Positions 1 to 64,000 of a stretch of DNA of 64,000 nucleotides are shown here, piece after piece. Made by a program: the position numbers and the translations under genes. This DNA is from Vicinamibacterales bacterium. Its GTDB lineage: Bacteria; Acidobacteriota; Vicinamibacteria; Vicinamibacterales; 2-12-FULL-66-21. Under the pieces are notes generated by a model. That model ran no database searches and was not told the origin of the DNA. It saw only the letters and a program-made list of their open reading frames with translations. Location: assembly GCA_035495955.1 (NCBI GenBank), contig DATJFE010000070.1, positions 29,332 through 93,331 of the forward strand, read 5' to 3'. The first letter of the stretch is position 1. Each line of letters begins with the position of its first letter.

Positions 1-87
1 GCCACATGATCGCGATCATGGACAGTAGGATTGCAGAATTGATGGGAAGTTCCAAGGGTCCGCGGAACCTCGAACTCCAGCAACGGC

Positions 88-2505
88 TTACCGCAGCAAG
101 AAGACCAGCCGCGGGAAGGCGAACTTGCCCGCGATCGAGTCGATGATGTTGATCTGGCAGGTGTAGAAGCCGGGCGCCAGCGAGCCGGCGGGGACTTCGA
201 GCTGGAAGACGGCGGCCTTGCGCGACGGGTCGTCGATCTGCGCGCGCTCGACGACCGGCGTTTCGTACACCTTCACCTTGCCGCGGTAGAACGCCAGGCT
301 CGTGCGGACGTCGGGCTGTGTCTCGGTGGCCGGATCGTAGACTTCGTAGTAGAAGAACATCTTTTGATCCTTGCCGACGATGTGCGTCAGGTTCGGGATC
401 AGTTGTTCGCCGTTGCGGATGAGCGGGTTGTCCCGTGTCTCCTTCGCCGGCTGGAGCTGCGTGCTCAGCAGGACCGAGCTCACCTTCAACGCCGCCTGCT
501 TCAGCTCCGGTACCGTGACCGGTGCCTCGAACGATCCCATCAGGCCGCTCGTGTTCTCCCGCACCACGACCTTGACGGAAAAGCGTCCGGGCGGCAGCGT
601 CACCGGGGACTGATACAGGATCTGCTTCGACGCCACGGTTCCCGTCGATCCCGCCGGCAGCGGCATCGTCTGGCGGATGCGGCCGACCGGCATGCCGCGT
701 TCGTCGCGGACCATGCCGAGGACGTCGAGCACCAGCTTGTCCTTGTCTTTGTCCGCCGGCACCGGAATCGCCGATCCCGGGACGGCCACGGCAATCGGCA
801 CGAAGTACCGATCCGCGGCGAGGCGGAAGAAGCTTGCGGTGACGAGGACGGGAAGGTCCGTGGCCGAGACGGCGGAGAAGAGCTGCTCCTGAAGCTGCGT
901 CTCGCGATCCGCGCGCGCCGTATGCTGGAAGTCGCGATCGGCATAGTACCCGCCGCGGGCTTCCACCTTCACGCTCGGCTTCTTGACGCGCACCTTGATC
1001 GTGCGGAAGCGGCCGTCCTTCGCGAGATTCGATGTCGCGTAGCCGATCAGGTAATAGGCGGACATGTCGCGCTGGACGCGCTCGAAGGCCGGCGCGAAGT
1101 CGTTGGAATCGAGGAACGCGCGCCCGCCGGTGTCGGACGCGAGCGAGCCGAGCGTATCCTGCGAGGCGTTGAGCTGCGCGAACTGCTGGCGCACGTTCGC
1201 CCCCGAGAAGAGCGACGATCCGCGGCCGCTCTGTCGCGAGGCGTCGCCGCCGGGAGCGATCGCCTGCAGCCCGCGCGTATCGACCGGATAGATCTTCACG
1301 TGCGCGCGGACCGCCGCGTTGATCGCCGACCGCAGCTCGACCTGGTTGTCTTCGCCGCTGCGCTGCATGCCCGCGCTGAAATACATGATCGACTTCGTCT
1401 GCTCGATCGACGTGAGCGTCTCGGCGAGCGCCTTGAGCGCGCGCAGGCGGATGTCGTTGTTGAACATGTCCATGTCCGCCGTGTCCTGCGCGCTCGTGTC
1501 GTCCTGGCTCAGCTGCTCGTCGGTGGCCACGGTGTCCGCCGTCGGCGGCGGCGTCGCGGTGCCCTCCTTGTACCCGAGCTGCGCGAGCGCCGCGGACACT
1601 TTCGTCTTGTCGGACGACAAGTCGGACAGCACGTCGAGGCGCGAGCTGATCGTCGCGACGGCCACCATGTCGGCCGGGGTCATGTTCTTGTCCACGAACG
1701 TCGACGCCGAGTCGACCGCGCGCTGTACGTCTTCCGGCTGCATCGAGCTGATGTCGAACAGGAGGATGATCAGCCTCCGTCCGGCGAGCTGCTCCGACGT
1801 CATTGGTTTAACTTCGCTCGGGTCGGCGCTTCGCGGCGATTCCCTCCGGCCCTCGCCTGCCGGCGTCCGCCGCGTTTCTTCCGCGAGCTTCTCCTTCGCG
1901 GCGCCGAGCAGGTCGGCGGTCTCGATGCCGGCGGGCTTGTCCTTGATCTCCTGGAAGCTGAAACTCCGGATCTCCTGCGGCTTGCCGTCCTCGGTGACCT
2001 CGAAATCGGCGGCCGTCAGTCCGCGGACGACGTTGCCCTGGGCGTCGCGGGCGATGACGTCGACGGACACAAGCTGTGTGTTGGCGCGGAAGACGGGCTT
2101 CTTCTGCGGAGTCTGCGACTCCGTGTGTTCCGCGTAATCCGCGGCAGGAGGCGCCGCGTGCTCCGCGTAATCCGCGGCAGGAGGCGCCGCGTCCTCCGCG
2201 TAATCCGCGGCAGAAGGCGCCGCGTGCTCCGCATAATCCGCGGCAGGAAGCGCGGCGTGCTCCGCGTGATCCGCGGCAGGAGGCGCCGCGTGTTCCGCGT
2301 AATCCGCGGCAGGAAGCGCGGCGTGTTCCGCGTAATCCGCGGCAGGAAGCGCAGCGTGCTCCGCGTGATCCGCGGCAGGAGGCGCGGCGTGCTCCGCGTA
2401 ATCGGCGGCAGGAGGCGCGGCGTGCTCCGCGTAATCGGCGGCAGGGAGCGCCGCGAACACCGCCGCGGCGAGGATCGAAACGACGAGGCGTCTGGCGGCA
2501 GGCAT
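88..2505 (-). CDS. VWA-domain protein (acidobacterial VWFA-related type) with signal peptide and N-terminal 11-aa tandem repeats
   Basis: 805-aa ORF. It has a hydrophobic N-terminus (MPAARRLVVSILAAAVFAAL), then about 10 copies of PAADYAEHAAP. The body has VWA-like segments (RRLIILLFDISSM, SIMYFSAGMQRSG) matching the TIGR03436-type architecture as I remember it. Its ATG overlaps the upstream stop (ATGA at 2503-2507). Confidence 0.8.
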   Translation of the reverse strand: MPAARRLVVSILAAAVFAALPAADYAEHAAPPAADYAEHAAPPAADHAEHAALPAADYAEHAALPAADYAEHAAPPAADHAEHAALPAADYAEHAAPSAADYAEDAAPPAADYAEHAAPPAADYAEHTESQTPQKKPVFRANTQLVSVDVIARDAQGNVVRGLTAADFEVTEDGKPQEIRSFSFQEIKDKPAGIETADLLGAAKEKLAEETRRTPAGEGRRESPRSADPSEVKPMTSEQLAGRRLIILLFDISSMQPEDVQRAVDSASTFVDKNMTPADMVAVATISSRLDVLSDLSSDKTKVSAALAQLGYKEGTATPPPTADTVATDEQLSQDDTSAQDTADMDMFNNDIRLRALKALAETLTSIEQTKSIMYFSAGMQRSGEDNQVELRSAINAAVRAHVKIYPVDTRGLQAIAPGGDASRQSGRGSSLFSGANVRQQFAQLNASQDTLGSLASDTGGRAFLDSNDFAPAFERVQRDMSAYYLIGYATSNLAKDGRFRTIKVRVKKPSVKVEARGGYYADRDFQHTARADRETQLQEQLFSAVSATDLPVLVTASFFRLAADRYFVPIAVAVPGSAIPVPADKDKDKLVLDVLGMVRDERGMPVGRIRQTMPLPAGSTGTVASKQILYQSPVTLPPGRFSVKVVVRENTSGLMGSFEAPVTVPELKQAALKVSSVLLSTQLQPAKETRDNPLIRNGEQLIPNLTHIVGKDQKMFFYYEVYDPATETQPDVRTSLAFYRGKVKVYETPVVERAQIDDPSRKAAVFQLEVPAGSLAPGFYTCQINIIDSIAGKFAFPRLVFLLR
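2125..2454 (-). repeat. In-frame 33-bp tandem repeat, 10 copies, encoding (A-E-H-A-A-P-P-A-A-D-Y)n
   Basis: The unit gtgctccgcgtaatccgcggcaggaggcgccgc is repeated head-to-tail 10 times with a few substitutions. The period is 33, a multiple of 3, so the array stays in frame inside the VWA ORF. Confidence 0.95.
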
Positions 2506-5500
2506 CAGAAACGGAACCGCAGATTGAGCTGGGCCGACCGCGCCGCGCCGAAGCGCGTCACCTGGCCGAACTGCGTGGTGTTGACGTTCACGTTGATCGC
2601 GGCGAAGTTTTCCGTGTTGAGAATGTTCGAGAAGTTGGCCTGGAGCGTGAATGCGCGGTTGTTCTTCATCCGGATGTCTCGTGAGAGCTGCGCGTTCAGC
2701 ACGCTGGTGCTCGGTCCCGTGATGCTGTTGCGGCCCGCGTCGCCGAACTGGCCAGGCTGCGGCGCCGTGAAGGCCGCCGGATTGAAGAAATAGGGGAACG
2801 CCAGCCCGCTCGCGAACAGCGGCACGCCGGGCACGACGTCAGCCCGCAGCGATCCGTTGCTGCCGCGCGCGATGTCGGTGATGCCGCCGAGCACGATGGG
2901 CGTGAGCGGCGTGCCCGTCTGGAACGCATAGTTCGCCGCGCCGCGCCAGCCGCCGAGGATCGCGGCCCACACGCCGCCGCCGTGCAGCCACGGCTTGTTC
3001 GGGCCGAAGGGCAGCTCGAACGATAGATTTCCGCTCACCTGGTGCCGGCGATCGAAGCTGGAGAGCGAGTACTCCGCGAGCAGATCCTGATCGTTCTGCG
3101 CGACGGTCGTTCCGCCGCCGCCCGTGGTCGACGCATCGTCCATCGACTTCGCGAGCGTGTAAGTGACGGAGCCGCCGATGCCTTTCACCATGCGGCGCTG
3201 CAGCCGTATGCTGCCGGCGTTGAGCACCGAGACGCCCTGCGATGTCTGATAGGTGAACGCCTGGATCGTCGGGATCTTCAGTCCGGTCGGGGTGCGATTC
3301 GGCGCGCGGACGATGTCGAGGCTGCCGCCGGTCGTGCGCGTGTAGCCGCCGCCGACAAGCCATGCCTGCGTCAGATCCTTCTGCACGTCCGCGTTCCAGG
3401 TCTGGACGCGCCCGAGCTGATAGTTCGGATCGACGCCGTAGTTGTTCTGGAGCACGTTGCTGACGCCCGCCAGCACATTCGCGATCACCAGCGGCGGCGC
3501 GCCCTGCCCCGCCGTGACGGTGTCGGAGAACGCAAACGGCGGCTGGACCGCGAGCTGGCGCGCGATCGTCGAGTACGAGCCGGAGTTGTAGGCGATGCCG
3601 TAGCCGCCGCGGACGACGAGGCCGGGCTGTACGCGGTAGGCGAACGCCAGGCGCGGCCCGACGTTGTTGATATCCGGCCTCAGGATGCCTTTCGGGAAGA
3701 CGCCCGTGAACGGACCCGTCTGTCCGGCCTGAACCGGCGCGACCGCGGTGAATGTCGGGTTGACGTCGAGATCCACGAGCTGCCCGTTCACTTCCGTGAA
3801 CGGATAAATCAGCTCGTAGCGGACACCGAGATTGAATGTGAGCTTCGAATTGAACCGCCAGTCGTCCTGGACGAAGAGGCTGCCGGACTTGCCGCGCAGC
3901 CGCACGTTTTCCGGTCCGTAGTGCTGCGTCACCGACTGCGGCAGGCCGAGCAGGAAGTCGGCGAAGTCGAGCCCGGAGCCCCGCGGCGGCTGGAGGCCGC
4001 CCGCTGAGTAGAGGCCGGAGAACACGAACGAGCCGTTCGGCGATGCGTCCGTCTGGCTGCTCGTGCGATCGAGCCGGAAGTCGCCGCCGGCGCGCAGCAG
4101 ATGCGTCTTCCACGGCTGCGTCCAGGCGTACGACAGCGTCAGGCGCCTGTCGGTCCGGCGCGACGGCGTCAGATCGCGCAGCCCCTGGAAATTCGAGAAC
4201 GACAGGCTCGGCACGCCGTAGTCGAACGGATTGGTGACGCCCGTGTAGATGCCGGCTTCGGTCGCGACATCCTCGATGCCGCTGAAATGATTCGTGGCAC
4301 TCGACGAGGTCGCCGAGAAATTGACGCTGATCGCGTGCATCGTCCGCTTGTGGCGGATGTTGAACGAGATCGGCACGGCCAGGCTGCGGCTCGACGTGTG
4401 GCCGCCCAAAGCGGGCAGGACGTTGATCGAATCGGCGTCGCTGCGGCGGTATTGGAGCTGTGCCGTCATGTTGACGCTCGTGCCGGTGGCATTTGCGTTG
4501 CGGCCGCCCCCGCGGCCGCCGCCGAACCCGCCGCCGCCGCGCCCGCCGCGCCCGCCGCCGCCGGCGACGGCCGGCGTGAAGTTCTGCGTCACGCGCACGT
4601 TGATCGTGTCGTTCGCCGTGCCGTAGTTCGCGACGTTGTGAAAGTTCAGCGTGGAGCCGTCCAGGTTCGGCGCCGGAATGAAGCGCAGCAGCGTCTGCGC
4701 CGCCTGCGAGATCTGCGAGGCCGGTATCTGGTTGTTCGCAAACGGCAGTCCGGTCGAGGGGTCGATGAGCGCCACGCCCGCGGCGGAGAAGTCGCCGGCG
4801 CGTTCCGCCGCCGTCGGTACCGTCGCGTACTGATCGAAGAGGTTGTTGTTGTGCGTCCCGCTGTAGGTCAGGATGAAATTGGTCTTGCGCGTGCCGTCGT
4901 AGACGCCCGGGATCTTGACGGGACCGCCGATCGTCGCGCCGTAGCTGTTCCTGGTGTACGGCTTGACCGTCTGGCCTTCCTGGAGTTGGAACGGCTTCGC
5001 GTCGAGCACCGATCCGCCGAAGCTGTAGTTCGTCGTCCCCGAGTAGCGGTTCTGCTGTCCGCCGCGCCCGCCGAGAAAGAAGCCGCCGCCGTCGCCGCCG
5101 CGCCCGCCGCCGGGTCCGCCCGGTCCTCCGCGTCCGCCGAAACCGCCCGGGCCGCCGCGCCCTTCCTGTCCGCGCCCGCCGGGACCTCCGGGGCCGCCGC
5201 GCCCGCCGGGGCCCTGTCCGTCGCCGAAGCCCGCACCGCCGAGCGCGTTGTTGAATTCGCCGGTCGCGGGATCGAACATGCCGCGGCCGATCGCATCGAA
5301 GCGATCGTTCATCATGCCGCGATCGAGGCTCGCCGCGTTTCCGTTCAGCGCGATGGCGTCAGACGGCGCGTCGCTCGAAAATCCCGGGGGCAGCAAAAGG
5401 CGCGTCGCCGCGGCTTCCTCCGCGGGCGTCGTTTCCGCCGCCTGCGCCGCTGCGGCATCTCCCTGCGGCTGCACCTGCACTCGCTGGCTCCCAGGTTGGG

Positions 5501-5957
5501 CGGCAGGCTGCGCTCCGCGGCCGCCTCCGGGCGCAGCGGCGACCGCGGTCTGCTGGGGCGCGCGCGGATTGGCCGCGAGCGCCTGCCGAGCGGTAAGGTT
5601 CATGGAGATGTTCACCGTCTGTCCGCAGGCGGCATCGGCCGCCACCGTAATCGTCTGCTCGACGCGATCGAAGCCCGTCAGGTCGGCGGTGATCGTGTAT
5701 TGTCCCGCCGGCAGATTGACGGCATAGCCGCCATCCGCGTCGGTCGAGGTCGCGATGCGAAGCGTCTGACCGGTTTTCACCGCAACGGCTACACCCGGAA
5801 GGGGAACCGCGCCGCTGGCGGCATGTCCCGCGATCCGGCAGGTGCCTGGCTGAGATCCCTGCAACGCGTCGGCATCAAAGGGCATAACGCAGGCCAGAAC
5901 GAGCGCCAGGGCCGCGCCGGCGGGCGCAGCACGCCGAAAGGTGTAGGAAGGTATCAC
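2505..5957 (-). CDS. CarboxypepD_reg-domain / TonB-dependent-receptor-like outer-membrane beta-barrel protein
   Basis: 1150-aa ORF with a signal-like N-terminus. The N-terminal domain resembles a carboxypeptidase regulatory domain (GVAVAVKTGQTLRIATSTDADGGYAVNLPAGQYTITADLTGF). A long barrel-like region follows and ends in the typical aromatic terminus (LNLRFRF). Confidence 0.85.
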   Translation of the reverse strand: MIPSYTFRRAAPAGAALALVLACVMPFDADALQGSQPGTCRIAGHAASGAVPLPGVAVAVKTGQTLRIATSTDADGGYAVNLPAGQYTITADLTGFDRVEQTITVAADAACGQTVNISMNLTARQALAANPRAPQQTAVAAAPGGGRGAQPAAQPGSQRVQVQPQGDAAAAQAAETTPAEEAAATRLLLPPGFSSDAPSDAIALNGNAASLDRGMMNDRFDAIGRGMFDPATGEFNNALGGAGFGDGQGPGGRGGPGGPGGRGQEGRGGPGGFGGRGGPGGPGGGRGGDGGGFFLGGRGGQQNRYSGTTNYSFGGSVLDAKPFQLQEGQTVKPYTRNSYGATIGGPVKIPGVYDGTRKTNFILTYSGTHNNNLFDQYATVPTAAERAGDFSAAGVALIDPSTGLPFANNQIPASQISQAAQTLLRFIPAPNLDGSTLNFHNVANYGTANDTINVRVTQNFTPAVAGGGGRGGRGGGGFGGGRGGGRNANATGTSVNMTAQLQYRRSDADSINVLPALGGHTSSRSLAVPISFNIRHKRTMHAISVNFSATSSSATNHFSGIEDVATEAGIYTGVTNPFDYGVPSLSFSNFQGLRDLTPSRRTDRRLTLSYAWTQPWKTHLLRAGGDFRLDRTSSQTDASPNGSFVFSGLYSAGGLQPPRGSGLDFADFLLGLPQSVTQHYGPENVRLRGKSGSLFVQDDWRFNSKLTFNLGVRYELIYPFTEVNGQLVDLDVNPTFTAVAPVQAGQTGPFTGVFPKGILRPDINNVGPRLAFAYRVQPGLVVRGGYGIAYNSGSYSTIARQLAVQPPFAFSDTVTAGQGAPPLVIANVLAGVSNVLQNNYGVDPNYQLGRVQTWNADVQKDLTQAWLVGGGYTRTTGGSLDIVRAPNRTPTGLKIPTIQAFTYQTSQGVSVLNAGSIRLQRRMVKGIGGSVTYTLAKSMDDASTTGGGGTTVAQNDQDLLAEYSLSSFDRRHQVSGNLSFELPFGPNKPWLHGGGVWAAILGGWRGAANYAFQTGTPLTPIVLGGITDIARGSNGSLRADVVPGVPLFASGLAFPYFFNPAAFTAPQPGQFGDAGRNSITGPSTSVLNAQLSRDIRMKNNRAFTLQANFSNILNTENFAAINVNVNTTQFGQVTRFGAARSAQLNLRFRF

Positions 5958-6034
5958 CGTCAGTCTGAATACGCCACCGGACCGCCAGAGGTTTAGCGCA
6001 TAATCCGGGCCACACTATTGTCACAGGAGATGCG

Positions 6035-6817
6035 ATGACGCGCTTGCTACTTTCCACCCTCGCCGCCGCGGCGCTGACGGCTCAGAATCCGGCGCCTGCC
6101 CAGTCTCCGGCGGTCGATACCACGTGTCCGGAGATGGCGGTCGCCGTTCAAGCCGCCGTCCGCGACGCCACGCGACTGCGCGACTGGCCGCAGCTCGGCC
6201 GCTATCGCGAGATGAACCGCGACCTCCCCGCGCCGGCGGCCGGCGCGGCGCGCGTCGTCTTCATGGGCGACTCGATCACCGATCTCTGGCAGCAGCCGCG
6301 CTTCGGCGGCTTCTTCCCCGGCAAGCCCTACGTCGATCGCGGCATCAGCGGACAGACGACGCCCCAGATGCTGATCCGCTTCCGTCCCGACGTGATCGAG
6401 CTGAAGCCGAAGGCTGTCGTGATTCTCGCCGGCACGAACGACATCGCCGGCAACACCGGTCCGATGACCGACGAGGACATCGAGCGCAACCTCGAATCGA
6501 TGGCGGAGCTCGCGAAGGCGCACGGCATCAAAGTGGTCCTCGCCAGCATCACTCCGACCAGCGCCTACCACACGGCCGAACGCGCTGTCCCGCAGACGAC
6601 CTCGCGGCCGATGGAACGCATCACGACGATCAACGACTGGATGAAGCGCTACGCGGCCGCGAACGGCCACGTCTACCTGGATTATTTCTCCGCGATGGTC
6701 GATCAGTCGGGCGTGATGAAGGCGGAGCTGACGGCGGACGATCTGCACCCGAACGCGGCCGGCTACGCCATCATGGGGCCGCTGGCCGAGGCCGCCATCG
6801 CGAAGGCGCTTCGCTGA
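6035..6817 (+). CDS. SGNH/GDSL-family hydrolase (secreted)
   Basis: 260 aa with a signal-like N-terminus. The GDSI block (VVFMGDSITDLW), GTNDIAG block and DDLHPNAAGY block (Asp-x-x-His) are all present. Confidence 0.85.
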   Translation: MTRLLLSTLAAAALTAQNPAPAQSPAVDTTCPEMAVAVQAAVRDATRLRDWPQLGRYREMNRDLPAPAAGAARVVFMGDSITDLWQQPRFGGFFPGKPYVDRGISGQTTPQMLIRFRPDVIELKPKAVVILAGTNDIAGNTGPMTDEDIERNLESMAELAKAHGIKVVLASITPTSAYHTAERAVPQTTSRPMERITTINDWMKRYAAANGHVYLDYFSAMVDQSGVMKAELTADDLHPNAAGYAIMGPLAEAAIAKALR

Positions 6818-6824
6818 GACGCGC

Positions 6825-9548
6825 CTAAGCCCGCAAGACTTTGACGGGGTCGACAGCCGCGGCTCTCCTCGCCGGGACGATGGTCGCGACCGCGGCGACC
6901 CCGAGTAGCAGCGCCGCGACGGCGCCGAAGCTGAGGGCGTCGTGCGCCGTCACGCCGTAGAGGAATCTTTCGAGCGCCTTCGACACCCAGTACGCGGCGA
7001 TCAGTCCTGTCGCGACTCCAACAGAAGCGATCGTCATCGACTGCGCCACGACGAGGCGCACGATGTCGTGCACCTGCGCGCCGAGGGCGGAGCGGACGCC
7101 AATCTCGCGCGCGCGCTGCGCCACGCTGTAGGACAGCACGCCGAAGAGCCCCACGCCCGCGATCGCCAGCGCGAACGCCGCGAAGGTGCCGAGCAACACC
7201 GCGTAGAGCCGCGGTTTCGAGAGACTGTCCGCGACGCGATCGCGCATCGTCATGACGGACTCGAGCGGCGCGCCCGGAGCGGCGCCGGCCACGATCGCGC
7301 GCAGCGACGGGGTCAGCGGACGCGGGTCATCGATCGTGCGGACAATCAGATGGAGATCGCTCGCGAGAATGCGCTGCGTGGAGCTCGCGTCGGGCCGCCG
7401 CGACACCACGTAATAGACCTCGGGCAGCGGCGCGTCCGTCACGTCATGACGGACGGTGTCCTCCACGACGCCGACGATCGGCCGGCCGGTCTCGAGGCGG
7501 ACCTTGTTCTTCAGCGTGAGGGGCAAGCCCCACCCGAGCGCGCGTCCCTCGAGGTACTTGCGCGAGAACTCGCGATTCACGATCACGACTTGCTCTTCGC
7601 CGACCGTGTCCGCGTCGGTGAAGCCGCGGCCCTCGACGACCCGCTGGCCCATGGCGGCGAAGTATCCCGGACTCACCTGGCGGATACCCGTCTGCACCTG
7701 GATGGAGCTGCCATCGCGGCGTTTGACGGGGAACGACGACAATGATTCGCCGCTGGTGAACGGCGTCGAGTTCGCGTATCCGACCTGCCGCACGCCGGGC
7801 GCGGCAGACAGCCGGTGGACGATGTCGTCCAGGATCGCCAGGCGCCGTTCCGGCTTGTAGTCGCCATCCGGCAGCACGAGATGCGCGGTCAACACGTTCG
7901 TCGCGTCGTAACCCAGGTTTGCGTTCAACAGCGAGACGAAACTGCGCGCCAGCAGCAGCGCGCCGACCAGCAGTACCGACGCGATGGCGACCTGGCCCGC
8001 CATGATCGCGGCGCGCGCGCGGGAGGTTCGCGTCCGCAGGCCGCCGCCCGCCGAGGCGAGCGCATCTTCGCCGAGTGCGGGCACGACGCTCGCGCCGGCG
8101 ACGTGCAGCGCGGGCAGCAGGCCGCAGCCGAGGCCCGCGGCGAGCGACATCGCGATCGCGAAGGTCTGGATCCGCCAGTCGAACGCGAGATCCTGCAGTC
8201 TCGGAAAATTCGCGGGGAGGATCGCGGGAAGCACGCGGTGCATCGCCGCCGCGAGCGCCAGGCCCGCGAGGCCGCCGAACGCGCCGAGCACGACGTTCTC
8301 CACGAGCGTCTGTCGGACGAGGCGCGCCCGCGCGGCGCCGAGCGCGGCGCGGATCGCCATCTCGCGGCGCCGTCCGGTCGCCCGCGCCAGTTGCAGGCTC
8401 GCCACGTTGGCCGTCGCCGTCACGAGCAGAAGCACGACGGCCGCCAGCAGGATCAGGATCGCGGGTTTCACATCGCTCGTCAGCGCGTCGAGCATCGGCG
8501 TCACCGTCACGTCGACCGGGCCGTTGCTGCCCCACACGGCCATCGCGACGACGCCGGGATCCGGAACGCTCCGTCCTCGCGCGGTGCCTTCAGAGGCCGC
8601 CTGCTGCGGCGTGGCGCCCGGCCGCAGCCGCCCGATCGCCTGGAAGATGGAGATCATGAAGCCGTCGCGGCCCGGCCGCGTCACGGGCTCGACGTAAAAG
8701 GGCGTCCACGCGCGCGTCTCGCGATCCGGGAACACGAACGAGGCCGGCATCACGCCGACGATCGTGTAGGTGGTCGCGTCGAGTCTCAGCGGCGCGCCAA
8801 TCGCGTCGGGGCGTCCGCCGAACTGCTGCTGCCAGAAACCATATGAAAGAATCACGATCGATGGCTTGCCCGGCTGGCCGTCGCCGGGCGCGAAGCCGCG
8901 GCCGATCGCGGGCGCGACACCGAGCAGCGGAAAGAGCGAGGGCGTGACGTCGGCGATCGTGATTCGCGGCGCGCCGCTGCCCGGGATCGCGACCTGCTCG
9001 ATCGACCATGCGCCGAGGCCGTCGAGCGTAGTGGAAGGCTTTTCTTCCCACGCGCGATACGTCAGGTTGGTCATCGTCGGACGGAGGCGGCGCGTGCTGC
9101 CCTGCCGCGTTTCGTAGAGCCGCACCAGCCGCGGCGCGCCGGCCCACGGGAGCGGCTTCAACAGCACGCCATAGGCGACGCTCCCGAGCACCGTCGTTGC
9201 CGCGATACCCAGCGCCATCGTTGCGATGACGAGGGCGGCGTAGCCGGGCTGCTTGCGGAGCAGGCGCCATGCGTAGCGCGCGTCCTGAAGGACCGATCCG
9301 ACGACGCCGGCGGTGCCCGCGGGAGGCACGACGGCGGGTTCGCGGCGCGGCCGGCGCGTCAGGCTCGCGGGATCGCCGACCCACGCCGCGATTTGCGTGT
9401 CGACGCGCCGCATCGCGTCTACGGCGTCGCAGCCTTCCGCGCGCGCTGCCGCATACGTCGCCGCGGCGTGTTCCGCAAGTTCTTCGAGGACGTCTTCGTC
9501 GAGCTGAGTCGGGCGGAAAGCGTCGTTGAGCCGCGTCTTCCAATTCAT
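6825..9548 (-). CDS. ADOP-type duplicated FtsX/MacB-like ABC permease with N-terminal cytoplasmic prefix domain
   Basis: 907 aa. It has an N-terminal soluble prefix (MNWKTRLNDAFRP...), then a hallmark TM1 (GYAALVIATMALGIAATT) and a large periplasmic domain. Two FtsX-like 4-helix modules each carry an R-x-R-E-I-G/A-I/V-R motif (RRREMAIRAALGA and RAREIGVRSALGA). The gene lies directly downstream of padR. Confidence 0.85.
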   Translation of the reverse strand: MNWKTRLNDAFRPTQLDEDVLEELAEHAAATYAAARAEGCDAVDAMRRVDTQIAAWVGDPASLTRRPRREPAVVPPAGTAGVVGSVLQDARYAWRLLRKQPGYAALVIATMALGIAATTVLGSVAYGVLLKPLPWAGAPRLVRLYETRQGSTRRLRPTMTNLTYRAWEEKPSTTLDGLGAWSIEQVAIPGSGAPRITIADVTPSLFPLLGVAPAIGRGFAPGDGQPGKPSIVILSYGFWQQQFGGRPDAIGAPLRLDATTYTIVGVMPASFVFPDRETRAWTPFYVEPVTRPGRDGFMISIFQAIGRLRPGATPQQAASEGTARGRSVPDPGVVAMAVWGSNGPVDVTVTPMLDALTSDVKPAILILLAAVVLLLVTATANVASLQLARATGRRREMAIRAALGAARARLVRQTLVENVVLGAFGGLAGLALAAAMHRVLPAILPANFPRLQDLAFDWRIQTFAIAMSLAAGLGCGLLPALHVAGASVVPALGEDALASAGGGLRTRTSRARAAIMAGQVAIASVLLVGALLLARSFVSLLNANLGYDATNVLTAHLVLPDGDYKPERRLAILDDIVHRLSAAPGVRQVGYANSTPFTSGESLSSFPVKRRDGSSIQVQTGIRQVSPGYFAAMGQRVVEGRGFTDADTVGEEQVVIVNREFSRKYLEGRALGWGLPLTLKNKVRLETGRPIVGVVEDTVRHDVTDAPLPEVYYVVSRRPDASSTQRILASDLHLIVRTIDDPRPLTPSLRAIVAGAAPGAPLESVMTMRDRVADSLSKPRLYAVLLGTFAAFALAIAGVGLFGVLSYSVAQRAREIGVRSALGAQVHDIVRLVVAQSMTIASVGVATGLIAAYWVSKALERFLYGVTAHDALSFGAVAALLLGVAAVATIVPARRAAAVDPVKVLRA

Positions 9549-9623
9549 GAAAGGTCAGCCTTCATCAGTGCTCGCGAGATCCCACCCCCGCCCGCTCTCG
9601 CGCGTCTTGGGGGTCGGGAGTTG

Positions 9624-9968
9624 TCATGCCGTCCTGATCTTCGCGACGCGATTGAGCGCGGAGAAAAAGTTGTCCCACACGTCTCTCTGGCTCGCGAGCG
9701 TCCGGCGTCCGGCGGGCGTGAGCTTATAGTACCGGCGGCGCCGCTGGCCGGCGCGCTCCACCCAGCGTCCTTCGATCAGGCCGCGATCCTCGAGGCGATA
9801 GAGCGTGGGGTAGAGCGACGTGACGTGGAAGTTGATGGCGCCGTCGGAGCGCCGGGCGATCAACTGGCCGATCTCGTAGCCATGGCGCGGCCGCTCTTCG
9901 AGCAGCGCCAGGATCAACAGTTCCGCGCTGCCGCGCTTCAGCTCGCGTTCGAGCTTGCGAATGGCCAT
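9624..9968 (-). CDS. PadR-family transcriptional regulator
   Basis: 114 aa. The sequence LLILALLEERPRHGYEIGQLI...LYPTLYRLEDRGLIEGRW...RRRYYKLTPAG is a canonical PadR winged helix. Confidence 0.9.
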   Translation of the reverse strand: MAIRKLERELKRGSAELLILALLEERPRHGYEIGQLIARRSDGAINFHVTSLYPTLYRLEDRGLIEGRWVERAGQRRRRYYKLTPAGRRTLASQRDVWDNFFSALNRVAKIRTA

Positions 9969-9975
9969 ATATGGC
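9964..9975. promoter_or_regulatory. 12-bp perfect palindrome GCCATATATGGC overlapping the padR start codon (candidate autoregulatory operator)
   Basis: The palindrome is read directly. It is an AT-rich core in an otherwise GC-rich context and includes the ATG of padR (9968-9966). The function is inferred only. Confidence 0.25.
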
Positions 9976-10016
9976 TACAACAAATATCTCGCCTCATGGC
10001 CGTGTGTCAACTGGAT

Positions 10017-10044
10017 CTTGGGCCTTGGGCCTTAGGCCTTGGGC
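10017..10044. repeat. Heptanucleotide tandem repeat (CTTGGGC x4; family GGCYTTG)
   Basis: Sequence reads cttgggc cttgggc cttaggc cttgggc. The array is intergenic, 8 nt beyond the stop of the C1 peptidase gene. Confidence 0.9.
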
Positions 10045-10052
10045 GTCTCCAC

Positions 10053-10829
10053 CTATTCCACCGTCCTGATCGTCCAGAAGTCATCGCTGAGACCGGGGTC
10101 CAGCAGGTAGTCGTAGGGCATCGTGAAATAGCCGCCGCGGCCCCATGCCGGACCCCACGAATTGCGGACCAGGAACCGGCGTTCGTCGTTGTCGTAGCCG
10201 ACCGCCACGACGGCGTGGCCGCCGAGCAGCGTTTCCGCTGGTCCCGGCATCGGCATGACGCCGGTTTTCGCGACGACGCGGCTCTCGAAGCTTTCGTACA
10301 CGGAGAAGCCGAGCACGAACGGATAGCCCTCGGCAAGACACGCCTGCATCTGGTCGAGCGTACGAGGGACGCGCTGGTATAAGAGCGCCTGGTGGCGGCG
10401 GCCGTCGACATACGCCTCCGCCGAGGGCTTCTTCCGGAACCGCGCGATCACGTACGGCCACAAGGGCTCGTGTGGCGCGCCCTGCCTCGCAACGCTCTTG
10501 ATCCCGTCGCGCAGCGTCGCGCCGGAATCTTCGTCGACGGTGCCCTCGATCGTGCGCTCGTTGTAGTAGATGAAGAGCCGCGACGGAGTGAAAAGGTCCG
10601 TCTGCCGCTGCTTCGCCTGATCGAACTGCAGCGCCCCGGCGATCGCGTTGGCCGTGCAGCTCCCGAGCGCGCCCTGATCGTAGACACGCGGGCACAGCGG
10701 ACCCAGGTCGACGCGCGGCGGCAGCTCGCCGAGCAGCGACGGCCGCCCGGTGAACATCCGATCGCGGCGATCGGGCAGATCCGGAATCCATCCGTAGCGT
10801 TTGATCGTTCGTCGTCGCGGTGCGGACAT
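10053..10829 (-). CDS. Papain-like (C1 family) cysteine peptidase
   Basis: The catalytic Cys context is QGALGSCTANAIAGAL. The His/Asn context is GGHAVVAVGYDNDERRFLVRNSWGPAWGRGGYF. The ORF is open to 10856, but the start was chosen at MSAPRRR (10829). No obvious signal peptide is present. Confidence 0.8.
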   Translation of the reverse strand: MSAPRRRTIKRYGWIPDLPDRRDRMFTGRPSLLGELPPRVDLGPLCPRVYDQGALGSCTANAIAGALQFDQAKQRQTDLFTPSRLFIYYNERTIEGTVDEDSGATLRDGIKSVARQGAPHEPLWPYVIARFRKKPSAEAYVDGRRHQALLYQRVPRTLDQMQACLAEGYPFVLGFSVYESFESRVVAKTGVMPMPGPAETLLGGHAVVAVGYDNDERRFLVRNSWGPAWGRGGYFTMPYDYLLDPGLSDDFWTIRTVE

Positions 10830-10911
10830 GCACCTGAATACGCATCGACCGCGCAACAGGTTCGCGGCGCCGCGCTGCGGAGACGGGTAGGTCGTGCACG
10901 AGATCGCCGCG

Positions 10912-13383
10912 CTACGATTGTCGAAGCGCGATCATCGGATCAATCGCACTCGCGCGCCATGCCGGCAGCATCGCCGCGAGAAGCGCCACCGCACACATGG
11001 ACGCGACGGCGGCGGCGAGCACGCGCGGATCGGTTGACGAGATCCCATACAGCGCGACGCGCAGCGAGCGCAGCAGCCAGAAGCCCGCGATCAGCCCGGC
11101 AGTGCTCCCCGCGATCGCAAGCGCAAGGGCGTGGCGGAGGACGTCGACGCGCAGGTCGGCTGCGGTCGCGCCGAGCGCCATCCGCAGACCCAATTCCTGC
11201 CGCCGCGAAGCGACGGAATACGCCATGACGCCGAAGATCCCGAGCGCCGCGAGCGCGGCCGCCGACGCCGCGAAAAGCGTCGTCACCGTCGCCGTGAACC
11301 GCGCGGGCGCCACCGCGTTCGTCGCCCGCTCGTCGATGCGCTGCACGTCATAGATCGGCATCGCCGGATCGATCTCCGCGACGGCGCGCCTGATGGCGGG
11401 CACCACGGTGGCCGCGTCGTTCGCCTTCACCACATACAGCGAGGATGGATAGGTGAACTGCAGATAGGACGTATAGAAGTCCGGCCCCACGGGCTCGTTG
11501 AGCGGCCAGTATTTCACGTCAGCGACGACTCCCACGACCTCGAGCGGCGTCGAGGGACTCGTGAAGCCGGTCCCGGAGCCGAACCACACGCGCCGGCCGA
11601 TCGGATCCTCGCCGGGCCAGAACCGGCGCGCCGCCGTCTCGTTGATCACCGTGACGAATGGGCGTCCGGCCCGGTCGTCGTCCGTCAGCAGCCGTCCTTT
11701 TCTGAGCGCGACGCCGACGACGTGGAAGTAACCGGGCGATACGTAGTGACGGCCGACCACGGGCGCGTCGGAGGGCGCCGTGGGATGTTCGGGAAAGAAC
11801 GCAATCGTCCGCGCGCAGCTCGCGCCGTACGGCGTGCACCGATTGACCGCGGCTTCGAGAACGCCGGGCACGCGCTGGATGCGCTCGAGTACTCGCTGGA
11901 CGACTGCGGGACCCTCGATGTCGACGTATCGCGACGCGGGCGCGTTGATCCAGAACGCCACGGCGCTTCCGTCGAATCCGGACCGCGCGTCCTGCAGGTG
12001 CATCACGGTGGAGGCGAGCAGCAGCGCGCCGGTCAGGAGCAGGACGGCAATCGCGATCTGAGACGCGACGAGCGCCGAGAACACTCGTTCGCGGCCGCGC
12101 CCGGCGAGCGCGCGCGACGAAGCCGCGAGAGCGGCGGCGGGATCGGTGTTCGTCGACGTCCATGCCGGCGCGAGGCCGGCCGCGATCGTCGCACCGGCCG
12201 CGATCGCGGCGGCGAAGAGCAGCGAGACGGCATCAATCGCCGGCGTCGAAAAGGACGAGATCTGGCCGTAGTTGTTCTGCGCGCTCGGAATGGCCGCAGG
12301 TGCCGCCGTCCGCAGCCATGCCAGACCCCACGACGCCAGGACGACGCCAAGGGCGCCCCCGGCTCCCGCGATCACCGCGCTCTCCGCCAGCAACTGCCGA
12401 ACGAGTCGTCCGCGCGAGGCGCCGAGCGCGAGCCGGACCGCCATTTCGCCGCGCCTCGATCGCGCCCGCGTGAGCAGCAGCAGCGCGACGTTGACGCATG
12501 TAACGAGCAGCAGGCCGCCGGCGCCCGAGAGCAGCAGCGTCAGCGAACGCCGCTCGCGCGGATCGACGCGTGCGTCGCCGAGCGGCACGGCCGTCGCGCT
12601 CCAGCGTGCGGGCGGCGCGCCAGGCGGCACGATAATGGGCAGCCCGGATCCGATCGTCGCGAGCTCGGCGTTCGCCTGCTCGAGCCGCACGCCCTCGCGC
12701 AAGCGCCCGATCAGGTTGATGAAAAGCTGGGGCGTCGTCAGGTATTGGCGATAGGTGAGCGCCGGCGCCATCCCGACTGGAAACCAGAGCGCGGCGCGTC
12801 CGCTGATCCCTTCGAAGCCAGGGGGCATCACGCCGACGATCGTCAACGGCACGCCGTTGACCAGCAGCGTCCGGCCGACGGCGGCAGGATCCGATCCATA
12901 CCGGCGCTTCCAGAGGCTGTCGCTGAGGATCGCAACCGCGTGGCCGGGCGGCTCCTCGTCGGGCGTGAAGAGACGACCGACGGCCGGCGTCAGGCGCAGC
13001 GCTTCGAAGTAGCCGGCGGAGACGACTTCGCCATCGACTTGTTCCGCGGGATCTCCGGCGATGGCGATCCCGACGGTTGTGCGCGAGTACGTTCCGAGGT
13101 GCTCGAACGAGCGCGCGGAGTCGCGGACAGCGCGGGCCGCGGCAACGGACCATCGAAACATTGTCGTCCCGCCCGCCTGGGTCTGGCGCGTCGTGTGCAG
13201 ATAGACGAGGCCATCCGGGTGGTCGAATGGCAATGGGCGCAGCCATGCCGCGTAAACCGCTGAAAACGTGCCGGTCGCCGCGGCGATGCCGAACCCGAGC
13301 GTCGCGATTGACAAGGCGGCGGTGCCGGGAATCCGGCAAAGGGCACGGACGGCCTGCCGGAGCTCGTGAGGGAATGCCCGCAT
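10912..13383 (-). CDS. ADOP-type duplicated FtsX/MacB-like ABC permease
   Basis: 823 aa with the same architecture as 6825-9548 but without the N-terminal prefix. The motifs RRGEMAVRLALGA and RRQELGLRMALGA are present. No adjacent ATPase gene or PadR gene is seen. Confidence 0.85.
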   Translation of the reverse strand: MRAFPHELRQAVRALCRIPGTAALSIATLGFGIAAATGTFSAVYAAWLRPLPFDHPDGLVYLHTTRQTQAGGTTMFRWSVAAARAVRDSARSFEHLGTYSRTTVGIAIAGDPAEQVDGEVVSAGYFEALRLTPAVGRLFTPDEEPPGHAVAILSDSLWKRRYGSDPAAVGRTLLVNGVPLTIVGVMPPGFEGISGRAALWFPVGMAPALTYRQYLTTPQLFINLIGRLREGVRLEQANAELATIGSGLPIIVPPGAPPARWSATAVPLGDARVDPRERRSLTLLLSGAGGLLLVTCVNVALLLLTRARSRRGEMAVRLALGASRGRLVRQLLAESAVIAGAGGALGVVLASWGLAWLRTAAPAAIPSAQNNYGQISSFSTPAIDAVSLLFAAAIAAGATIAAGLAPAWTSTNTDPAAALAASSRALAGRGRERVFSALVASQIAIAVLLLTGALLLASTVMHLQDARSGFDGSAVAFWINAPASRYVDIEGPAVVQRVLERIQRVPGVLEAAVNRCTPYGASCARTIAFFPEHPTAPSDAPVVGRHYVSPGYFHVVGVALRKGRLLTDDDRAGRPFVTVINETAARRFWPGEDPIGRRVWFGSGTGFTSPSTPLEVVGVVADVKYWPLNEPVGPDFYTSYLQFTYPSSLYVVKANDAATVVPAIRRAVAEIDPAMPIYDVQRIDERATNAVAPARFTATVTTLFAASAAALAALGIFGVMAYSVASRRQELGLRMALGATAADLRVDVLRHALALAIAGSTAGLIAGFWLLRSLRVALYGISSTDPRVLAAAVASMCAVALLAAMLPAWRASAIDPMIALRQS

Positions 13384-13445
13384 ATGTGAAGGACGCTCCC
13401 GCGAGTCCTCCGTTAACCGCCTGGGAAAGGATATAGTCCCGCCAT

Positions 13446-13760
13446 ATGCCTGCGTTTGATTTCTGGTCGATGCTCTTCGTGTTCATGCTGGCGACGTTCG
13501 TCGGGTTTCAAGTGATCCAGAACGTCTCCCGCCTTCTGCACACCCCGCTGATGTCCCTGACGAACGCGATCTCGGCGATAGCCGTGGTCGGCTCGATCCT
13601 GATTGCCGGCGAGCGCGAGTCCGATCTCACGACGATCCTCGGCACCGTCGCCGTGGCGGCGTCGATGACGAATATCGTCAGCGGCTTTCTGATCACGGAT
13701 CGCATGCTCAAGATGTTCCGCGAGAAGCAGAGCGCGAAGACGGTCCGGAGCGCGCGATGA
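13446..13760 (+). CDS. pntAB: NAD(P) transhydrogenase subunit alpha, part 2 (membrane dII-alpha piece)
   Basis: 104 aa with three helices. LHTPLMSLTNAISAIAVVGS and NIVSGFLITDRMLKMF are typical of PntAB. Its stop overlaps the pntB start (ATGA). Confidence 0.85.
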   Translation: MPAFDFWSMLFVFMLATFVGFQVIQNVSRLLHTPLMSLTNAISAIAVVGSILIAGERESDLTTILGTVAVAASMTNIVSGFLITDRMLKMFREKQSAKTVRSAR

Positions 13761-15154
13761 ACGAGCATCTCATCCAGCTCAGCTACTTCGCCGCCGCCGT
13801 CCTCTTCATCATGTCGCTGCGGTGGCTGAACCATCCGCGCACGGCGCGCCGCGGCGTGCTCGCCGGCGTGCTCGGCATGACGATGGCGGTCGTCGGCACG
13901 CTGATGGCGCCGGAGATCGTCGACTACAAGTGGGTCGCCGCGGCGGTCGTGGTCGGGTTCGCAGTCGGGATTCCGCTGTCGTGGGTACCGCTGACGGCCG
14001 TCCCGGAACGGACCGCGCTGTCGCATGCGTTCGGCGGCCTTGCGGCCGGCCTGGTCGGCACGGCGAAATACATCATGTGGCGCCAGCAGTCGCAGTTGAC
14101 GACGTTCCGGACGTCCGCGATTGCGCTGGAGGTCATTCTGGGATTTCTGACGTTCACCGGCAGCCTCATGGCGGCCGGGAAGCTGCGCGAGATCATCCCG
14201 ACCCGGCCGATCACCTATCGCAATCAGAACCTGGTCAACCTGTCCCTGCTCGCGCTCGCCGTCGTCGCCGGCATCTATCTCGGCTTCGTCGATCACAACT
14301 ACTGGCAGGCGTACGCGGCGATCGTGGTGCTGTCGCTCATCTTCGGCGTCCTGCTGATCATCCCCATCGGCGGCGCGGACATGCCGACCGTCATCTCGCT
14401 CTTGAACTCATATGCCGGCCTGTCGGCGGTCGCGATGGGCTTCGTGCTCTCGAACAAGCTGCTGATCATCGCCGGCGCGCTCGACGGATCCTCGGGCTTC
14501 ATCCTGTCAGTCATCATGTGCAAGGCGATGAACCGGTCGTTCACGAACGTGCTGTTCGGCGCGTTCGGCCAGGTCCAGGCGAAGGCGGCGGCGGGCGAAG
14601 CGAAGACGGTCAAGAGCGCGACGCCGCAGGACGTCGCCGACATCATGACCGCCGCCGATCGCGTCGTCATCATCCCGGGCTACGGGATGGCGGTGGCGCA
14701 GGCGCAGCACCGCGTGCACGAGCTGTACGACCAGTTGACCAAGCGGGGGATCGACGTGAAGTTCGCCATCCATCCCGTCGCCGGCCGGATGCCCGGGCAC
14801 ATGAACGTCCTGCTCGCCGAGGCGGAGATCCCGTATGAGTCGCTGGTGGAGATGGACGACATCAATCCGGAGATGCCGCAGACCGACGTGTGCCTCGTCG
14901 TGGGGGCCAACGACGTCGTGAATCCGGCGGCGCGGCACGACAAGGGCAGCCCGATCTTCGGGATGCCGATCATCGACGCGGACAAGGCGAAGACGATCAT
15001 CGCGATCAAGCGCTCGATGAACCCCGGGTTCGCGGGAATCGACAACGAGCTGTACTACGACGACAAGACGCTGATGGCCTTCGGCGACGCGAAGCAGGTT
15101 CTCGGCGACGTCGTGAAGGCCGTCGCCGGCGAGGGATCGGCGACGGTGCACTGA
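13757..15154 (+). CDS. pntB: NAD(P) transhydrogenase subunit beta
   Basis: 465 aa. It has a multi-helix N-terminal half and a C-terminal dIII NADP(H) domain (VVIIPGYGMAVAQAQH...HPVAGRMPGHMNVLLAEA...GANDVVNPAA). Confidence 0.9.
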   Translation: MNEHLIQLSYFAAAVLFIMSLRWLNHPRTARRGVLAGVLGMTMAVVGTLMAPEIVDYKWVAAAVVVGFAVGIPLSWVPLTAVPERTALSHAFGGLAAGLVGTAKYIMWRQQSQLTTFRTSAIALEVILGFLTFTGSLMAAGKLREIIPTRPITYRNQNLVNLSLLALAVVAGIYLGFVDHNYWQAYAAIVVLSLIFGVLLIIPIGGADMPTVISLLNSYAGLSAVAMGFVLSNKLLIIAGALDGSSGFILSVIMCKAMNRSFTNVLFGAFGQVQAKAAAGEAKTVKSATPQDVADIMTAADRVVIIPGYGMAVAQAQHRVHELYDQLTKRGIDVKFAIHPVAGRMPGHMNVLLAEAEIPYESLVEMDDINPEMPQTDVCLVVGANDVVNPAARHDKGSPIFGMPIIDADKAKTIIAIKRSMNPGFAGIDNELYYDDKTLMAFGDAKQVLGDVVKAVAGEGSATVH

Positions 15155-15175
15155 GCGGGAGGCTGGAGGCAGGAG
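15155..15175. repeat. Heptanucleotide repeat (GCNGGAG x3) starting immediately after the pntB stop
   Basis: Sequence gcgggag gctggag gcaggag is read directly after TGA (15152-15154). Confidence 0.7.
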
Positions 15176-15316
15176 ACAACGACGACACGGCAGAGGCGGC
15201 TGCAGATTTGGCCCTCCCGGATACGATTCTGTCGTTGAGCCGCCGCTTCGGGGCCGTGGAAAATCGAAGCTTCCGGCGGATCCAGCCCTGGCATCCGTAA
15301 GGCACTGGCCCGACGC

Positions 15317-15748
15317 GTGATCAACTCGTCGCAGGATGACACCGAACCGGTTGAACCCACCCAGCCCCTGATCCTCGTCGTCGACGACTCCGTCGACACC
15401 CGCGCGATCTTCGGGGACTGCCTCGAACACGCGGGATTCCGTGTGACCACCGCCGAAGACGGCGAAGCGGCGATTGCGGCCGCCCGGGCGCATTCGCCCG
15501 CCATGATCATCATGGACCTCGCCATGCCGCGGCTGGACGGGTGGGAGGCGATGCGCCGCCTGCGCGCCGATCCCTTGACCGCAAAGATCCCTATCGTCGT
15601 CGTGAGCGCCTATGCCTTCGGCGACGAACCGGTGCAGGCGCGTGAAGCGGGCGCGGATTTGTGCCTGACCAAACCGTGCCTCCCGTCGCAGGTCGTGCGC
15701 GTCGTGCGTGCGATGCTGGTCCGTCAGCAGTTGGGGCAGACGGTTTAA
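15317..15748 (+). CDS. Stand-alone response-regulator receiver protein (CheY-like)
   Basis: 143 aa with a GTG start. It carries the DD pair (LVVDDSVD), a phospho-acceptor context (IIMDLAMPRLDG) and a conserved Lys (TKPCLP). No output domain or adjacent kinase is present. Confidence 0.8.
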   Translation: MINSSQDDTEPVEPTQPLILVVDDSVDTRAIFGDCLEHAGFRVTTAEDGEAAIAAARAHSPAMIIMDLAMPRLDGWEAMRRLRADPLTAKIPIVVVSAYAFGDEPVQAREAGADLCLTKPCLPSQVVRVVRAMLVRQQLGQTV

Positions 15749-15783
15749 AAGACGGAAGACGGAAGGCGGAAGACGGGAAACGG
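15749..15783. repeat. Heptanucleotide tandem repeat (AAGACGG x5; family AAGRCGG)
   Basis: Sequence aagacgg aagacgg aaggcgg aagacgg gaaacgg begins at the first base after the TAA stop (15746-15748). Confidence 0.9.
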
Positions 15784-15788
15784 AAAGT

Positions 15789-15938
15789 TCAAGGCGCCTT
15801 GCGCTTGGAGGCCTTCACTCGCTCCCGGCGGCCTCTAGCCGTGCTGCGACAGCTCAGAAAGATCTTGGCCAGTTCGTCCGCCTCCTTCCGGAGCGCTGCG
15901 GCAGCTTTCTCTGACGCGATGTTGGAGCGAATCAGCAT
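15789..15938 (-). CDS. Possible 49-aa basic protein (hypothetical)
   Basis: ATG-to-TGA ORF encoding MLIRSNIASEKAAAALRKEADELAKIFLSCRSTARGRRERVKASKRKAP. It lies in the 290-bp gap between two convergent genes and is bracketed by inverted heptamer arrays. No clear SD was seen and no homology was recognised. Confidence 0.25.
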   Translation of the reverse strand: MLIRSNIASEKAAAALRKEADELAKIFLSCRSTARGRRERVKASKRKAP

Positions 15939-16007
15939 GCAGCTTCGACGCGCGTCAAGCAGCGTCGGAGCCGGCCTCTTTTCTTCTCCTTCGTACTTGT
16001 GCCCGAA

Positions 16008-16035
16008 CTTCCGCCTTCCGTCTTCCGCCTTCCGT
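16008..16035. repeat. Heptanucleotide tandem repeat (CTTCCGY x4, the reverse complement of family AAGRCGG)
   Basis: Sequence reads cttccgc cttccgt cttccgc cttccgt. The array ends 3 nt from the stop of the minus-strand ctaG-like gene (16039-16041). Confidence 0.9.
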
Positions 16036-16038
16036 CTT

Positions 16039-17265
16039 TCAGCGAAGCGTATACAAGTACGCAGTGATGTCGCGCGCGTCCTCGTCCGTGACTCCCATTT
16101 CGGGCATCGCGTTCTTCGGATCGATCTTCTGCGGATGCTGGATCCACTGCTCCATGTTGTCCGGCGTGTTGATCAGGTGGCCGCCGAGATACTGACGGAC
16201 AGCGATGTTGGAAAGCGGTGGACCGACGACGGCGGTGGCCCCCGCAATGCCGGGGATGGTGTGGCACGCCGCGCAGCCGTACTTCCCGATGGCGGTTTTG
16301 CCGGCCGCGACGCGGCCGCCGGTGAGGGTTTCCGCGTCGCGTTCGACTGCCGAGCGGCACGCGCAGGACCCGAGCGCGAGGACCAGCACGACCAGCGGCA
16401 GCAGGCGCGACGCGGCGTCGGCGGCGCCGAGGCGGACGCGGCGTTCGGCTTCGCCGAGCCACGCCGCGCACAGCGCCAGGCCCAGGACGATGAACACGAC
16501 GCTCGCGGGGACCCACATAATGACGCCGGCGAGCTGCTGATCGGCCGCCGCCGCGGCGTATGCGGACTGGCCGGCCGCGGAGTACGCGGACTGCGCGGAC
16601 TTGACGTAATGGGGGTACCACACGGACGGCGCGACGGTCAGCAGGGCGCCGAGCGCGCTCGTGTGGACCCCGGTCAAAAACACGTAGAGCACGCCAAGAC
16701 CATATCCGAGCCGGCCGTAGCGTCCGTGGACCATCGCCCACCAGAAGATCGATCCGGCGAAAACGAAGGACAGGTGCTGAAGCGCGTGTATCGCTTCGTT
16801 GCCGAGCGCAGCTTCGTACCACGAGGGGATGTGCCATATCCAGAGTGCCGCGGCCTGGATCAGGAATGCGGCCAGCGGTGCCGTGGCGGCGTGCCATGCC
16901 CGGACCATGGGCGGCCGGCGGAACATCCGCGCGACCCGTTCGCGGTCTGCGTCGCCGAACGCCCAGATCCAGGCGAGGCCCGGATGTCCGAACGTCAGGA
17001 GCGGCGCCGCGACGAGCATCAGCAGCGTGTGCTGCGTCATATGAATAGAGAGCCGGCTCTCGGCGGCCGACGCGATCGGCGACAGCAGAGCGACGGCCAG
17101 GGCGATCCAGCCCGCCGCGAACGATCCCGCCGCCCAGGAAGCGATGCCCCGTCCGATTCCCGCGCGTCGCCATAGTCGGGCAACGCCGACGGCATAGAGT
17201 CCCCCCGCGAGCGCGAGCGGAATGACGACGAGCGGCTCGAATTCCCAGCGGCTCAGCGAGGGCAT
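16039..17265 (-). CDS. Caa3-type cytochrome oxidase assembly factor CtaG-like membrane protein fused to a C-terminal cytochrome c domain
   Basis: The start was chosen at MPSLSRWEFEPL (17265), although the ORF is open to 17556. The N-terminal multi-helix part (SIHMTQHTLLMLVAAPLL...HALQHLSFVFAGSIFWW) resembles PF09678-type CtaG. The C-terminus has CAACH followed by a Met-containing class-I cytochrome c fold. Confidence 0.75.
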   Translation of the reverse strand: MPSLSRWEFEPLVVIPLALAGGLYAVGVARLWRRAGIGRGIASWAAGSFAAGWIALAVALLSPIASAAESRLSIHMTQHTLLMLVAAPLLTFGHPGLAWIWAFGDADRERVARMFRRPPMVRAWHAATAPLAAFLIQAAALWIWHIPSWYEAALGNEAIHALQHLSFVFAGSIFWWAMVHGRYGRLGYGLGVLYVFLTGVHTSALGALLTVAPSVWYPHYVKSAQSAYSAAGQSAYAAAAADQQLAGVIMWVPASVVFIVLGLALCAAWLGEAERRVRLGAADAASRLLPLVVLVLALGSCACRSAVERDAETLTGGRVAAGKTAIGKYGCAACHTIPGIAGATAVVGPPLSNIAVRQYLGGHLINTPDNMEQWIQHPQKIDPKNAMPEMGVTDEDARDITAYLYTLR

Positions 17266-17645
17266 GGGTGGAGCACCAGCACGGGAATCTCGGCCGCCAG
17301 GACAGCGATCGCGAAGAAGCCGCAGAGCGCCAGACCGCCGATCGCCATGAAACGCGCCCGGATCAGTGCGGTTTCGCGCGCCTCGAACGTCGCCGTGTCT
17401 TCGCTTGCCGCGGCCGGCGCCGCGCGCCACGCGCCCAGGGCCGCCAGCGCGATCAGGAGGAGCGCGGCCGCCGTGGCCACGTGCAGCATCCATGTGTGGC
17501 GGCTCTCGCAGGCGACGTACGAAAGGACGTAGTTCGTCTCGAGCAGCGCCGCCCACACGACCGGTCCCGCCAGCACGCCGATCCAGAGCGCCGCGAGTCG
17601 CGGCCCCCAGTCAAGAGATCCGCGGTCCAAAGTAGATGACGGCAT
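17253..17645 (-). CDS. Small integral membrane protein in the cox operon (hypothetical)
   Basis: About 130 aa from MPSSTLDRG with 3-4 hydrophobic helices. It overlaps the coxIII 3' end and the ctaG-like 5' end. The exact start is uncertain. Confidence 0.5.
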   Translation of the reverse strand: MPSSTLDRGSLDWGPRLAALWIGVLAGPVVWAALLETNYVLSYVACESRHTWMLHVATAAALLLIALAALGAWRAAPAAASEDTATFEARETALIRARFMAIGGLALCGFFAIAVLAAEIPVLVLHPCPR

Positions 17646-18219
17646 AGATGGGCAGCCATGTGAACACGACGAAATACCAGTAGAGCGCATTCTCCGACAC
17701 GTCCACGAAGCGGCGTTCGTTGAGATCGGTTCCGACGAAGATCAGCACCGCGAGGACCAGCGAATCGAGAAAGTCGGTGACGACGTGGACGGTGTGCAGG
17801 CCGAGGAGGACCCAGACGACCGAGCCGTACGCGTTGGCGTCCCAGCGCACGTTCAGCGCGCCGAATTCGAGGAACCGCACGACGTTGAATCCGACGGCGA
17901 ACAGCAGGCACACGGCCAGCCAGAGTTTGACGGCCGCGAGGTCGAATCGCTCGGCGGCCTTCTTCGTGAGCGCATTGGGCACGCACGACGCCAGCAGGAT
18001 GATCGTATTGAGCGTCCCCCAGAAGAGCTGCGGCGAGGGTCCGGTCGGCGGCCAGTGCGGGACGCGTCCCTTCAGGTAGAGGTAGCTGACGATCACGATC
18101 GCGAAGACCGAGCCTTCGATGATCATCATGCTCGCCGTCGCCCACCAGAGCAGGCTGCGGTGGCCGAACCCGTATTCCGGGATATCGGAGACGTCGAGCG
18201 CGACACGCGACGACGCCAT
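17611..18219 (-). CDS. ctaE: Cytochrome c oxidase subunit III
   Basis: 202 aa starting at MASSRVALDV. The motifs LHTVHVVTD and YWYFVVFTWLPIY are typical of subunit III. The start overlaps the subunit I stop (ATGA at 18217-18221). Only the C-terminal part of the 827-aa track ORF is the real gene. Confidence 0.85.
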   Translation of the reverse strand: MASSRVALDVSDIPEYGFGHRSLLWWATASMMIIEGSVFAIVIVSYLYLKGRVPHWPPTGPSPQLFWGTLNTIILLASCVPNALTKKAAERFDLAAVKLWLAVCLLFAVGFNVVRFLEFGALNVRWDANAYGSVVWVLLGLHTVHVVTDFLDSLVLAVLIFVGTDLNERRFVDVSENALYWYFVVFTWLPIYAVIYFGPRIS

Positions 18220-20216
18220 CACGACAGGCTTTCCCGCGCGGTGAGCCGGGTCGGCGCGCCGTGCTCCAACGCCTTTTTGCCTTTGGTCGGCCAGAACCAG
18301 CCGACCAGCGCGATGAAGATTGGAATCGATCCCCAGACGACGCCCTGCGCCTGGAAGATCGACCAGACGAACATGGCGCTGGTCGTGATCGCCGTCAGCA
18401 GCGGCCAGAGGGAGGGACCCGGCATCGGGTATCGATGATCCGGTTCGGCGTCGAGCAGGAACGTGACGAGGACCTCGCGCGTGTCGCTCGCGAGTCCGAC
18501 AATCGGGGGCGGCGCGAGTTCGGTGTGCCACAGAGGCTCGCTGCTGGCGACCGTCGGCTGCGGCGAGAAGTTGTAAGCCGGCGGCGGCGACGAGGTCGCC
18601 CATTCGAGCGTGGCGGCGCCCCACGGATTGGGTCCGGCGACCGCGCCGGCACGAAGGCTCACGATAACGTTCACCAGGTAGACGACCAGCGACACGAAGA
18701 TCACCGCGGCCCCCACGCTCGCCAGCAGGTTCAGGCCGTGCCAGCCCATCGACGCCGGGTAGGTGTAGACGCGCCGGGGCATGCCGTCCAGGCCGAGGAG
18801 GTGCATCGGAAAGAACGTCATGTTGAAGCCGACGAACAGGAGCCAGAAGCTCGCGCGGCCAAGCCGGTCGCTCAGCATGCGCCCGGTCATTTTCGGGAAC
18901 CAGAAGAAGATGCCGCCGAGCAGCGGGAAGGTCGAGCCGCCAATCAGCACGTAATGCAGATGCGCGACAACGAAATACGTGTCGTGCACCTGCCGATCGA
19001 CGGGACCGGCCGCGAGCACGACCCCGGTCAGGCCGCCGATGATGAAGATGAAGAACAACGACGCCATGTAGAGGAACGGAACGGTGATCTGCAGGCGCCG
19101 CGCCGACCAGATCGTGGCGATCCAGTTGAAGATCTGGATGCCTGTCGGAATCACGATCATCATGCTCGCGGCGCTGAAGAAGCTCAGGCTGAGCTCCGGA
19201 AGGCCGGTGGCGAACATGTGATGGACCCACACGCCGAAGCCGATGAACGCCGTCGAGAGCATCGAGAGCACCATCGTGAGGTTGCCGACGACGGGCCGGC
19301 GGGCGGATGTCGCAATCACTTCGGACATCATTCCCAGCGCGGGCAGGAAGATGATGTAGACCTCGGGGTGACCGAAGAACCAGAACAGATGCTGCCAGAG
19401 CAGCGGGTCTCCTCCCTCGGCCTGGTTGTAGAAGTGCGTGCTGACCAGGCGATCGAGAATGAGGCACGTGCTCGAGATGACGATCGACGGCATCGCGAAG
19501 ATGACCATGAACGACACGATCAGCATCGCCCAGACGAACAGCGGCATGCGGTTCAGCGACATGCCCGGCGTCCGGAGCTTGAAGATCGTCACGATGAGGC
19601 AGGTCGCGACCACCAGCGCCGAGACCTCGGTGAACGTAATCAGTTGCGCCCATACGTCGGCCCGCTTGCCGTAGCCGTACTCCGGCCCGGCCAGCGGGAG
19701 ATAGCTGAACCACCCGTTGTCGGGGCCGATGTTCAGGAAGAACATCGAATAGAGGAAGATCCCGCCGAAGAGGTACATCCAGTAGCTGAACGCGAGCATC
19801 CTCGGAAACGCCATGCTGCGCGCGCCGACCATCAGCGGCACCAGATAGACGCCCATCGCAAGCACGACCGGCACCGCGAACAGGAACATCATCGTCGTCC
19901 CGTGCGTGGTGAAGATCTGGTTGTACTGATCGGGCGAGAGGAAGGTGTTGTCGGGGCGTGAGAGCTGGATCCGCATGAGCGCCGCGAGGACCCCGCCGAG
20001 CGTGAAGAAGCCGAACGCCGTGACGATGTAGCGCCGGCCGATTGCCTTGTGATCGGTATCGGAGAGCCACGCGACGAGCCCGCGGCCGTTCCACCAGGTC
20101 TTCTCCAGCGCGCGGCGCTCGCGTTCGAGTCCCTCGACCGTCAGGCGCGCGTCGTGGTCCGCCAGCCGCGGGCGGCGCTCGTCGTCTCGTCGCCGCTTCG
20201 TCTCGCCGGGCGTCAC
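18219..20216 (-). CDS. ctaD: Cytochrome c oxidase subunit I (heme-copper, aa3/caa3 type)
   Basis: 665 aa. WFFGHPEVYIIFLPALGMMSEV, VWVHHMFATG and HDTYFVVAHLHYVL are hallmark motifs. The GTG start overlaps the subunit II stop (GTGA). Confidence 0.95.
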   Translation of the reverse strand: MTPGETKRRRDDERRPRLADHDARLTVEGLERERRALEKTWWNGRGLVAWLSDTDHKAIGRRYIVTAFGFFTLGGVLAALMRIQLSRPDNTFLSPDQYNQIFTTHGTTMMFLFAVPVVLAMGVYLVPLMVGARSMAFPRMLAFSYWMYLFGGIFLYSMFFLNIGPDNGWFSYLPLAGPEYGYGKRADVWAQLITFTEVSALVVATCLIVTIFKLRTPGMSLNRMPLFVWAMLIVSFMVIFAMPSIVISSTCLILDRLVSTHFYNQAEGGDPLLWQHLFWFFGHPEVYIIFLPALGMMSEVIATSARRPVVGNLTMVLSMLSTAFIGFGVWVHHMFATGLPELSLSFFSAASMMIVIPTGIQIFNWIATIWSARRLQITVPFLYMASLFFIFIIGGLTGVVLAAGPVDRQVHDTYFVVAHLHYVLIGGSTFPLLGGIFFWFPKMTGRMLSDRLGRASFWLLFVGFNMTFFPMHLLGLDGMPRRVYTYPASMGWHGLNLLASVGAAVIFVSLVVYLVNVIVSLRAGAVAGPNPWGAATLEWATSSPPPAYNFSPQPTVASSEPLWHTELAPPPIVGLASDTREVLVTFLLDAEPDHRYPMPGPSLWPLLTAITTSAMFVWSIFQAQGVVWGSIPIFIALVGWFWPTKGKKALEHGAPTRLTARESLS

Positions 20217-21151
20217 TTCAGCGACTCCAGATAGGCGATGACGGCCTGCAGTTGCTCGTCACTCAAGCCTGGAACCGGCATCCGGTTCCCTGGCTTGACG
20301 TGCTGGGGATCGGCAATCCAGCCGCCGAGGTATCCGCGCGTATTGGGCAGCGTTCCCGCGGCGATCGTGCTGCGGGATCCGATGTGCGTCAGGTCGGGCG
20401 CGCTTCGCGCGCCGGCGAGTGTTCCCGTGATGTTGTGGCACATGGCGCACGGACCACGCTCCACCACCGCCTTGCCCCGCTCCTGTTCTGGCGTCGAGGG
20501 CGGCACAGCCGGTGCGCGATTCGCCGCGAGCCAGCGCTCGAAGGCGTCGGGCGCCTCGGCGACGACCACGAGCGCCATCTTCGCGTGCTGCAGCCCGCAA
20601 TATTCGGCGCACTGCCCCCGGTACACGCCGGCACGGTCTGCCTGGAGCCACAGCTCGTTCAACCGTCCGGGAATCAGATCGACTTTTCCCTGCAGGCTGG
20701 GAATCCAGAGACTGTGGATGACGTCGGTCGAGAGCAGATCGATGCGAACGGGCCGCCCGACAGGAAGATGGATTTCGTTCGCCGTGGTGACGTTCAGCGA
20801 CGGCAGGTCATTGACGTACTGCACATCCCACCACCACTGATTGGCGGTCACCTGCAGGTGCAGGGCGTCAGGCGTACGGATGGCGTCCTCGGCGCGGCCC
20901 GTGAGCACGCTTTCAAACAGGATCGCGATGAGCACGACCGCCGACAGAGCTCCGGCGACGGCGATGTTCGTTCCGAGCTGACGGTCGGTGGCACGCGATG
21001 CGGCACGCCGGCCGGTGCGAATGGCGATGAGCGCCGCCATCGCAACCGCGATCCAGACCGCCGCGCAGATCCCGAAAATGAGCCACCACAGATGGCTCGC
21101 GCGCGCCGCCTCGATTCCCGCCGGATGGATGACGGACTGAACGTGCGGCAT
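20213..21151 (-). CDS. ctaC: Cytochrome c oxidase subunit II with C-terminal cytochrome c domain (caa3 type)
   Basis: The start was chosen at MPHVQSVIHP (21151), where it overlaps the upstream stop (ATGA). The CuA motif is DVIHS...CAEYCGLQHAKM. The C-terminal heme c motif is CAMCH. Confidence 0.9.
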   Translation of the reverse strand: MPHVQSVIHPAGIEAARASHLWWLIFGICAAVWIAVAMAALIAIRTGRRAASRATDRQLGTNIAVAGALSAVVLIAILFESVLTGRAEDAIRTPDALHLQVTANQWWWDVQYVNDLPSLNVTTANEIHLPVGRPVRIDLLSTDVIHSLWIPSLQGKVDLIPGRLNELWLQADRAGVYRGQCAEYCGLQHAKMALVVVAEAPDAFERWLAANRAPAVPPSTPEQERGKAVVERGPCAMCHNITGTLAGARSAPDLTHIGSRSTIAAGTLPNTRGYLGGWIADPQHVKPGNRMPVPGLSDEQLQAVIAYLESLK

Positions 21152-21726
21152 CACCGGTGCCCCGTCTGGACGGGCACCAGCGGCGAACGCCGCGATTCCG
21201 GAGGACCCGTCGCCTGATCGTCGTTGCGGCCGGCCGCGTTGGTCGGCGCCACCTGGCCGGCCATCGACTGCACGTACGCCACCAGTTGCCAGATTTGCTG
21301 CGCCGGAATGTGCCCGCCGAACGACGGCATGCCGTCGGGGCGCCCCTGCGAGATCGTCGCGAAGATCTGATCCGGCTGGCTGCCGTAGATCCACTTCTCG
21401 TCCATCAGCGGCGGTCCGATCGCGCCGCCGCCGTTCGCGCCGTGGCACGGCGCACAGTTATACGCGCCGTACAGCCGCTTGCCTTCGCCGATGCCCCACG
21501 CATTGTCCTGATACGGACTCCTGACGGACGCATTCTGCTGCGGCGCACCCGGCTCGAGCTGGCCGACGCGCACCGCCGTCTCGCGATTCGCCGCCGCCGG
21601 CAGCTCCTGATACCGCCGCGCCTCCCGCTCGCACCCCGCGAGCAGAGCAAGTGCGGCCACCAAAACCAAAAGAGTCCGTGTCGTCCGTGGCCCCTTGATC
21701 CGTCTAGTCCGCGTGGTCCGCGGCAT
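21151..21726 (-). CDS. Monoheme c-type cytochrome lipoprotein (candidate electron carrier between the PQQ dehydrogenase and the oxidase)
   Basis: 191 aa with a lipobox (LLAGC). It has a single CAPCH and a distal Met context (GRPDGMPSFG). Confidence 0.8.
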   Translation of the reverse strand: MPRTTRTRRIKGPRTTRTLLVLVAALALLAGCEREARRYQELPAAANRETAVRVGQLEPGAPQQNASVRSPYQDNAWGIGEGKRLYGAYNCAPCHGANGGGAIGPPLMDEKWIYGSQPDQIFATISQGRPDGMPSFGGHIPAQQIWQLVAYVQSMAGQVAPTNAAGRNDDQATGPPESRRSPLVPVQTGHR

Positions 21727-21727
21727 C

Positions 21728-22534
21728 TCAGTGGCCCTCCGTCCTCGGCACGCCGTAGCCCGCCAGAATCGCGTCGATCTGTCCGCGGCGGCGCGCGATG
21801 AAGTCGTCGAGCTCCTGCTTCAGGGCGACGTCGCCGTGGCGCACGCCCATCGAGATGTCGAACACGAACGGCAGCGACGGCGAGTCGGCCTGCGGGGTGA
21901 CGGGATTGAGCTGCAGGTCGGTGGCACGCGTCTTCGCGAAATAACCCGCCGCCGGTCCCCACACGACGGCCGCGTCGACGTCGCCGCGATCCACGGCGTC
22001 GACGATGCCGGCGAGCGGGCAGGGCCGCGAGTAGTCGCCGAAGACCGAATACCCGACGACGTTTTGGACGATGCCGCGATTGCTGAGCGCGTGCGCCGGC
22101 GGGCTGTTGCTGAAGTCATCGCCGATCAACTGGACGCCGATCCGCAATCGGCGCAGCCGTGGATCGTCGAGCGATCGGAGATCGAGATGCCGGTCGCGCC
22201 TCGCGACGAAGACATAGCTGGACCGGTAGTACGGGTTCGTCGTCTGCGCGAGGTCGAACGCCGTCGGCACTCCCATCAGCACGTCGCACGCGCCGGCCTT
22301 CAGCGTGTGCCGGACGTAGCCGCGCCGCTGTGCCCACCACGTATATTCGAGCGTCGCATGGCGATCCCGGGCGAGCAGTTCGGCGATCTTGTTCTCGAAT
22401 CCTTCGCCCGCGCGATTCGAGAACGGCAGATTATTCGGATCCGAACACACGCGCAGCACCCGCGCCGGCGCCCGATGACACGCGGCGATCGCCATGGCGG
22501 CAACGATGCACGCATACGCCCGAAGGCGGATCAC
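21728..22534 (-). CDS. Quinoprotein-dehydrogenase-associated periplasmic substrate-binding protein (MxaJ/XoxJ-like)
   Basis: The GTG start at 22534 overlaps the dehydrogenase stop (GTGA). LRVCSDPNNLPFSN...GFENKIAELLA...GACDVLMGVP matches the MoxJ/TIGR03871-type family as I recall it. Confidence 0.8.
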   Translation of the reverse strand: MIRLRAYACIVAAMAIAACHRAPARVLRVCSDPNNLPFSNRAGEGFENKIAELLARDRHATLEYTWWAQRRGYVRHTLKAGACDVLMGVPTAFDLAQTTNPYYRSSYVFVARRDRHLDLRSLDDPRLRRLRIGVQLIGDDFSNSPPAHALSNRGIVQNVVGYSVFGDYSRPCPLAGIVDAVDRGDVDAAVVWGPAAGYFAKTRATDLQLNPVTPQADSPSLPFVFDISMGVRHGDVALKQELDDFIARRRGQIDAILAGYGVPRTEGH

Positions 22535-24420
22535 CGTCCGCCTCCAAGCGCGAAGACGTAGAGCATGCCGCCCCTCGTAGTCGCCTTTTTCAGATCGGCC
22601 ATGACTCTGCCGAAGCCGTTGCCCGCGGTGGGATCCCGCGGATCGAGATCGCCGGCAACGATGGCGCCCGCCCATCCGCCGACGCCCGCCTGCACCGCGA
22701 CGTACTCCCGGCCGTCTGGACCCTTATAGGCAATCGGCTGCCCGACGATCCCGGAGCCGCATTTGAACTGCCACAGGAGATCGCCGGTTCTGGCGTTGAC
22801 GGCCTTGAACCAGCCGTCCATCGTCCCGTAGAAGACGAGGTCGCTTGCCGTGACCATCGTCCCGCTCCAGACGGGGAAGTTCTCCTTCACTTCCCATGCG
22901 ACCTTCGCGCCCACGGGATCCCAGGCCGTCACCGCGCCGCGATTGCCGCCCGGCCCGGCCTTGAAGACGACGCTCGCGCCCACATACGGCGTGCCGGCGA
23001 TGTAGCTGGTCGACATGCCTTCGACGTCCTCGCACAGATTCTGGCGAGGGATGTAAAGCAGCCGGGTCGTCGGCGAGAACGAGGACGGCTGCCAGTCCTT
23101 CATCCCCGGCGCCCCGGGGCAGTTGTCGCGCGTCACGACGCCCTGGCGCGTCCCCTTCATTTCCTGATCGCTCGCGTCGATCAGGCGACCCGTCTTGAGA
23201 TCGACGCCATGGTTCGTATTGACGAAGCCGTACGGCGCGGCGGAGAGCACTTCTCCCGTCGAGCGGTCGAGGACGTAGAGCAGACCGTTGCGATCGGGAT
23301 GCATCGCGACTTTTCGCGTCTGGCCGCCCATCTGCAGATCGGCCAGCACCCATTCGTTCACGCCGTCGTGATCGTAGAGATCGTGCGGGCTCGTCTGATA
23401 GGCCCATCGGGCCTCCCCGGTGTCCGCGTCGCGCGCGAAGGTCGTCGCGGTCCACTTGTTGTCGCCCGGCCGCTGGCCGGGATTCCACGGGCCGGGATTC
23501 GAGGTGCCGTAGTAAATCAGGTTCAGGTCCGCGTCGTACGAGATCCAGCCCCAGACGGTGCCGCCGCCGATCCGCCACGCTTCGCCCGGCCACGTCGAGA
23601 TGCCGAGATCCTTGCCGCGGTAATCCGCGTAGAACGGCTTGAAGCTCGGACCGATCAGCACGTCCTTGTCCGGTCCCGTGCTGTAGCCGCGCCACGCGAT
23701 CTTTCCCGAGGCCGCGTCGAGCGCGGTGATCCACCCGCGCACGCCGAACTCGCCGCCGCTGTTGCCGACGAGCACCTTCCCCTTGACGACGAGCGGCGCC
23801 ATCGTGATCGTCTCGCCCTTGTTGATGTCGGCGAGCTGCGCGATCCATTTCGGCTCGCCCGTCGCCGCGTCCACCGCGATCGTGCGGCCGTCGAGGGTGT
23901 TGAAGAAGATGCTGCCGTTCGCGTACGACGCGCCGCGGTTCACGAGGTCGCAGCAGGCCACGCCCTTGGCGGCGCCGAGTGGTTTTGGATCGTAGGACCA
24001 TTTCATCGGCGCGCCCGGCCTGGCCAGATCGAACGCGTAGAGAATGTTCGGGAAGGGCGTCACGAGATACATCGTGTCGCCGACGACGAGCGGCGCCGCC
24101 TCGTGGCCCGAAACCATGCCGGTCGAGAACGTCCACGCAACGCCGAGCTGGCGCACGTTGTCCGTGTTTATCTCTGTCAGACCCGAAAAACGCGTGGACG
24201 CGTAGTTCTTCGCCGGCAGCACCCACTGTCCGTCGTCGTCCTGCAGGGCAGCCGGATCGACCGACGTCATCTGGCCGGATAGAGCTTTCGAAGACGCGGG
24301 TTTCGGGTTCTCAACTTTCTGAGCCTGGCAACCGCCGGCGGCGAGTGCGATTCCCGCCAGCAGGAGCCCTGGTGTCCGGACGCCGTGTGCTCGCATCACG
24401 GTTCCGTAATGCAAAAGCAT
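22531..24420 (-). CDS. PQQ-dependent dehydrogenase, methanol/ethanol family (XoxF/PedH-like, predicted lanthanide type), lipoprotein
   Basis: 629 aa with a lipobox (AAGGC). It has a vicinal Cys-Cys (GVACCDLVNRG) and W-rich propeller repeats. The catalytic region is SPHDLYDHDGVNE, with Asp-x-Asp. An alternative start exists at 24396 (M9). Confidence 0.9.
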   Translation of the reverse strand: MLLHYGTVMRAHGVRTPGLLLAGIALAAGGCQAQKVENPKPASSKALSGQMTSVDPAALQDDDGQWVLPAKNYASTRFSGLTEINTDNVRQLGVAWTFSTGMVSGHEAAPLVVGDTMYLVTPFPNILYAFDLARPGAPMKWSYDPKPLGAAKGVACCDLVNRGASYANGSIFFNTLDGRTIAVDAATGEPKWIAQLADINKGETITMAPLVVKGKVLVGNSGGEFGVRGWITALDAASGKIAWRGYSTGPDKDVLIGPSFKPFYADYRGKDLGISTWPGEAWRIGGGTVWGWISYDADLNLIYYGTSNPGPWNPGQRPGDNKWTATTFARDADTGEARWAYQTSPHDLYDHDGVNEWVLADLQMGGQTRKVAMHPDRNGLLYVLDRSTGEVLSAAPYGFVNTNHGVDLKTGRLIDASDQEMKGTRQGVVTRDNCPGAPGMKDWQPSSFSPTTRLLYIPRQNLCEDVEGMSTSYIAGTPYVGASVVFKAGPGGNRGAVTAWDPVGAKVAWEVKENFPVWSGTMVTASDLVFYGTMDGWFKAVNARTGDLLWQFKCGSGIVGQPIAYKGPDGREYVAVQAGVGGWAGAIVAGDLDPRDPTAGNGFGRVMADLKKATTRGGMLYVFALGGGR

Positions 24421-24750
24421 TTCCGAAGAGTGTTCTGTCTATAATGAACGCGAGCGCTCTCACGCAAATCGCGCAGGATCAAATCGTCGAGAGCCGCTTG
24501 CGATCGGAATAGCTGGTCGCCGAACTCGCGCTGGAGCGCGGGCGGTAATGGCGTCTGTTCGACGAGGCGTCTCAGCGGTATCCAGTCACCGGGCTGGATC
24601 CCGCCCGTGACTCGTTTCACGACGCCTGCACTGTAGGGTCGGCTTCTTTTTATGTAAGGAATCCCATCGCGCTCCGGATTTCAACTCTCAGGCTCAGCCG
24701 GGATGTCGACACCGGACGCGCTGGCACGGCTGTTGATTTACAAGGGAGAT

Positions 24751-24960
24751 ATGGCAAAGAGACGCAAGCGATCGGATACCGCGTCAAGCCCGAACGAGCA
24801 GCCGCCGCCGGCGGTCAACGGCAACCGCGATCGAATCGCGGCGCGCGCGTACGAGCTCTACATCGCGCGCGGCGGCACCCACGGCGCCGACTGGGAAGAC
24901 TGGCTGGCGGCCGAACGCGAATTCGCCAAGGCAGGCGAGTCCAACAAAAGCGAGGAATAG
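24751..24960 (+). CDS. DUF2934-family small protein
   Basis: RIAARAYELYIARGGTHGADWEDWLAAEREF is the DUF2934 signature. An SD (agggaga) precedes the ATG at 24751. The ORF is open from 24703. Confidence 0.7.
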   Translation: MAKRRKRSDTASSPNEQPPPAVNGNRDRIAARAYELYIARGGTHGADWEDWLAAEREFAKAGESNKSEE

Positions 24961-24969
24961 AGCTGGCCG

Positions 24970-25614
24970 ATGGCGCCACCATCCGCGTCCCTGCTCGATC
25001 GGCGCCTTCCGTTCGTGCTCGTCGCCGACGATGACAGGGATACGCGGGAGCTCTATCGGGCCTGCTTCGACACCAGCGGGTACCGCACGGCGGAAGCCGG
25101 CACCGGATCGCAGGCGATCGTGTCGGCCGTCGAAATCGTTCCGGACGTCCTCCTCACGGATTATGTGCTCCCGGATATCGACGGCCTCACGGTGGCCCGT
25201 CGTCTGAAGGCGGACGCACGCACGGCGGGCATCTGTATTCTGATGGTGACGGGCTACGCGAATCCTGATCTCGTTCAGCGGGCGGCCGCGGTCGGCATCG
25301 AACGCGTCCTGCTCAAGCCGTGTCTGCCCCAGGCCGCGTTGCGCGAAGTGTCGCGTGCGCTCGCCAGGAGTCAACACCGCAGGATGGAACTGAGCGCATC
25401 GCCGCCGGCCGGGCTTGCGTCGCCGCGTCCGGACGGAAGTGCCGTTTCGCGCGTGCGCGACGAATACGCCGCGATCCCCGGACTCTCTCTGACTCCGGAG
25501 CAGGCGCGCCTCGTGTTCGACCTCGATGCGGACATGTGCGAGCGCGTGCTCGACGCGCTGGTCGCCGAGGGATTCCTGTCGCGCGCGCCGAACGGAACGC
25601 TCAAGAGACCGTAG
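24970..25614 (+). CDS. Response regulator with non-canonical C-terminal (possible winged-helix) domain
   Basis: Receiver motifs are present: VADDDRD, LLTDYVLPDIDG and LKPCLP. The roughly 90-aa C-terminal tail (LSLTPEQARLVFDLDADMCERVLDALVAEGFLSR) does not match OmpR, NarL or NtrC outputs that I know. Confidence 0.8.
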   Translation: MAPPSASLLDRRLPFVLVADDDRDTRELYRACFDTSGYRTAEAGTGSQAIVSAVEIVPDVLLTDYVLPDIDGLTVARRLKADARTAGICILMVTGYANPDLVQRAAAVGIERVLLKPCLPQAALREVSRALARSQHRRMELSASPPAGLASPRPDGSAVSRVRDEYAAIPGLSLTPEQARLVFDLDADMCERVLDALVAEGFLSRAPNGTLKRP

Positions 25615-25634
25615 CGCGGCCGGATCGGTCCGTT

Positions 25635-25967
25635 CTAGAAGAGCCGGCCACCGAGGGGCACGTCACGCTCGGGAACCGCCAGTATTACCGCGCCTTCGGC
25701 GTCGGGCACGCCCAGCGTCAACACTTCCGACATGAACGGACCGATTTGCCGGGGCGGAAAGTTCACGACGCCGAGCACCAGCCGTCCCTCGAGTTCCGCA
25801 GTCGTGTAATGCCTCGTCAACTGCGCGGACGAGCTGCGAATCCCTATCTCGGCCCCGAAATCGATTCGCAGCTTGTAAGCCGGCTTTCGCGCTTCCGGAA
25901 AGGGATCGGCGCGGACGATCCGTCCGACGCGGATGTCGAGCCGTTCGAAATCGGAAAAGGCGATCAT
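25635..25967 (-). CDS. tRNA-binding domain protein (CsaA/YgjH-like)
   Basis: 110 aa starting at MIAFSDFERLDIRVGRIV. KPAYKLRIDFG...SSAQLT...GRLVLGVVNFPPRQIG is typical. Only the C-terminal part of the 359-aa track ORF is the real gene. Confidence 0.8.
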   Translation of the reverse strand: MIAFSDFERLDIRVGRIVRADPFPEARKPAYKLRIDFGAEIGIRSSSAQLTRHYTTAELEGRLVLGVVNFPPRQIGPFMSEVLTLGVPDAEGAVILAVPERDVPLGGRLF

Positions 25968-26024
25968 GGCGCGGGGATCATACAACCGGGACCACGCCAG
26001 GCACATCGCTTGCGTGGCTGAGCC

Positions 26025-26762
26025 GTGATGGCGCGAGGCCGGGCGCGAGTGGGATGCTCGGGCTGGCAGTACCGACACTGGCGCGGCGACTTCTATCCGG
26101 CGGATCTGCCGCTGGCGCGCTGGTTCGAGTACTACACGGAGAGGTTCGATACCGTCGAGATTAACAACAGTTTCTATCGGCTGCCGGAGCGCGCCACCTT
26201 CGCGTCGTGGGCTCGGAGGGCGCCGCCGAGATTCGAATTTGCCGTGAAGGCGAGCCGGTTTCTGACGCACATGAAGAAGCTGAAGGACCCCGAGGAACCG
26301 CTCGACCGCCTGTTCGCGCGGATGCGCGCCCTCGGTTCCGGCCTCGGTCCCGTGCTGTATCAGTTGCCCCCGGGTTGGAAGGCGGACGTGCCCCGCTTCC
26401 GGCATTTCCTGGAAAGCCTGCCGCGGCGCACGCGCCACGTGATCGAATTCCGAGACAGCAGTTGGTATCACGGCGAGATCCTGGCGTTGATGGAGCGGCA
26501 TCGCGTCGCGCTGTGCCTGCACGACATGGCGGGCTCCGCCGCGGCGCGCGAACGCGTCGGCCCCTTCGTCTACGTGCGGTTTCACGGCGCGACGGCGAAG
26601 TACGGCGGCGGGTACACGGAAGAGCGGCTGCGCGGCTGGGCCGAGTGGCTCGACGCGCAGCGCGCCGACGGCTGCGACGTGTATGCCTATTTCAACAACG
26701 ACGCCGGCGGACATGCGCCGCGCGACGCGGTGACGCTGCGGCGCCTCCTGGAGGATTCATGA
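26025..26762 (+). CDS. DUF72 (YecE/UPF0759) family protein
   Basis: GCSGWQYRHWRGDFYP...FDTVEINNSFYRLP...YVRFHG matches the DUF72 signature. Confidence 0.85.
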   Translation: MMARGRARVGCSGWQYRHWRGDFYPADLPLARWFEYYTERFDTVEINNSFYRLPERATFASWARRAPPRFEFAVKASRFLTHMKKLKDPEEPLDRLFARMRALGSGLGPVLYQLPPGWKADVPRFRHFLESLPRRTRHVIEFRDSSWYHGEILALMERHRVALCLHDMAGSAAARERVGPFVYVRFHGATAKYGGGYTEERLRGWAEWLDAQRADGCDVYAYFNNDAGGHAPRDAVTLRRLLEDS

Positions 26763-27784
26763 CAAGGAAATTCGGGCTCGGGCTGGCTGCGGGCCTTGGC
26801 GCCGCCTTCGTCGCGACGCGGCTCTCGCGCGCGCGCCTCGCCATCTCGTTCGCCGACCGCGTCGTCGTCATCACGGGCGGATCGCGAGGGCTTGGACTGG
26901 TCATGGCGCGGCTGTTCGTCGACGAGGGCGCGCGGGTCGCACTGCTCGCGCGCGATCTCGGCGAGCTCGATCGCGCGAAGGCGGACCTCGAATCGCGCGG
27001 GATGGGCGCCGTCATCACGCTCAGATGCGACGTCCGCCGACGCGGGGAGGTTCGCGCCGCGGCCGAGGCGATCCTCGACCGCTGGCGGACCGTCGACATC
27101 CTGATCAACAACGCCGGCATTATTCAGGTCGGGCCCTTCGAGCACATGTCGTACGACGATTTCGAGAACGCGATGGCGACGCATTTCTGGGGGCCGCTGA
27201 ACCTGATGCTCGAGCTGGTGCCGACGATGATCCACCGGCGCTTCGGGCGCATCGTGAACATCTCGTCCATCGGAGGCAAAGTCGCGGTGCCGCATCTCGG
27301 ACCGTACTGCGCGAGCAAGTTCGCGCTCGTGGGGCTGTCCGACGCCGCGCGCGCCGAGCTCGATCGCTACGGGATCCGTGTAACGACGGTTGCGCCCGGA
27401 CTGATGCGAACGGGATCGCCGATGAATGCGGAGTTCAAAGGGCGGCACGAGGCCGAGTACGCGTGGTTCAAGGTGTCGAGCTCGATTCCGGGAGTGACGG
27501 TTGGGGCCGAGCGGGCGGCGCGCCGGATCCTGGACGCGTGCCGGCACGGCGATCCGTCGCTCACCATTACGCCGCAGGCGCAACTGGCGTCGATCGCCAA
27601 CGCCATCGCGCCGGCGGCGGTCGCGCGCGCCATGATGCTCGTCAGCCGGATGCTGCCGGGGCAGGCCGGACCTCGCGGCAATCAGAACCTGAAGGGACGC
27701 GAGACCGAACTGCCCGCGAGGTGGACGCCGTCGATCGTCACGACGCTGACCAACAAGGCCGCTGTCGCCAACAACGAAACCTGA
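26759..27784 (+). CDS. Short-chain dehydrogenase/reductase (SDR)
   Basis: The start ATG overlaps the DUF72 stop (ATGA). The motifs TGGSRGLG, NNAG and YCASKFAL (YxxxK) are present, preceded by an N-terminal helix. Confidence 0.85.
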   Translation: MTRKFGLGLAAGLGAAFVATRLSRARLAISFADRVVVITGGSRGLGLVMARLFVDEGARVALLARDLGELDRAKADLESRGMGAVITLRCDVRRRGEVRAAAEAILDRWRTVDILINNAGIIQVGPFEHMSYDDFENAMATHFWGPLNLMLELVPTMIHRRFGRIVNISSIGGKVAVPHLGPYCASKFALVGLSDAARAELDRYGIRVTTVAPGLMRTGSPMNAEFKGRHEAEYAWFKVSSSIPGVTVGAERAARRILDACRHGDPSLTITPQAQLASIANAIAPAAVARAMMLVSRMLPGQAGPRGNQNLKGRETELPARWTPSIVTTLTNKAAVANNET

Positions 27785-27787
27785 CGA

Positions 27788-27840
27788 GCCCAAAGGCCCA
27801 AAGCCCAAAGCCTAAGCCTAAGGCTTAAGGCTTAAGGCTC
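27788..27840. repeat. Composite short tandem repeats (GCCCAAA x3, GCCTAA x2, GGCTTAA x3) filling a convergent intergenic gap
   Basis: Read directly. The array starts 3 nt after the SDR stop. It runs across the stop codon (27832-27834) and last codons of the minus-strand SRPBCC gene. Confidence 0.9.
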
Positions 27841-28560
27841 CAGCACTTCCTCGGCTTCGATCTGCTGTTTGAGAAGCCGGAGGTCTTCCCGGATTTCGGT
27901 TTCGGCATCGGCGCCGAAAACGCCGGCGAGCTTCGCGCCGAGCTTGCCCCCTGGCGGACTGTACTGAAGATGGACCGTCACGCGCGTGGCGCCGTCCGCC
28001 GCGGCCCGATCGAAGTTGACGGATCCGGCACTCACGACGTCGGCGCCCTCGAGCGAGCGCCATGCAATCAGCTTCGGCGGGACTTCGTTGAAGACTTCAG
28101 CATCCCATTCGACAATCATCCCGGCCGGGCCTCTGGCACGCCAGTGCGAGATGGTGTCAGTCACCTTCTCGACCGATTCGAGGTGCCGCATGAACTGCGG
28201 CAGGTGTTCGAGATTGCGCCAGAAGCGGTACAGCTCCTCGATGGGCCGGTTGATGGTGACGCTTTCGAGCACGTTCACGCCGCGCGAGCCGCGCAGCGCG
28301 GCGCGGGTGTCGTCCGCCGTGCCGGCCGTGTTGACGCCGAGCGCCTCGTAGACGTCGCAGTGCGCCGTCGCGCCGCGACGGAGCAGCAGTCCGCCCGCGA
28401 GCGCGTACAGCCAGCCGTTCGATCGCAGGCGCAACAGCCCGTACAGGGCTAAGCCCGCGCCGGCCGCCAGGGACGTCCAGCGCTCGATGTCGCTGATGTT
28501 CTGGTTGGTCCGCGCACGCGCTTCGCGTGCATCCTCCGGAAACGTCAACTCCATGTTCAT
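27832..28560 (-). CDS. Membrane-anchored SRPBCC (cyclase/dehydrase, Polyketide_cyc2-like) protein with DUF2892-like N-terminus
   Basis: The N-terminus has two helices (ERWTSLAAGAGLALYGLLRL...). The C-terminal part (RPIEELYRFWRNLEHLPQFMRHLESV...) resembles the SRPBCC fold family. Confidence 0.75.
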   Translation of the reverse strand: MNMELTFPEDAREARARTNQNISDIERWTSLAAGAGLALYGLLRLRSNGWLYALAGGLLLRRGATAHCDVYEALGVNTAGTADDTRAALRGSRGVNVLESVTINRPIEELYRFWRNLEHLPQFMRHLESVEKVTDTISHWRARGPAGMIVEWDAEVFNEVPPKLIAWRSLEGADVVSAGSVNFDRAAADGATRVTVHLQYSPPGGKLGAKLAGVFGADAETEIREDLRLLKQQIEAEEVLEP

Positions 28561-28679
28561 TGTTCACTCCACTCGGCGGGCCCCTTCAGCGTTCCCCACC
28601 TCGCTGCGCGCTCGGGGTCGCCTTTCGGCGACTTCCCTCCGGCGCTCGCTTGCGGCCGCAGGCGCTGTCCATCGGGTCT

Positions 28680-29048
28680 TCAACGCCGACCGGTTCCAGC
28701 GGTCGGGGTCCATGACGGGGAGTCGCTCGCCGGGAACGACTCGTCGGACGCGTCGTGCACGATGTCCTTCGCGTGCCAGCCGCGCTGGCGGATCGTGTCG
28801 TTCAACCAGTGGCGCGCGACGCGGAAGTCGTGATGCCCGATCGCGGCGCGTACCGTGATCGCCGCGCCGAGCGTGGCGAGCAGGCCGCCGCCGAATCCGC
28901 CGCGGCGCGCGCCGATCATCGTGAGCGCGCTGCCCCATGCGGCGGCAATCCATCGCTCCTGGTCGTACGCCTGCAGTGCGGAGCTCTGGCGGTCCCAGAC
29001 GTTCTCCGGACCGCGCGCGACCATCAGGTTCTTGGAAGCTTCGGGCAT
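28680..29048 (-). CDS. Small membrane protein (hypothetical) with C-terminal SFPASDSPSW motif
   Basis: 122 aa starting at MPEASKNL. It has one or two hydrophobic segments. The gene lies upstream of, and co-oriented with, the SRPBCC gene. Confidence 0.5.
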   Translation of the reverse strand: MPEASKNLMVARGPENVWDRQSSALQAYDQERWIAAAWGSALTMIGARRGGFGGGLLATLGAAITVRAAIGHHDFRVARHWLNDTIRQRGWHAKDIVHDASDESFPASDSPSWTPTAGTGRR

Positions 29049-29094
29049 GTGTCCTCCGCCCTGGCGGCTGCACAAGCTGTGCCGGCTCACTACA

Positions 29095-30609
29095 ATGGCC
29101 GTCATGCGGAAATTCGTCCTTCTCCTCTGCGTCTGCGGGGCAGCCGCCACGGTTGAGCCGGTCCGTTTCGACGTCTTGATTCGCAACGGGCGCGTTCTGG
29201 ATGGCACGGGCACTCCGGCGCAGACGATCGACCTGGGCATTACCGGCGACCGCATCGTGGCGGTCGGCACTCTCGCGGGCGCCACCGCGGCGCGCACGAT
29301 CGACGCGCGCAATCGGATCGTCGCGCCCGGATTCATCGACGTGCACTCGCACGCCGCGGAAGGTATCCGCAACTCCACGCTGCGCCAGGCGCGGCCGCTG
29401 CTCGCTCAGGGCGTCACGACGTTCGTCGCGAACCCTGACGGCGGAGGACCGGTGGACCTGGCCGCGCAGCGGGCCGCCATCGAAAAGGCGGGCGTCGGTC
29501 CGAACGTCGCGCTCCTCATCGGCCACGGATCCGTCCGGAGCGCAGTGATGGGGAATGCCGCGCGGGCCCCCACGCCAGAGGAGCTGCAGAAGATGGAGGA
29601 ACTCGTGCGCCGCGGGATGGCCGACGGCGCGTACGGCTTGTCCTCCGGATTGTTTTATGTGCCCGGCAGCTTCGCGACGACTGAAGAGGTGATCGAGCTG
29701 GCGAAAGCGGCCGCCGAGTCGGGGGGACTGTACACGAGCCACATCCGCGACGAAGGCAACTACGACGTCGGCGTGCGCGCCTCCGTGCGCGAGGTCATCC
29801 GGATCGCCGAAGAGGCGAAAACGACCGGCATCGTCAGTCACATGAAGGCGCTCGGCCGGGACAGTTGGGGCCTCGCACCCATCCTGCTGGAAGACATTGC
29901 CGCAGCGCGGGCGCGGGGCGTGCGCGTCTTCGCGGATCAGTACCCGTACGACGCCTCGTCGACGTCGCTGCGCGCCGCCCTCGCGCCCGGCGGAGCACCG
30001 CCGACCGAGGCAGTCGTCGCCGAAAACCTCCGCCGCCGTAATGGACCGGAAGCGATCCTCATCGCGTTCTACCAGACGGATAAATCGCTCGAAGGACAGA
30101 CGCTGGCGGAGATTGCGCGGGCGCGCGACGTGACGCCGGTGAAGGCCGCGATCGACCTGATGGCCGCGGGCAACGCGTCGATCGTGTCGTTCAACATGTC
30201 GGAGAAGGACATCGAGGCCATCATGAAAGCGCCGTTCACGATGGCGTCGAGCGACGGCGCGCTCGTGCCGATCGGATCGGGACATCCCCATCCGCGAGAC
30301 TACGGCGCATTCGCGCGGCGTCTTGCCGTGTATGTGCGCGAGCGGAAAGTCGTCAGTCTGGAATTCGCCATCCATTCGATGACAAGCCTGCCGGCGTCGG
30401 TGTTCGGGATCAAGGATCGCGGCCTCATCCGTCCCGGGGCATTCGCCGACGTCGTGGTGTTCGATCCCGCCGCGATCAAGGACATGGCAACTTACGCGGA
30501 TCCCCAGGTCCTCGCTACGGGGGTATCCGACGTGCTGGTCAATGGCGTGCCGGTCCGGCTGTCGGGCGCCTTTACCGATGCCCTTCCCGGGCGCGTGCTG
30601 CGGAAGTAG
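29095..30609 (+). CDS. N-acyl-D-amino-acid deacylase (D-aminoacylase) family amidohydrolase, secreted
   Basis: The start is at MAVMRKFVLLLCV, a signal-like segment. FDVLIRNGRVLDGTG...APGFIDVHSHA...YTSHIRDEG match the D-aminoacylase family. Confidence 0.85.
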   Translation: MAVMRKFVLLLCVCGAAATVEPVRFDVLIRNGRVLDGTGTPAQTIDLGITGDRIVAVGTLAGATAARTIDARNRIVAPGFIDVHSHAAEGIRNSTLRQARPLLAQGVTTFVANPDGGGPVDLAAQRAAIEKAGVGPNVALLIGHGSVRSAVMGNAARAPTPEELQKMEELVRRGMADGAYGLSSGLFYVPGSFATTEEVIELAKAAAESGGLYTSHIRDEGNYDVGVRASVREVIRIAEEAKTTGIVSHMKALGRDSWGLAPILLEDIAAARARGVRVFADQYPYDASSTSLRAALAPGGAPPTEAVVAENLRRRNGPEAILIAFYQTDKSLEGQTLAEIARARDVTPVKAAIDLMAAGNASIVSFNMSEKDIEAIMKAPFTMASSDGALVPIGSGHPHPRDYGAFARRLAVYVRERKVVSLEFAIHSMTSLPASVFGIKDRGLIRPGAFADVVVFDPAAIKDMATYADPQVLATGVSDVLVNGVPVRLSGAFTDALPGRVLRK

Positions 30610-30627
30610 CGCCTGCGACCGGCAGCA

Positions 30628-30656
30628 TTGACAGGATCGGCCGCGGCATGTAACAC
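30628..30656 (+). promoter_or_regulatory. Sigma-70-like promoter candidate (TTGACA-N17-TAACAC) for the SahR-like gene
   Basis: The hexamers are read directly. The -10 element ends only 17 nt before the ATG at 30674. The palindrome ATCCGGAT and TATCC-N12-GGATA lie between them. Confidence 0.35.
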
Positions 30657-30673
30657 TATATCCGGATTTACGG

Positions 30674-31615
30674 ATGGATAGCGCGGCCGCGATTTTCGAC
30701 GATCTCAGCACGCTCTCCGATGCGACGAGGAGCCGCATGCTCCTCCTCCTCGAGCGCAACGAATTGACCGTGACGGAGCTGTGCGCCGTCCTGCAGCTCC
30801 CGCAATCGACGGTCAGCCGGCACTTGAAGACGCTCTCGGACGCGAGCTGGGTGTCCTCGCGGCGCGATGGGACGAGCCGGTACTACACCCTGGCCGTGAA
30901 CGACAGGGACGCCCACACGCGGCGTCTGTGGTCGCTGCTGCGCGAGCAAATCGGCTCGACGGCGGGCGCGGACCAGGATGCGCGACGCTTGAAAGGCGTA
31001 CTCGGCCGCCGGCAGACCAAATCGGAGGAGTTCTTCGCGTCGGCGGCGGGACAATGGGATCGGCTTCGCCGGGAGCTGTTCGGCGCGGGGTCCGCGCTTC
31101 ACGCGCTGCCGGCGCTCCTCGATTCGCGCTGGACCGTCGGCGATCTCGGCTGCGGCACCGGCGAGACGAGCGCCGCCCTCGCGCCGTTCGTGTCGCGGAC
31201 CATTGCCGTCGACCGCAGCGGCGAGATGCTGCAGGCCGCACGGCGAAGACTTCGGGATTTTCCGAATGCCGATGTCCGGCGGGGCGAGCTCGCCTCGCTG
31301 CCGATTGCCGACGCGGAGCTCGATGCCGCAATCATGGTGCTCGTGCTGCACCACGTGCCCGATCCGGCGGACGTGCTGCGCGAGGCGGCGCGAACCGTCA
31401 GGGCAAAGGGCCGCTTCGTCCTCTGCGACATGCTGCCGCACGATCGGGAGGAGTACAAGCAGCAGATGGGGCATGTCTGGCTCGGCTTCGCCGACGATCA
31501 GCTCCGCCGGCTGCTCGGCGGCGCTGGATTCGAAGATGTCCGGATCGTCCCGCTGCCCGTCGACTCGTCCGCCAAAGGTCCGGCGTTGTTTGTCGCGTCA
31601 GGGGTGAAGGCGTAA
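30674..31615 (+). CDS. ArsR-type HTH fused to a SAM-methyltransferase-like domain (SahR-like regulator)
   Basis: The N-terminus is an ArsR/SmtB wHTH (RMLLLLERNELTVTELCAVLQLPQSTVSRHLKTL). The C-terminus is a class I MTase fold (VGDLGCGTGE...VLHHVPDP). The gene lies directly upstream of ahcY. Confidence 0.8.
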   Translation: MDSAAAIFDDLSTLSDATRSRMLLLLERNELTVTELCAVLQLPQSTVSRHLKTLSDASWVSSRRDGTSRYYTLAVNDRDAHTRRLWSLLREQIGSTAGADQDARRLKGVLGRRQTKSEEFFASAAGQWDRLRRELFGAGSALHALPALLDSRWTVGDLGCGTGETSAALAPFVSRTIAVDRSGEMLQAARRRLRDFPNADVRRGELASLPIADAELDAAIMVLVLHHVPDPADVLREAARTVRAKGRFVLCDMLPHDREEYKQQMGHVWLGFADDQLRRLLGGAGFEDVRIVPLPVDSSAKGPALFVASGVKA

Positions 31616-31618
31616 GAA

Positions 31619-31646
31619 GTTACCGTTTACCGTTTACCGTTAACGG
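31619..31646. repeat. Heptanucleotide tandem repeat (TTTACCG x4)
   Basis: Sequence gttaccg tttaccg tttaccg ttaacgg starts 3 nt after the TAA of the SahR-like gene. It ends just before the ahcY SD (aaggag). Confidence 0.9.
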
Positions 31647-31661
31647 CTCCAAGGAGTAGTG

Positions 31662-33161
<1,500 letters not shown>

Positions 33162-33167
33162 GGCAGA

Positions 33168-33188
33168 AAGACGGAAGGCGGAAGGCGA
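33168..33188. repeat. Heptanucleotide repeat (AAGRCGG x3)
   Basis: Sequence aagacgg aaggcgg aaggcga lies 6 nt after the ahcY stop. The unit family is the same as at 15749 and 16008. Confidence 0.8.
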
Positions 33189-33212
33189 AAGGGGCGGATG
33201 TAGACTTCACGT

Positions 33213-35519
33213 ATGCATCCGCCCCGTAGTGTGTACGCGATTGCCGCGCTGGTCGTCGGGCTTGTTTCTTCGCCGCGCGCGCAGCAGGCCGACGTCGCGG
33301 CCGCGCTTCGCGCGCGGATCGACCGCATCTACACCGAGCATGCGTACGACGCACCGCGGTTCGGCCCGGCGCGGTGGCTGCCCGACGGCACGGCCTACGC
33401 GATCGTCGAGCGCTCAGACACCGTGGCCGAGATCGCGCGATACGACGCCGCCACCGGCGCGCGGAGCGTCCTGGCGAGCACGACGCTCGACGTCGGCGAT
33501 TACGCCTGGTCGTCCGACGGCCGCCGGCTCTTGATCTTCACCAACACGAAAAAAGTCTGGCGGCAGAACACGCGGGGCGACTACTGGGTGCTCGACGTCG
33601 CCGGTCCGCCTTCGCTCCAGAGTTCCGGCGCGGCGAGCGCGCCGAAGAAACTCGGCGGCTCCGCGCCGGAGGCGTCGCTGATGTTCGCGAAGTTCTCGCC
33701 GGATGCCACCCGGGTCGCCTACGTGCGCCAGAACAATATTTATGTCGAGCGCCTCGACACCGGCGCGATCGTGCAACTGACGAAGGACGGGCAAGCCGGT
33801 GCCGCCTGGGCCCCCGCGACGTCGGGCACGATCGTCAACGGCACCTCGGACTGGGTGAACGAGGAGGAGCTCGGTATCCGCGACGGTTTCCGCTGGAGCC
33901 CTGACGGCCGCCGCATCGCGTATTGGCAGTTCGACACCACCGGCGTCGGCAATTACACCTTGATCGACGACACCGACACGCTCTATCCGACGACGAGAGT
34001 GTTTGCGTATCCCAAACCGGGGACGACGAACTCCGCCGTGCGGTGCGGCGTTGTCGCGGCGGACGGCGGCGCGACGATCTGGGTCAAGGCGCCCGGCGAT
34101 CCGCGAAACACCTACATCGCCAGCCTCGAGTGGATCGATGGCTCGACGCTGGCCCTGCAGCAGTTGAACCGGCTGCAGACCGAGAACGACTACCTGCTCG
34201 CGGACGCGTCGACCGGCAATGTGACGCGCGCCTTTCACGATGCCGCGCTTGCCGACACCGGACACCTGACCCTCGACACCCGCGGCTGGGTCGACGTGCA
34301 GGGCGACGTCACCTGGGTGGACAACGGGCGCGCGTTTCTGTGGCTCAGCGAGCGCGACGGCTGGCGGCATCTCTATCGCGTTGCGCGCGCCGGCGGAGCG
34401 AAGCTGCTGACGAACTTCCAGGCCGATGTCATCGGCCTCGAGGGCGTCGACGCGAGCGCGGCGTACGTCCTCGCGTCGCCCTCGAACGCGACCCAGCGCT
34501 ATCTGTTCCGCGTCCCGCTCGACGGCTCGGCGCCGCCGCGCCGCGTGACACCCGAAGACGCGCCGGGGTGGCACGATTACACATTCGCGCCGGGCGGGAA
34601 GATGGCGTTCCACACCTACTCGTCGTTCGAGCGGCCGGCGAGCATGGACGTCGTGTCGCTGCCCGACCACCGGTCGCTCCGGCAGCTGCTCGATCCGTCC
34701 GTCGTCCGGAAAAAGGTTGCGGGCGTCGTCGGCCAGCGGACGGACTTTCTGACCGTGCGCGTCGCGGACGGAGTCACGCTCGACGGGTGGATGATGCGTC
34801 CCTCGTCATTCGACGGATCGAAGACGTATCCGGTCATCGTCTTCGTGTATGGCGAGCCCGCGTCGCAGACCGTTACCGATGCGTGGAGCGGCGGGCATCT
34901 GTTCTATCGCGCGCTCGCCGACGCCGGCTACGTCGTCGTCAGCTTCGACAATCGCGGCACGCCGGCGCCGAAGGGAGCGGCGTGGCGCAAAGTGATTTAC
35001 GGCGCCGTCGGCGTGCTGTCGTCGCAGGACCAGGCGGCCGCGATCGAGGCGCTCGCCGCCACGCACTCGTTCATCGATCTCTCGCGCGTCGGGATCTGGG
35101 GCTGGAGCGGCGGCGGATCGAACACGCTCAATTGCATGTTCCGGTTTCCCGACGTCTACAAAGTCGGCGTCTCCGTTGCGCCGGTGCCGGATCAGAAGCT
35201 GTACGACACGATCTACCAGGAACGCTACATGGGGGTGCCCGAGCAGAACGCGGAAGGCTACCGGGCGGGCTCACCAATCAACTTCGCGGAAGGCTTGAAG
35301 GGCAATCTGCTGATCGTGCACGGCTCGGGCGACGACAACGTCCACTACCAGGGCACGGAGCGTCTGGTGAACCGGCTCGTCGAGCTCGGCAAACCGTTCG
35401 ATCTCATGGTCTACCCGAACCGTACGCATGCGATCTCGGAAGGGACGGGTACGACGGCTCATGTCTATCAATTGATCGGACGCTACTTTCTGGAACACTT
35501 GCCGCCCGGCCCTCGGTGA
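33213..35519 (+). CDS. S9-family serine peptidase, dipeptidyl-peptidase IV-like
   Basis: 768 aa with a signal-like N-terminus and a DPPIV-type propeller (SPDGRRIAYWQFD). The catalytic triad contexts are GWSGGG, GSGDDNVH and YPNRTHAI. Confidence 0.9.
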   Translation: MHPPRSVYAIAALVVGLVSSPRAQQADVAAALRARIDRIYTEHAYDAPRFGPARWLPDGTAYAIVERSDTVAEIARYDAATGARSVLASTTLDVGDYAWSSDGRRLLIFTNTKKVWRQNTRGDYWVLDVAGPPSLQSSGAASAPKKLGGSAPEASLMFAKFSPDATRVAYVRQNNIYVERLDTGAIVQLTKDGQAGAAWAPATSGTIVNGTSDWVNEEELGIRDGFRWSPDGRRIAYWQFDTTGVGNYTLIDDTDTLYPTTRVFAYPKPGTTNSAVRCGVVAADGGATIWVKAPGDPRNTYIASLEWIDGSTLALQQLNRLQTENDYLLADASTGNVTRAFHDAALADTGHLTLDTRGWVDVQGDVTWVDNGRAFLWLSERDGWRHLYRVARAGGAKLLTNFQADVIGLEGVDASAAYVLASPSNATQRYLFRVPLDGSAPPRRVTPEDAPGWHDYTFAPGGKMAFHTYSSFERPASMDVVSLPDHRSLRQLLDPSVVRKKVAGVVGQRTDFLTVRVADGVTLDGWMMRPSSFDGSKTYPVIVFVYGEPASQTVTDAWSGGHLFYRALADAGYVVVSFDNRGTPAPKGAAWRKVIYGAVGVLSSQDQAAAIEALAATHSFIDLSRVGIWGWSGGGSNTLNCMFRFPDVYKVGVSVAPVPDQKLYDTIYQERYMGVPEQNAEGYRAGSPINFAEGLKGNLLIVHGSGDDNVHYQGTERLVNRLVELGKPFDLMVYPNRTHAISEGTGTTAHVYQLIGRYFLEHLPPGPR

Positions 35520-36180
35520 GCGGCGCGTTGAGAAACCGCACAAGAGGCATCAGCGTCTTGAACGTGGCGAGCAGCGTCGGATAGAAGGTCCGGCTGTGCG
35601 CCAGGGCGGCGGGGAACTCGGCGCCGGCGTAGAACTGGCGATGCTTCAGGTACTGCGCGGCCGGGTGGTCGCTGGGGTAGCCGCGAGGCGTGCGGGTCAT
35701 GGTTTCGCCGGCCAGGTCACCGAGCCGCCGCCGGAAAGCGCGCTCGCGGACGATCGCCTGCATTTCCGGCCAGGTCTCTGCGATGTGCCCGCGGAGGCGG
35801 ACCAGCTCGTGCGGCTCCGGGCGCCACATCCCGCCGCCGATCCACACCCAGCCCGGCGCGATCTCGAAATAGAGGCCGGCGCCCTCCGGCCTGGGCAGCC
35901 CTCGCCAGCGGAAGACGGCCGCGGCGTGGGTCTTCAAAGGCTTCTTGTCGTCGCTGAATCGCGTGTCGCGATACACGCGAAACAGGGAGAACTTCGGGGA
36001 CGCGACAAGCTCGGGCGCGAACCGCTGGAAGTCCCGGGCGAGCTGTTCGACGACGGCGATCATCGGACCGCGGACGTGGCGCTCGTAGTGCTCGCGCCGC
36101 GCCCTGAACCAATCGCGATTGTTGTGGCGTTTGAGGGAGCGAAGAAACGAGAGCGTCTTCGTACTGAACGGAGTCGTCAT
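35404..36180 (-). CDS. DUF2461 (TIGR02453) family protein
   Basis: FLRSLKRHNNRDWFRARREHYE...FRVYRDTRFSDDKKPLKTH matches the family signature. The last roughly 40 aa overlap the convergent peptidase gene. Confidence 0.8.
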   Translation of the reverse strand: MTTPFSTKTLSFLRSLKRHNNRDWFRARREHYERHVRGPMIAVVEQLARDFQRFAPELVASPKFSLFRVYRDTRFSDDKKPLKTHAAAVFRWRGLPRPEGAGLYFEIAPGWVWIGGGMWRPEPHELVRLRGHIAETWPEMQAIVRERAFRRRLGDLAGETMTRTPRGYPSDHPAAQYLKHRQFYAGAEFPAALAHSRTFYPTLLATFKTLMPLVRFLNAPLTEGRAASVPESSVRSIDRHEPSYPSLPRSHAYGSGRP

Positions 36181-36223
36181 CGCCGGGATCCGTGAAAAAG
36201 CTCAGTCTATCCTAGTCGACCGG

Positions 36224-36300
36224 CACCCGACACCCGACACCCGACACCCAACATCCGACACCCGACACCCGGCACCCGACACCCGACACCCGACATCCGA
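36224..36300. repeat. Heptanucleotide tandem repeat (CACCCGA x11)
   Basis: 11 head-to-tail 7-bp units with 4 variant units (cacccaa, catccga twice, cacccgg). The array lies in the divergent intergenic region between DUF2461 and padR. Confidence 0.95.
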
Positions 36301-36314
36301 AGGTTCAGTTGCAG

Positions 36315-36338
36315 CTATATAGAATTTGATGTATATAG
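36315..36338. promoter_or_regulatory. AT-rich element with two (C/G)TATATAG octamers, candidate promoter or PadR operator
   Basis: Sequence is ctatatag aatttgat gtatatag. It is the only AT-rich patch in the intergenic region and ends 14 nt upstream of the padR GTG (36352). Confidence 0.3.
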
Positions 36339-36351
36339 AGTTCAATCAGCC

Positions 36352-36654
36352 GTGCGCTATATCACGTTTCCCACGACGCTCGTGCTGCAGGCCGTCGACG
36401 AGGGCGTCCGCTACGGCTTCGACATTGCCGACCGGACCGGTCTGAAGACCGGGACCGTGTACCCCGCGCTCCGCCGTCTCGAGACGCTCGGGTTCGTGCG
36501 ATCGAACTGGGAGCGCGAGAAGATCGCCCGCCGCGAACAGCGTCCCGCCCGGCGCTACTACGAGATCACCCGCGCCGGCGCCGATGCCCTCGAGATCGCC
36601 GTCCGCCGCTTCGAGAACCTCGGTCGCGTGAAGTCCCGTCCCCGCCATGCCTGA
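36352..36654 (+). CDS. PadR-family transcriptional regulator
   Basis: 100 aa with a GTG start. VLQAVDEGVRYGFDIADRTGLKTGTVYPALRRLETLGFVRS...RRYYEITRAG matches PadR. It overlaps the downstream permease gene by 8 nt. Confidence 0.85.
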   Translation: MRYITFPTTLVLQAVDEGVRYGFDIADRTGLKTGTVYPALRRLETLGFVRSNWEREKIARREQRPARRYYEITRAGADALEIAVRRFENLGRVKSRPRHA

Positions 36655-39268
36655 GCTGCTCCGGCGGTTCATCGCGCTCGTGTCGCGGCTCGCGCCGCGC
36701 TGGGCGCGCCGCGAGTTCAGGGCCGAATGGGAAGCGGAGTTGTCCGCCGCCTGGCCGAGCCGGGCGGACCCGGGTTGGCGCACGCGGGGGACCGTCGCGC
36801 TCAAGGCTGCGGGCTCGATTGCCGACGCCTGGTATCTCTTCCGGCAGCAATGGAGCCTCGACGTGGTGATGCAGGACGTCCGCTACGCGCTGCGCCTCGT
36901 GCGACAGCGGCCGGGATACGCGGCGCTCGTGATCCTGATGCTGGCAATCGGGATCGGCGCCAACACGGCCGTGTTCGGCGTCATCGACGGGGTCCTGCTG
37001 CGGCCGCTGCCGTTCAAGGATCCATCCTCGCTCGTGATGGTGTGGGAAAACGATCGCGTCGATCGAAAGCCCCGGTATCCCGTCGCGCCGGCCAACTACC
37101 ACGACTGGACCGACCAAACGCGGACGATCCAGCCCATGGCCGCGTTCATCCAGGGGACGATGAATCTGACGGGCGTCGGCGAGCCCGTGCGGCTGCACTC
37201 CACGGTCGCAACCGCGCGCCTGTTCGACGTCCTCGGTGTTCGGCCCGCGCTCGGCCGCACGTTTACCGAGGCGGACGCCGTCCCCCCGCGCCACCGGGTG
37301 GCCGTCCTCAGCGATCGGGTCTGGCAACAGCGGTTCGGGAGCGACCGCGCAATCGTGGGGCGCCGCATCACCCTCGAAGGCAACGCCTACGAAGTCATCG
37401 GCGTCATGCCGCGCGGCTTCGCGTTTCCAGACCGGGACGTGGACCTCTGGCGCCCCGCGGCGATTTCGCCGCAGGTCCTGCAGACCCGCGCGACCCACTT
37501 TTTTTCGGTCGTCGGCCGGCTCGCGCCGGGCGCGACGCTGGATGCCGCGCGCACGGATTTCGAGGCGGTCGCCCTCCGCCTGCAGCGGCAGTACCCCGCG
37601 ACCAACGATCAGCGCGGCGTCACCATCGTCCCGCTGCACGAGCAGGTGGTCGGGGACGTGCGGAAGGCGCTGTATCTGCTCGCCGCCGCCGTTGCGCTGG
37701 TGCTCCTGATCGGCTGCGCGAATGTGGCGAATCTCATGCTCGTGCGCGCGACGTCGCGCCGCCGTGAGCTGGCCGTGCGGGCCGCGCTCGGCGCCGATCG
37801 CGCCAGGCTGGTACGGCAGATGGTGATTGAAGGGGTCGTCCTCGCCGGCGCCGCGGGCGTGGTCGGAGTGCTCCTGGCCGCCTGGCTCACATCGGTGCTG
37901 TCGGTGATGGCGGCCGACTATCTGCCGCGCGCGTCCGAGGTCCATCTCCATCTCCGCGTTCTGCTGTTTGCGACCGTCCTCTCGATGGGCACCGGTGTCC
38001 TCTTCGCGCTGGCGCCCGGATGGCTGTCGTCGCAGCCCGACGTTCAGGAAGCGCTGCGCCAGGGATCGCGGGCGGCCGGCGCACGTCCCGCCGCCAGGCG
38101 GCTTCGATCGATTCTCGTGATCGCCGAGCTCGCGATCGCCGTCGCGCTGCTGGTCGCGGCGGCGCTTGTCGGCCGCAGCTTCCTCGAAGTGCTGCGCGTG
38201 GAGCCCGGGTTCAGCACGGACCACGTCGTCACCGGCAGCATCGCCCTCCCGGGATCGCGGTACAGCGACGATCCACCGGTTATCCAGTACTACGACACGC
38301 TGCTGGCGCGGGTCCGCGGCCTGCCGGGCGTACGTGCGGCGGGCGCCGTGAACGCCCTGCCGCTCGACGGATCGGGCCCGACGGCATGGATCACCGTCGA
38401 GGGAATACCAAGGCCGGCAGGCGAGCCGCCCGAAGTCAATTACCGCGCGGCGACGCCGGGATACTTCGAGGCGATGGCCGTGCCGATCGTCGCCGGTCGC
38501 GCCTTCAACGCCACCGACAACGGCGAGCTGAAAGTTGCGATCGTCAACCGGGCGCTGGCGGAGCGCTTCTTCGCGGGCGTGAATCCGATCGCGCGGCGCA
38601 TCCGCCTCGGGCCGAATCCGAAAGCGCCCTGGCGAACGATCGTCGGCGTGGTTGCCGACATCCACGAGGAAGGGCCCGACCTGCCGCCGAGGCCGCAGGC
38701 GTATCTGCCGCTCGCGCAGGATGCGTTCTCCGACATGACGCTGGCGGTGCGTGCGGACGGCGATCCGGGAGCGTTGCGCGCGGCGATGGCCGCCGTCGCC
38801 CGCTCGATCGATCGCGACGTCCCGCTGTCGCGCATCCGAAGCCTGGATGAGGTTCTGCAGGCCTACGTGGCGCCGCGGCGCCTTGCGATGCTCCTGCTCG
38901 CCGCATTCGCGGGCGTCGCACTGCTGCTGTCGGCGCTCGGCGTGACGGGCGTGATGGCGTATACGGTGTCGCAGCGCACCAACGAGATCGGCGTCCGCAT
39001 GGCGCTCGGCGCGCAGCGTTCGGAGATCCTGCGGATGGTGCTGCGCGAGGGCGCGCGGCTGGGCGCAACCGGGCTTGCGCTCGGCGTCGGCCTCTCGCTG
39101 GCGGCCACGCGACTGCTCGGGGCGTGGCTGTTCGGCGTCACGGCAACCGACGCGCCGACGTTCGCGGCCGTTGCCGCGTTCATGCTGGCCATCAGCCTGA
39201 TCGCGTGCTACCTCCCCGCACGCCGCGCCGCAGGCGTGGATCCGTTGAGCGCGATCCGAACCGAGTAG
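36647..39268 (+). CDS. ADOP-type duplicated FtsX/MacB-like ABC permease with N-terminal prefix
   Basis: 873 aa. The prefix is MPELLRRFIALVSRLAPRWARREFRAEWEAEL. The motifs RRRELAVRAALGA and RTNEIGVRMALGA mark the two FtsX modules. Confidence 0.85.
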   Translation: MPELLRRFIALVSRLAPRWARREFRAEWEAELSAAWPSRADPGWRTRGTVALKAAGSIADAWYLFRQQWSLDVVMQDVRYALRLVRQRPGYAALVILMLAIGIGANTAVFGVIDGVLLRPLPFKDPSSLVMVWENDRVDRKPRYPVAPANYHDWTDQTRTIQPMAAFIQGTMNLTGVGEPVRLHSTVATARLFDVLGVRPALGRTFTEADAVPPRHRVAVLSDRVWQQRFGSDRAIVGRRITLEGNAYEVIGVMPRGFAFPDRDVDLWRPAAISPQVLQTRATHFFSVVGRLAPGATLDAARTDFEAVALRLQRQYPATNDQRGVTIVPLHEQVVGDVRKALYLLAAAVALVLLIGCANVANLMLVRATSRRRELAVRAALGADRARLVRQMVIEGVVLAGAAGVVGVLLAAWLTSVLSVMAADYLPRASEVHLHLRVLLFATVLSMGTGVLFALAPGWLSSQPDVQEALRQGSRAAGARPAARRLRSILVIAELAIAVALLVAAALVGRSFLEVLRVEPGFSTDHVVTGSIALPGSRYSDDPPVIQYYDTLLARVRGLPGVRAAGAVNALPLDGSGPTAWITVEGIPRPAGEPPEVNYRAATPGYFEAMAVPIVAGRAFNATDNGELKVAIVNRALAERFFAGVNPIARRIRLGPNPKAPWRTIVGVVADIHEEGPDLPPRPQAYLPLAQDAFSDMTLAVRADGDPGALRAAMAAVARSIDRDVPLSRIRSLDEVLQAYVAPRRLAMLLLAAFAGVALLLSALGVTGVMAYTVSQRTNEIGVRMALGAQRSEILRMVLREGARLGATGLALGVGLSLAATRLLGAWLFGVTATDAPTFAAVAAFMLAISLIACYLPARRAAGVDPLSAIRTE

Positions 39269-39311
39269 CACGCCCCGCCACCGGCGCCCGACGCATAATG
39301 GGACGCTGCGG

Positions 39312-40268
39312 ATGCTGCACATCACGAACGGCGATTCGGCGCGCCTCGGACTCGAGAAGTCCGGCGTGCCGGGCACGTTCGTCGCGTGGCCGGATCTGCT
39401 GTACGAAGGACCGACCCCGCTGCTGTTCGGCCGCGACTGGATCGCCGTCCGGAGCGCGTACTTCGCGTCGAGCGGCTACGGTCCGACGGACGAGACGTAC
39501 CGCGGTCCCGAGGCAAATGACAGCCAATTCGATGGACACGAGGAGCTCGTGTTCTGGTTCGAGCACGATCTGTACGACCAACTCCTGCTGATTCGATGCT
39601 TATGGTGGCTGCATGGTCGCCGCCGCGGCGGATCCGCGGTCGCTCAGGCGCGTCAGAGTCTGGTGTGCATTGATCAGTACCTCGGACTGCTCGAGCCGCA
39701 GGCGTTTCCGCCGCTGTTCGCAGCGCGAACGCCGATCGACGACGGGCTGATGGGAGCGGGTGCCGAAGCCTGGACGGCGTTCTGTGGATCGGATCCGACC
39801 CGCCTCGTCCCTCTCGCCACGGCCCCTTCGATCGATCTGCCTTTTCTTCCGGGAGCGCTCTGGCGCCATCTCGAGGAGTTTCCCTCCGTCGAGAACGGCC
39901 TCGCGCGCAGCGAAGCGCGCATCCTCGAGATTCTGTCGACAGGCGAGCGTTCGCCGGAGGAGCTCTTCAGCTCGCTGCAGCACACCGAAGAGCGCATCTT
40001 CATGGGCGATCTGAGCTGCTGGGTGATCGTGCGGCGGCTCGCCGCAGGGCCGCATCCGCTCCTCACCTTCGACGTCGCGGAACGGCCCGGCCGTCTTCCG
40101 ACGGGCCGCGTACGAATCGCGGACGACGGCCGCCGCGTGCTCGCGTGTGAGCGGGACTACGTCGCCCTCAATGGGATCGACCGCTGGCTGGGCGGGGTGC
40201 ATCTGACGCCGGCCGCCTGCTGGCGATGGGGCGGCCGAGGTCTGTCGATCGAGAATGACGAATGCTGA
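39312..40268 (+). CDS. DUF1835 (plus DUF3658-like) domain protein
   Basis: The MLHITNGDSA N-terminus is typical of DUF1835 as I recall it. 318 aa. The function is unknown. Confidence 0.7.
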   Translation: MLHITNGDSARLGLEKSGVPGTFVAWPDLLYEGPTPLLFGRDWIAVRSAYFASSGYGPTDETYRGPEANDSQFDGHEELVFWFEHDLYDQLLLIRCLWWLHGRRRGGSAVAQARQSLVCIDQYLGLLEPQAFPPLFAARTPIDDGLMGAGAEAWTAFCGSDPTRLVPLATAPSIDLPFLPGALWRHLEEFPSVENGLARSEARILEILSTGERSPEELFSSLQHTEERIFMGDLSCWVIVRRLAAGPHPLLTFDVAERPGRLPTGRVRIADDGRRVLACERDYVALNGIDRWLGGVHLTPAACWRWGGRGLSIENDEC

Positions 40269-40287
40269 ACGCTGAATGCTGAATGCC
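40253..40287. repeat. Heptanucleotide tandem repeat (GAATGCT x5) spanning the stop codon of the DUF1835 gene
   Basis: Sequence reads gaatgac gaatgct gaacgct gaatgct gaatgcc. The first two units encode the last codons (N-D-E-C-stop). Confidence 0.9.
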
Positions 40288-40292
40288 GACGA

Positions 40293-40445
40293 TCAGGTCT
40301 TGGCGGGCTTTGTGCTCGCGGCTTTCTCCTGGGATGCCTTTCGTGCCTTCACGGCCTCCAGCAGTTGCCTGATCTTGGCGCGGCGGTGGACGCCGCGCTT
40401 GCGGTTGATCTGGTGGCGTGACTTGTCGCCGTTGATTGCGGACAT
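40293..40445 (-). CDS. Possible 50-aa highly basic protein (hypothetical)
   Basis: The ORF encodes MSAINGDKSRHQINRKRGVHRRAKIRQLLEAVKARKASQEKAASTKPAKT. Its ATG abuts the left arm of the 26-bp inverted repeat. No SD was seen. Confidence 0.3.
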   Translation of the reverse strand: MSAINGDKSRHQINRKRGVHRRAKIRQLLEAVKARKASQEKAASTKPAKT

Positions 40446-40538
40446 ATAGGCTTTGGGCTGTGGGCTTTGGGCAATCCAAAGCGCAATCCCTCTAGCGTAG
40501 TCTAAAAGCTGCCCCAAAGCCCACAGCCCAAAGCCTAT
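40446..40538. repeat. Perfect 26-bp inverted repeat (ATAGGCTTTGGGCTGTGGGCTTTGGG / reverse complement) with 41-nt spacer
   Basis: The arms are 40446-40471 and 40513-40538 and were verified base by base. Each arm is built of GGCTKTG heptamers. The right arm covers the stop codon (40535-40537) of the ADOP gene. Confidence 0.95.
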
Positions 40539-42979
40539 TCCGCGCGGAGCGCGATCATCGGATCGACGCGCGCGGCGCGGCGCGCGGGAAGATAGCTCGC
40601 CCCGAGTGCCACCAGCCCGAAGATCGCCGCGGCGGCGCCGAAGGCAATCGGATCGAGGGCGCTGACGCCGAAGAGGAGGCTCCGCAGCGCCTGCGATCCG
40701 GCCGCGGCCAGCGCCAGCCCGATCGCCACGCCGCTCAGCGTGAGCCAGACGCCTTGCCACAGGACGAGCGACACGACGCGGCCGCGATCCGCGCCGAGCG
40801 CCATCCGGATCCCGATCTCGCGCGTGCGGCGCCCGACGGAGAACGACGTGACGCCGTAGATTCCCATCGCGGCAAGCAGGAGGCCGACTACGCCGAGCGT
40901 GCCCGCGACGGCCGCGGCGATCCGCTGTGGGACCAGGCCGATCGCCGTGATGTCGCGAAGCGGCATCGCCTCGACGACGGGCAGATTCGGATTCATCTGG
41001 CGCACGAGCGCGCGCACGGCCGGGACGACGCTCGCCCCGCTCGTTCTGATCAAGAGCGTCACCCGCGGATGGTACTGCTGCGCCAGCGGCGCATACACGT
41101 AGGGCGTGCGTTCGCCGAGGAAGACGAACTGCGCATCGGCGGCAACGCCTACGACCGTCGCCACACGCTGGGCCGACGACAGTCCGGGATCGATCGCCAC
41201 TTGCCGTCCAATCGGATCGGCATCGCCCCAGAGCTGGCGGCCGAGCGTGGCGTTGACGATCACGACCGGCGCCGACGCGGCGGTGTCGCGCGGCGTGAAA
41301 TCACGGCCGCGCAGCAGCCCCACGCGCATCGTCGAGAAGAAACCCGGCGTGACGACGTTCCAGTCCACCGGCGGCGTATCGTGGGAAGCCGTGCGCGACG
41401 CGCCAGGCAGCCGGACGTCGCCGAATGCCATGCGGTCGCCGTCGAGCGGAAGATCGGTCGCGGTCACGACGCCGCTGACTCCCGGGAGCGCGCGAACGCG
41501 CGACTCCAGGGCGTCGACGAACGCCATCCCGTCCGCTTCCCGCAGTCCCGCGAGCGACAGGTTGACCGTCACCGTGTCGACGCCAGTTTGATCGAAGCCC
41601 GGATCGATGCGCCCGGCATGCTGGAGCGCTCGCACGAACAGGCCGCCGGCGACGACGAGCAGGAGGGAGAGTGCGATCTGGCCCACCAGGAATGCGCTGC
41701 GCAGCCGCAGCTTCACCGGTCCGCCGCCGGCTGCGTCGATTTTGAGGGAGGGGACGAGCGCCGCGTTCGAGACGTGCAGCGCTGGAACGAGGCCGCACAA
41801 GCCAGCGGTCACCGCCGACAGGCCGATCGCGAACGCCGTCACTCTCCAGTCGATCGCGACGTGCATGCCGATCGGGACGGGGAGCTGGGGCAGAAGCTGC
41901 ATCAGCAGCGCGATGAACCACCGGCCGATCACGAGGCCGGCGGCGCAGCCAGCCGCGAACAGGACGCCGGTTTCCGTCAGCAATTGCCGCACGAGCCGTC
42001 CGCGAGCCGCGCCGATCGCCATGCGCACGGCGATCTCGCGGCGCCGCGCCGCGGCGCGCGCCAGCAGCATCCCGGCGAGATTGACACAGGCGATGATCAG
42101 GACGAGACCCACGATCGCCATGAGCAATCCGATGAATCCACCGATGATGTTGATGCGGCCGGGAAAGATCGAGACGGGCGCGATCCGCAGGCCACGATCG
42201 GCGTTCTCGCGCGGGTAGTCGTGCGCGAGCGTGCGGCCGATCGCGCCGACTTCAGCGTCCGCCTGGGCGAGGGTGACGCCCGGCTTGAGCCTTCCGCCCA
42301 TCACGAGCCACATGATTCGCCGATCGGTGAACATGCCGGAGCTCGCCCCGCCAGAGCCCTGCGTCGAAAGCGGCAGCCACAGATCGCTTCGCAGGATGGT
42401 CGTTCCCTGAAAATCGCGCGGCGCCACGCCGACGACGACGTACGGGCGGTTCGTGATGGTGATCGTGGATCCGACGACTGTCTCGTCGGCGCCGAAGCGG
42501 CTGCGCCACAGCGCATCGCTGAGCACCGTCACATCGTCGTGGCCGGGGCGGTCGTCGGCATCCGTGAAGACCCGTCCGCGCTGCGCGCGAGCACCGACGA
42601 TCGAGAAATAGTTTCCGCTGACGCGGGTGCCGTAGATACGATCGGCCCCGCCGGTGCCGGCGAGGCTCATCGGTTCCGGCTCGACGCGCCACGCGTAGAC
42701 GCCCGCGAGGGTCGTCGTCCGTTCGCGCAGGTCCTTGTAGTTCGGATACGACGTGGTGTCGAAGCCCCGTCCGTTCTGGGTGCGCCCGATGTCCACGAGG
42801 CGACCCCGGTCCGCGAGGCCGGGAAGCGGGCGGATCAGCAAGGCCGTCGCGACGGAGAAAATCGTGACGTTCGCGCCGATCCCGATCGCGAGCGACAACG
42901 CGGCGGTCAGCGTGAACAGCGGGCTGCGCGCGAGCAGCCGCACGCCGTATCGAACGTCCTGCCACAAGGTCTCGAGCAC
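40535..42979 (-). CDS. ADOP-type duplicated FtsX/MacB-like ABC permease
   Basis: 814 aa with a GTG start. MLETLWQDVRYGVRLLARSPLFTL is a typical N-terminus. The motifs RRREIAVRMAIGA and RTREIGIRMALGA are present. Confidence 0.85.
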   Translation of the reverse strand: MLETLWQDVRYGVRLLARSPLFTLTAALSLAIGIGANVTIFSVATALLIRPLPGLADRGRLVDIGRTQNGRGFDTTSYPNYKDLRERTTTLAGVYAWRVEPEPMSLAGTGGADRIYGTRVSGNYFSIVGARAQRGRVFTDADDRPGHDDVTVLSDALWRSRFGADETVVGSTITITNRPYVVVGVAPRDFQGTTILRSDLWLPLSTQGSGGASSGMFTDRRIMWLVMGGRLKPGVTLAQADAEVGAIGRTLAHDYPRENADRGLRIAPVSIFPGRINIIGGFIGLLMAIVGLVLIIACVNLAGMLLARAAARRREIAVRMAIGAARGRLVRQLLTETGVLFAAGCAAGLVIGRWFIALLMQLLPQLPVPIGMHVAIDWRVTAFAIGLSAVTAGLCGLVPALHVSNAALVPSLKIDAAGGGPVKLRLRSAFLVGQIALSLLLVVAGGLFVRALQHAGRIDPGFDQTGVDTVTVNLSLAGLREADGMAFVDALESRVRALPGVSGVVTATDLPLDGDRMAFGDVRLPGASRTASHDTPPVDWNVVTPGFFSTMRVGLLRGRDFTPRDTAASAPVVIVNATLGRQLWGDADPIGRQVAIDPGLSSAQRVATVVGVAADAQFVFLGERTPYVYAPLAQQYHPRVTLLIRTSGASVVPAVRALVRQMNPNLPVVEAMPLRDITAIGLVPQRIAAAVAGTLGVVGLLLAAMGIYGVTSFSVGRRTREIGIRMALGADRGRVVSLVLWQGVWLTLSGVAIGLALAAAGSQALRSLLFGVSALDPIAFGAAAAIFGLVALGASYLPARRAARVDPMIALRAE

Positions 42980-43014
42980 GGGGTCCCTCCAGTACGGATC
43001 GTCGGGTTTCTCTA

Positions 43015-43024
43015 CGTAATTACG
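43015..43024. promoter_or_regulatory. 10-bp palindrome CGTAATTACG in the divergent ADOP/copA intergenic region
   Basis: Read directly. It is an AT-rich core in a 76-bp divergent promoter region. The operator role is speculative. Confidence 0.2.
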
Positions 43025-43055
43025 CGGCGCGATGTTCGGGAGTTAACATGCGGCC

Positions 43056-45368
43056 ATGACATCCGCAACCGCGATCGATCCCGTTTGCGGCATGACGGTC
43101 GACACCTCCACGCCGCTGAAGACCGATTACCGGGGCGCGACCTACTACTTCTGCAACCCGGGCTGCCTCGCGAAGTTCGAGGCCGACCCGACGCGGTACC
43201 TGGACGCGGCGGACGCTCCCGGTGGAAAGCGCCCCGAGCCAGCCGCGAGCCCTGACGCGATCTACACGTGCCCGATGCACCCGGAGATCCGGCAGAAAGG
43301 GCCGGGCGCCTGCCCGATTTGCGGGATGGCGCTCGAGCCCGCGATGGTCACGCTGGACGCAGCGCCGAACGCCGAGCTCGTCGACATGACGCGCCGCTTC
43401 TGGATCGCGGCGGCACTCGGATTCCCCGTGATGGCGTTCGCGATGGCGGAGATGCTCGCGCCCGACGCCGCGCACCGCGCGATCGCGCCTCAGGCGGCGA
43501 ACTGGATCCAGTTGCTCCTCGCCACGCCCGTCGTTCTCTGGGCCGGATGGCCGTTCTTCGTGCGGGCGTGGGACTCGATCCTCAACCGCAGCCCCAACAT
43601 GTTCACGCTGATCGGGGCGGGCGTGGCCGCGGCTTACGGCTACAGCGCAGCCGCGACCGCGGCGCCGGGCATCTTTCCCGACGGCTTCCGCATGCACGGC
43701 CGGGTCGAGCCGTACTTCGATACGGCGGTCGTCATCACCGTGCTCGTGCTGCTCGGCCAGGTGCTCGAGCTCCGGGCGCGCGGCCGCACCTCCCTGGCGC
43801 TGAAGGGGCTGCTCGGGCTCGCACCGAAGACGGCGCGCCGAGTCGCAGGGCTGCTCGAAAACGACGTCCCGATTGCCGACGTGCGCGTCGGCGATCGGCT
43901 GCGCGTCCGCCCCGGCGAAAAAGTTCCCGTTGACGGCGTCGTCGTCAAGGGCCGCACGGCCGTGGACGAGTCGATGGTGACAGGCGAGCCGATTCCCGCG
44001 CCAAAGGAGATCGGCAGCCGCGTGACCGGCGGAACGGTGAACGGCACGGGCAGCATCGTGATACAAGCCGAACGCGTCGGCCGCGACACGCTCCTCGCGC
44101 AGATCGTGCAGATGGTCGCCGAGGCGCAGCGCACGCGCGCGCCCGTGCAACGGCTGGCCGATCGAATCGCGGCGTGGTTCGTCCCCGCGGTGATCGCCGT
44201 GGCCGTGGTGGCGTTCGCGGGCTGGGGACTCTGGGGTCCGGAGCCGCGCCTCGCCCACGCGCTGGTCAGCGCCGTCGCGGTATTGATCATCGCGTGCCCC
44301 TGCGCGCTGGGACTCGCGACGCCCATGGCAATCATGGTCGGCACGGGCCGCGGTGCGGCCGCCGGCGTCCTCGTGCGGAACGCCGAGACGCTCGAACGGT
44401 TCGAGCGGGTGGACACCCTCGTCATCGACAAGACGGGCACCTTGACGGAAGGCCGTCCGGCCGTGGTCGCCGTCCACGCGCTCGGCGGAAACGAGGACGA
44501 CGTGCTGCGCGCCGCCGCGGCGGTCGAACAGGGCAGCGAACATCCGCTGGCGTCGGCGATTGTGAAGGCCGCGCGCGATCGCGGTCTGACGTGGCCGGAG
44601 AGCGGCAGCTTCGAGTCCGTGACGGGCACCGGCGTCCGCGGCCGCGTCGGCGCTTCCGACGTCCTCGTCGGCAGCGAAGCGATGATGCGCGAGTCTCGCA
44701 TCGACACGTCCGCGACGCGCGCGGTCGTCGCCGGCATGCGTGCGCAGGCGCAGACCGCGGTCTTCGTCGCCAGCGGCGGACGCCTGATTGGCGCGATCGC
44801 CGTCGCCGACCCAATCAAGCCGCAGACGCGCGACGCGCTCACGGCCTTGCGGGCCGCCGGGCTGCGCGTGGTGATGCTGACCGGCGACGCTGGCGAGACC
44901 GCGCAGGCCGTCGGACGGGAGCTTGGATTCGCCGCGGCGGACGTCCGCGCCGAAGTGCTGCCGGCCGCGAAGCGCGAGGTGGTTCGCGAGCTCCAGTCGC
45001 GCGGCGCACGGGTCGCGATGGCCGGCGACGGCATCAACGACGCGCCGGCGCTCGCGGAGGCGACGGTGGGAATCGCGATGGGAACGGGCACCGACGTCGC
45101 CATGGAGAGCGCCGGAATCACGCTGGTCAACGGCGATCTGCGCGGACTGATCCGAGCCCGGCGCCTGAGTCGCGCGACGATGAGAAACATCCGCCAGAAC
45201 CTGTTTCTCGCCTTTGCCTACAATGCGATCGGCGTTCCCGTCGCCGCAGGCGTGCTCTATCCGGCGCTCGGAATCCTCGTGAGCCCGATCTGGGCGAGCG
45301 CGGCCATGACCTTCAGTTCGGTCTCGGTGATCGCCAACGCGCTGCGGCTGCGGCGGGCCGCGCTATGA
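43056..45368 (+). CDS. copA: Heavy-metal (Cu+-type, P1B) translocating P-type ATPase with YHS/TRASH-like and YTCPMHPE-type N-terminal metal-binding modules
   Basis: The motifs CPC ([13 protein letters not shown]), DKTGTLT and GDGINDAP are present. The N-terminus has DPVCGM...YYFCNPGC and IYTCPMHPE...CPICGM. No GMTCxxC HMA domain is seen. Confidence 0.9.
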
Positions 45369-45722
45369 CGACTTCAGCCGCTCGATGTGCGGGTTCGCGC
45401 GGTCGCGGAGCAGCGTGACGAGCTCGGGATCGAGGAATGCATACTTGTCGTCGATGTCCAGGCAGATCGCCCGCCGCGCGGCTTCGTGCGCGGGGAACAG
45501 GTGCTCGAGCGCAAGGCGCTGTGCCTCGTCCATGATGAAGACCACGTCCGCCCAGTCGAGCATGCGCTCGTTGACCTGCACGAGAGCGTCCACGCTGGTG
45601 CCGGCAGACCGGACGTCGAGCGACGGATCTTTCGCGAACACCCGCTCCGCCGTCGCGCTCCGCTTGCGATTGAACTGGCAGATGAAGAGCACTCTGATGG
45701 GACGAGACCCGCTCGACGTCAT
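45363..45722 (-). CDS. Low-molecular-weight phosphotyrosine phosphatase-like protein
   Basis: 119 aa. The CX5R(S) P-loop is [16 protein letters not shown]. It overlaps the copA 3' end by 6 nt in convergent orientation. Confidence 0.75.
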
Positions 45723-45760
45723 GGATGTCGGCCCGATGTTACTGCAGTAATCTTACGGAC

Positions 45761-46786
45761 ATGACGCGACTGTTTTCGATCGCGGCCCTTCTTTTGTTGG
45801 GCCTCGGCGCCGCGCCCGCAAAGGCGCCGCAGCCGGAACGCCATCTTCGCAATATCCGGCAACTGACTTTCGGCGGCGAGAACGCCGAGGCGTATTTTTC
45901 GCCGGACGGCACCCACCTGATTTTCCAGTCGACGCGGGCGGGCTACCCCTGCGATCAGATCTATACGATGAAGATCGACGGCACCGACGTGAAGCGCGTC
46001 AGCACCGGCGAAGGCCGGACGACGTGCGGCTACTACTATCCGGGCGGCAAGGAGATCCTGTTCGCGTCCACCCACCGAGCGGGCGCGGCCTGTCCGCCGA
46101 AGCCGAGTTACGAGCGCGGCTACGTGTGGCCAGTCTACGAGGCGTACGACATCTATCGCGCGAACGCCGACGGCTCCAACCTCCGTCCGCTGACGACGAC
46201 GCCCGGGTACGATGCGGAGGCGACGATCGCGCCGGACGGCGTGATCGCCTTCACCAGCGTGCGCGACGGCGACATGGAGATCTACACGATGCAGGCCGAC
46301 GGCACGAACGTCCGCCGGCTGACGCACAGTCCCGGCCCCGACGGCGGGCCGTTTTTCTCGTGGGACGGAAAGCGCATCGCGTATCGCGCGCGTCCGCTCC
46401 AGCCGGGCCCGGAGCTCGCCGACTATCTGGCGCTCCTGAAAGACCACATCTGGCGGCCGACGAAGCTCGAGATTTACGTCATGGATCGCGACGGCCGGAA
46501 CGCGCGCAAACTGACGTCGCTCGACGCCGCGAGCTTCGCGCCGTCATGGCATCCCGACGGCAGGCGGCTGGTCTTCGCCTCGAACTACAAGGACCCGACG
46601 CAGCGCAACTTCGATATCTACCTGATCAACCTGGACGGATCGGGACTCGAGCAGGTGACCTTCAACGACACGTTCGACGGGTTCCCGATGTTCTCGCCCG
46701 ACGGCCGGCGCCTGGTGTTCGCGTCGAATCGCAACGGGAAGATCGAAGGGGAGACGAATGTGTTCATCGCCGACTGGGTGAACTGA
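45761..46786 (+). CDS. TolB-like PD40/WD40 beta-propeller repeat protein, secreted
   Basis: It has a signal peptide (MTRLFSIAALLLLGLGAAPA). The (F/W)SPDG...(I/V)(A/F)... PD40 motif recurs at least 5 times. Confidence 0.8.
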   Translation: MTRLFSIAALLLLGLGAAPAKAPQPERHLRNIRQLTFGGENAEAYFSPDGTHLIFQSTRAGYPCDQIYTMKIDGTDVKRVSTGEGRTTCGYYYPGGKEILFASTHRAGAACPPKPSYERGYVWPVYEAYDIYRANADGSNLRPLTTTPGYDAEATIAPDGVIAFTSVRDGDMEIYTMQADGTNVRRLTHSPGPDGGPFFSWDGKRIAYRARPLQPGPELADYLALLKDHIWRPTKLEIYVMDRDGRNARKLTSLDAASFAPSWHPDGRRLVFASNYKDPTQRNFDIYLINLDGSGLEQVTFNDTFDGFPMFSPDGRRLVFASNRNGKIEGETNVFIADWVN

Positions 46787-48092
46787 TCCGCATCGACCGC
46801 CGCAGCATCGGGACGCCGGCGGCGCTGAACCACGTGACGCCTTCCTCGACCAGATCCACCGCGAGCGTGTAGCGTCCGGGCCGATCGGGCGCGGTGACGC
46901 GCAGCGTCATGACGCAATCCATACCGGGCTGAACGGGCCGCGGCAGCGGCGTTCGCGTCCCGTCCTGCACGGCGATCCCGCCGCGCGCGTCCAGCCAATG
47001 ATAGCTCGCGAAGACGGGCGCCGCGCCGGCGCTGTCGAGCGTGCGCCAGCTTCGATTCCGCAGCGTCAGCTCGCAGAGCAGCATCGCGCCGGTCTCGGCG
47101 CCGGTCGGGGCTTCCAATCCTGTGTACTCGACGTCGTACCCGCCGGCGATCGGCGGCGGGTCGCCGAGACGCCGCAGCGGCGCGGGTTGCCGGAGGCGAT
47201 CGGGCGCGCCGCGCTCGGCGTAAATGATCCAATGCTTGGCGTGCAGATCGAGATCGCGGGCGCGCAGCGCCTCCTCGATCGAGACGAGCGCATCGTACGT
47301 CGTCCGCCCGAACGTCTCGCGGAGCGGCGGCCGGCCGTACGGATCGGGAGGGTAACGATCGAATCCCGCGATCGTCCCGGCGACGTCGAGTCCGAAACCG
47401 GCGAAGAACCGCCTGAAGTCGTCGAGGGGATAGCGGTGCTCGACGGCGCGGCCGGCGGGGGACGCCTCCGCCGCCCGCTCGGCGGCAGGGGCGCGCTCGC
47501 CGATCTCCCAGAGCAGCCGCGCGCGGATGTCGTCGAGCGCGCCGGCGATCCAATCGAGGTCGAGCGTCCGCTGCCAGCCGCCGGTCCAGGTGCCGGCGGG
47601 CTCGACCAGCAGAAACCGATCGACGCCGCTCGCGCGGACGAAGGCCGCGGGATCGAGCAGATGATGAAAGGCGTCGAACATCAGCACGATGTCGGCCCCG
47701 CCGGCCGCGCCTGGGCGCGCGATGTCGCCTGCCTCGAACGCGACGTTGTGCACGCCGAGCGCCGCCGCGTGCGCGCGGGCGCGCTCGATGGCGGCGGGGC
47801 TGTGATCGATTCCGGTGAAGCGGATCCCGGGATGCCGGCGCGCCAGCTCGCAGGTGATTTCACCGGGCCCGCAGCCGAGATCCGCCGCGCGGGCCGCGCC
47901 GCGCAGGCGTTCGGAGGCCAGATCGGCGAAGCGGCGGATCGTGGTGTATCCGGGATACGCGAATGTGAACGGGTCGTAGTGCTGCGGAGAGAAAAGCGCG
48001 TCGTGAAAATCGCGGTCGGCGTCGGCCGACCACCGGGATGCCCGCCAGCGGGCCCGGCGCAGCAGCGCGCCGAGGCGCGGACGCGGCGGCAC
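46764..48092 (-). CDS. Class I SAM-dependent methyltransferase with extended C-terminal domains
   Basis: The SAM motif is ADLGCGPGEITCEL...GIDHSP...VLMFDAFHH. No in-frame ATG lies upstream of the motif. A GTG at 48092, 1 nt after the stop of the small upstream ORF, is proposed as the start. Confidence 0.7.
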   Translation of the reverse strand: MPPRPRLGALLRRARWRASRWSADADRDFHDALFSPQHYDPFTFAYPGYTTIRRFADLASERLRGAARAADLGCGPGEITCELARRHPGIRFTGIDHSPAAIERARAHAAALGVHNVAFEAGDIARPGAAGGADIVLMFDAFHHLLDPAAFVRASGVDRFLLVEPAGTWTGGWQRTLDLDWIAGALDDIRARLLWEIGERAPAAERAAEASPAGRAVEHRYPLDDFRRFFAGFGLDVAGTIAGFDRYPPDPYGRPPLRETFGRTTYDALVSIEEALRARDLDLHAKHWIIYAERGAPDRLRQPAPLRRLGDPPPIAGGYDVEYTGLEAPTGAETGAMLLCELTLRNRSWRTLDSAGAAPVFASYHWLDARGGIAVQDGTRTPLPRPVQPGMDCVMTLRVTAPDRPGRYTLAVDLVEEGVTWFSAAGVPMLRRSMRISSPSRR

Positions 48093-48093
48093 C

Positions 48094-48306
48094 TCAGCCT
48101 TCTTCGTCGGTCTCGATCTGCCAGTCGGCGAGAGGCTGCGGCCCCGGTCGGATATCGGCGATGTCGGGATCGACCCCTGCGGGAAGGTCGGGGCGCTCGG
48201 CGCCGCGCTTTCGATCGGCCAGCCGCGCGGCCTTGTCGTTTCGCTTGGCGATCCGCGCCTGCTCGCGCTGCCGCTTGTTCGTGGTGGGTCGTGATCGATG
48301 TGCCAT
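48094..48306 (-). CDS. 70-aa basic/acidic bipartite small protein (hypothetical)
   Basis: The N-terminus is MAHRSRPTTNKRQREQARIAKRNDKAARLADRKRG. The tail is acidic (DWQIETDEEG). A strong SD (ggaggagag) sits upstream of the ATG. The ORF is coupled to the downstream MTase. Confidence 0.5.
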   Translation of the reverse strand: MAHRSRPTTNKRQREQARIAKRNDKAARLADRKRGAERPDLPAGVDPDIADIRPGPQPLADWQIETDEEG

Positions 48307-48462
48307 GGTTTCTCTCCTCCCGCCGCGCTCCGGCGGGGGAACGTCCGGAACTGTATGCGCGTCAATATGATACTGCACCAGGCGCGCGGCGGAAAAGACG
48401 GCCGACGTGATCAGCGTTGTGTCGAACGACGGGAGCCAATCGGCACATCGTGTAGGCTGCGC

Positions 48463-50337
48463 ATGATGCACGGAGCTTCTCTCGTCGTCCGTCTGCTATT
48501 CATCGGCAACAGCCTCACGGCCGCCAACAATCTGCCCGCCACGATTGAGGCGATGGGCCGCGCCTCGGGCGTCGACGTCGAGTGCGCGGCGATCGCGAAG
48601 CCCAATTTCAGCCTCGAGGATCATTGGGCCAACGGCGAAGCGCGCCGCGCCATCGCGCGGGGCGGATGGTCGTACGTCGTCCTACAGCAGGGTCCGTCGG
48701 CGCTGCCCGAATCTCGAGCGCTGCTGAACGACTACGTCCGTCGATTCGACGGAGAGATCCGCCGCGCGGGCGCGAGGACGGCGATCTTCATGGCGTGGCC
48801 GGCGACGTCGCGGCGCGCGGATTTCGATGCGGTCAGCGCGTCGTACGCCGGCGCGGCGAATCTCGTCGGCGGCGTCCTGCTGCCGGTCGGCGATGCCTGG
48901 CGTGCCGCGTGGGCCCGCGATCCCGCGCTGGCGTTGTATGGCGCCGACGGATTCCATCCGTCCCGCTCGGGCAGCTATCTGGCGGCGCTCGTGATCTTCC
49001 GGACCCTCATCGGACGGCTTCCAGCGGATCGTCCGTCGGAAGGCGTTGCGGCCGCGGATTCGACGCTGCTGCGTTCGGTGGCGGCGCAGGGATCGCGCGA
49101 CCGTCTTTTCGTCGAGGACGTGCGGGTGATTCGCGAGTGGGACGGCGACGCCGCCGGCGATCAGTTCGGATGGATCGCGCGCAACGCGGGCGACGTCGAC
49201 GGCGACGGCATTCCCGACGTGGTCACATCCGCGCCGACGGCGCGATCGAAGTCCGGATTGGAGAAGGCCGGACGCGTGTATGTGTTTTCGACGAAGACCG
49301 GCAAGCTGCTGTGGACGGCGGAGGGCGGCGCAGCCGGCGATCAGCTCGGGAGCGGCGTCGAGGCGGCGGGCGATACGAACAAGGATGGCATCCCCGATGT
49401 CATTGCGAGCGCGCCGGGGGGCGGCTACGCGAACGTCTATTCGGGCCGTGACGGCCGCCTGCTCCTCACGCTTCGCGGGGAAAAGGCGGGAGACAATTTC
49501 GGGATGCACGCCGCGGGCGCCGGCGACGTGAATCACGACGGCTATGCGGACCTGATCGTCGGCGCGCCGACCAACGGCGCGGCAGGAGCGGCCGCCGGGC
49601 GCGCGTACGTCTTTTCCGGGAAGGACGGCAGCGTTCTCCTCACGCTGTCCGGCGAGCGCGAGGGCGATCGCTTCGGCAACGCCGTCGCGGGCTTCGCCGA
49701 TCGTACGCGCACGCTTCTCATCGTCGGCGCGCCGCGGGGCGGCTCGAAGCACACCGGCCGCGCCTATATCTATGACGCGCTGGCGACACACCCGAAGTTC
49801 GTCATCGATGCGGACGAAACGGGGGCGGCGCTCGGCGGCATGTTCCTCTCCGTCCCCGGCGACATGGACGGCGACGGCGTGCCCGACGTGTACGTGTCGG
49901 ACTGGCGGAACAACGCGAAGGGACCGTCCACCGGACGCGTCTACGTTCACTCGGGCGCGGACGGCCGTCGGATCTTCACGCTCACCGGCGAGACGGCGGG
50001 TGAAGGCTTCGGGACCAGTCCGTCGGTCGCCGGCGACGTCGACGGAGACGGCCGCCCCGATCTCATCGTCGGCGCGTGGCAATACAGCGGCGGCGCAAAG
50101 GGCGCGGGCCGCGCGTACCTGTATTCAGGCAAATCCGGGCGGCTGCTGAAGACCTACACGTCCCGGATCGCGGGCGACGCGTTCGGGTTCGATGCCGTCT
50201 CGCTGGGGGATCTCGACGGCGATGGCACGATCGACTTGCTGATCACGGCCGCCTGGAGCGGCGTCCACGGCGAGCACTCGGGACGCATCTTCATCATCTC
50301 GAGCGGGATCGATCGTCACGCCGCGCCTCCGCGGTAA
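48463..50337 (+). CDS. SGNH-hydrolase-like domain fused to FG-GAP/VCBS (integrin-alpha-type) repeats
   Basis: The N-terminus is LLFIGNSLTAANNLP...DGFHPSRSGSYLAA. At least 7 repeats of the type D(V/T/M)(D/N)(G/K/H)DG(I/V/Y)(P/A)D(V/L)(I/V) carry FG/GD motifs. Confidence 0.75.
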   Translation: MMHGASLVVRLLFIGNSLTAANNLPATIEAMGRASGVDVECAAIAKPNFSLEDHWANGEARRAIARGGWSYVVLQQGPSALPESRALLNDYVRRFDGEIRRAGARTAIFMAWPATSRRADFDAVSASYAGAANLVGGVLLPVGDAWRAAWARDPALALYGADGFHPSRSGSYLAALVIFRTLIGRLPADRPSEGVAAADSTLLRSVAAQGSRDRLFVEDVRVIREWDGDAAGDQFGWIARNAGDVDGDGIPDVVTSAPTARSKSGLEKAGRVYVFSTKTGKLLWTAEGGAAGDQLGSGVEAAGDTNKDGIPDVIASAPGGGYANVYSGRDGRLLLTLRGEKAGDNFGMHAAGAGDVNHDGYADLIVGAPTNGAAGAAAGRAYVFSGKDGSVLLTLSGEREGDRFGNAVAGFADRTRTLLIVGAPRGGSKHTGRAYIYDALATHPKFVIDADETGAALGGMFLSVPGDMDGDGVPDVYVSDWRNNAKGPSTGRVYVHSGADGRRIFTLTGETAGEGFGTSPSVAGDVDGDGRPDLIVGAWQYSGGAKGAGRAYLYSGKSGRLLKTYTSRIAGDAFGFDAVSLGDLDGDGTIDLLITAAWSGVHGEHSGRIFIISSGIDRHAAPPR

Positions 50338-50521
50338 CAGCCGCGCTTCCTGAAATCGAGTCCGTAAAATCGTCCATTTCCTTTTGACACCCGGACAGCA
50401 CAGCCCTGCGAAAACTCGCGCCGTCGCGATGGTCTCCGATGGCATCACCCTTGCCGCTCTTGATCGCGTCGTCTCTGACGTCGCTCACAAATCAACCACA
50501 TCCATTGCTGGAAGGTGACAC

Positions 50522-51100
50522 GTGCGTCTGAATGGAAGACTTGCGCGAATTCAAACAGCCGCGCTGCTCGTCGCGTTCGCCGTGCCCTCGCCTGTATGGG
50601 CTCGGCCGAGCGTCGACCTCTCCAGTATCCGAATCGACAATTTCGGCCAGGTGAACGACCACTACTATCGTGGCGCCCAGCCGCAGGGCCACGACTACGC
50701 TGACCTGGCTGCGCTCGGCGTCAAGACGATTATCGATCTCACGAAAGACGGCGATCCCGCGGAGGCATCGCTCGCGCGCGCGGCCGGAATGCATTTCTTC
50801 CGCATTCCGATGACGACCCACGAGCGGCCGTCGGTGGAAGCGATCGCGCAGTTCCTGAGTCTCGTCAACAATCCGGCGAACGCGCCCGTCTACGTGCACT
50901 GTCAGGGCGGACGCCATCGCACGGGCGTGATGACCGCGATTTACCGGATGACGGATGATGGCTGGACGCCGGATCGCGCCTTCGCGGAGATGAAGCAGTA
51001 CAAGTTCGGCGCCGACTATCTGCATCGCGAGTTCAAGGAATTCGTGTACGGGTTTCACCCGTCCGCGGGCGCGGTGGCGGCGGGCCCCGGTAGCCGCTGA
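50522..51100 (+). CDS. Secreted dual-specificity/tyrosine phosphatase family protein
   Basis: It has a signal-like N-terminus and the P-loop VHCQGGRHRTG (HCX5R). The start is GTG. Confidence 0.75.
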   Translation: MRLNGRLARIQTAALLVAFAVPSPVWARPSVDLSSIRIDNFGQVNDHYYRGAQPQGHDYADLAALGVKTIIDLTKDGDPAEASLARAAGMHFFRIPMTTHERPSVEAIAQFLSLVNNPANAPVYVHCQGGRHRTGVMTAIYRMTDDGWTPDRAFAEMKQYKFGADYLHREFKEFVYGFHPSAGAVAAGPGSR

Positions 51101-51180
51101 TCATTTTCCGGCTCGCCGCCGAACTCGTCGGTTGCGCAGTTTCCCGGTGTGCCGCTTGCAAGCAAGTACGATTTGGAGGA

Positions 51181-51579
51181 ATGCACATGAGACTCATACT
51201 CAGCACTATGCTTGCCGCCGCGCTTGCGGTGACGCTCTCGGCGGCGCGGACCGACGCGGCCTCGAAGCCTCATCAGAAAAAGGCCGCGGCAGCCCATTCG
51301 ATGACCGGCTGTCTCGCCAAAGGCGATGAGGCCAACACCTACAAGCTGACGAACGTCGCGGGCAAGGGCCCGAAAACCGTCGAGCTGATCGAGGCGCCGT
51401 CGACCATCGACCTGAACGCGCACGTGGGCCACAAAGTGACCATCACGGGCACGACCGTAAGTCCCAAAGCCGCCGCGAAGGCGGAAGGGACAACGGGGAA
51501 GGCGAACGTGAAGGGGGAAGCGACCGAGCACCACATGAAGGTCACTGGCCTCAAGATGGTGTCGGAATCCTGCTCCTAG
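51181..51579 (+). CDS. Small secreted protein (hypothetical)
   Basis: 132 aa. An SD (ggagga) precedes the ATG. It has a signal peptide (MLAAALAVTLSAARTDAA) and two Cys residues, one near each end of the mature part. Confidence 0.6.
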   Translation: MHMRLILSTMLAAALAVTLSAARTDAASKPHQKKAAAAHSMTGCLAKGDEANTYKLTNVAGKGPKTVELIEAPSTIDLNAHVGHKVTITGTTVSPKAAAKAEGTTGKANVKGEATEHHMKVTGLKMVSESCS

Positions 51580-51596
51580 CGGTGACAGTCTGAAGG

Positions 51597-51619
51597 CCGG
51601 GCGGGGATTCCCCGTCCGG
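51597..51619 (+). terminator. GC-rich hairpin after the small secreted protein gene (possible terminator, no U-tract)
   Basis: Sequence ccgggcgggg-att-ccccgtccgg forms a 10-bp stem with one G-T pair. It lies 18 nt after the stop codon. Confidence 0.35.
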
Positions 51620-51660
51620 CGCGTTGCGCCCGGCTGAGGCCGCTCTTAGAATCCACCGGA

Positions 51661-52971
51661 GTGGTGACAGCCCCCGCGACGCTCTCCGAGCGCGAGCATC
51701 GACGACACCTCCGGCGGGCGGTCCTGGCGAGCACGATCGGCACCGCGATCGAGTGGTACGACTTCTTCCTGTACGGCACGGTCACCGGCCTCGTCTTCGC
51801 GCGGCTGTATTTCCCCCATTCGGATCCGCTCGTCGGCACGCTCGAAGCGTTCGGCGTCTATGCGGTCGGCTTCGTCGCGCGGCCGATCGGCGCGGCGATC
51901 TTCGGGCACTACGGCGATCGTCTGGGCAGGAAGTCCGCGCTCATTGCGACGCTTCTGCTGATGGGCGTCGCCACGTTTCTCGTGGCGCTCGTGCCCGCCT
52001 ACCAGCGCATCGGCATCTGGGGCGCGGTCATCCTCACCGTGCTGCGTTTCGTCCAGGGCATCGGCGTCGGCGGCGAGTGGGGCGGGTCGGTCCTGCTGTC
52101 CATGGAATGGGCGCGGTCGAATCGTCATCGCGGTTTCATCGCGTCGTGGCCGCAGTTCGGCGTGCCGGCGGGGTTGTTTCTGTCGAATCTCGCGGTGCTG
52201 GGATCCAGCGCGATCTCGGGCGATCGTTTTCTGGAGTGGGGCTGGCGCGTGCCCTTTCTGCTCAGCGCCTTCCTGATCGCACTCGGCCTCTACATCCGCC
52301 TCGGCATTCTCGAAACGCCTGTCTTTGCGCGCCTGGTCGCGGAAAAGCGGATCGAGCGCGCGCCCGTCCTGGAAGTGATTCGGCGTCAACCGAAAGAGAT
52401 CGTGCTCACGGCGCTCTGCCGGATGGGCGAGCAGGCGCCGTTCTACGTGTCGACCGCGTTCGTGTTCGCGTACGGGACCGGTACGCTGCACATCGCGCGG
52501 AACTTTCTTCTGGGCGCCGTGCTGACCGCGACCGTCATCTCGTTTGCCGCGATCCCATTCTTCGGCCATCTGTCGGATCGGTTCGGCCGGAAGCGCGTCT
52601 ACACGCTCGGCGCGGCGGTGACGGGCCTGTATTTCTTCGCCTACTTCGCCATGCTCGACACGAGGACGCCGGCCCTCGTCTTCCTGGCGATCGCGCTGTC
52701 GCTGATTCCGCACGACATGATGTACGGGCCGCAGGCGGCGCTGATCGCGGAGTCGTTCGCCGGGCGGCTGCGCTACAGCGGCGCGTCGCTCGGGTATCAG
52801 CTCTCGTCGATCATCGCGGGCGGGCCGGCGCCGATCGTCGCGACGTGGCTGCTGGCGAGAGATCGGTCGGGAATGACAATCGCCGTCTTCGTCCTTGGAT
52901 GCGCCCTCGTCAGCATCGCCGCGACCGCGATGCTGACCGATTACACCAATAAGGACGTGCGTCCGGACTGA
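51661..52971 (+). CDS. MFS transporter, metabolite:H+ symporter (MHS) family
   Basis: 436 aa with about 12 helices. AIEWYDFFLYG and GHYGDRLGRK are MHS hallmarks. Confidence 0.9.
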   Translation: MVTAPATLSEREHRRHLRRAVLASTIGTAIEWYDFFLYGTVTGLVFARLYFPHSDPLVGTLEAFGVYAVGFVARPIGAAIFGHYGDRLGRKSALIATLLLMGVATFLVALVPAYQRIGIWGAVILTVLRFVQGIGVGGEWGGSVLLSMEWARSNRHRGFIASWPQFGVPAGLFLSNLAVLGSSAISGDRFLEWGWRVPFLLSAFLIALGLYIRLGILETPVFARLVAEKRIERAPVLEVIRRQPKEIVLTALCRMGEQAPFYVSTAFVFAYGTGTLHIARNFLLGAVLTATVISFAAIPFFGHLSDRFGRKRVYTLGAAVTGLYFFAYFAMLDTRTPALVFLAIALSLIPHDMMYGPQAALIAESFAGRLRYSGASLGYQLSSIIAGGPAPIVATWLLARDRSGMTIAVFVLGCALVSIAATAMLTDYTNKDVRPD

Positions 52972-52984
52972 GCGCCGTCTGCCC

Positions 52985-53014
52985 TTGACCCTCGTCCCGG
53001 TTCGTGCATAGAAT
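52985..53014 (+). promoter_or_regulatory. Sigma-70-like promoter candidate (TTGACC-N18-TAGAAT) upstream of the ACIII-like operon
   Basis: The hexamers are read directly, about 135 nt upstream of the first gene. Confidence 0.35.
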
Positions 53015-53032
53015 CGCGGCCTCGATCGACGG

Positions 53033-53063
53033 GAATTTTTTGATCGTTCCCAGGGAAAAATTC
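53033..53063. promoter_or_regulatory. AT-rich inverted repeat GAATTTTT-N15-AAAAATTC in the leader of the ACIII-like operon
   Basis: Read directly. The T6 and A5 runs are highly unusual in this GC-rich window. Confidence 0.25.
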
Positions 53064-53147
53064 GTTGGGGCGCGAGGATGTGGCACCACGACTCCGTCGC
53101 GGACTCACGGCTTGGGCAACTGTCCTCGGCGCCCCGGAGTCTAGCCA

Positions 53148-53792
53148 TTGGCCCAGATCTTCCCGCCGTGGTGGAACAAGCTGCCGATCGCGGCCGCCAT
53201 CGCGGGCAGCCTCGGTCCGGCGCTCGCTGTCGCGGGGGTCTGGTACTATTTTTCGCCGTGGTACACGGACGTGGGCTACCGCCCCGTCCAGCCCGTCCCT
53301 TACAGTCATAGGCTCCACGTCGGCGAGCTCGGTCTCGATTGCCGCTATTGCCACGCCTCGGTCGAAACCTCCGCGGTCGCGAACATTCCGCCGACGCGGA
53401 CCTGCATGAACTGCCATCAGTTCGTGAAGAAGGACAGCGAGGCCCTCGCACCGATTCGGGCCAGCGCCCAGAGCGGCCGGCCGATGCGGTGGATTCGCGT
53501 CCACAAGCTTCCCGACTACGCCTATTTCACTCACAAGGCGCACGTAGCGGCCGGCATCGGCTGCGTCACCTGTCACGGCCGCATCGACGAAATGGAGACG
53601 GTCACGCAGATGACGCCTCTCAGCATGAGCTGGTGCCTCGACTGCCACCGCAACCCCGGTCCCAACAGGCGCCCCGTCTCGGAAGTCACGAACATGAAAT
53701 GGACGCCTCCCCGGGACGCCCAGGCGCGCGCCGCGCTCGATCGCGAGCGGCCCGTCAATCCGCCGACTGACTGTTCAGGGTGCCATCGGTGA
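53148..53792 (+). CDS. Pentaheme c-type cytochrome, Alternative Complex III ActA-like
   Basis: 214 aa. The TTG start follows an SD (ggag) and immediately follows an in-frame stop. It has an N-terminal anchor helix. Five CXXCH motifs are present (CRYCH, CMNCH, CVTCH, CLDCH, CSGCH). Confidence 0.85.
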   Translation: MAQIFPPWWNKLPIAAAIAGSLGPALAVAGVWYYFSPWYTDVGYRPVQPVPYSHRLHVGELGLDCRYCHASVETSAVANIPPTRTCMNCHQFVKKDSEALAPIRASAQSGRPMRWIRVHKLPDYAYFTHKAHVAAGIGCVTCHGRIDEMETVTQMTPLSMSWCLDCHRNPGPNRRPVSEVTNMKWTPPRDAQARAALDRERPVNPPTDCSGCHR

Positions 53793-56746
53793 GCCGAACC
53801 TACTGGCGAAGCCTCGCCCAGATCGAGGACCGTCCCGAATTCCGCGCCGCCCTCGAACGCGAGTTCCCCGAGGGCGCCTCCGAGCTGCCCGAAGGCATCA
53901 CGCGGCGCGAAATGATGATGCTCCTGGGCGCCTCGCTGTCGCTCGCCGGGCTCGCCGGGTGCCGCCGACCGGTCGAAGAGATTGTGCCGTTTGCCACCGC
54001 GCCCGAGGACATCGTCCCCGGGATCCCTCTTTACTACGCGACGACCATGCCGTTCCGCCGGAGCGCTTACGGTCTGATCGTCGAGAGCCACGAAGGACGG
54101 CCGACGAAGATCGAGGGAAACCCTTCGCATCCTTCGACGCTCGGGGCGTCGAGCTCCCTCGTGCAGGCGTCCGTGCTCGGTCTCTACGACCCCGACCGCT
54201 CGCAGTCGGTCATGCTGCGGGGGGCGCGAAAGGCCTGGAGCGATTTCGTCGCGGCGTGGGCACCGCTGGCCCAGGCTCACGCGGCTGACGGCGGCGCCGG
54301 TCTTGCGATTCTGTCGGAGTCGTTCTCGTCGCCGACGCTCGCACGGCTGGCCTCCGAGCTGCGCGCCCGCTATCCCCGGTTGCAGTGGGCGACCTACGAG
54401 GCCGTCAGCGACGAGAACCGCCTCGCGGGCCTGCGTTCGGCCACGGGGCGCGACGTCGATCTGATGCTCCGCTTCGATCGGGCGTCCGTCATCCTCGCGC
54501 TCGACGCCGACCCGCTTCTCGCAGACCCGGAGATGATCCGTCACGCGCGAGGTTTCGCGGCCGGAAGGCGCGCGGGGCCGTCCGGTGGCGTCATGAACCG
54601 CCTCTACGCGGTTGAAGGCGTCTATTCGCTGACGGGTGCGATGGCCGATCATCGGCTCCGCCTCGAGAGCCGGCAGATCGCTTCCTTCGTCGCGGCGCTT
54701 GCGGCGCGGATTGGCGTCTCCGGAGGCGCGAGCTCCGCGGGAACCGCCGTGCCGGGCGTCGATGCGCGTTGGATCGACGCCGTGGCCAAAGATCTTGCGG
54801 CGAACCGCGGCAAGGGACTGATCGTGGCCGGAGAGCGGCAGCCGCCCGCCGTCCACGCGGCGGTCTGCGCGCTGAACACGCATCTCGGCAACACGGGCAA
54901 GACGGTCAGCTACTACGAGACGAAGGACGCCGCGCTTCCAAGCTCCGGCTCGCTCGCCTCGCTCGTCTCCGCGATGAACGCGGGCACGATCAAGACGCTC
55001 GTCGTGCTGGGCGGCAATCCGGTCTTCGACGCGCCCGTCGACCTCGACTTCGCGTCGGCCATGGCGAAGATCCCCCATACGATCGCCCTCGGTCACGCGG
55101 TCGACGAAACCTCCGCCAGGGCGGAGTGGCACATCCCCCGCGCCCACTACCTCGAATCGTGGGGAGACGCGCGCGCCGTCGGCGGCACCCTCAGCATCGT
55201 CCAGCCGCTGATCCTCCCGCTGTTCGGCGGACGAAGCATCGTCGAAGTCCTGGGGCTGATGGTCGGCGGCCAGGATCGTCCCGGCTACGACGCCGTGCGG
55301 GACACCTGGAAGACGATCCTGGGCGAAGCCGACTTCGACAAGAAGTGGAACCGCGTCCTCAATGACGGAATCCTCGCCGGCAGCGAACTTCCGGAAGTCG
55401 TCCCAGGGAGTGCCGGGCAGCCGCAGGCAGAGCCTGCCCGAGCGTCGGGATCTCCGGACGATCTGGAGATCGTATTCCTCTCGTCACCGTCTCTTCACGA
55501 CGGCCGTTTCGCGAACAACGGATGGCTGCAGGAGCTTCCGGACCCCCTCACCAAGCTCACGTGGGACAACCCCGCGCAGATGAGCCCGAAGACCGCCGAG
55601 AAACTGGGCCTCGACAACGAAGACGTGGTCCGTATCGATTACGCGGGGCGTTCGCTCGAGATTCCGGTCTGGGTTCTTCCGGGAATGGCGGACGGCGTGG
55701 TCGCCCTGACGCTCGGCTACGGGCGTTCGCACGCGGGGCGGATCGGCTCGGGCGTCGGCTTCGACGCGTTCACGCTCCGAACCGCAAGGGCCCTGGGCTT
55801 CGACGACGGCGTCAGACTGACCAAGCTCGGACGCACGTATCCGCTCTCGGCGACCCAGCATCACGGCAGCATGGAAGGGCGGCCTCTGGTTCGCGAGTCG
55901 GCCCTGAACGAGCTTCGATCGGAATCGGCCGCGAAACGGGAAGCCGTGCCGGGCCCGCTCGGCGTCTTCGAGGAGGAGCCGCAACACTTCTCGCTCTTCA
56001 AGGAGCGTGTCTACGATCAGGGGCACCAGTGGGGGATGACGATCGATCTGAACGCGTGCATCGGGTGCAACGCGTGCATGGTCGCCTGCCAGAGCGAGAA
56101 CAACGTGCCGGTCGTCGGCAAGATCCAGGTCAGCAAGAGCCGCGAGATGCACTGGCTCCGTGTGGATCGGTACTTTTCCGGCGAGCCCTCCGGCAGTCCC
56201 GAGGTCGTCTTTCAGCCGATTCCCTGCATGCAGTGCGAGGACGCCCCGTGCGAGCAGGTCTGCCCGGTGGCCGCGACCGTTCACGACGCGCAGGGCCTCA
56301 ACGTGATGGTCTACAACCGGTGCATCGGAACGCGCTACTGCTCGAACAACTGTCCGTACAAGGTGCGCCACTTCAACTTCTTCAACTACACCAAGGACAC
56401 GCCCGACATTCTCAAGCTCGCGATGAACCCCGACGTGACGGTTCGCGCGAGGGGCGTCATGGAGAAGTGCACGTACTGCACGCAGCGGATCAATCGCGCG
56501 AAGATCGACGCGAAGCTGGCGGGCCGCGCGCTGCGTGACGGCGACGTCAAGACCGCCTGCCAGCAGGTTTGTCCCGCGTCGGCCATCGAGTTCGGCGATC
56601 TTCAGGACCGTTCGAGCCGGGTCGTCCAGGCGAAGGCCGATTCGCGCAACTACGCGCTCCTCGAGGAGCTGAACACCAAGCCGAGGACGACCTATCTGAC
56701 GAAGGTGCGCAACCCGAACCCCGATCTCAAGGGCCTGCCGGGATGA
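53780..56746 (+). CDS. ActB-like subunit: Tat-type molybdopterin-oxidoreductase fold fused to a 4-cluster Fe-S ferredoxin domain
   Basis: The N-terminus is YWRSLAQIEDRPEF...ITRREMMMLLGASLSLAG. The Cys clusters are CIGCNACMVAC, CMQCEDAPCEQVCP, CIGTRYCSNNCP and CTYC...CQQVCP. The GTG start is at 53780 or 53789, the latter forming GTGA with the actA-like stop. Confidence 0.9.
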   Translation: MPSVSRTYWRSLAQIEDRPEFRAALEREFPEGASELPEGITRREMMMLLGASLSLAGLAGCRRPVEEIVPFATAPEDIVPGIPLYYATTMPFRRSAYGLIVESHEGRPTKIEGNPSHPSTLGASSSLVQASVLGLYDPDRSQSVMLRGARKAWSDFVAAWAPLAQAHAADGGAGLAILSESFSSPTLARLASELRARYPRLQWATYEAVSDENRLAGLRSATGRDVDLMLRFDRASVILALDADPLLADPEMIRHARGFAAGRRAGPSGGVMNRLYAVEGVYSLTGAMADHRLRLESRQIASFVAALAARIGVSGGASSAGTAVPGVDARWIDAVAKDLAANRGKGLIVAGERQPPAVHAAVCALNTHLGNTGKTVSYYETKDAALPSSGSLASLVSAMNAGTIKTLVVLGGNPVFDAPVDLDFASAMAKIPHTIALGHAVDETSARAEWHIPRAHYLESWGDARAVGGTLSIVQPLILPLFGGRSIVEVLGLMVGGQDRPGYDAVRDTWKTILGEADFDKKWNRVLNDGILAGSELPEVVPGSAGQPQAEPARASGSPDDLEIVFLSSPSLHDGRFANNGWLQELPDPLTKLTWDNPAQMSPKTAEKLGLDNEDVVRIDYAGRSLEIPVWVLPGMADGVVALTLGYGRSHAGRIGSGVGFDAFTLRTARALGFDDGVRLTKLGRTYPLSATQHHGSMEGRPLVRESALNELRSESAAKREAVPGPLGVFEEEPQHFSLFKERVYDQGHQWGMTIDLNACIGCNACMVACQSENNVPVVGKIQVSKSREMHWLRVDRYFSGEPSGSPEVVFQPIPCMQCEDAPCEQVCPVAATVHDAQGLNVMVYNRCIGTRYCSNNCPYKVRHFNFFNYTKDTPDILKLAMNPDVTVRARGVMEKCTYCTQRINRAKIDAKLAGRALRDGDVKTACQQVCPASAIEFGDLQDRSSRVVQAKADSRNYALLEELNTKPRTTYLTKVRNPNPDLKGLPG

Positions 56747-57366
56747 CTCGCAGGCCTGGTGTGGTCGGCATCCTCGCGCTCACGGCCGTTGTGGGCCTCA
56801 CCGGCTGCGCGCGCGGCTGCACGTCGAGCCGTCCGCCCATCCATCCCAATCCGAGCATGGACGACCAGCCGAAAGTGCTCCCCCAGGCGGCCAGCACCTT
56901 CTTCTATGACGGCGCCGGCATGCGCGCGCCCGTTCCAGGGACGATCCCGATCGGCGGGCTGAAAGAGGATACGGCGTACTTCACGGGCAAGGGCGCGGAC
57001 GGACAATTCGTCGCCACGATCCCCGTGCCGGTAGACGATGCGCTCCGGGAGCGCGGACGACAGCGGTATTCGATTTATTGCCAGCCTTGCCACGACGCGC
57101 GTGGAGACGGCAAGGGGATCCTGTTCCAGCGCGGCAACGTTCCCACGGCCTCCTTCCACCAGGAGAAGATCCTGAAGTATCCGGACGGACAGATCTTCGA
57201 CGTCATTACGAATGGGACCGGGTTCATGTCCGGCTACCGCTGGCCGATCCCTCCCGCGGACAGGTGGGCGATCATCTCGTACGTGCGGGAGCTCGAGCGC
57301 AAGCGGCTCGCCAGCGCCTCCACCTCCGCTGAAGCGACGGCGGCCAAGCCCGCGGGGAACAAATGA
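56743..57366 (+). CDS. Monoheme cytochrome c lipoprotein, ActE-like
   Basis: The ATG overlaps the upstream stop (ATGA). It has a lipobox (LTGC) and a single CQPCH. DRWAIISYVRELE is typical of ActE as I recall it. Confidence 0.8.
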   Translation: MTRRPGVVGILALTAVVGLTGCARGCTSSRPPIHPNPSMDDQPKVLPQAASTFFYDGAGMRAPVPGTIPIGGLKEDTAYFTGKGADGQFVATIPVPVDDALRERGRQRYSIYCQPCHDARGDGKGILFQRGNVPTASFHQEKILKYPDGQIFDVITNGTGFMSGYRWPIPPADRWAIISYVRELERKRLASASTSAEATAAKPAGNK

Positions 57367-57376
57367 GGGTGGCATC

Positions 57377-59245
57377 GTGAGCAACGGCGTAATGGACGGC
57401 CGGATCAACCGGAAGGTGCTGTTCCTTCTGGGCCCCGTCGCCGGCATCGCGATGTTCCTCGGCGTCGTCTGGGCGGCGTCGCTCTTCGTGCGGCACTACG
57501 AATACAAGGAGCCGTACCGGGCGCCGGCGGCGGCGGCCGACGCCACGCCCCGCACGGAAGGCGTCGCCGCGGAGAAGGCGGACGCGGAGACCAAGGCGAA
57601 GGCGACGCCCTACGCCGAGGCTGAGTACCGCAGGTTCCCCGGCGTCGGAAGCCGCGTGGCGATCTGGTCGGTCGCGCAGCTTCACCTGCTGTTCGCCGCG
57701 TTCGTCCTTGCCGTGCCCATGTTCGCGTTCATCATCGAGGTGATCGGCTACAAGACCGGAGATCTCCGATACGACCGGCTCGCGCACGAGTTCACGAAGC
57801 TTCTCTCGGTGTCGTTCTCGCTCACCGCGACCTTCGGCGCGTTTCTGACCTTCATGCTCATCATCCTGTATCCGAAGTTCACGAACTACCTGATGAGCGT
57901 GTTCTCGCCGACGTTTCTTCCGTACGTCCTGCTCTTCTTCTTCGAGGCGTTCTTCCTCTACACGTATTACTACGGCTGGGGGAAGTTCCATCCGCTGGTG
58001 CATCTCGGCCTGGGGCTGGGACTGAACCTGGTGGGCACGGCGATCATGATGATCGCCAACGCCTGGCTCACGTTCATGACCTCGCCGCGCGGAATCTCGG
58101 ATCAGGGGGCGGTCATCTCCGTCTGGGACGCGATCAACAACTACACGTGGATGCCGATCAACGTCCACCGGTTCATCGCGAACATCGCGTTCGGCGGATC
58201 GGTGGCCGCCGCGTACGCGGCCTTCAAGTTCCTGCAGGCCGAGACCGACGAAGAGCGCGCGCACTACGACTGGATGGGATACATCGGCAACTTCGTGGCG
58301 ATCAGCGCCTTCCTGCCGCTGCCGTTCGCCGGCTACTGGCTCGCGAAGGAGATTTACGCCTTCTCGCAGACGCTGGGACTCACGCTGATGGGCGGCGCCT
58401 TCTCCTGGCTGTTCATCATCCAGGCCGTTCTGATCGGGAATCTCTTCCTCGCCGCCAACTACTACCTCTGGCTCGGGATGGGCCGCGTCGAGGGCGTGCA
58501 GCCGCTCCAGAAGTTCATCAAGTACCTGCTCTTCGCGATCACGCTCTGCTTCATGGTCTGGGCCACGCCGCGATCGATTATCGCCACCGTGTCCGAGCTG
58601 CGGGCGATGGGCGGAGGGGCGCACCCGGTTCTCGGCTACCTCGGCGTCATGTCCGCCAAGAACACCGCCGTGAACATCCTGATCCTGACGACGTTCATGA
58701 GCTTTCTTCTGTATCGACGGACGGGAAAAGTCGCGACCGTGTCGTGGGCGAAGACGGGCCACGCCGTGCAGCTCGCGATCTTCGCGGCCGCGGCCTTCGT
58801 CGTGATCTTCCTCGGCATCTACGGGTACTTCGTCGAGGCGACCGTCCGCATCCGCCTCTCGGTGCCGCAGGTCAGCTCCGTCCTCATCGCCATGATCTCG
58901 ATCACCATCGTCGACGTCTTTCTGTTTCACGGCGCGACGAGGACCGGCGAGGTGCGGTGGGGGCACATCCCGAGGGTCTCGCAGTACGTCCTGATCTTCA
59001 TCGCGGTCACGTTCACCTGGCTCATGGGGCTCATGGGCTACGTCAGGTCCGGCCTCCGTCAGCACTGGCACGTGTACGGCGTCATGCGGGATCGGTCGCC
59101 CGACGCGTTCACGCCCACCCTGGGCTTCGCGACGAAGGTCGTCTCGGTGACCGTCCTCATGTTCTTCCTCCTGATCGGGGTCGTGTTCTGGATCTCGAGC
59201 CTGCACGACAAGCCCGACTTCGAAAGGAGGACGGGGACGTCATGA
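57377..59245 (+). CDS. Cytochrome bd ubiquinol-oxidase subunit I (CydA)-like membrane protein, roughly 14 helices, no Q-loop
   Basis: Homology-like blocks to CydA are SVAQLHLLFAAF (His19 position), LLFFFEAFFLYTYYYGW (Glu99 position), IMMIANAWLTFMTSPRG and NVHRFIANIAFGG (His186 position). An extra N-terminal helix and about 5 extra C-terminal helices are present. The start is GTG 57377 or ATG 57392. Confidence 0.8.
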   Translation: MSNGVMDGRINRKVLFLLGPVAGIAMFLGVVWAASLFVRHYEYKEPYRAPAAAADATPRTEGVAAEKADAETKAKATPYAEAEYRRFPGVGSRVAIWSVAQLHLLFAAFVLAVPMFAFIIEVIGYKTGDLRYDRLAHEFTKLLSVSFSLTATFGAFLTFMLIILYPKFTNYLMSVFSPTFLPYVLLFFFEAFFLYTYYYGWGKFHPLVHLGLGLGLNLVGTAIMMIANAWLTFMTSPRGISDQGAVISVWDAINNYTWMPINVHRFIANIAFGGSVAAAYAAFKFLQAETDEERAHYDWMGYIGNFVAISAFLPLPFAGYWLAKEIYAFSQTLGLTLMGGAFSWLFIIQAVLIGNLFLAANYYLWLGMGRVEGVQPLQKFIKYLLFAITLCFMVWATPRSIIATVSELRAMGGGAHPVLGYLGVMSAKNTAVNILILTTFMSFLLYRRTGKVATVSWAKTGHAVQLAIFAAAAFVVIFLGIYGYFVEATVRIRLSVPQVSSVLIAMISITIVDVFLFHGATRTGEVRWGHIPRVSQYVLIFIAVTFTWLMGLMGYVRSGLRQHWHVYGVMRDRSPDAFTPTLGFATKVVSVTVLMFFLLIGVVFWISSLHDKPDFERRTGTS

Positions 59246-59808
59246 AGATCCCCCTCATCCTTCGCATCGGCGCCCTCGTCGTCGCGACGACCGGGTTCTA
59301 TACGTATGTCGGCCAGATGGTGCCGCAGAAGGAAGTGCAGCCTCCCGCCGAAATCGTCCTCAGAACGGATCTGACGACGGCGGACATGGTGAAGGTGGGC
59401 CGGGAGATCATGGAGGGCAAGGGGCTCTGCTTTACCTGCCACACGATAGGCAAGACCGGGGCGCTCCGGTTCCCGGATCTGGCGGGAGTCGATACTCGCG
59501 CGAAGACCCGCAAGCCGGGCTTCACTGACGTCCAGTACTTCGCCGAGACGCTGTACGAACCGAACGCTTTCATCGTGCCTGGCTTCAATCCGGGGATGCC
59601 GACCATCAACAAGCCTCCGATCGGCCTCACCGATCAGGAGATCCTCTGCGTCATCGCGTACCTGCAGACGCTGGGCGGCACACCGACGGTCACGCTCCAG
59701 ACGAAACACCAGTACAACGCCGGCACGGCGACCCCGACGACGCCATCCTCGGGCGTCTCGCCGGGTGGAGCGCAGCCTGAAGCGACAATCAAGAAAGAGA
59801 AAGGATGA
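59242..59808 (+). CDS. Membrane-anchored monoheme c-type cytochrome
   Basis: The ATG overlaps the upstream stop (ATGA), and an SD (aaggagga) precedes it. It has an N-terminal helix, a single CFTCH and a Pro/Thr-rich tail. Confidence 0.75.
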   Translation: MKIPLILRIGALVVATTGFYTYVGQMVPQKEVQPPAEIVLRTDLTTADMVKVGREIMEGKGLCFTCHTIGKTGALRFPDLAGVDTRAKTRKPGFTDVQYFAETLYEPNAFIVPGFNPGMPTINKPPIGLTDQEILCVIAYLQTLGGTPTVTLQTKHQYNAGTATPTTPSSGVSPGGAQPEATIKKEKG

Positions 59809-60623
59809 AGCTCCTCATCGTTCTCGTCGTGGCGGTCGTCTTCGCGGTGCTCCGCTTCATGCGGGTCAATCTGCTGATATGGGCTGGCGCATGGTGGATC
59901 GGCATCTACGTCCTCCTGCGATTCGGCTTCACGGCGCCGATTCCCTCGTCGGTCATCACGATCTACATGGGGATCGTCTCGCTCGCGATCCTGGCCTACG
60001 TATCGTCCAGCCAGCAACGCCGCGAGGAAGTCTCGGGTCCGCTCGTCCGGTTCATGACGGACAAGCGGTACACAGTGTTGCTTGCCGCGACCGTCGTCGC
60101 CATCCCGGCGATCGCGGCGGCCAACGTCTACGTGCGGATGAACGTTCCCATCGAGCCTCCGCTCTTCTCGCGGACCGTGCATCCCGCGTCGCCGGCGGAC
60201 GTCACGGTTCACGGCAAGCGGATCGATCTCGATGCCGGCGAAAACCCCTTCCGTCATCTCGAGACGTCGGATGCCCAGGAGTTCCGCAAACACGTCGAGA
60301 ACGGGCGCCGCGTCTACTACCAGAATTGCGTCTTCTGCCACGGCGACAACCTGGCCGGCAACGGCATGTTCGTCCACGGACTGGATCCGATTCCCACGAA
60401 TTTCAGCGACAAGGGCACGATCCCGATGCTTCGCGAGACCTTTCTGTTCTGGCGAATCTCGAAAGGAGGGCCCGGGCTGCCCGATGAAGGCGGGCCGTGG
60501 GACACGGCGATGCCGCCGTGGGAGAAGTTCCTGAAAGAGGACGAGATGTGGGACGCGATTCTCTTCCTCTACGACTTCACGGGGTCCAGGCCTCGCGCCA
60601 GGGAGGAGACCGCGGCGAAATGA
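59805..60623 (+). CDS. Four-helix membrane protein fused to a C-terminal monoheme cytochrome c domain
   Basis: The ATG overlaps the upstream stop (ATGA). It has four hydrophobic helices, then CVFCH and GGPWDTAMPPWEKFL. Confidence 0.75.
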   Translation: MKLLIVLVVAVVFAVLRFMRVNLLIWAGAWWIGIYVLLRFGFTAPIPSSVITIYMGIVSLAILAYVSSSQQRREEVSGPLVRFMTDKRYTVLLAATVVAIPAIAAANVYVRMNVPIEPPLFSRTVHPASPADVTVHGKRIDLDAGENPFRHLETSDAQEFRKHVENGRRVYYQNCVFCHGDNLAGNGMFVHGLDPIPTNFSDKGTIPMLRETFLFWRISKGGPGLPDEGGPWDTAMPPWEKFLKEDEMWDAILFLYDFTGSRPRAREETAAK

Positions 60624-62362
60624 GCTTCTCCCGGATAGGTTTGCGCGCGTGTCTCGCGGCCTTCATCGTCTGGGTGTGTGCCCTGCTGACAGGACTGACC
60701 GGATCGGTGCGCGCGGCGGCTCCCGACATCGGAACCGACGCGCAGCGAACGGCGGGCAAGACGCTCTACTTCAAGTACTGCTCGCAGTGCCACGGCGAGA
60801 AGGGTGACGGCGAAGGCTACGCCGCGCCGCATCTGCGTCCGCGGCCCCGCAACTTCACCGCGGGGAAGTTCAAGATCCGCACGACGCCCAACGGCGCGCT
60901 CCCGACCCATCAGGATCTCGTCAACATCATCAGGCGCGGCATGCCCTACACGTCGATGCCCGCCTGGTCCAATTTCTCCGACTCGGAAGTGTCGGACCTC
61001 GCGTACTTCCTGACGACCTTCTCGGCGGACTTCTCGGATCCCGAAAAAGTTCCGAAGCCCGTTTCGCTCCCGAGCGCGCCGAAATCGACGAAAGAGTCGA
61101 TCGAGCTGGGGAAAAAACTCTACGAGGAAAACGGCTGCGTGAAGTGCCACGGCACGCTCGGCCGGGGCGACGGACCGTCGGCGCCGACGCTGGTCGACGA
61201 GTGGGGGCATCCGATACGCCCGGCGGACCTCACGCAGCGCTGGACGTTCCGCGGAGGCTCGTCCCGCGAGGACATCTTCCGGACGATGAGCACGGGACTG
61301 AACGGCACGCCCATGCCGTCGTTCGCCGATGCGCTGAAGGACGATCAGCGATGGGCGATCACCAACTTCATCGATTCTCTCTCGAGCAGCAACGGTCCAG
61401 GCTATACGAATCTGGTGATCGCCAAGCACGTCGACGATCCGATCGATCTGTCCAAGGGGGCGGCGAACTTCGAATCCGCGCGGATCGCACGCTTTCCGAT
61501 CATCGGACAGATTACCGAGCCCGTCCGCGAGTTCCATCCTCCGGCGACGTCGGTGACGGTGCAGGCCGTCTACGATGCCGACTCGATCGCGCTGCTCGTG
61601 CGATGGCATGACATGAGCGCGCAGAAGACCGGGAAGAACGGACCCTCGCTGCCCGTGCCGCAGACGGAGGAGGAGGAACCGGCCGCCGCCGCCGGCCCGA
61701 CGTCGCAAAACCCCTTCGGCGAGGCGGAAGTCACGCCGACGCCGGCCGGGCAGCCGCCAGCCGGCGCCCAGCCGCCCGCGGCGAACCCGTTTGCCGAGGA
61801 GGCGGCGCCAACCGCCCCCCCGTCCGAGTTCTCCGACGCGGTGGCGATCCAGATTCCATCGCAGGTGCCGACAGGTGCCCGCAAGCCGTACTTCATCTTC
61901 GGCGATTCGCAGAACTCGGTGGATCTCTGGTTCTTCGATCTGGCGCGCCCGGCTCCCCTTCAGTTCACCGGGAAGGGAAGCGGCGACATCGCGCCGAACG
62001 ACACGGGGGATATCACCGGCGTCGCCAGCTACGACCAGGGAGAATGGTCGGTGATTTTCAAGCGGCCGCTGCGCGCCGGCTCGGGCGCCCCGCTCTCCTC
62101 CGGACAGTTCATGCCGATCGCGTTCTCGGTCTGGGATGGGCTCTCGCGCGAGCGCGGCAACCGGCGCGGTCTCTCGGTGTGGTACTCGCTCTACCTCGGG
62201 CCCGAAGAAGTGCCGTCGGTTGTCGGGCCGATGATCGAGACGGCGCTCGTCATTCTCGCCATCGAGCTGGCCGTCATCGGCTGGGTGCGGTGGCGCTACG
62301 GCTCTCGCGCGCGCAAAACGCTCGGCGGAGAACCGAGCGAACCGGCCCCCACGAGAGCATGA
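60620..62362 (+). CDS. Diheme cytochrome c fused to an EB_dh/DOMON-like heme-binding domain with C-terminal anchor helix
   Basis: The ATG overlaps the upstream stop (ATGA). It has CSQCH and CVKCH. The C-terminal half (SDAVAIQIP...VDLWFFD...WSVIFKRPL...PIAFSVWDGLSRERGNRRGLSVWYSLYL) resembles the ethylbenzene-dehydrogenase gamma-type domain, recalled from memory. Confidence 0.7.
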   Translation: MSFSRIGLRACLAAFIVWVCALLTGLTGSVRAAAPDIGTDAQRTAGKTLYFKYCSQCHGEKGDGEGYAAPHLRPRPRNFTAGKFKIRTTPNGALPTHQDLVNIIRRGMPYTSMPAWSNFSDSEVSDLAYFLTTFSADFSDPEKVPKPVSLPSAPKSTKESIELGKKLYEENGCVKCHGTLGRGDGPSAPTLVDEWGHPIRPADLTQRWTFRGGSSREDIFRTMSTGLNGTPMPSFADALKDDQRWAITNFIDSLSSSNGPGYTNLVIAKHVDDPIDLSKGAANFESARIARFPIIGQITEPVREFHPPATSVTVQAVYDADSIALLVRWHDMSAQKTGKNGPSLPVPQTEEEEPAAAAGPTSQNPFGEAEVTPTPAGQPPAGAQPPAANPFAEEAAPTAPPSEFSDAVAIQIPSQVPTGARKPYFIFGDSQNSVDLWFFDLARPAPLQFTGKGSGDIAPNDTGDITGVASYDQGEWSVIFKRPLRAGSGAPLSSGQFMPIAFSVWDGLSRERGNRRGLSVWYSLYLGPEEVPSVVGPMIETALVILAIELAVIGWVRWRYGSRARKTLGGEPSEPAPTRA

Positions 62363-62376
62363 AGGCGTGTAAACCC

Positions 62377-64000
62377 ATGTACAAGAGCATCTACGTTCCC
62401 GTCGATAACTCGGACCACTCCAACCGCGCCGTCGTCTGCGCCCTCGGACTGGGCAAGGCGTATTCGGCCAAACTGGTCGGCTGCCACGTCTACGCCGCAA
62501 AGCTGCACGACTATCGCTTCCGGCAGATGGAGTACACGCTGCCCGAGGAATACATCGACGAAGTGGAGCTGGAGCGGCAGCGGAAGATCCACGACAGCCT
62601 GATCACGATGGGGCTCAAGCTCATCTCCGACAGCTATCTCGACGGCATGTCGCGTCTGTGCGGGGAATCCGGGCTCGAATTCGAGCCGCGGATGATGGAT
62701 GGAAAACATCACACCGAGATCCTGAAGGACCTCGCCGGATCGCAGCACGACCTGGTCGTGATCGGCGCGCTCGGGATCGGCCGCGCCCGCGACAGCGTCA
62801 TCGGATCCGTGTGTGAACGCGTCGCCCGCCAGGCCGACCGCGACGTCTGGGTGGTCAAGCACGTGCCCGAGCCGGACGAGCCCGACCGCGACACGATTCT
62901 GGTCGGCGTCGACGGCAGTCCGCAGTCGTTCGGCGCGCTGATGACGGCGATCGATCTGGCGCGGACGTTCGGCAAGAAGGTCGAAACGATCGCCGTGTAC
63001 GATCCCTATCTCCACTACTCCGTCTTCAACGGCATCGTCAACGTCCTGACCGAGCAGGCGGCGAAGGTGTTCCGCTTCGAGGAGCAGAATCAGCTCCACG
63101 AAGAGATCATCGACACCGGACTCGCGCAGATCTACCAGTCGCATCTCGAGGTCAGCGAGAAGATGGCGAACGAGGCGGGCGTCGAAGTCAAGAAGACGCT
63201 CCTCGACGGCAAGCCCTTCCAGAAGATTCTCGACCACGCGCGCAAGACGAATCCCTGGCTCATCGTGCTGGGGCGGATCGGCGTCCACAGCCCGAAGAAC
63301 GAGACCGGGCTGGGCAGCAACGTCGAGAACATCCTTCGCGGGGCGCCATGCGACGTGCTCCTCTCCACGCGCATCGAAGTCCCGCGGCTCGACGTGCGCG
63401 CCGAGGAAACGGTCCGGTGGACCCCCGAGGCCGAGGCGCGGATGAAGAACGTGCCGGAGCAGGTCAAGGGGATCGCGCGCACCGGCGTGCTGCGGCTCGC
63501 GCTCGAAAAGGGGCACTCGGTGATCACGAGCGCCGTGATCGACGAAGCGATGGATCGGTTCATGCCGAAGAGCGCGTCGGCCGCCACCAAGGCGCTCGCC
63601 GAGGCCGTGGCGCTCGAACGCGCGAAGTCCGGCCCGGTGTCGATCTGCCGGTCGTGCGGCGTCGCCGCCACGCAGAGCGGGGCCGTCACGTGCACCGTGT
63701 GCGGGTCCACCGACTTCGACGTGATCTCGCAGGAGATGATCGAGAAGATCGCCGCCGTCGAGGGCGGGCTCGAGGAGGAGACGACCTACGACGGCCGGAA
63801 GCTGCGCTGGTCCGAGGAGGCGCGGAAGGGACTCTGGACGATGAAGAACGCGTACCAGCGGCGCCGCGTCAAGGCGCGCGTCGAGAAGCGCGCGCGCATG
63901 ATGAAGCTCGACGCGATCACGCTCGACTTCGCGCGACAGGTGATCGAGGAGGAGACCGGTGCGCCATTGGAGATCGCCGGAGGGGAGCGGGGCTTTGGGG
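62377..64000 (+). CDS. Tandem universal-stress-protein (Usp) domains fused to two PCP-reductase-like domains and a Cys4 ribbon (3' partial, runs off the window)
   Basis: My own translation gives MYKSIYVPVDNSDHS...VVIGALGIGR (Usp 1) and ILVGVDGSPQS...LIVLGRIGVHS (Usp 2). Then come VRWTPEAEARMKNVPEQVKGIARTGV, CRSCG-x13-CTVCG and LRWSEEARKGLWTMKNAYQRRRVKARVEK. The ORF is not in the supplied track because it has no stop inside the window. Confidence 0.75.
   Translation, partial: MYKSIYVPVDNSDHSNRAVVCALGLGKAYSAKLVGCHVYAAKLHDYRFRQMEYTLPEEYIDEVELERQRKIHDSLITMGLKLISDSYLDGMSRLCGESGLEFEPRMMDGKHHTEILKDLAGSQHDLVVIGALGIGRARDSVIGSVCERVARQADRDVWVVKHVPEPDEPDRDTILVGVDGSPQSFGALMTAIDLARTFGKKVETIAVYDPYLHYSVFNGIVNVLTEQAAKVFRFEEQNQLHEEIIDTGLAQIYQSHLEVSEKMANEAGVEVKKTLLDGKPFQKILDHARKTNPWLIVLGRIGVHSPKNETGLGSNVENILRGAPCDVLLSTRIEVPRLDVRAEETVRWTPEAEARMKNVPEQVKGIARTGVLRLALEKGHSVITSAVIDEAMDRFMPKSASAATKALAEAVALERAKSGPVSICRSCGVAATQSGAVTCTVCGSTDFDVISQEMIEKIAAVEGGLEEETTYDGRKLRWSEEARKGLWTMKNAYQRRRVKARVEKRARMMKLDAITLDFARQVIEEETGAPLEIAGGERGFG

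What the first reader, a model, noticed from the sequence alone, without database searches (positions are those of the whole stretch)
57377..59245. CydA homologue retains b-heme ligand positions but has no Q-loop and carries extra terminal helices
**Seen in sequence.** His in SVAQLHLLF (codon at 57683-57685) aligns by eye with E. coli CydA His19. Glu in FFFEAFF (57944-57946) aligns with Glu99. His in NVHRFIAN (58166-58168) aligns with His186. A Met in LTLMGG sits at the start of the seventh core helix, the candidate Met393 position.

The hydrophilic segment between core helices 6 and 7 (WLAKEIYAFSQT) is only about 10-15 residues. Canonical CydA carries a Q-loop of more than 100 residues there, with the quinol-binding Lys and Glu.

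The protein has one additional N-terminal helix followed by an Ala/Glu/Lys-rich linker of about 55 aa. It also has about five additional C-terminal helices.

**Inference.** The protein is probably not a quinol oxidase. It may take electrons from the co-encoded c-type cytochromes. Its terminal chemistry (O2, NO or none) is open.
Basis: partly seen in the sequence, partly recalled or inferred. Interest (0 to 1): 0.7.

Follow-up and report, generated by a model that had tools for sequence, protein, structure and literature searches.

The report
Cytochrome bd-like oxidase without Q-loop
This gene encodes a soil-acidobacterial member of an already described but never purified family of "cytochrome bd-like" membrane haem proteins that lack the quinol-binding loop and sit in an operon full of c-type cytochromes. 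The find is real and mostly read correctly, but it is not new.

Summary
The ORF 57377-59245 (622 aa) is a genuine CydA homologue: Pfam PF01654 scores 85.7 bits, hhalign gives 98.2%, and the ten best Foldseek hits are all CydA chains.

**What holds up**
- His103 aligns with His19 and His264 with His186.
- There is no Q-loop, and Lys252 is replaced by Leu333.
- An extra N-terminal hydrophobic helix and a disordered linker are present.

**What needs correcting**
- The Glu in FFFEAFF (E190) aligns with Glu107, not Glu99. The Glu99 position is Tyr183.
- The Glu445 position is not acidic (Ser558).
- The Met393 equivalent is unresolved (Met338 or Met425).
- The extra helices number four and are internal, not five and C-terminal. 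The last two helices match CydA TM8-9.

**Identity and context**
These features match the published OR-N2 "bd-like oxidase" subfamily known from Nitrospira, Nitrospina and anammox bacteria: 14 TM helices, the Tyr/Glu/Ser signature, and an operon with cytochromes c and an EbdC/NxrC-like protein. Among related loci, 68 of 69 keep this four-gene module. In Acidobacteriota, ActA-ActB-ActE of alternative complex III lie directly upstream, without the NrfD-type ActC.

**Function**
The most likely role is a cytochrome c-fed, quinol-loop-independent reductase, probably of O2. This has not been tested biochemically. I class it as a new member of a known kind, of moderate interest.

The parts
57377..59245 (+). 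CydA-like (bd-like oxidase, OR-N2-type) gene, 622 aa, 14 predicted TM helices
   Evidence: Pfam PF01654 85.7 bits; hhalign 98.2% to canonical CydA; Foldseek top 10 all CydA; AF2 pLDDT 83
57398..57499 (+). Extra N-terminal hydrophobic helix (res 8-41). It is either a signal anchor or a cleavable signal peptide.
   Evidence: Hydropathy; AF2 helix 8-41 at pLDDT about 60; a hydrophobic N-terminus is present but variable in relatives
57500..57649 (+). Ala/Glu/Lys-rich periplasmic linker (res 42-91), poorly conserved
   Evidence: pLDDT below 50 for 41-63 and 75-81; composition; relative P0156 carries a CxxCH cytochrome c motif in this linker
57650..58363 (+). Core equivalent to CydA TM1-6 (res 92-329). 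Carries His103 (=His19), Tyr183 (Glu99 position), Glu190 (=Glu107), His209 (=His126), Asn228 (=Asn148) and His264 (=His186).
   Evidence: hhalign residue pairs; phmmer/hmmsearch alignments; conservation 24-32 of 33; codons checked
58364..58402 (+). Short periplasmic connection where canonical CydA has the Q-loop. Contains Leu333 (=Lys252 position) and Met338.
   Evidence: AF2 secondary structure; hhalign ends at L333=K252
58403..58924 (+). Region 343-516 with five helices. One (419-448, with Met425 and Lys428, or alternatively 343-368) is the equivalent of CydA TM7. The other four are family-specific insertions. The conserved periplasmic loop 396-418 carries Pro398, Glu407 and His416.
   Evidence: AF2; segment-wise hhalign favours 412-455 as TM7 (score 19.7 against 8-15 for the others); conservation; OR-N2 table M430/N434
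58973..59203 (+). Last two helices (533-560, 582-609), equivalent to CydA TM8-9. They flank the conserved loop R557-S558-x-x-R561-Q-H-W564-H565, where Ser558 sits at the Glu445 position.
   Evidence: hmmsearch second domains on three CydA chains align RQxW; hhalign of the C-terminal halves E 1.5e-4; conservation
53148..53792 (+). ActA-like pentahaem cytochrome c
   Evidence: 6f0k_A E 6.6e-73; Pfam multihaem families
53780..56746 (+). ActB-like protein: Tat-exported, molybdopterin-like domain fused to a 4-cluster Fe-S domain
   Evidence: 8k9e_B E=0, 6f0k_B 1.3e-301; TIGR04519 Tat-variant signal above cut-off, QrcB/QrcC-like
56743..57366 (+). ActE-like monohaem cytochrome c with a lipobox-like N-terminus (LTGC)
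   Evidence: 6f0k_E E 1.6e-53
59242..59808 (+). Membrane-anchored monohaem cytochrome c (cytc2). Its start overlaps the CydA-like stop codon (ATGA).
   Evidence: Pfam Cytochrom_C; junction; fused to the CydA-like C-terminus in P0121/P0136/P0122
59805..60623 (+). Protein with about 4 TM helices plus a C-terminal monohaem cytochrome c domain (cytc3)
   Evidence: Pfam; only the haem domain has PDB relatives; conserved in the module
60620..62362 (+). Signal peptide + dihaem cytochrome c + EbdC/NxrC-like (EB_dh) domain + C-terminal TM anchor
   Evidence: Pfam Cytochrom_C x2 and EB_dh; 6h5l_B 1.5e-57, 2ivf_C 6e-8, 7b04_C; downstream of the CydA-like gene in 68/69 loci
62377..64000 (+). Usp + PCP_red domain protein (runs off the window). 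Conserved last gene of the cluster.
   Evidence: Pfam Usp 140.7 bits, PCP_red 48.7 bits; present in 57/64 loci with enough downstream sequence

Best explanation
The gene encodes the haem-binding membrane subunit of an OR-N2-type "cytochrome bd-like" respiratory complex.

**Shown**
- It shares the CydA fold.
- It keeps the His19-type haem ligand in the TM1-4 bundle (His103).
- It keeps the His186-type ligand of the low-spin haem (His264).
- It keeps part of the proton pathway to the P-side haem site (Glu190=Glu107, His209=His126, Asn228=Asn148).
- It has no Q-loop or quinol-binding Lys/Glu.
- It is encoded in a tightly coupled operon with three cytochrome-c-containing membrane or periplasmic proteins.

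**Inferred**
- Electrons enter from the periplasmic side through the c-haems of cytc2, cytc3 and the dihaem/EbdC-like protein.
- They reach the His264-ligated b-haem. Its sixth ligand is Met425 or Met338, or possibly His416.
- They pass to a reaction-site haem under His103. There a proton-consuming reduction takes place, most probably O2 to water, with protons drawn from the cytoplasm via the Glu190 channel. This would give a proton-motive force without pumping, as in cytochrome bd.
- The third haem site is remodelled: Tyr183 replaces Glu99 and Ser558 replaces Glu445, and a family-specific conserved His565 lies nearby.
- In this acidobacterium the co-transcribed ActA (5 haems), ActB (Fe-S) and ActE form an additional periplasmic wire that docks onto the same membrane module in place of their usual NrfD-type partner.
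For: - Homology and fold.
- Ligand and channel residues and their conservation.
- Absence of the quinol site.
- The residue signature matches the OR-N2 reference row of Murali et al., Table S6: H, Y, E, H, H, M/N, S, W, Y, Y, with 14 TM helices. The OR-N2 operon description, multiple cytochromes c plus an EbdC homologue, also matches.
- Full-length homology to Nitrospira/Manganitrophaceae and Nitrospinae-bin proteins.
- The module is conserved in 68/69 loci. Cyt c fusions are seen. Gene starts overlap the preceding stop codons.
- Literature proposes an O2-reductase role for this family. All analysed Nitrospira genomes lack canonical haem-copper oxidases (PMC6606698). NIDE0901-like OR-N2 is named as the likely terminal oxidase (PMC12342949). 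The TO_1 cluster lies at the 98th expression percentile in an aerobic Mn oxidiser.
- ActA/B/E identities.
Against: - No OR-N enzyme has been purified in the literature I could search, so O2 reduction is only inferred.
- Two of the residues that hold the di-haem site in E. coli (Glu99, Glu445) are not conserved. Glu190 is kept in only 24 of 33 relatives.
- Relatives of this organism also encode haem-copper oxidases, in 11 of 46 loci within 10 kb. An extra oxidase is therefore not obligatory.
- The module also occurs in anaerobic anammox bacteria according to PMC3578206 and PMC6606698. That argues against an exclusively O2-reducing role.
- The EbdC-like domain lacks the Met/Lys haem-b ligands.
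- I had no model coordinates, so the haem pockets could not be inspected.
Confidence: 0.5

Rival explanations
1. The module is not an oxidase but a quinone-interacting electron hub, an "alternative complex III-like" device. The CydA-like protein binds quinol or quinone at a site other than the Q-loop. Its b-haems connect the quinone pool with periplasmic c-haems and the ActAB Fe-S/haem wire. Flow could run forward (quinol to cytochrome c to haem-copper oxidase) or in reverse.
For: - In 41 of 61 loci the CydA-like gene follows ActA-ActB-ActE directly, in the part of the operon where ACIII places its quinol-binding ActC.
- Haem-copper oxidase genes lie next to the cluster in L001 and in 11 of 46 loci, mirroring ACIII-caa3 gene clusters.
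- Rhodothermales loci carry ActC/ActE and COX genes a few kb upstream of the module.
- Lucker 2013 and Mundinger 2019 proposed just this role for the Nitrospina/Nitrospira/anammox module.
Against: - No quinol-binding motif is known or detectable. Lys252 and Glu257 are absent.
- In solved cytochrome bd structures all the haems lie on the periplasmic side (my knowledge of those structures). With that haem arrangement, electron transfer across the membrane is not possible.
- Keeping a cytoplasm-to-haem proton channel (Glu190, His209, Asn228) is hard to explain for a mere wire.
- The module occurs without any Act genes in 20 of 61 loci.
Confidence: 0.25
2. It is a quinol:O2 oxidase after all. Quinol would be oxidised somewhere in the ActABE/bd-like assembly, or at a new site made by the inserted helices, and O2 would be reduced at the His103 haem.
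For: - Act proteins come from a quinol oxidoreductase.
- ACIII followed by an OR-N5 bd-like oxygen reductase is a known gene arrangement in Nitrospirales (PMC12342949).
Against: - There is no NrfD-type ActC/ActF in the operon or anywhere in the 64-kb window. The canonical paralogous act operon in L009 does have one.
- In ACIII the quinol site lies in ActC (PMC10100899, describes ActC as the menaquinol-oxidising subunit).
- Q-loop residues are absent.
Confidence: 0.1
3. The reaction-site haem handles another small molecule, such as NO, H2O2 or nitrite, rather than O2. This would be a detoxifying or alternative respiratory reductase fed by cytochrome c.
For: - The di-haem site is remodelled (Tyr183, Ser558, conserved His416 and His565).
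- According to the literature the module is present in anaerobic anammox bacteria.
- The dihaem c domain is closely related (1.5e-57) to 6h5l_B. From memory, and not checked here, 6H5L is an anammox (Kuenenia) complex of an octahaem hydroxylamine-oxidoreductase-like protein with its dihaem cytochrome c partner.
Against: There is no positive evidence for any specific substrate. The family is abundant in aerobic soil Acidobacteriota and Rhodothermales, and O2 is the parsimonious acceptor there.
Confidence: 0.1

Closest known systems
OR-N2 subfamily of the cytochrome bd superfamily (Murali, Gennis & Hemp 2021). It corresponds to the "cytochrome bd-like oxidases" of Nitrospira, Nitrospina and Kuenenia (Lucker 2010/2013; Mundinger 2019) and to the TO_1 cluster of Ca. 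Manganitrophus.
   Same: - 14 TM helices; the N-terminal half aligns with CydA; no Q-loop or quinol residues.
- Residue signature His / Tyr (Glu99 position) / Glu (Glu107) / His126 / His186 / Met-x3-Asn / Ser (Glu445 position) / Trp.
- Operon with two membrane cytochromes c and a roughly 60-kDa dihaem-c + EbdC/NxrC-like protein with a TM anchor.
- No second cydA-like gene in the operon.
   Different: - The host is a Vicinamibacteria-type acidobacterium, not a nitrifier, and there is no NXR nearby.
- ActA-ActB-ActE are fused into the operon upstream. I did not find this described for OR-N2.
- The EbdC-like domain here lacks the Met/Lys haem-b ligands.
Canonical cytochrome bd subunit I (CydA; qOR1-3), e.g. 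E. coli bd-I (6RKO) and G. thermodenitrificans (5DOQ)
   Same: - The fold, and TM1-6 sequence homology.
- Equivalents of His19, Glu107, His126, Asn148 and His186.
- The R-Q-x-W loop after TM8.
   Different: - No Q-loop, Lys252 or Glu257.
- Glu99 is replaced by Tyr, and Glu445 by Ser.
- One extra N-terminal and four extra internal helices.
- No CydB or CydX gene in the window.
- Partners are cytochromes c rather than quinol.
OR-C family (cytochrome bd homologues with haem c motifs in subunit I)
   Same: It lacks the quinol site and its presumed donor is cytochrome c.
   Different: OR-C proteins have 8 TM helices and CxxCH motifs in the same polypeptide. This protein has 14 helices, one Cys and no CxxCH. 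Only some relatives carry a fused cytochrome c.
Alternative complex III (ActABCDEF; R. marinus 6F0K), and the ACIII + OR-N5 bd-like clusters of Nitrospirales and Ca. Manganitrophus (TO_3)
   Same: - The upstream genes are close homologues of ActA, ActB and ActE (E 7e-73, 1e-301, 2e-53).
- Gene-level coupling of ACIII parts with a bd-like protein is already known.
   Different: - There is no NrfD-type ActC/ActF and no ActD in the operon or the window.
- The bd-like partner is OR-N2 with its cytochrome c/EbdC-like set, not an OR-N5 CydAA' pair.

Membership tests
Cytochrome bd superfamily (CydA fold, PF01654) | Significant match to the subunit I profile, and the CydA fold | tested here: met
   Pfam 85.7 bits against GA 26.2; hhalign 98.2%; Foldseek top 10 CydA, prob 1.00
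Cytochrome bd superfamily | Conserved His19-type haem ligand in TM1 | tested here: met
   His103 pairs with His19; kept in 31/33 relatives
qOR (quinol-oxidising cytochrome bd, canonical CydA) | Periplasmic Q-loop between TM6 and TM7 with Lys252 and Glu257 | tested here: not met
   13-residue link; Leu333 at the Lys252 position, after which the alignment ends
qOR | Glu99 and Glu445 at the di-haem site; Met393 as second ligand of haem b558 | tested here: not met
   Tyr183 at Glu99; Ser558 or Leu552 at Glu445; Met393 equivalent ambiguous, Met338 or Met425
qOR | Partner subunit CydB (and CydX/S) encoded alongside | tested here: not met
   No CydB-like sequence in the window by tblastn; none of the neighbours hits a CydB family
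OR-C | CxxCH haem c motif(s) in the CydA-like polypeptide; about 8 TM helices | tested here: not met
   No CxxCH, a single Cys, 14 helices
OR-N (Murali et al. 2021) | CydA homologue without a quinol site, in an operon with alternative electron donors | tested here: met
   family definition quoted
OR-N2 | 14 TM helices | tested here: met
   AF2 secondary structure and hydropathy give 14; Table S6 lists 14
OR-N2 | Signature Tyr at Glu99, Glu at Glu107, His126, His186, Met/Asn near Met393, Ser at Glu445, Trp six residues on. OR-N1 instead has Gly at Glu107. | tested here: met
   Y183, E190, H209, H264, M425/N429, S558, W564, against the reference row Y183, E190, H213, H269, M430/N434, S563, W569
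OR-N2 | Operon with multiple cytochromes c and an EbdC homologue | tested here: met
   conserved in 68/69 loci
OR-N2 | Placement inside the OR-N2 clade in a phylogeny, or by the authors' HMM classifier | not tested
Only full-length homology to Nitrospira/Manganitrophaceae- and Nitrospinae-labelled proteins was shown.
OR-N2 / bd-like oxidase | Binds b-type haems and reduces O2 | not testable with these tools
   Needs purification and spectroscopy. No characterised member was found in the literature searches.
Alternative complex III (for the neighbouring genes) | ActA pentahaem, ActB MoCo-like/Fe-S fusion with Tat signal, ActE monohaem | tested here: met
Alternative complex III | NrfD-type quinol-binding membrane subunits ActC (and ActF) | tested here: not met
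   No NrfD hit among the operon genes. tblastn with an ActC fragment from L009 finds nothing in the window at E<=1. ActC is present in the separate act operon of L009.

The most novel reading that the evidence does not exclude
In Acidobacteriota the periplasmic arm of alternative complex III (ActA, ActB, ActE) has been cut loose from its NrfD-type quinol-binding subunits. It has been spliced, at operon level, onto an OR-N2 bd-like haem protein with its own cytochrome c set. If these eight gene products form one complex, it would be a respiratory assembly of a type not yet described: an Fe-S/multihaem wire plugged into a CydA-type reaction centre. A NirJ2/AhbD-like radical-SAM enzyme and two PCP_red-domain proteins are conserved in the neighbourhood, so the complex might also use a modified tetrapyrrole.
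Probability: 0.25. Interest if true: 0.7.

Novelty: new member of a known kind. Interest (0 to 1): 0.35.

Why it matters
**Abundance and ignorance.** The bd-like (OR-N) proteins are abundant. The word-index search gave more than 7,800 relatives, and at least 582 candidate stretches in a species-level genome set encode one. Here they come mostly from soil Acidobacteriota and Rhodothermales. Yet no member has been purified. Their electron donor, haem content and substrate are all inferred.

**What it would mean if they are oxidases.** If they are cytochrome-c-fed oxygen reductases, they would be a third kind of cytochrome c oxidase beside the haem-copper enzymes. Many soil bacteria would then need their respiratory budgets re-annotated, because these genes are currently labelled "cytochrome bd ubiquinol oxidase subunit I".

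**What this locus adds.** This locus adds no new principle. It does show that the module is not tied to nitrite oxidation. It also documents a tight operon fusion with ActA/B/E that lacks ActC. That gives a clean natural experiment on what the ACIII periplasmic arm does.

Tried and rejected
- **Q-loop elsewhere: rejected.** Apart from the N-terminal linker, which is low-complexity, unconserved and of low pLDDT, periplasmic loops are at most about 23 residues. hhalign stops at the Lys252 position.
- **Extra helices as a fused CydB: rejected.** There are only four extra helices. CydB chains hit the model only weakly (E 0.02-0.25), as expected from the fold that CydA and CydB share. The window has no CydB homologue.
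- **Residue-level superposition on 6RKO/5DOQ: not possible.** The tools return no coordinates. The Met338 versus Met425 question therefore rests on weak profile alignments: C-terminal hhalign 52%, and segment scores of 19.7 against 9.6.
- **Exact look-up of the window protein in public assemblies:** not on record.
- **cytc3 membrane domain against the PDB:** no relative, and it is not ActD.
- **Literature searches for an ActAB + OR-N2 arrangement or a purified bd-like enzyme:** nothing specific. Only ACIII + OR-N5 / TO_3 turned up.
- **The Nitrospira/Manganitrophaceae representative P0271** proved to be a solitary paralogue beside a NuoF-like gene. P0160 is also solitary. Neither helped with the module's context.
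- **Pseudogene or spurious ORF: rejected.** The reading frame is intact, GC3 is 0.90, and there are thousands of full-length homologues.
Full report
**1. What is at 57377-59245**

The + strand carries an intact ORF from a GTG at 57377 to a TGA at 59243-59245, 622 codons. A GAGGG Shine-Dalgarno-like motif lies just upstream. Close homologues begin with the same VSNGV/MTNGV N-terminus.

The gene sits in a run of eight + strand genes whose starts overlap or abut the preceding stops (ATGA at 56743, 59242, 59805 and 60620). It is therefore one cistron of an operon.

Pfam places residues 92-327 on positions 2-238 of the 418-position Cyt_bd_oxida_I model (E 3.2e-24, 85.7 bits against a gathering score of 26.2). 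phmmer against PDB sequences finds only CydA chains:
- M. smegmatis bd-II, 9r2g_A: 2e-15
- G. thermodenitrificans, 5doq_A: 8e-11
- E. coli bd-I and bd-II: about 1e-5

In every case only the N-terminal half matches.

I built a 48-sequence alignment of diverse relatives and a 7-sequence alignment of canonical CydA from E. coli, Kocuria, Halobaculum, Ralstonia, Rahnella, Rhizobium and Acetobacter. The two match with hhalign probability 98.2% over residues 97-333 against E. coli 13-252.

An AlphaFold2 model built on the family alignment is confident (mean pLDDT 83, pTM 0.82). Its ten best Foldseek matches in the PDB are all CydA chains (E 2.5e-9 to 1.6e-6, probability 1.00, TM-score normalised to the target 0.52-0.60). 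Homology to cytochrome bd subunit I is beyond chance.

**2.

Three independent alignments agree on the following pairs:

| This protein | E. coli CydA |
|---|---|
| His103 | His19 |
| His264 | His186 |
| His209 | His126 |
| Asn228 | Asn148 |

FFFEAFF pairs with FFLEST of E. coli, so Glu190 corresponds to Glu107. In the G. thermodenitrificans alignment the motif M-E-TFAFFF-E lies over P-Y-VLLFFF-E. That puts Tyr183 at the Glu99/Glu101 position.

Among 33 relatives less than 62% identical to the query, conservation is as follows:

| Residue | Kept in (of 33) |
|---|---|
| His103 | 31 |
| His209 | 32 |
| His264 | 31 |
| Tyr183 | 30 |
| Glu190 | 24 |

The conserved loop R557-S-G-L-R-Q-H-W564 lies over VAE(445)YGRQPW of three CydA chains in weak second-domain alignments. 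It does so again in an hhalign of the C-terminal halves (E 1.5e-4, probability 52%). Glu445 then corresponds to Ser558 without a gap, or to Leu552 with one. Neither is acidic. The column is Ser in 23 of 33 relatives and Glu or Asp in only 4.

So "retains b-heme ligand positions" holds for the two histidines. It is wrong for Glu99, does not hold for Glu445, and is undecided for Met393.

**3. Met393, the missing Q-loop and the extra helices**

The model has 14 helices:
- 8-41
- six helices that match CydA TM1-6 (92-127, 130-164, 166-199, 206-235, 258-287, 291-329)
- a short helix, 331-338
- then 343-368, 376-395, 419-448, 458-484, 488-516, 533-560 and 582-609

Counting Lys and Arg in the printed sequence shows that the basic residues cluster in the loops that an N-in/C-in topology puts in the cytoplasm. 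This is my own reading of the sequence, not a computed prediction.

The connection after helix 6 is about 13 residues. Leu333 falls on the quinol-site Lys252, and the profile alignment ends there. No other hydrophilic segment could stand in for a Q-loop.

The extra helices are not C-terminal. The last two helices, with the R-Q-x-W loop between them, are the equivalents of CydA TM8-9.

I scored each helix after the TM1-6 core, with TM1 and TM5 as controls, against the canonical TM7 profile. The segment 412-455 scores best (19.7, E 2.8e-4), against 9.6 for the segment carrying Met338 and 8-15 for the rest. That favours helix 419-448 as TM7. Met425 lies six residues into it, the same depth as His264 in TM5, next to the nearly invariant Lys428.

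Under this reading two helices replace the Q-loop, and two more are inserted between TM7 and TM8. The published OR-N2 alignment makes the same choice (M430/N434 in a reference whose numbering runs five ahead of ours in this region). Met338 and Met425 are equally conserved (26 of 33 each). I had no model coordinates, so the sixth ligand remains open. The conserved His416 (25 of 33) and His565 (25 of 33) on the periplasmic face are further candidates for haem ligation. That last point is inference only.

**4. It is a member of a described family**

They report 14 transmembrane helices, an N-terminal part that aligns with CydA with the haem b ligands conserved, membrane helices in place of the Q-loop, and none of the quinol-binding residues. 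They add that the protein might act like an alternative complex III if it can bind quinone.

Murali, Gennis and Hemp 2021 (bioRxiv 10.1101/2021.01.16.426971) classified such proteins as the OR-N family. For OR-N2 they list 14 helices, operons with multiple cytochromes c and an EbdC homologue, often no second cydA-like gene, and the residue row H99, Y183, E190, H213, H269, M430/N434, S563, W569, Y197, Y199. Ours reads H103, Y183, E190, H209, H264, M425/N429, S558, W564, Y197, Y199. OR-N1 has Gly at the Glu107 position and pet genes in its operon, so it does not fit.

Further links to the family:
- Mundinger et al. 2019 (PMC6606698) describe the same four-gene module in Nitrospira: a bd-like oxidase, two membrane cytochromes c, and an "alternative NxrC" of about 62 kDa with two haem c motifs and one TM helix. 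It is among the 40 most transcribed genes.
- Yu et al. 2021 call a similar cluster TO_1 in Ca. Manganitrophus.
- A 2025 survey names the NIDE0901-like OR-N2 as the likely terminal oxidase of Nitrospirales (PMC12342949).
- Representative relatives of our protein, with full-length matches, are labelled Nitrospira sp./Ca. Manganitrophaceae (cluster of P0149, E 1e-115) and come from a Nitrospinae bin (P0136).

I did not run the authors' classifier. Subfamily membership therefore rests on signature, helix count and operon content.

**5. Surroundings and comparative context**

The operon reads as follows:

| Coordinates | Product | Evidence |
|---|---|---|
| 53148-53792 | ActA | 6f0k_A 7e-73 |
| 53780-56746 | ActB | 6f0k_B 1e-301; Tat-variant signal TIGR04519 |
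| 56743-57366 | ActE | 6f0k_E 2e-53 |
| 57377-59245 | the CydA-like gene | see sections 1-4 |
| 59242-59808 | membrane-anchored monohaem cytochrome c | Pfam |
| 59805-60623 | about four TM helices plus a monohaem c domain | Pfam |
| 60620-62362 | dihaem c + EB_dh domain + TM anchor | Pfam, PDB |
| 62377 onwards | Usp + PCP_red protein | Pfam |

. Genes upstream of 53148 are unrelated: an MFS transporter, a phosphatase and an FG-GAP protein.

The 80 best are mostly Vicinamibacteria, Thermoanaerobaculia and Polarisedimenticolia. They also include Rhodothermales, Myxococcota, Calditrichia, Fibrobacteria, Rokubacteria and Chloroflexi. In these loci:
- the dihaem/EbdC-like gene follows the CydA-like gene and its two cytochromes c in 68 of 69 loci with enough downstream sequence;
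- ActA-ActB-ActE lie directly upstream in 41 of 61 (essentially the Acidobacteriota-type loci) and are absent in Rhodothermales and others;
- the Usp/PCP_red gene follows in 57 of 64.

In some relatives the first cytochrome c is fused to the C-terminus of the CydA-like protein (P0121, P0136, P0122). P0156 has a CxxCH in the N-terminal linker. These fusions argue for physical contact on the periplasmic side.

There is no NrfD-type ActC in the operon or anywhere in the window. In the related MAG locus L009 a second, divergent act operon with about 45%-identical ActA/ActB does continue into an NrfD-family gene. The ActABE set attached to the bd-like module is therefore a paralogue that has lost, or never had, the quinol-binding arm.

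Haem-copper oxidase genes lie within 10 kb in 11 of 46 loci. In L001 they sit immediately upstream of ActA.

**6. How it most likely works**

*Shown.* It is a CydA-fold protein. It keeps the TM1 and TM5 haem histidines and part of the cytoplasmic proton pathway. It lacks the quinol loop. It is co-inherited, and sometimes fused, with c-type cytochromes.

*Inferred.* Periplasmic c-haems deliver electrons to the His264 haem and on to a haem under His103. There a proton-consuming reduction, most plausibly of O2, occurs with protons taken from the cytoplasm. This would be electrogenic without pumping, as in cytochrome bd. The site that holds the third haem in E. coli is remodelled (Tyr183, Ser558). 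In Acidobacteriota the ActA/ActB/ActE arm probably docks on the same membrane module.

I give this model about 0.5.

*Rivals.*
- The main rival (0.25) is the older idea that the module is a quinone-interacting, ACIII-like hub rather than an oxidase. The gene order, the neighbouring haem-copper oxidases and the reported presence of the module in anaerobic anammox bacteria favour it. The lack of any quinone site and the retained proton channel count against it.
- A quinol oxidase using a novel quinone site: about 0.1.
- A reductase of another small molecule: about 0.1.

None of these can be settled without coordinates or biochemistry.

**7. Novelty and verdict**

It rediscovers a family recognised since 2010-2013 and classified in 2021.

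What may be new is the acidobacterial operon fusion of ActA/B/E, without ActC, to an OR-N2 module. ACIII next to OR-N5-type bd-like genes, and TO_3 of Ca. Manganitrophus, are already known. I found no description of this particular arrangement, though the searchable library is incomplete.

Classification: new member of a known kind. Interest: 0.35. The score is held up mainly because the family is abundant and still uncharacterised.

Noticed in passing
window 60620-62362 (Phe427 codon 61898-61900; Arg516 codon 62165-62167): The EbdC/NxrC-like (EB_dh) domain lacks both axial haem-b ligands. The Met and Lys of EbdC (2ivf_C M108, K201) and of NxrC align with Phe427 and Arg516. Across 71 orthologues of this module the columns are Phe in 59/71 and Arg in 69/71. 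The usual label "periplasmic cytochrome b" may therefore not apply to this orthologous group.
   Followed up: partly
window 62377-64000 (runs off the end): A cytoplasmic protein with two Usp domains, a PCP_red domain (the C-terminal domain of protochlorophyllide reductase subunit B) and a Cys-rich stretch follows the operon. It is conserved downstream of the module in 57 of 64 loci across phyla.
   Followed up: partly
L068:14899-16203; also L041, L064, L002 (20119-21432), L010, L026 and others: A radical SAM/SPASM protein lies in 31 of the related loci. It is most similar to NirJ2/AhbD (haem d1 / haem b synthase relatives; 352 and 306 bits, below the equivalog cut-offs of 500) and carries a C-terminal PCP_red domain. 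It sits directly after the EbdC-like gene in Rhodothermales and Calditrichia, and about 4 kb further downstream in Acidobacteriota, beyond this window. This hints at a tetrapyrrole modification linked to the module.
   Followed up: partly
window 53148-57366; L009:1-4693 (minus strand): ActA, ActB and ActE of alternative complex III are encoded without any NrfD-type ActC/ActF. The related MAG locus L009 carries, divergently, a second act operon (ActA/ActB about 45% identical) that does continue into an NrfD-family gene.
   Followed up: yes
L001:562-5321; also L004, L010, L020, L068, L069, L071, L079: Haem-copper cytochrome c oxidase genes (SCO1, COX2-cyt c, COX1, COX3, COX4) lie immediately upstream of the ActA-...-bd-like cluster in a relative 87% identical to the window protein. 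They lie within 10 kb in 11 of 46 loci. In this window they are not present upstream.
   Followed up: partly
P0121, P0122, P0136 (C-terminal extensions); P0156 (residue 70): Natural fusions occur. In some lineages the CydA-like protein carries the downstream membrane-anchored cytochrome c, with one or two CxxCH motifs, at its C-terminus. One Fibrobacterota protein has a cytochrome c motif inside the periplasmic N-terminal linker.
   Followed up: yes
L091 (Nitrospinae-bin contig UOGE01000106.1), L089/L090, L092: The family is modular. One relative sits with two MrpD-like antiporter subunits, an EB_dh multihaem protein and a cytochrome b (like the published TO_2 cluster). A Nitrospira/Manganitrophaceae paralogue is solitary next to a NuoF-like gene. 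Another distant relative is solitary among unrelated genes.
   Followed up: no
L054 (Myxococcota MAG), 3949-8765 (minus strand) and 10001-14828 (plus strand): Two divergent copies of the whole four-gene module lie back to back on opposite strands. The second copy is only 37-48% identical in the CydA-like protein.
   Followed up: no
window 57377-59245, residues His416, Lys428, His565: Three family-specific residues on the predicted periplasmic face have no counterpart in canonical CydA: His416 (25/33), Lys428 (32/33) and His565 (25/33). They are candidates for replacement haem or metal ligands. Their positions in 3D could not be checked.
   Followed up: no
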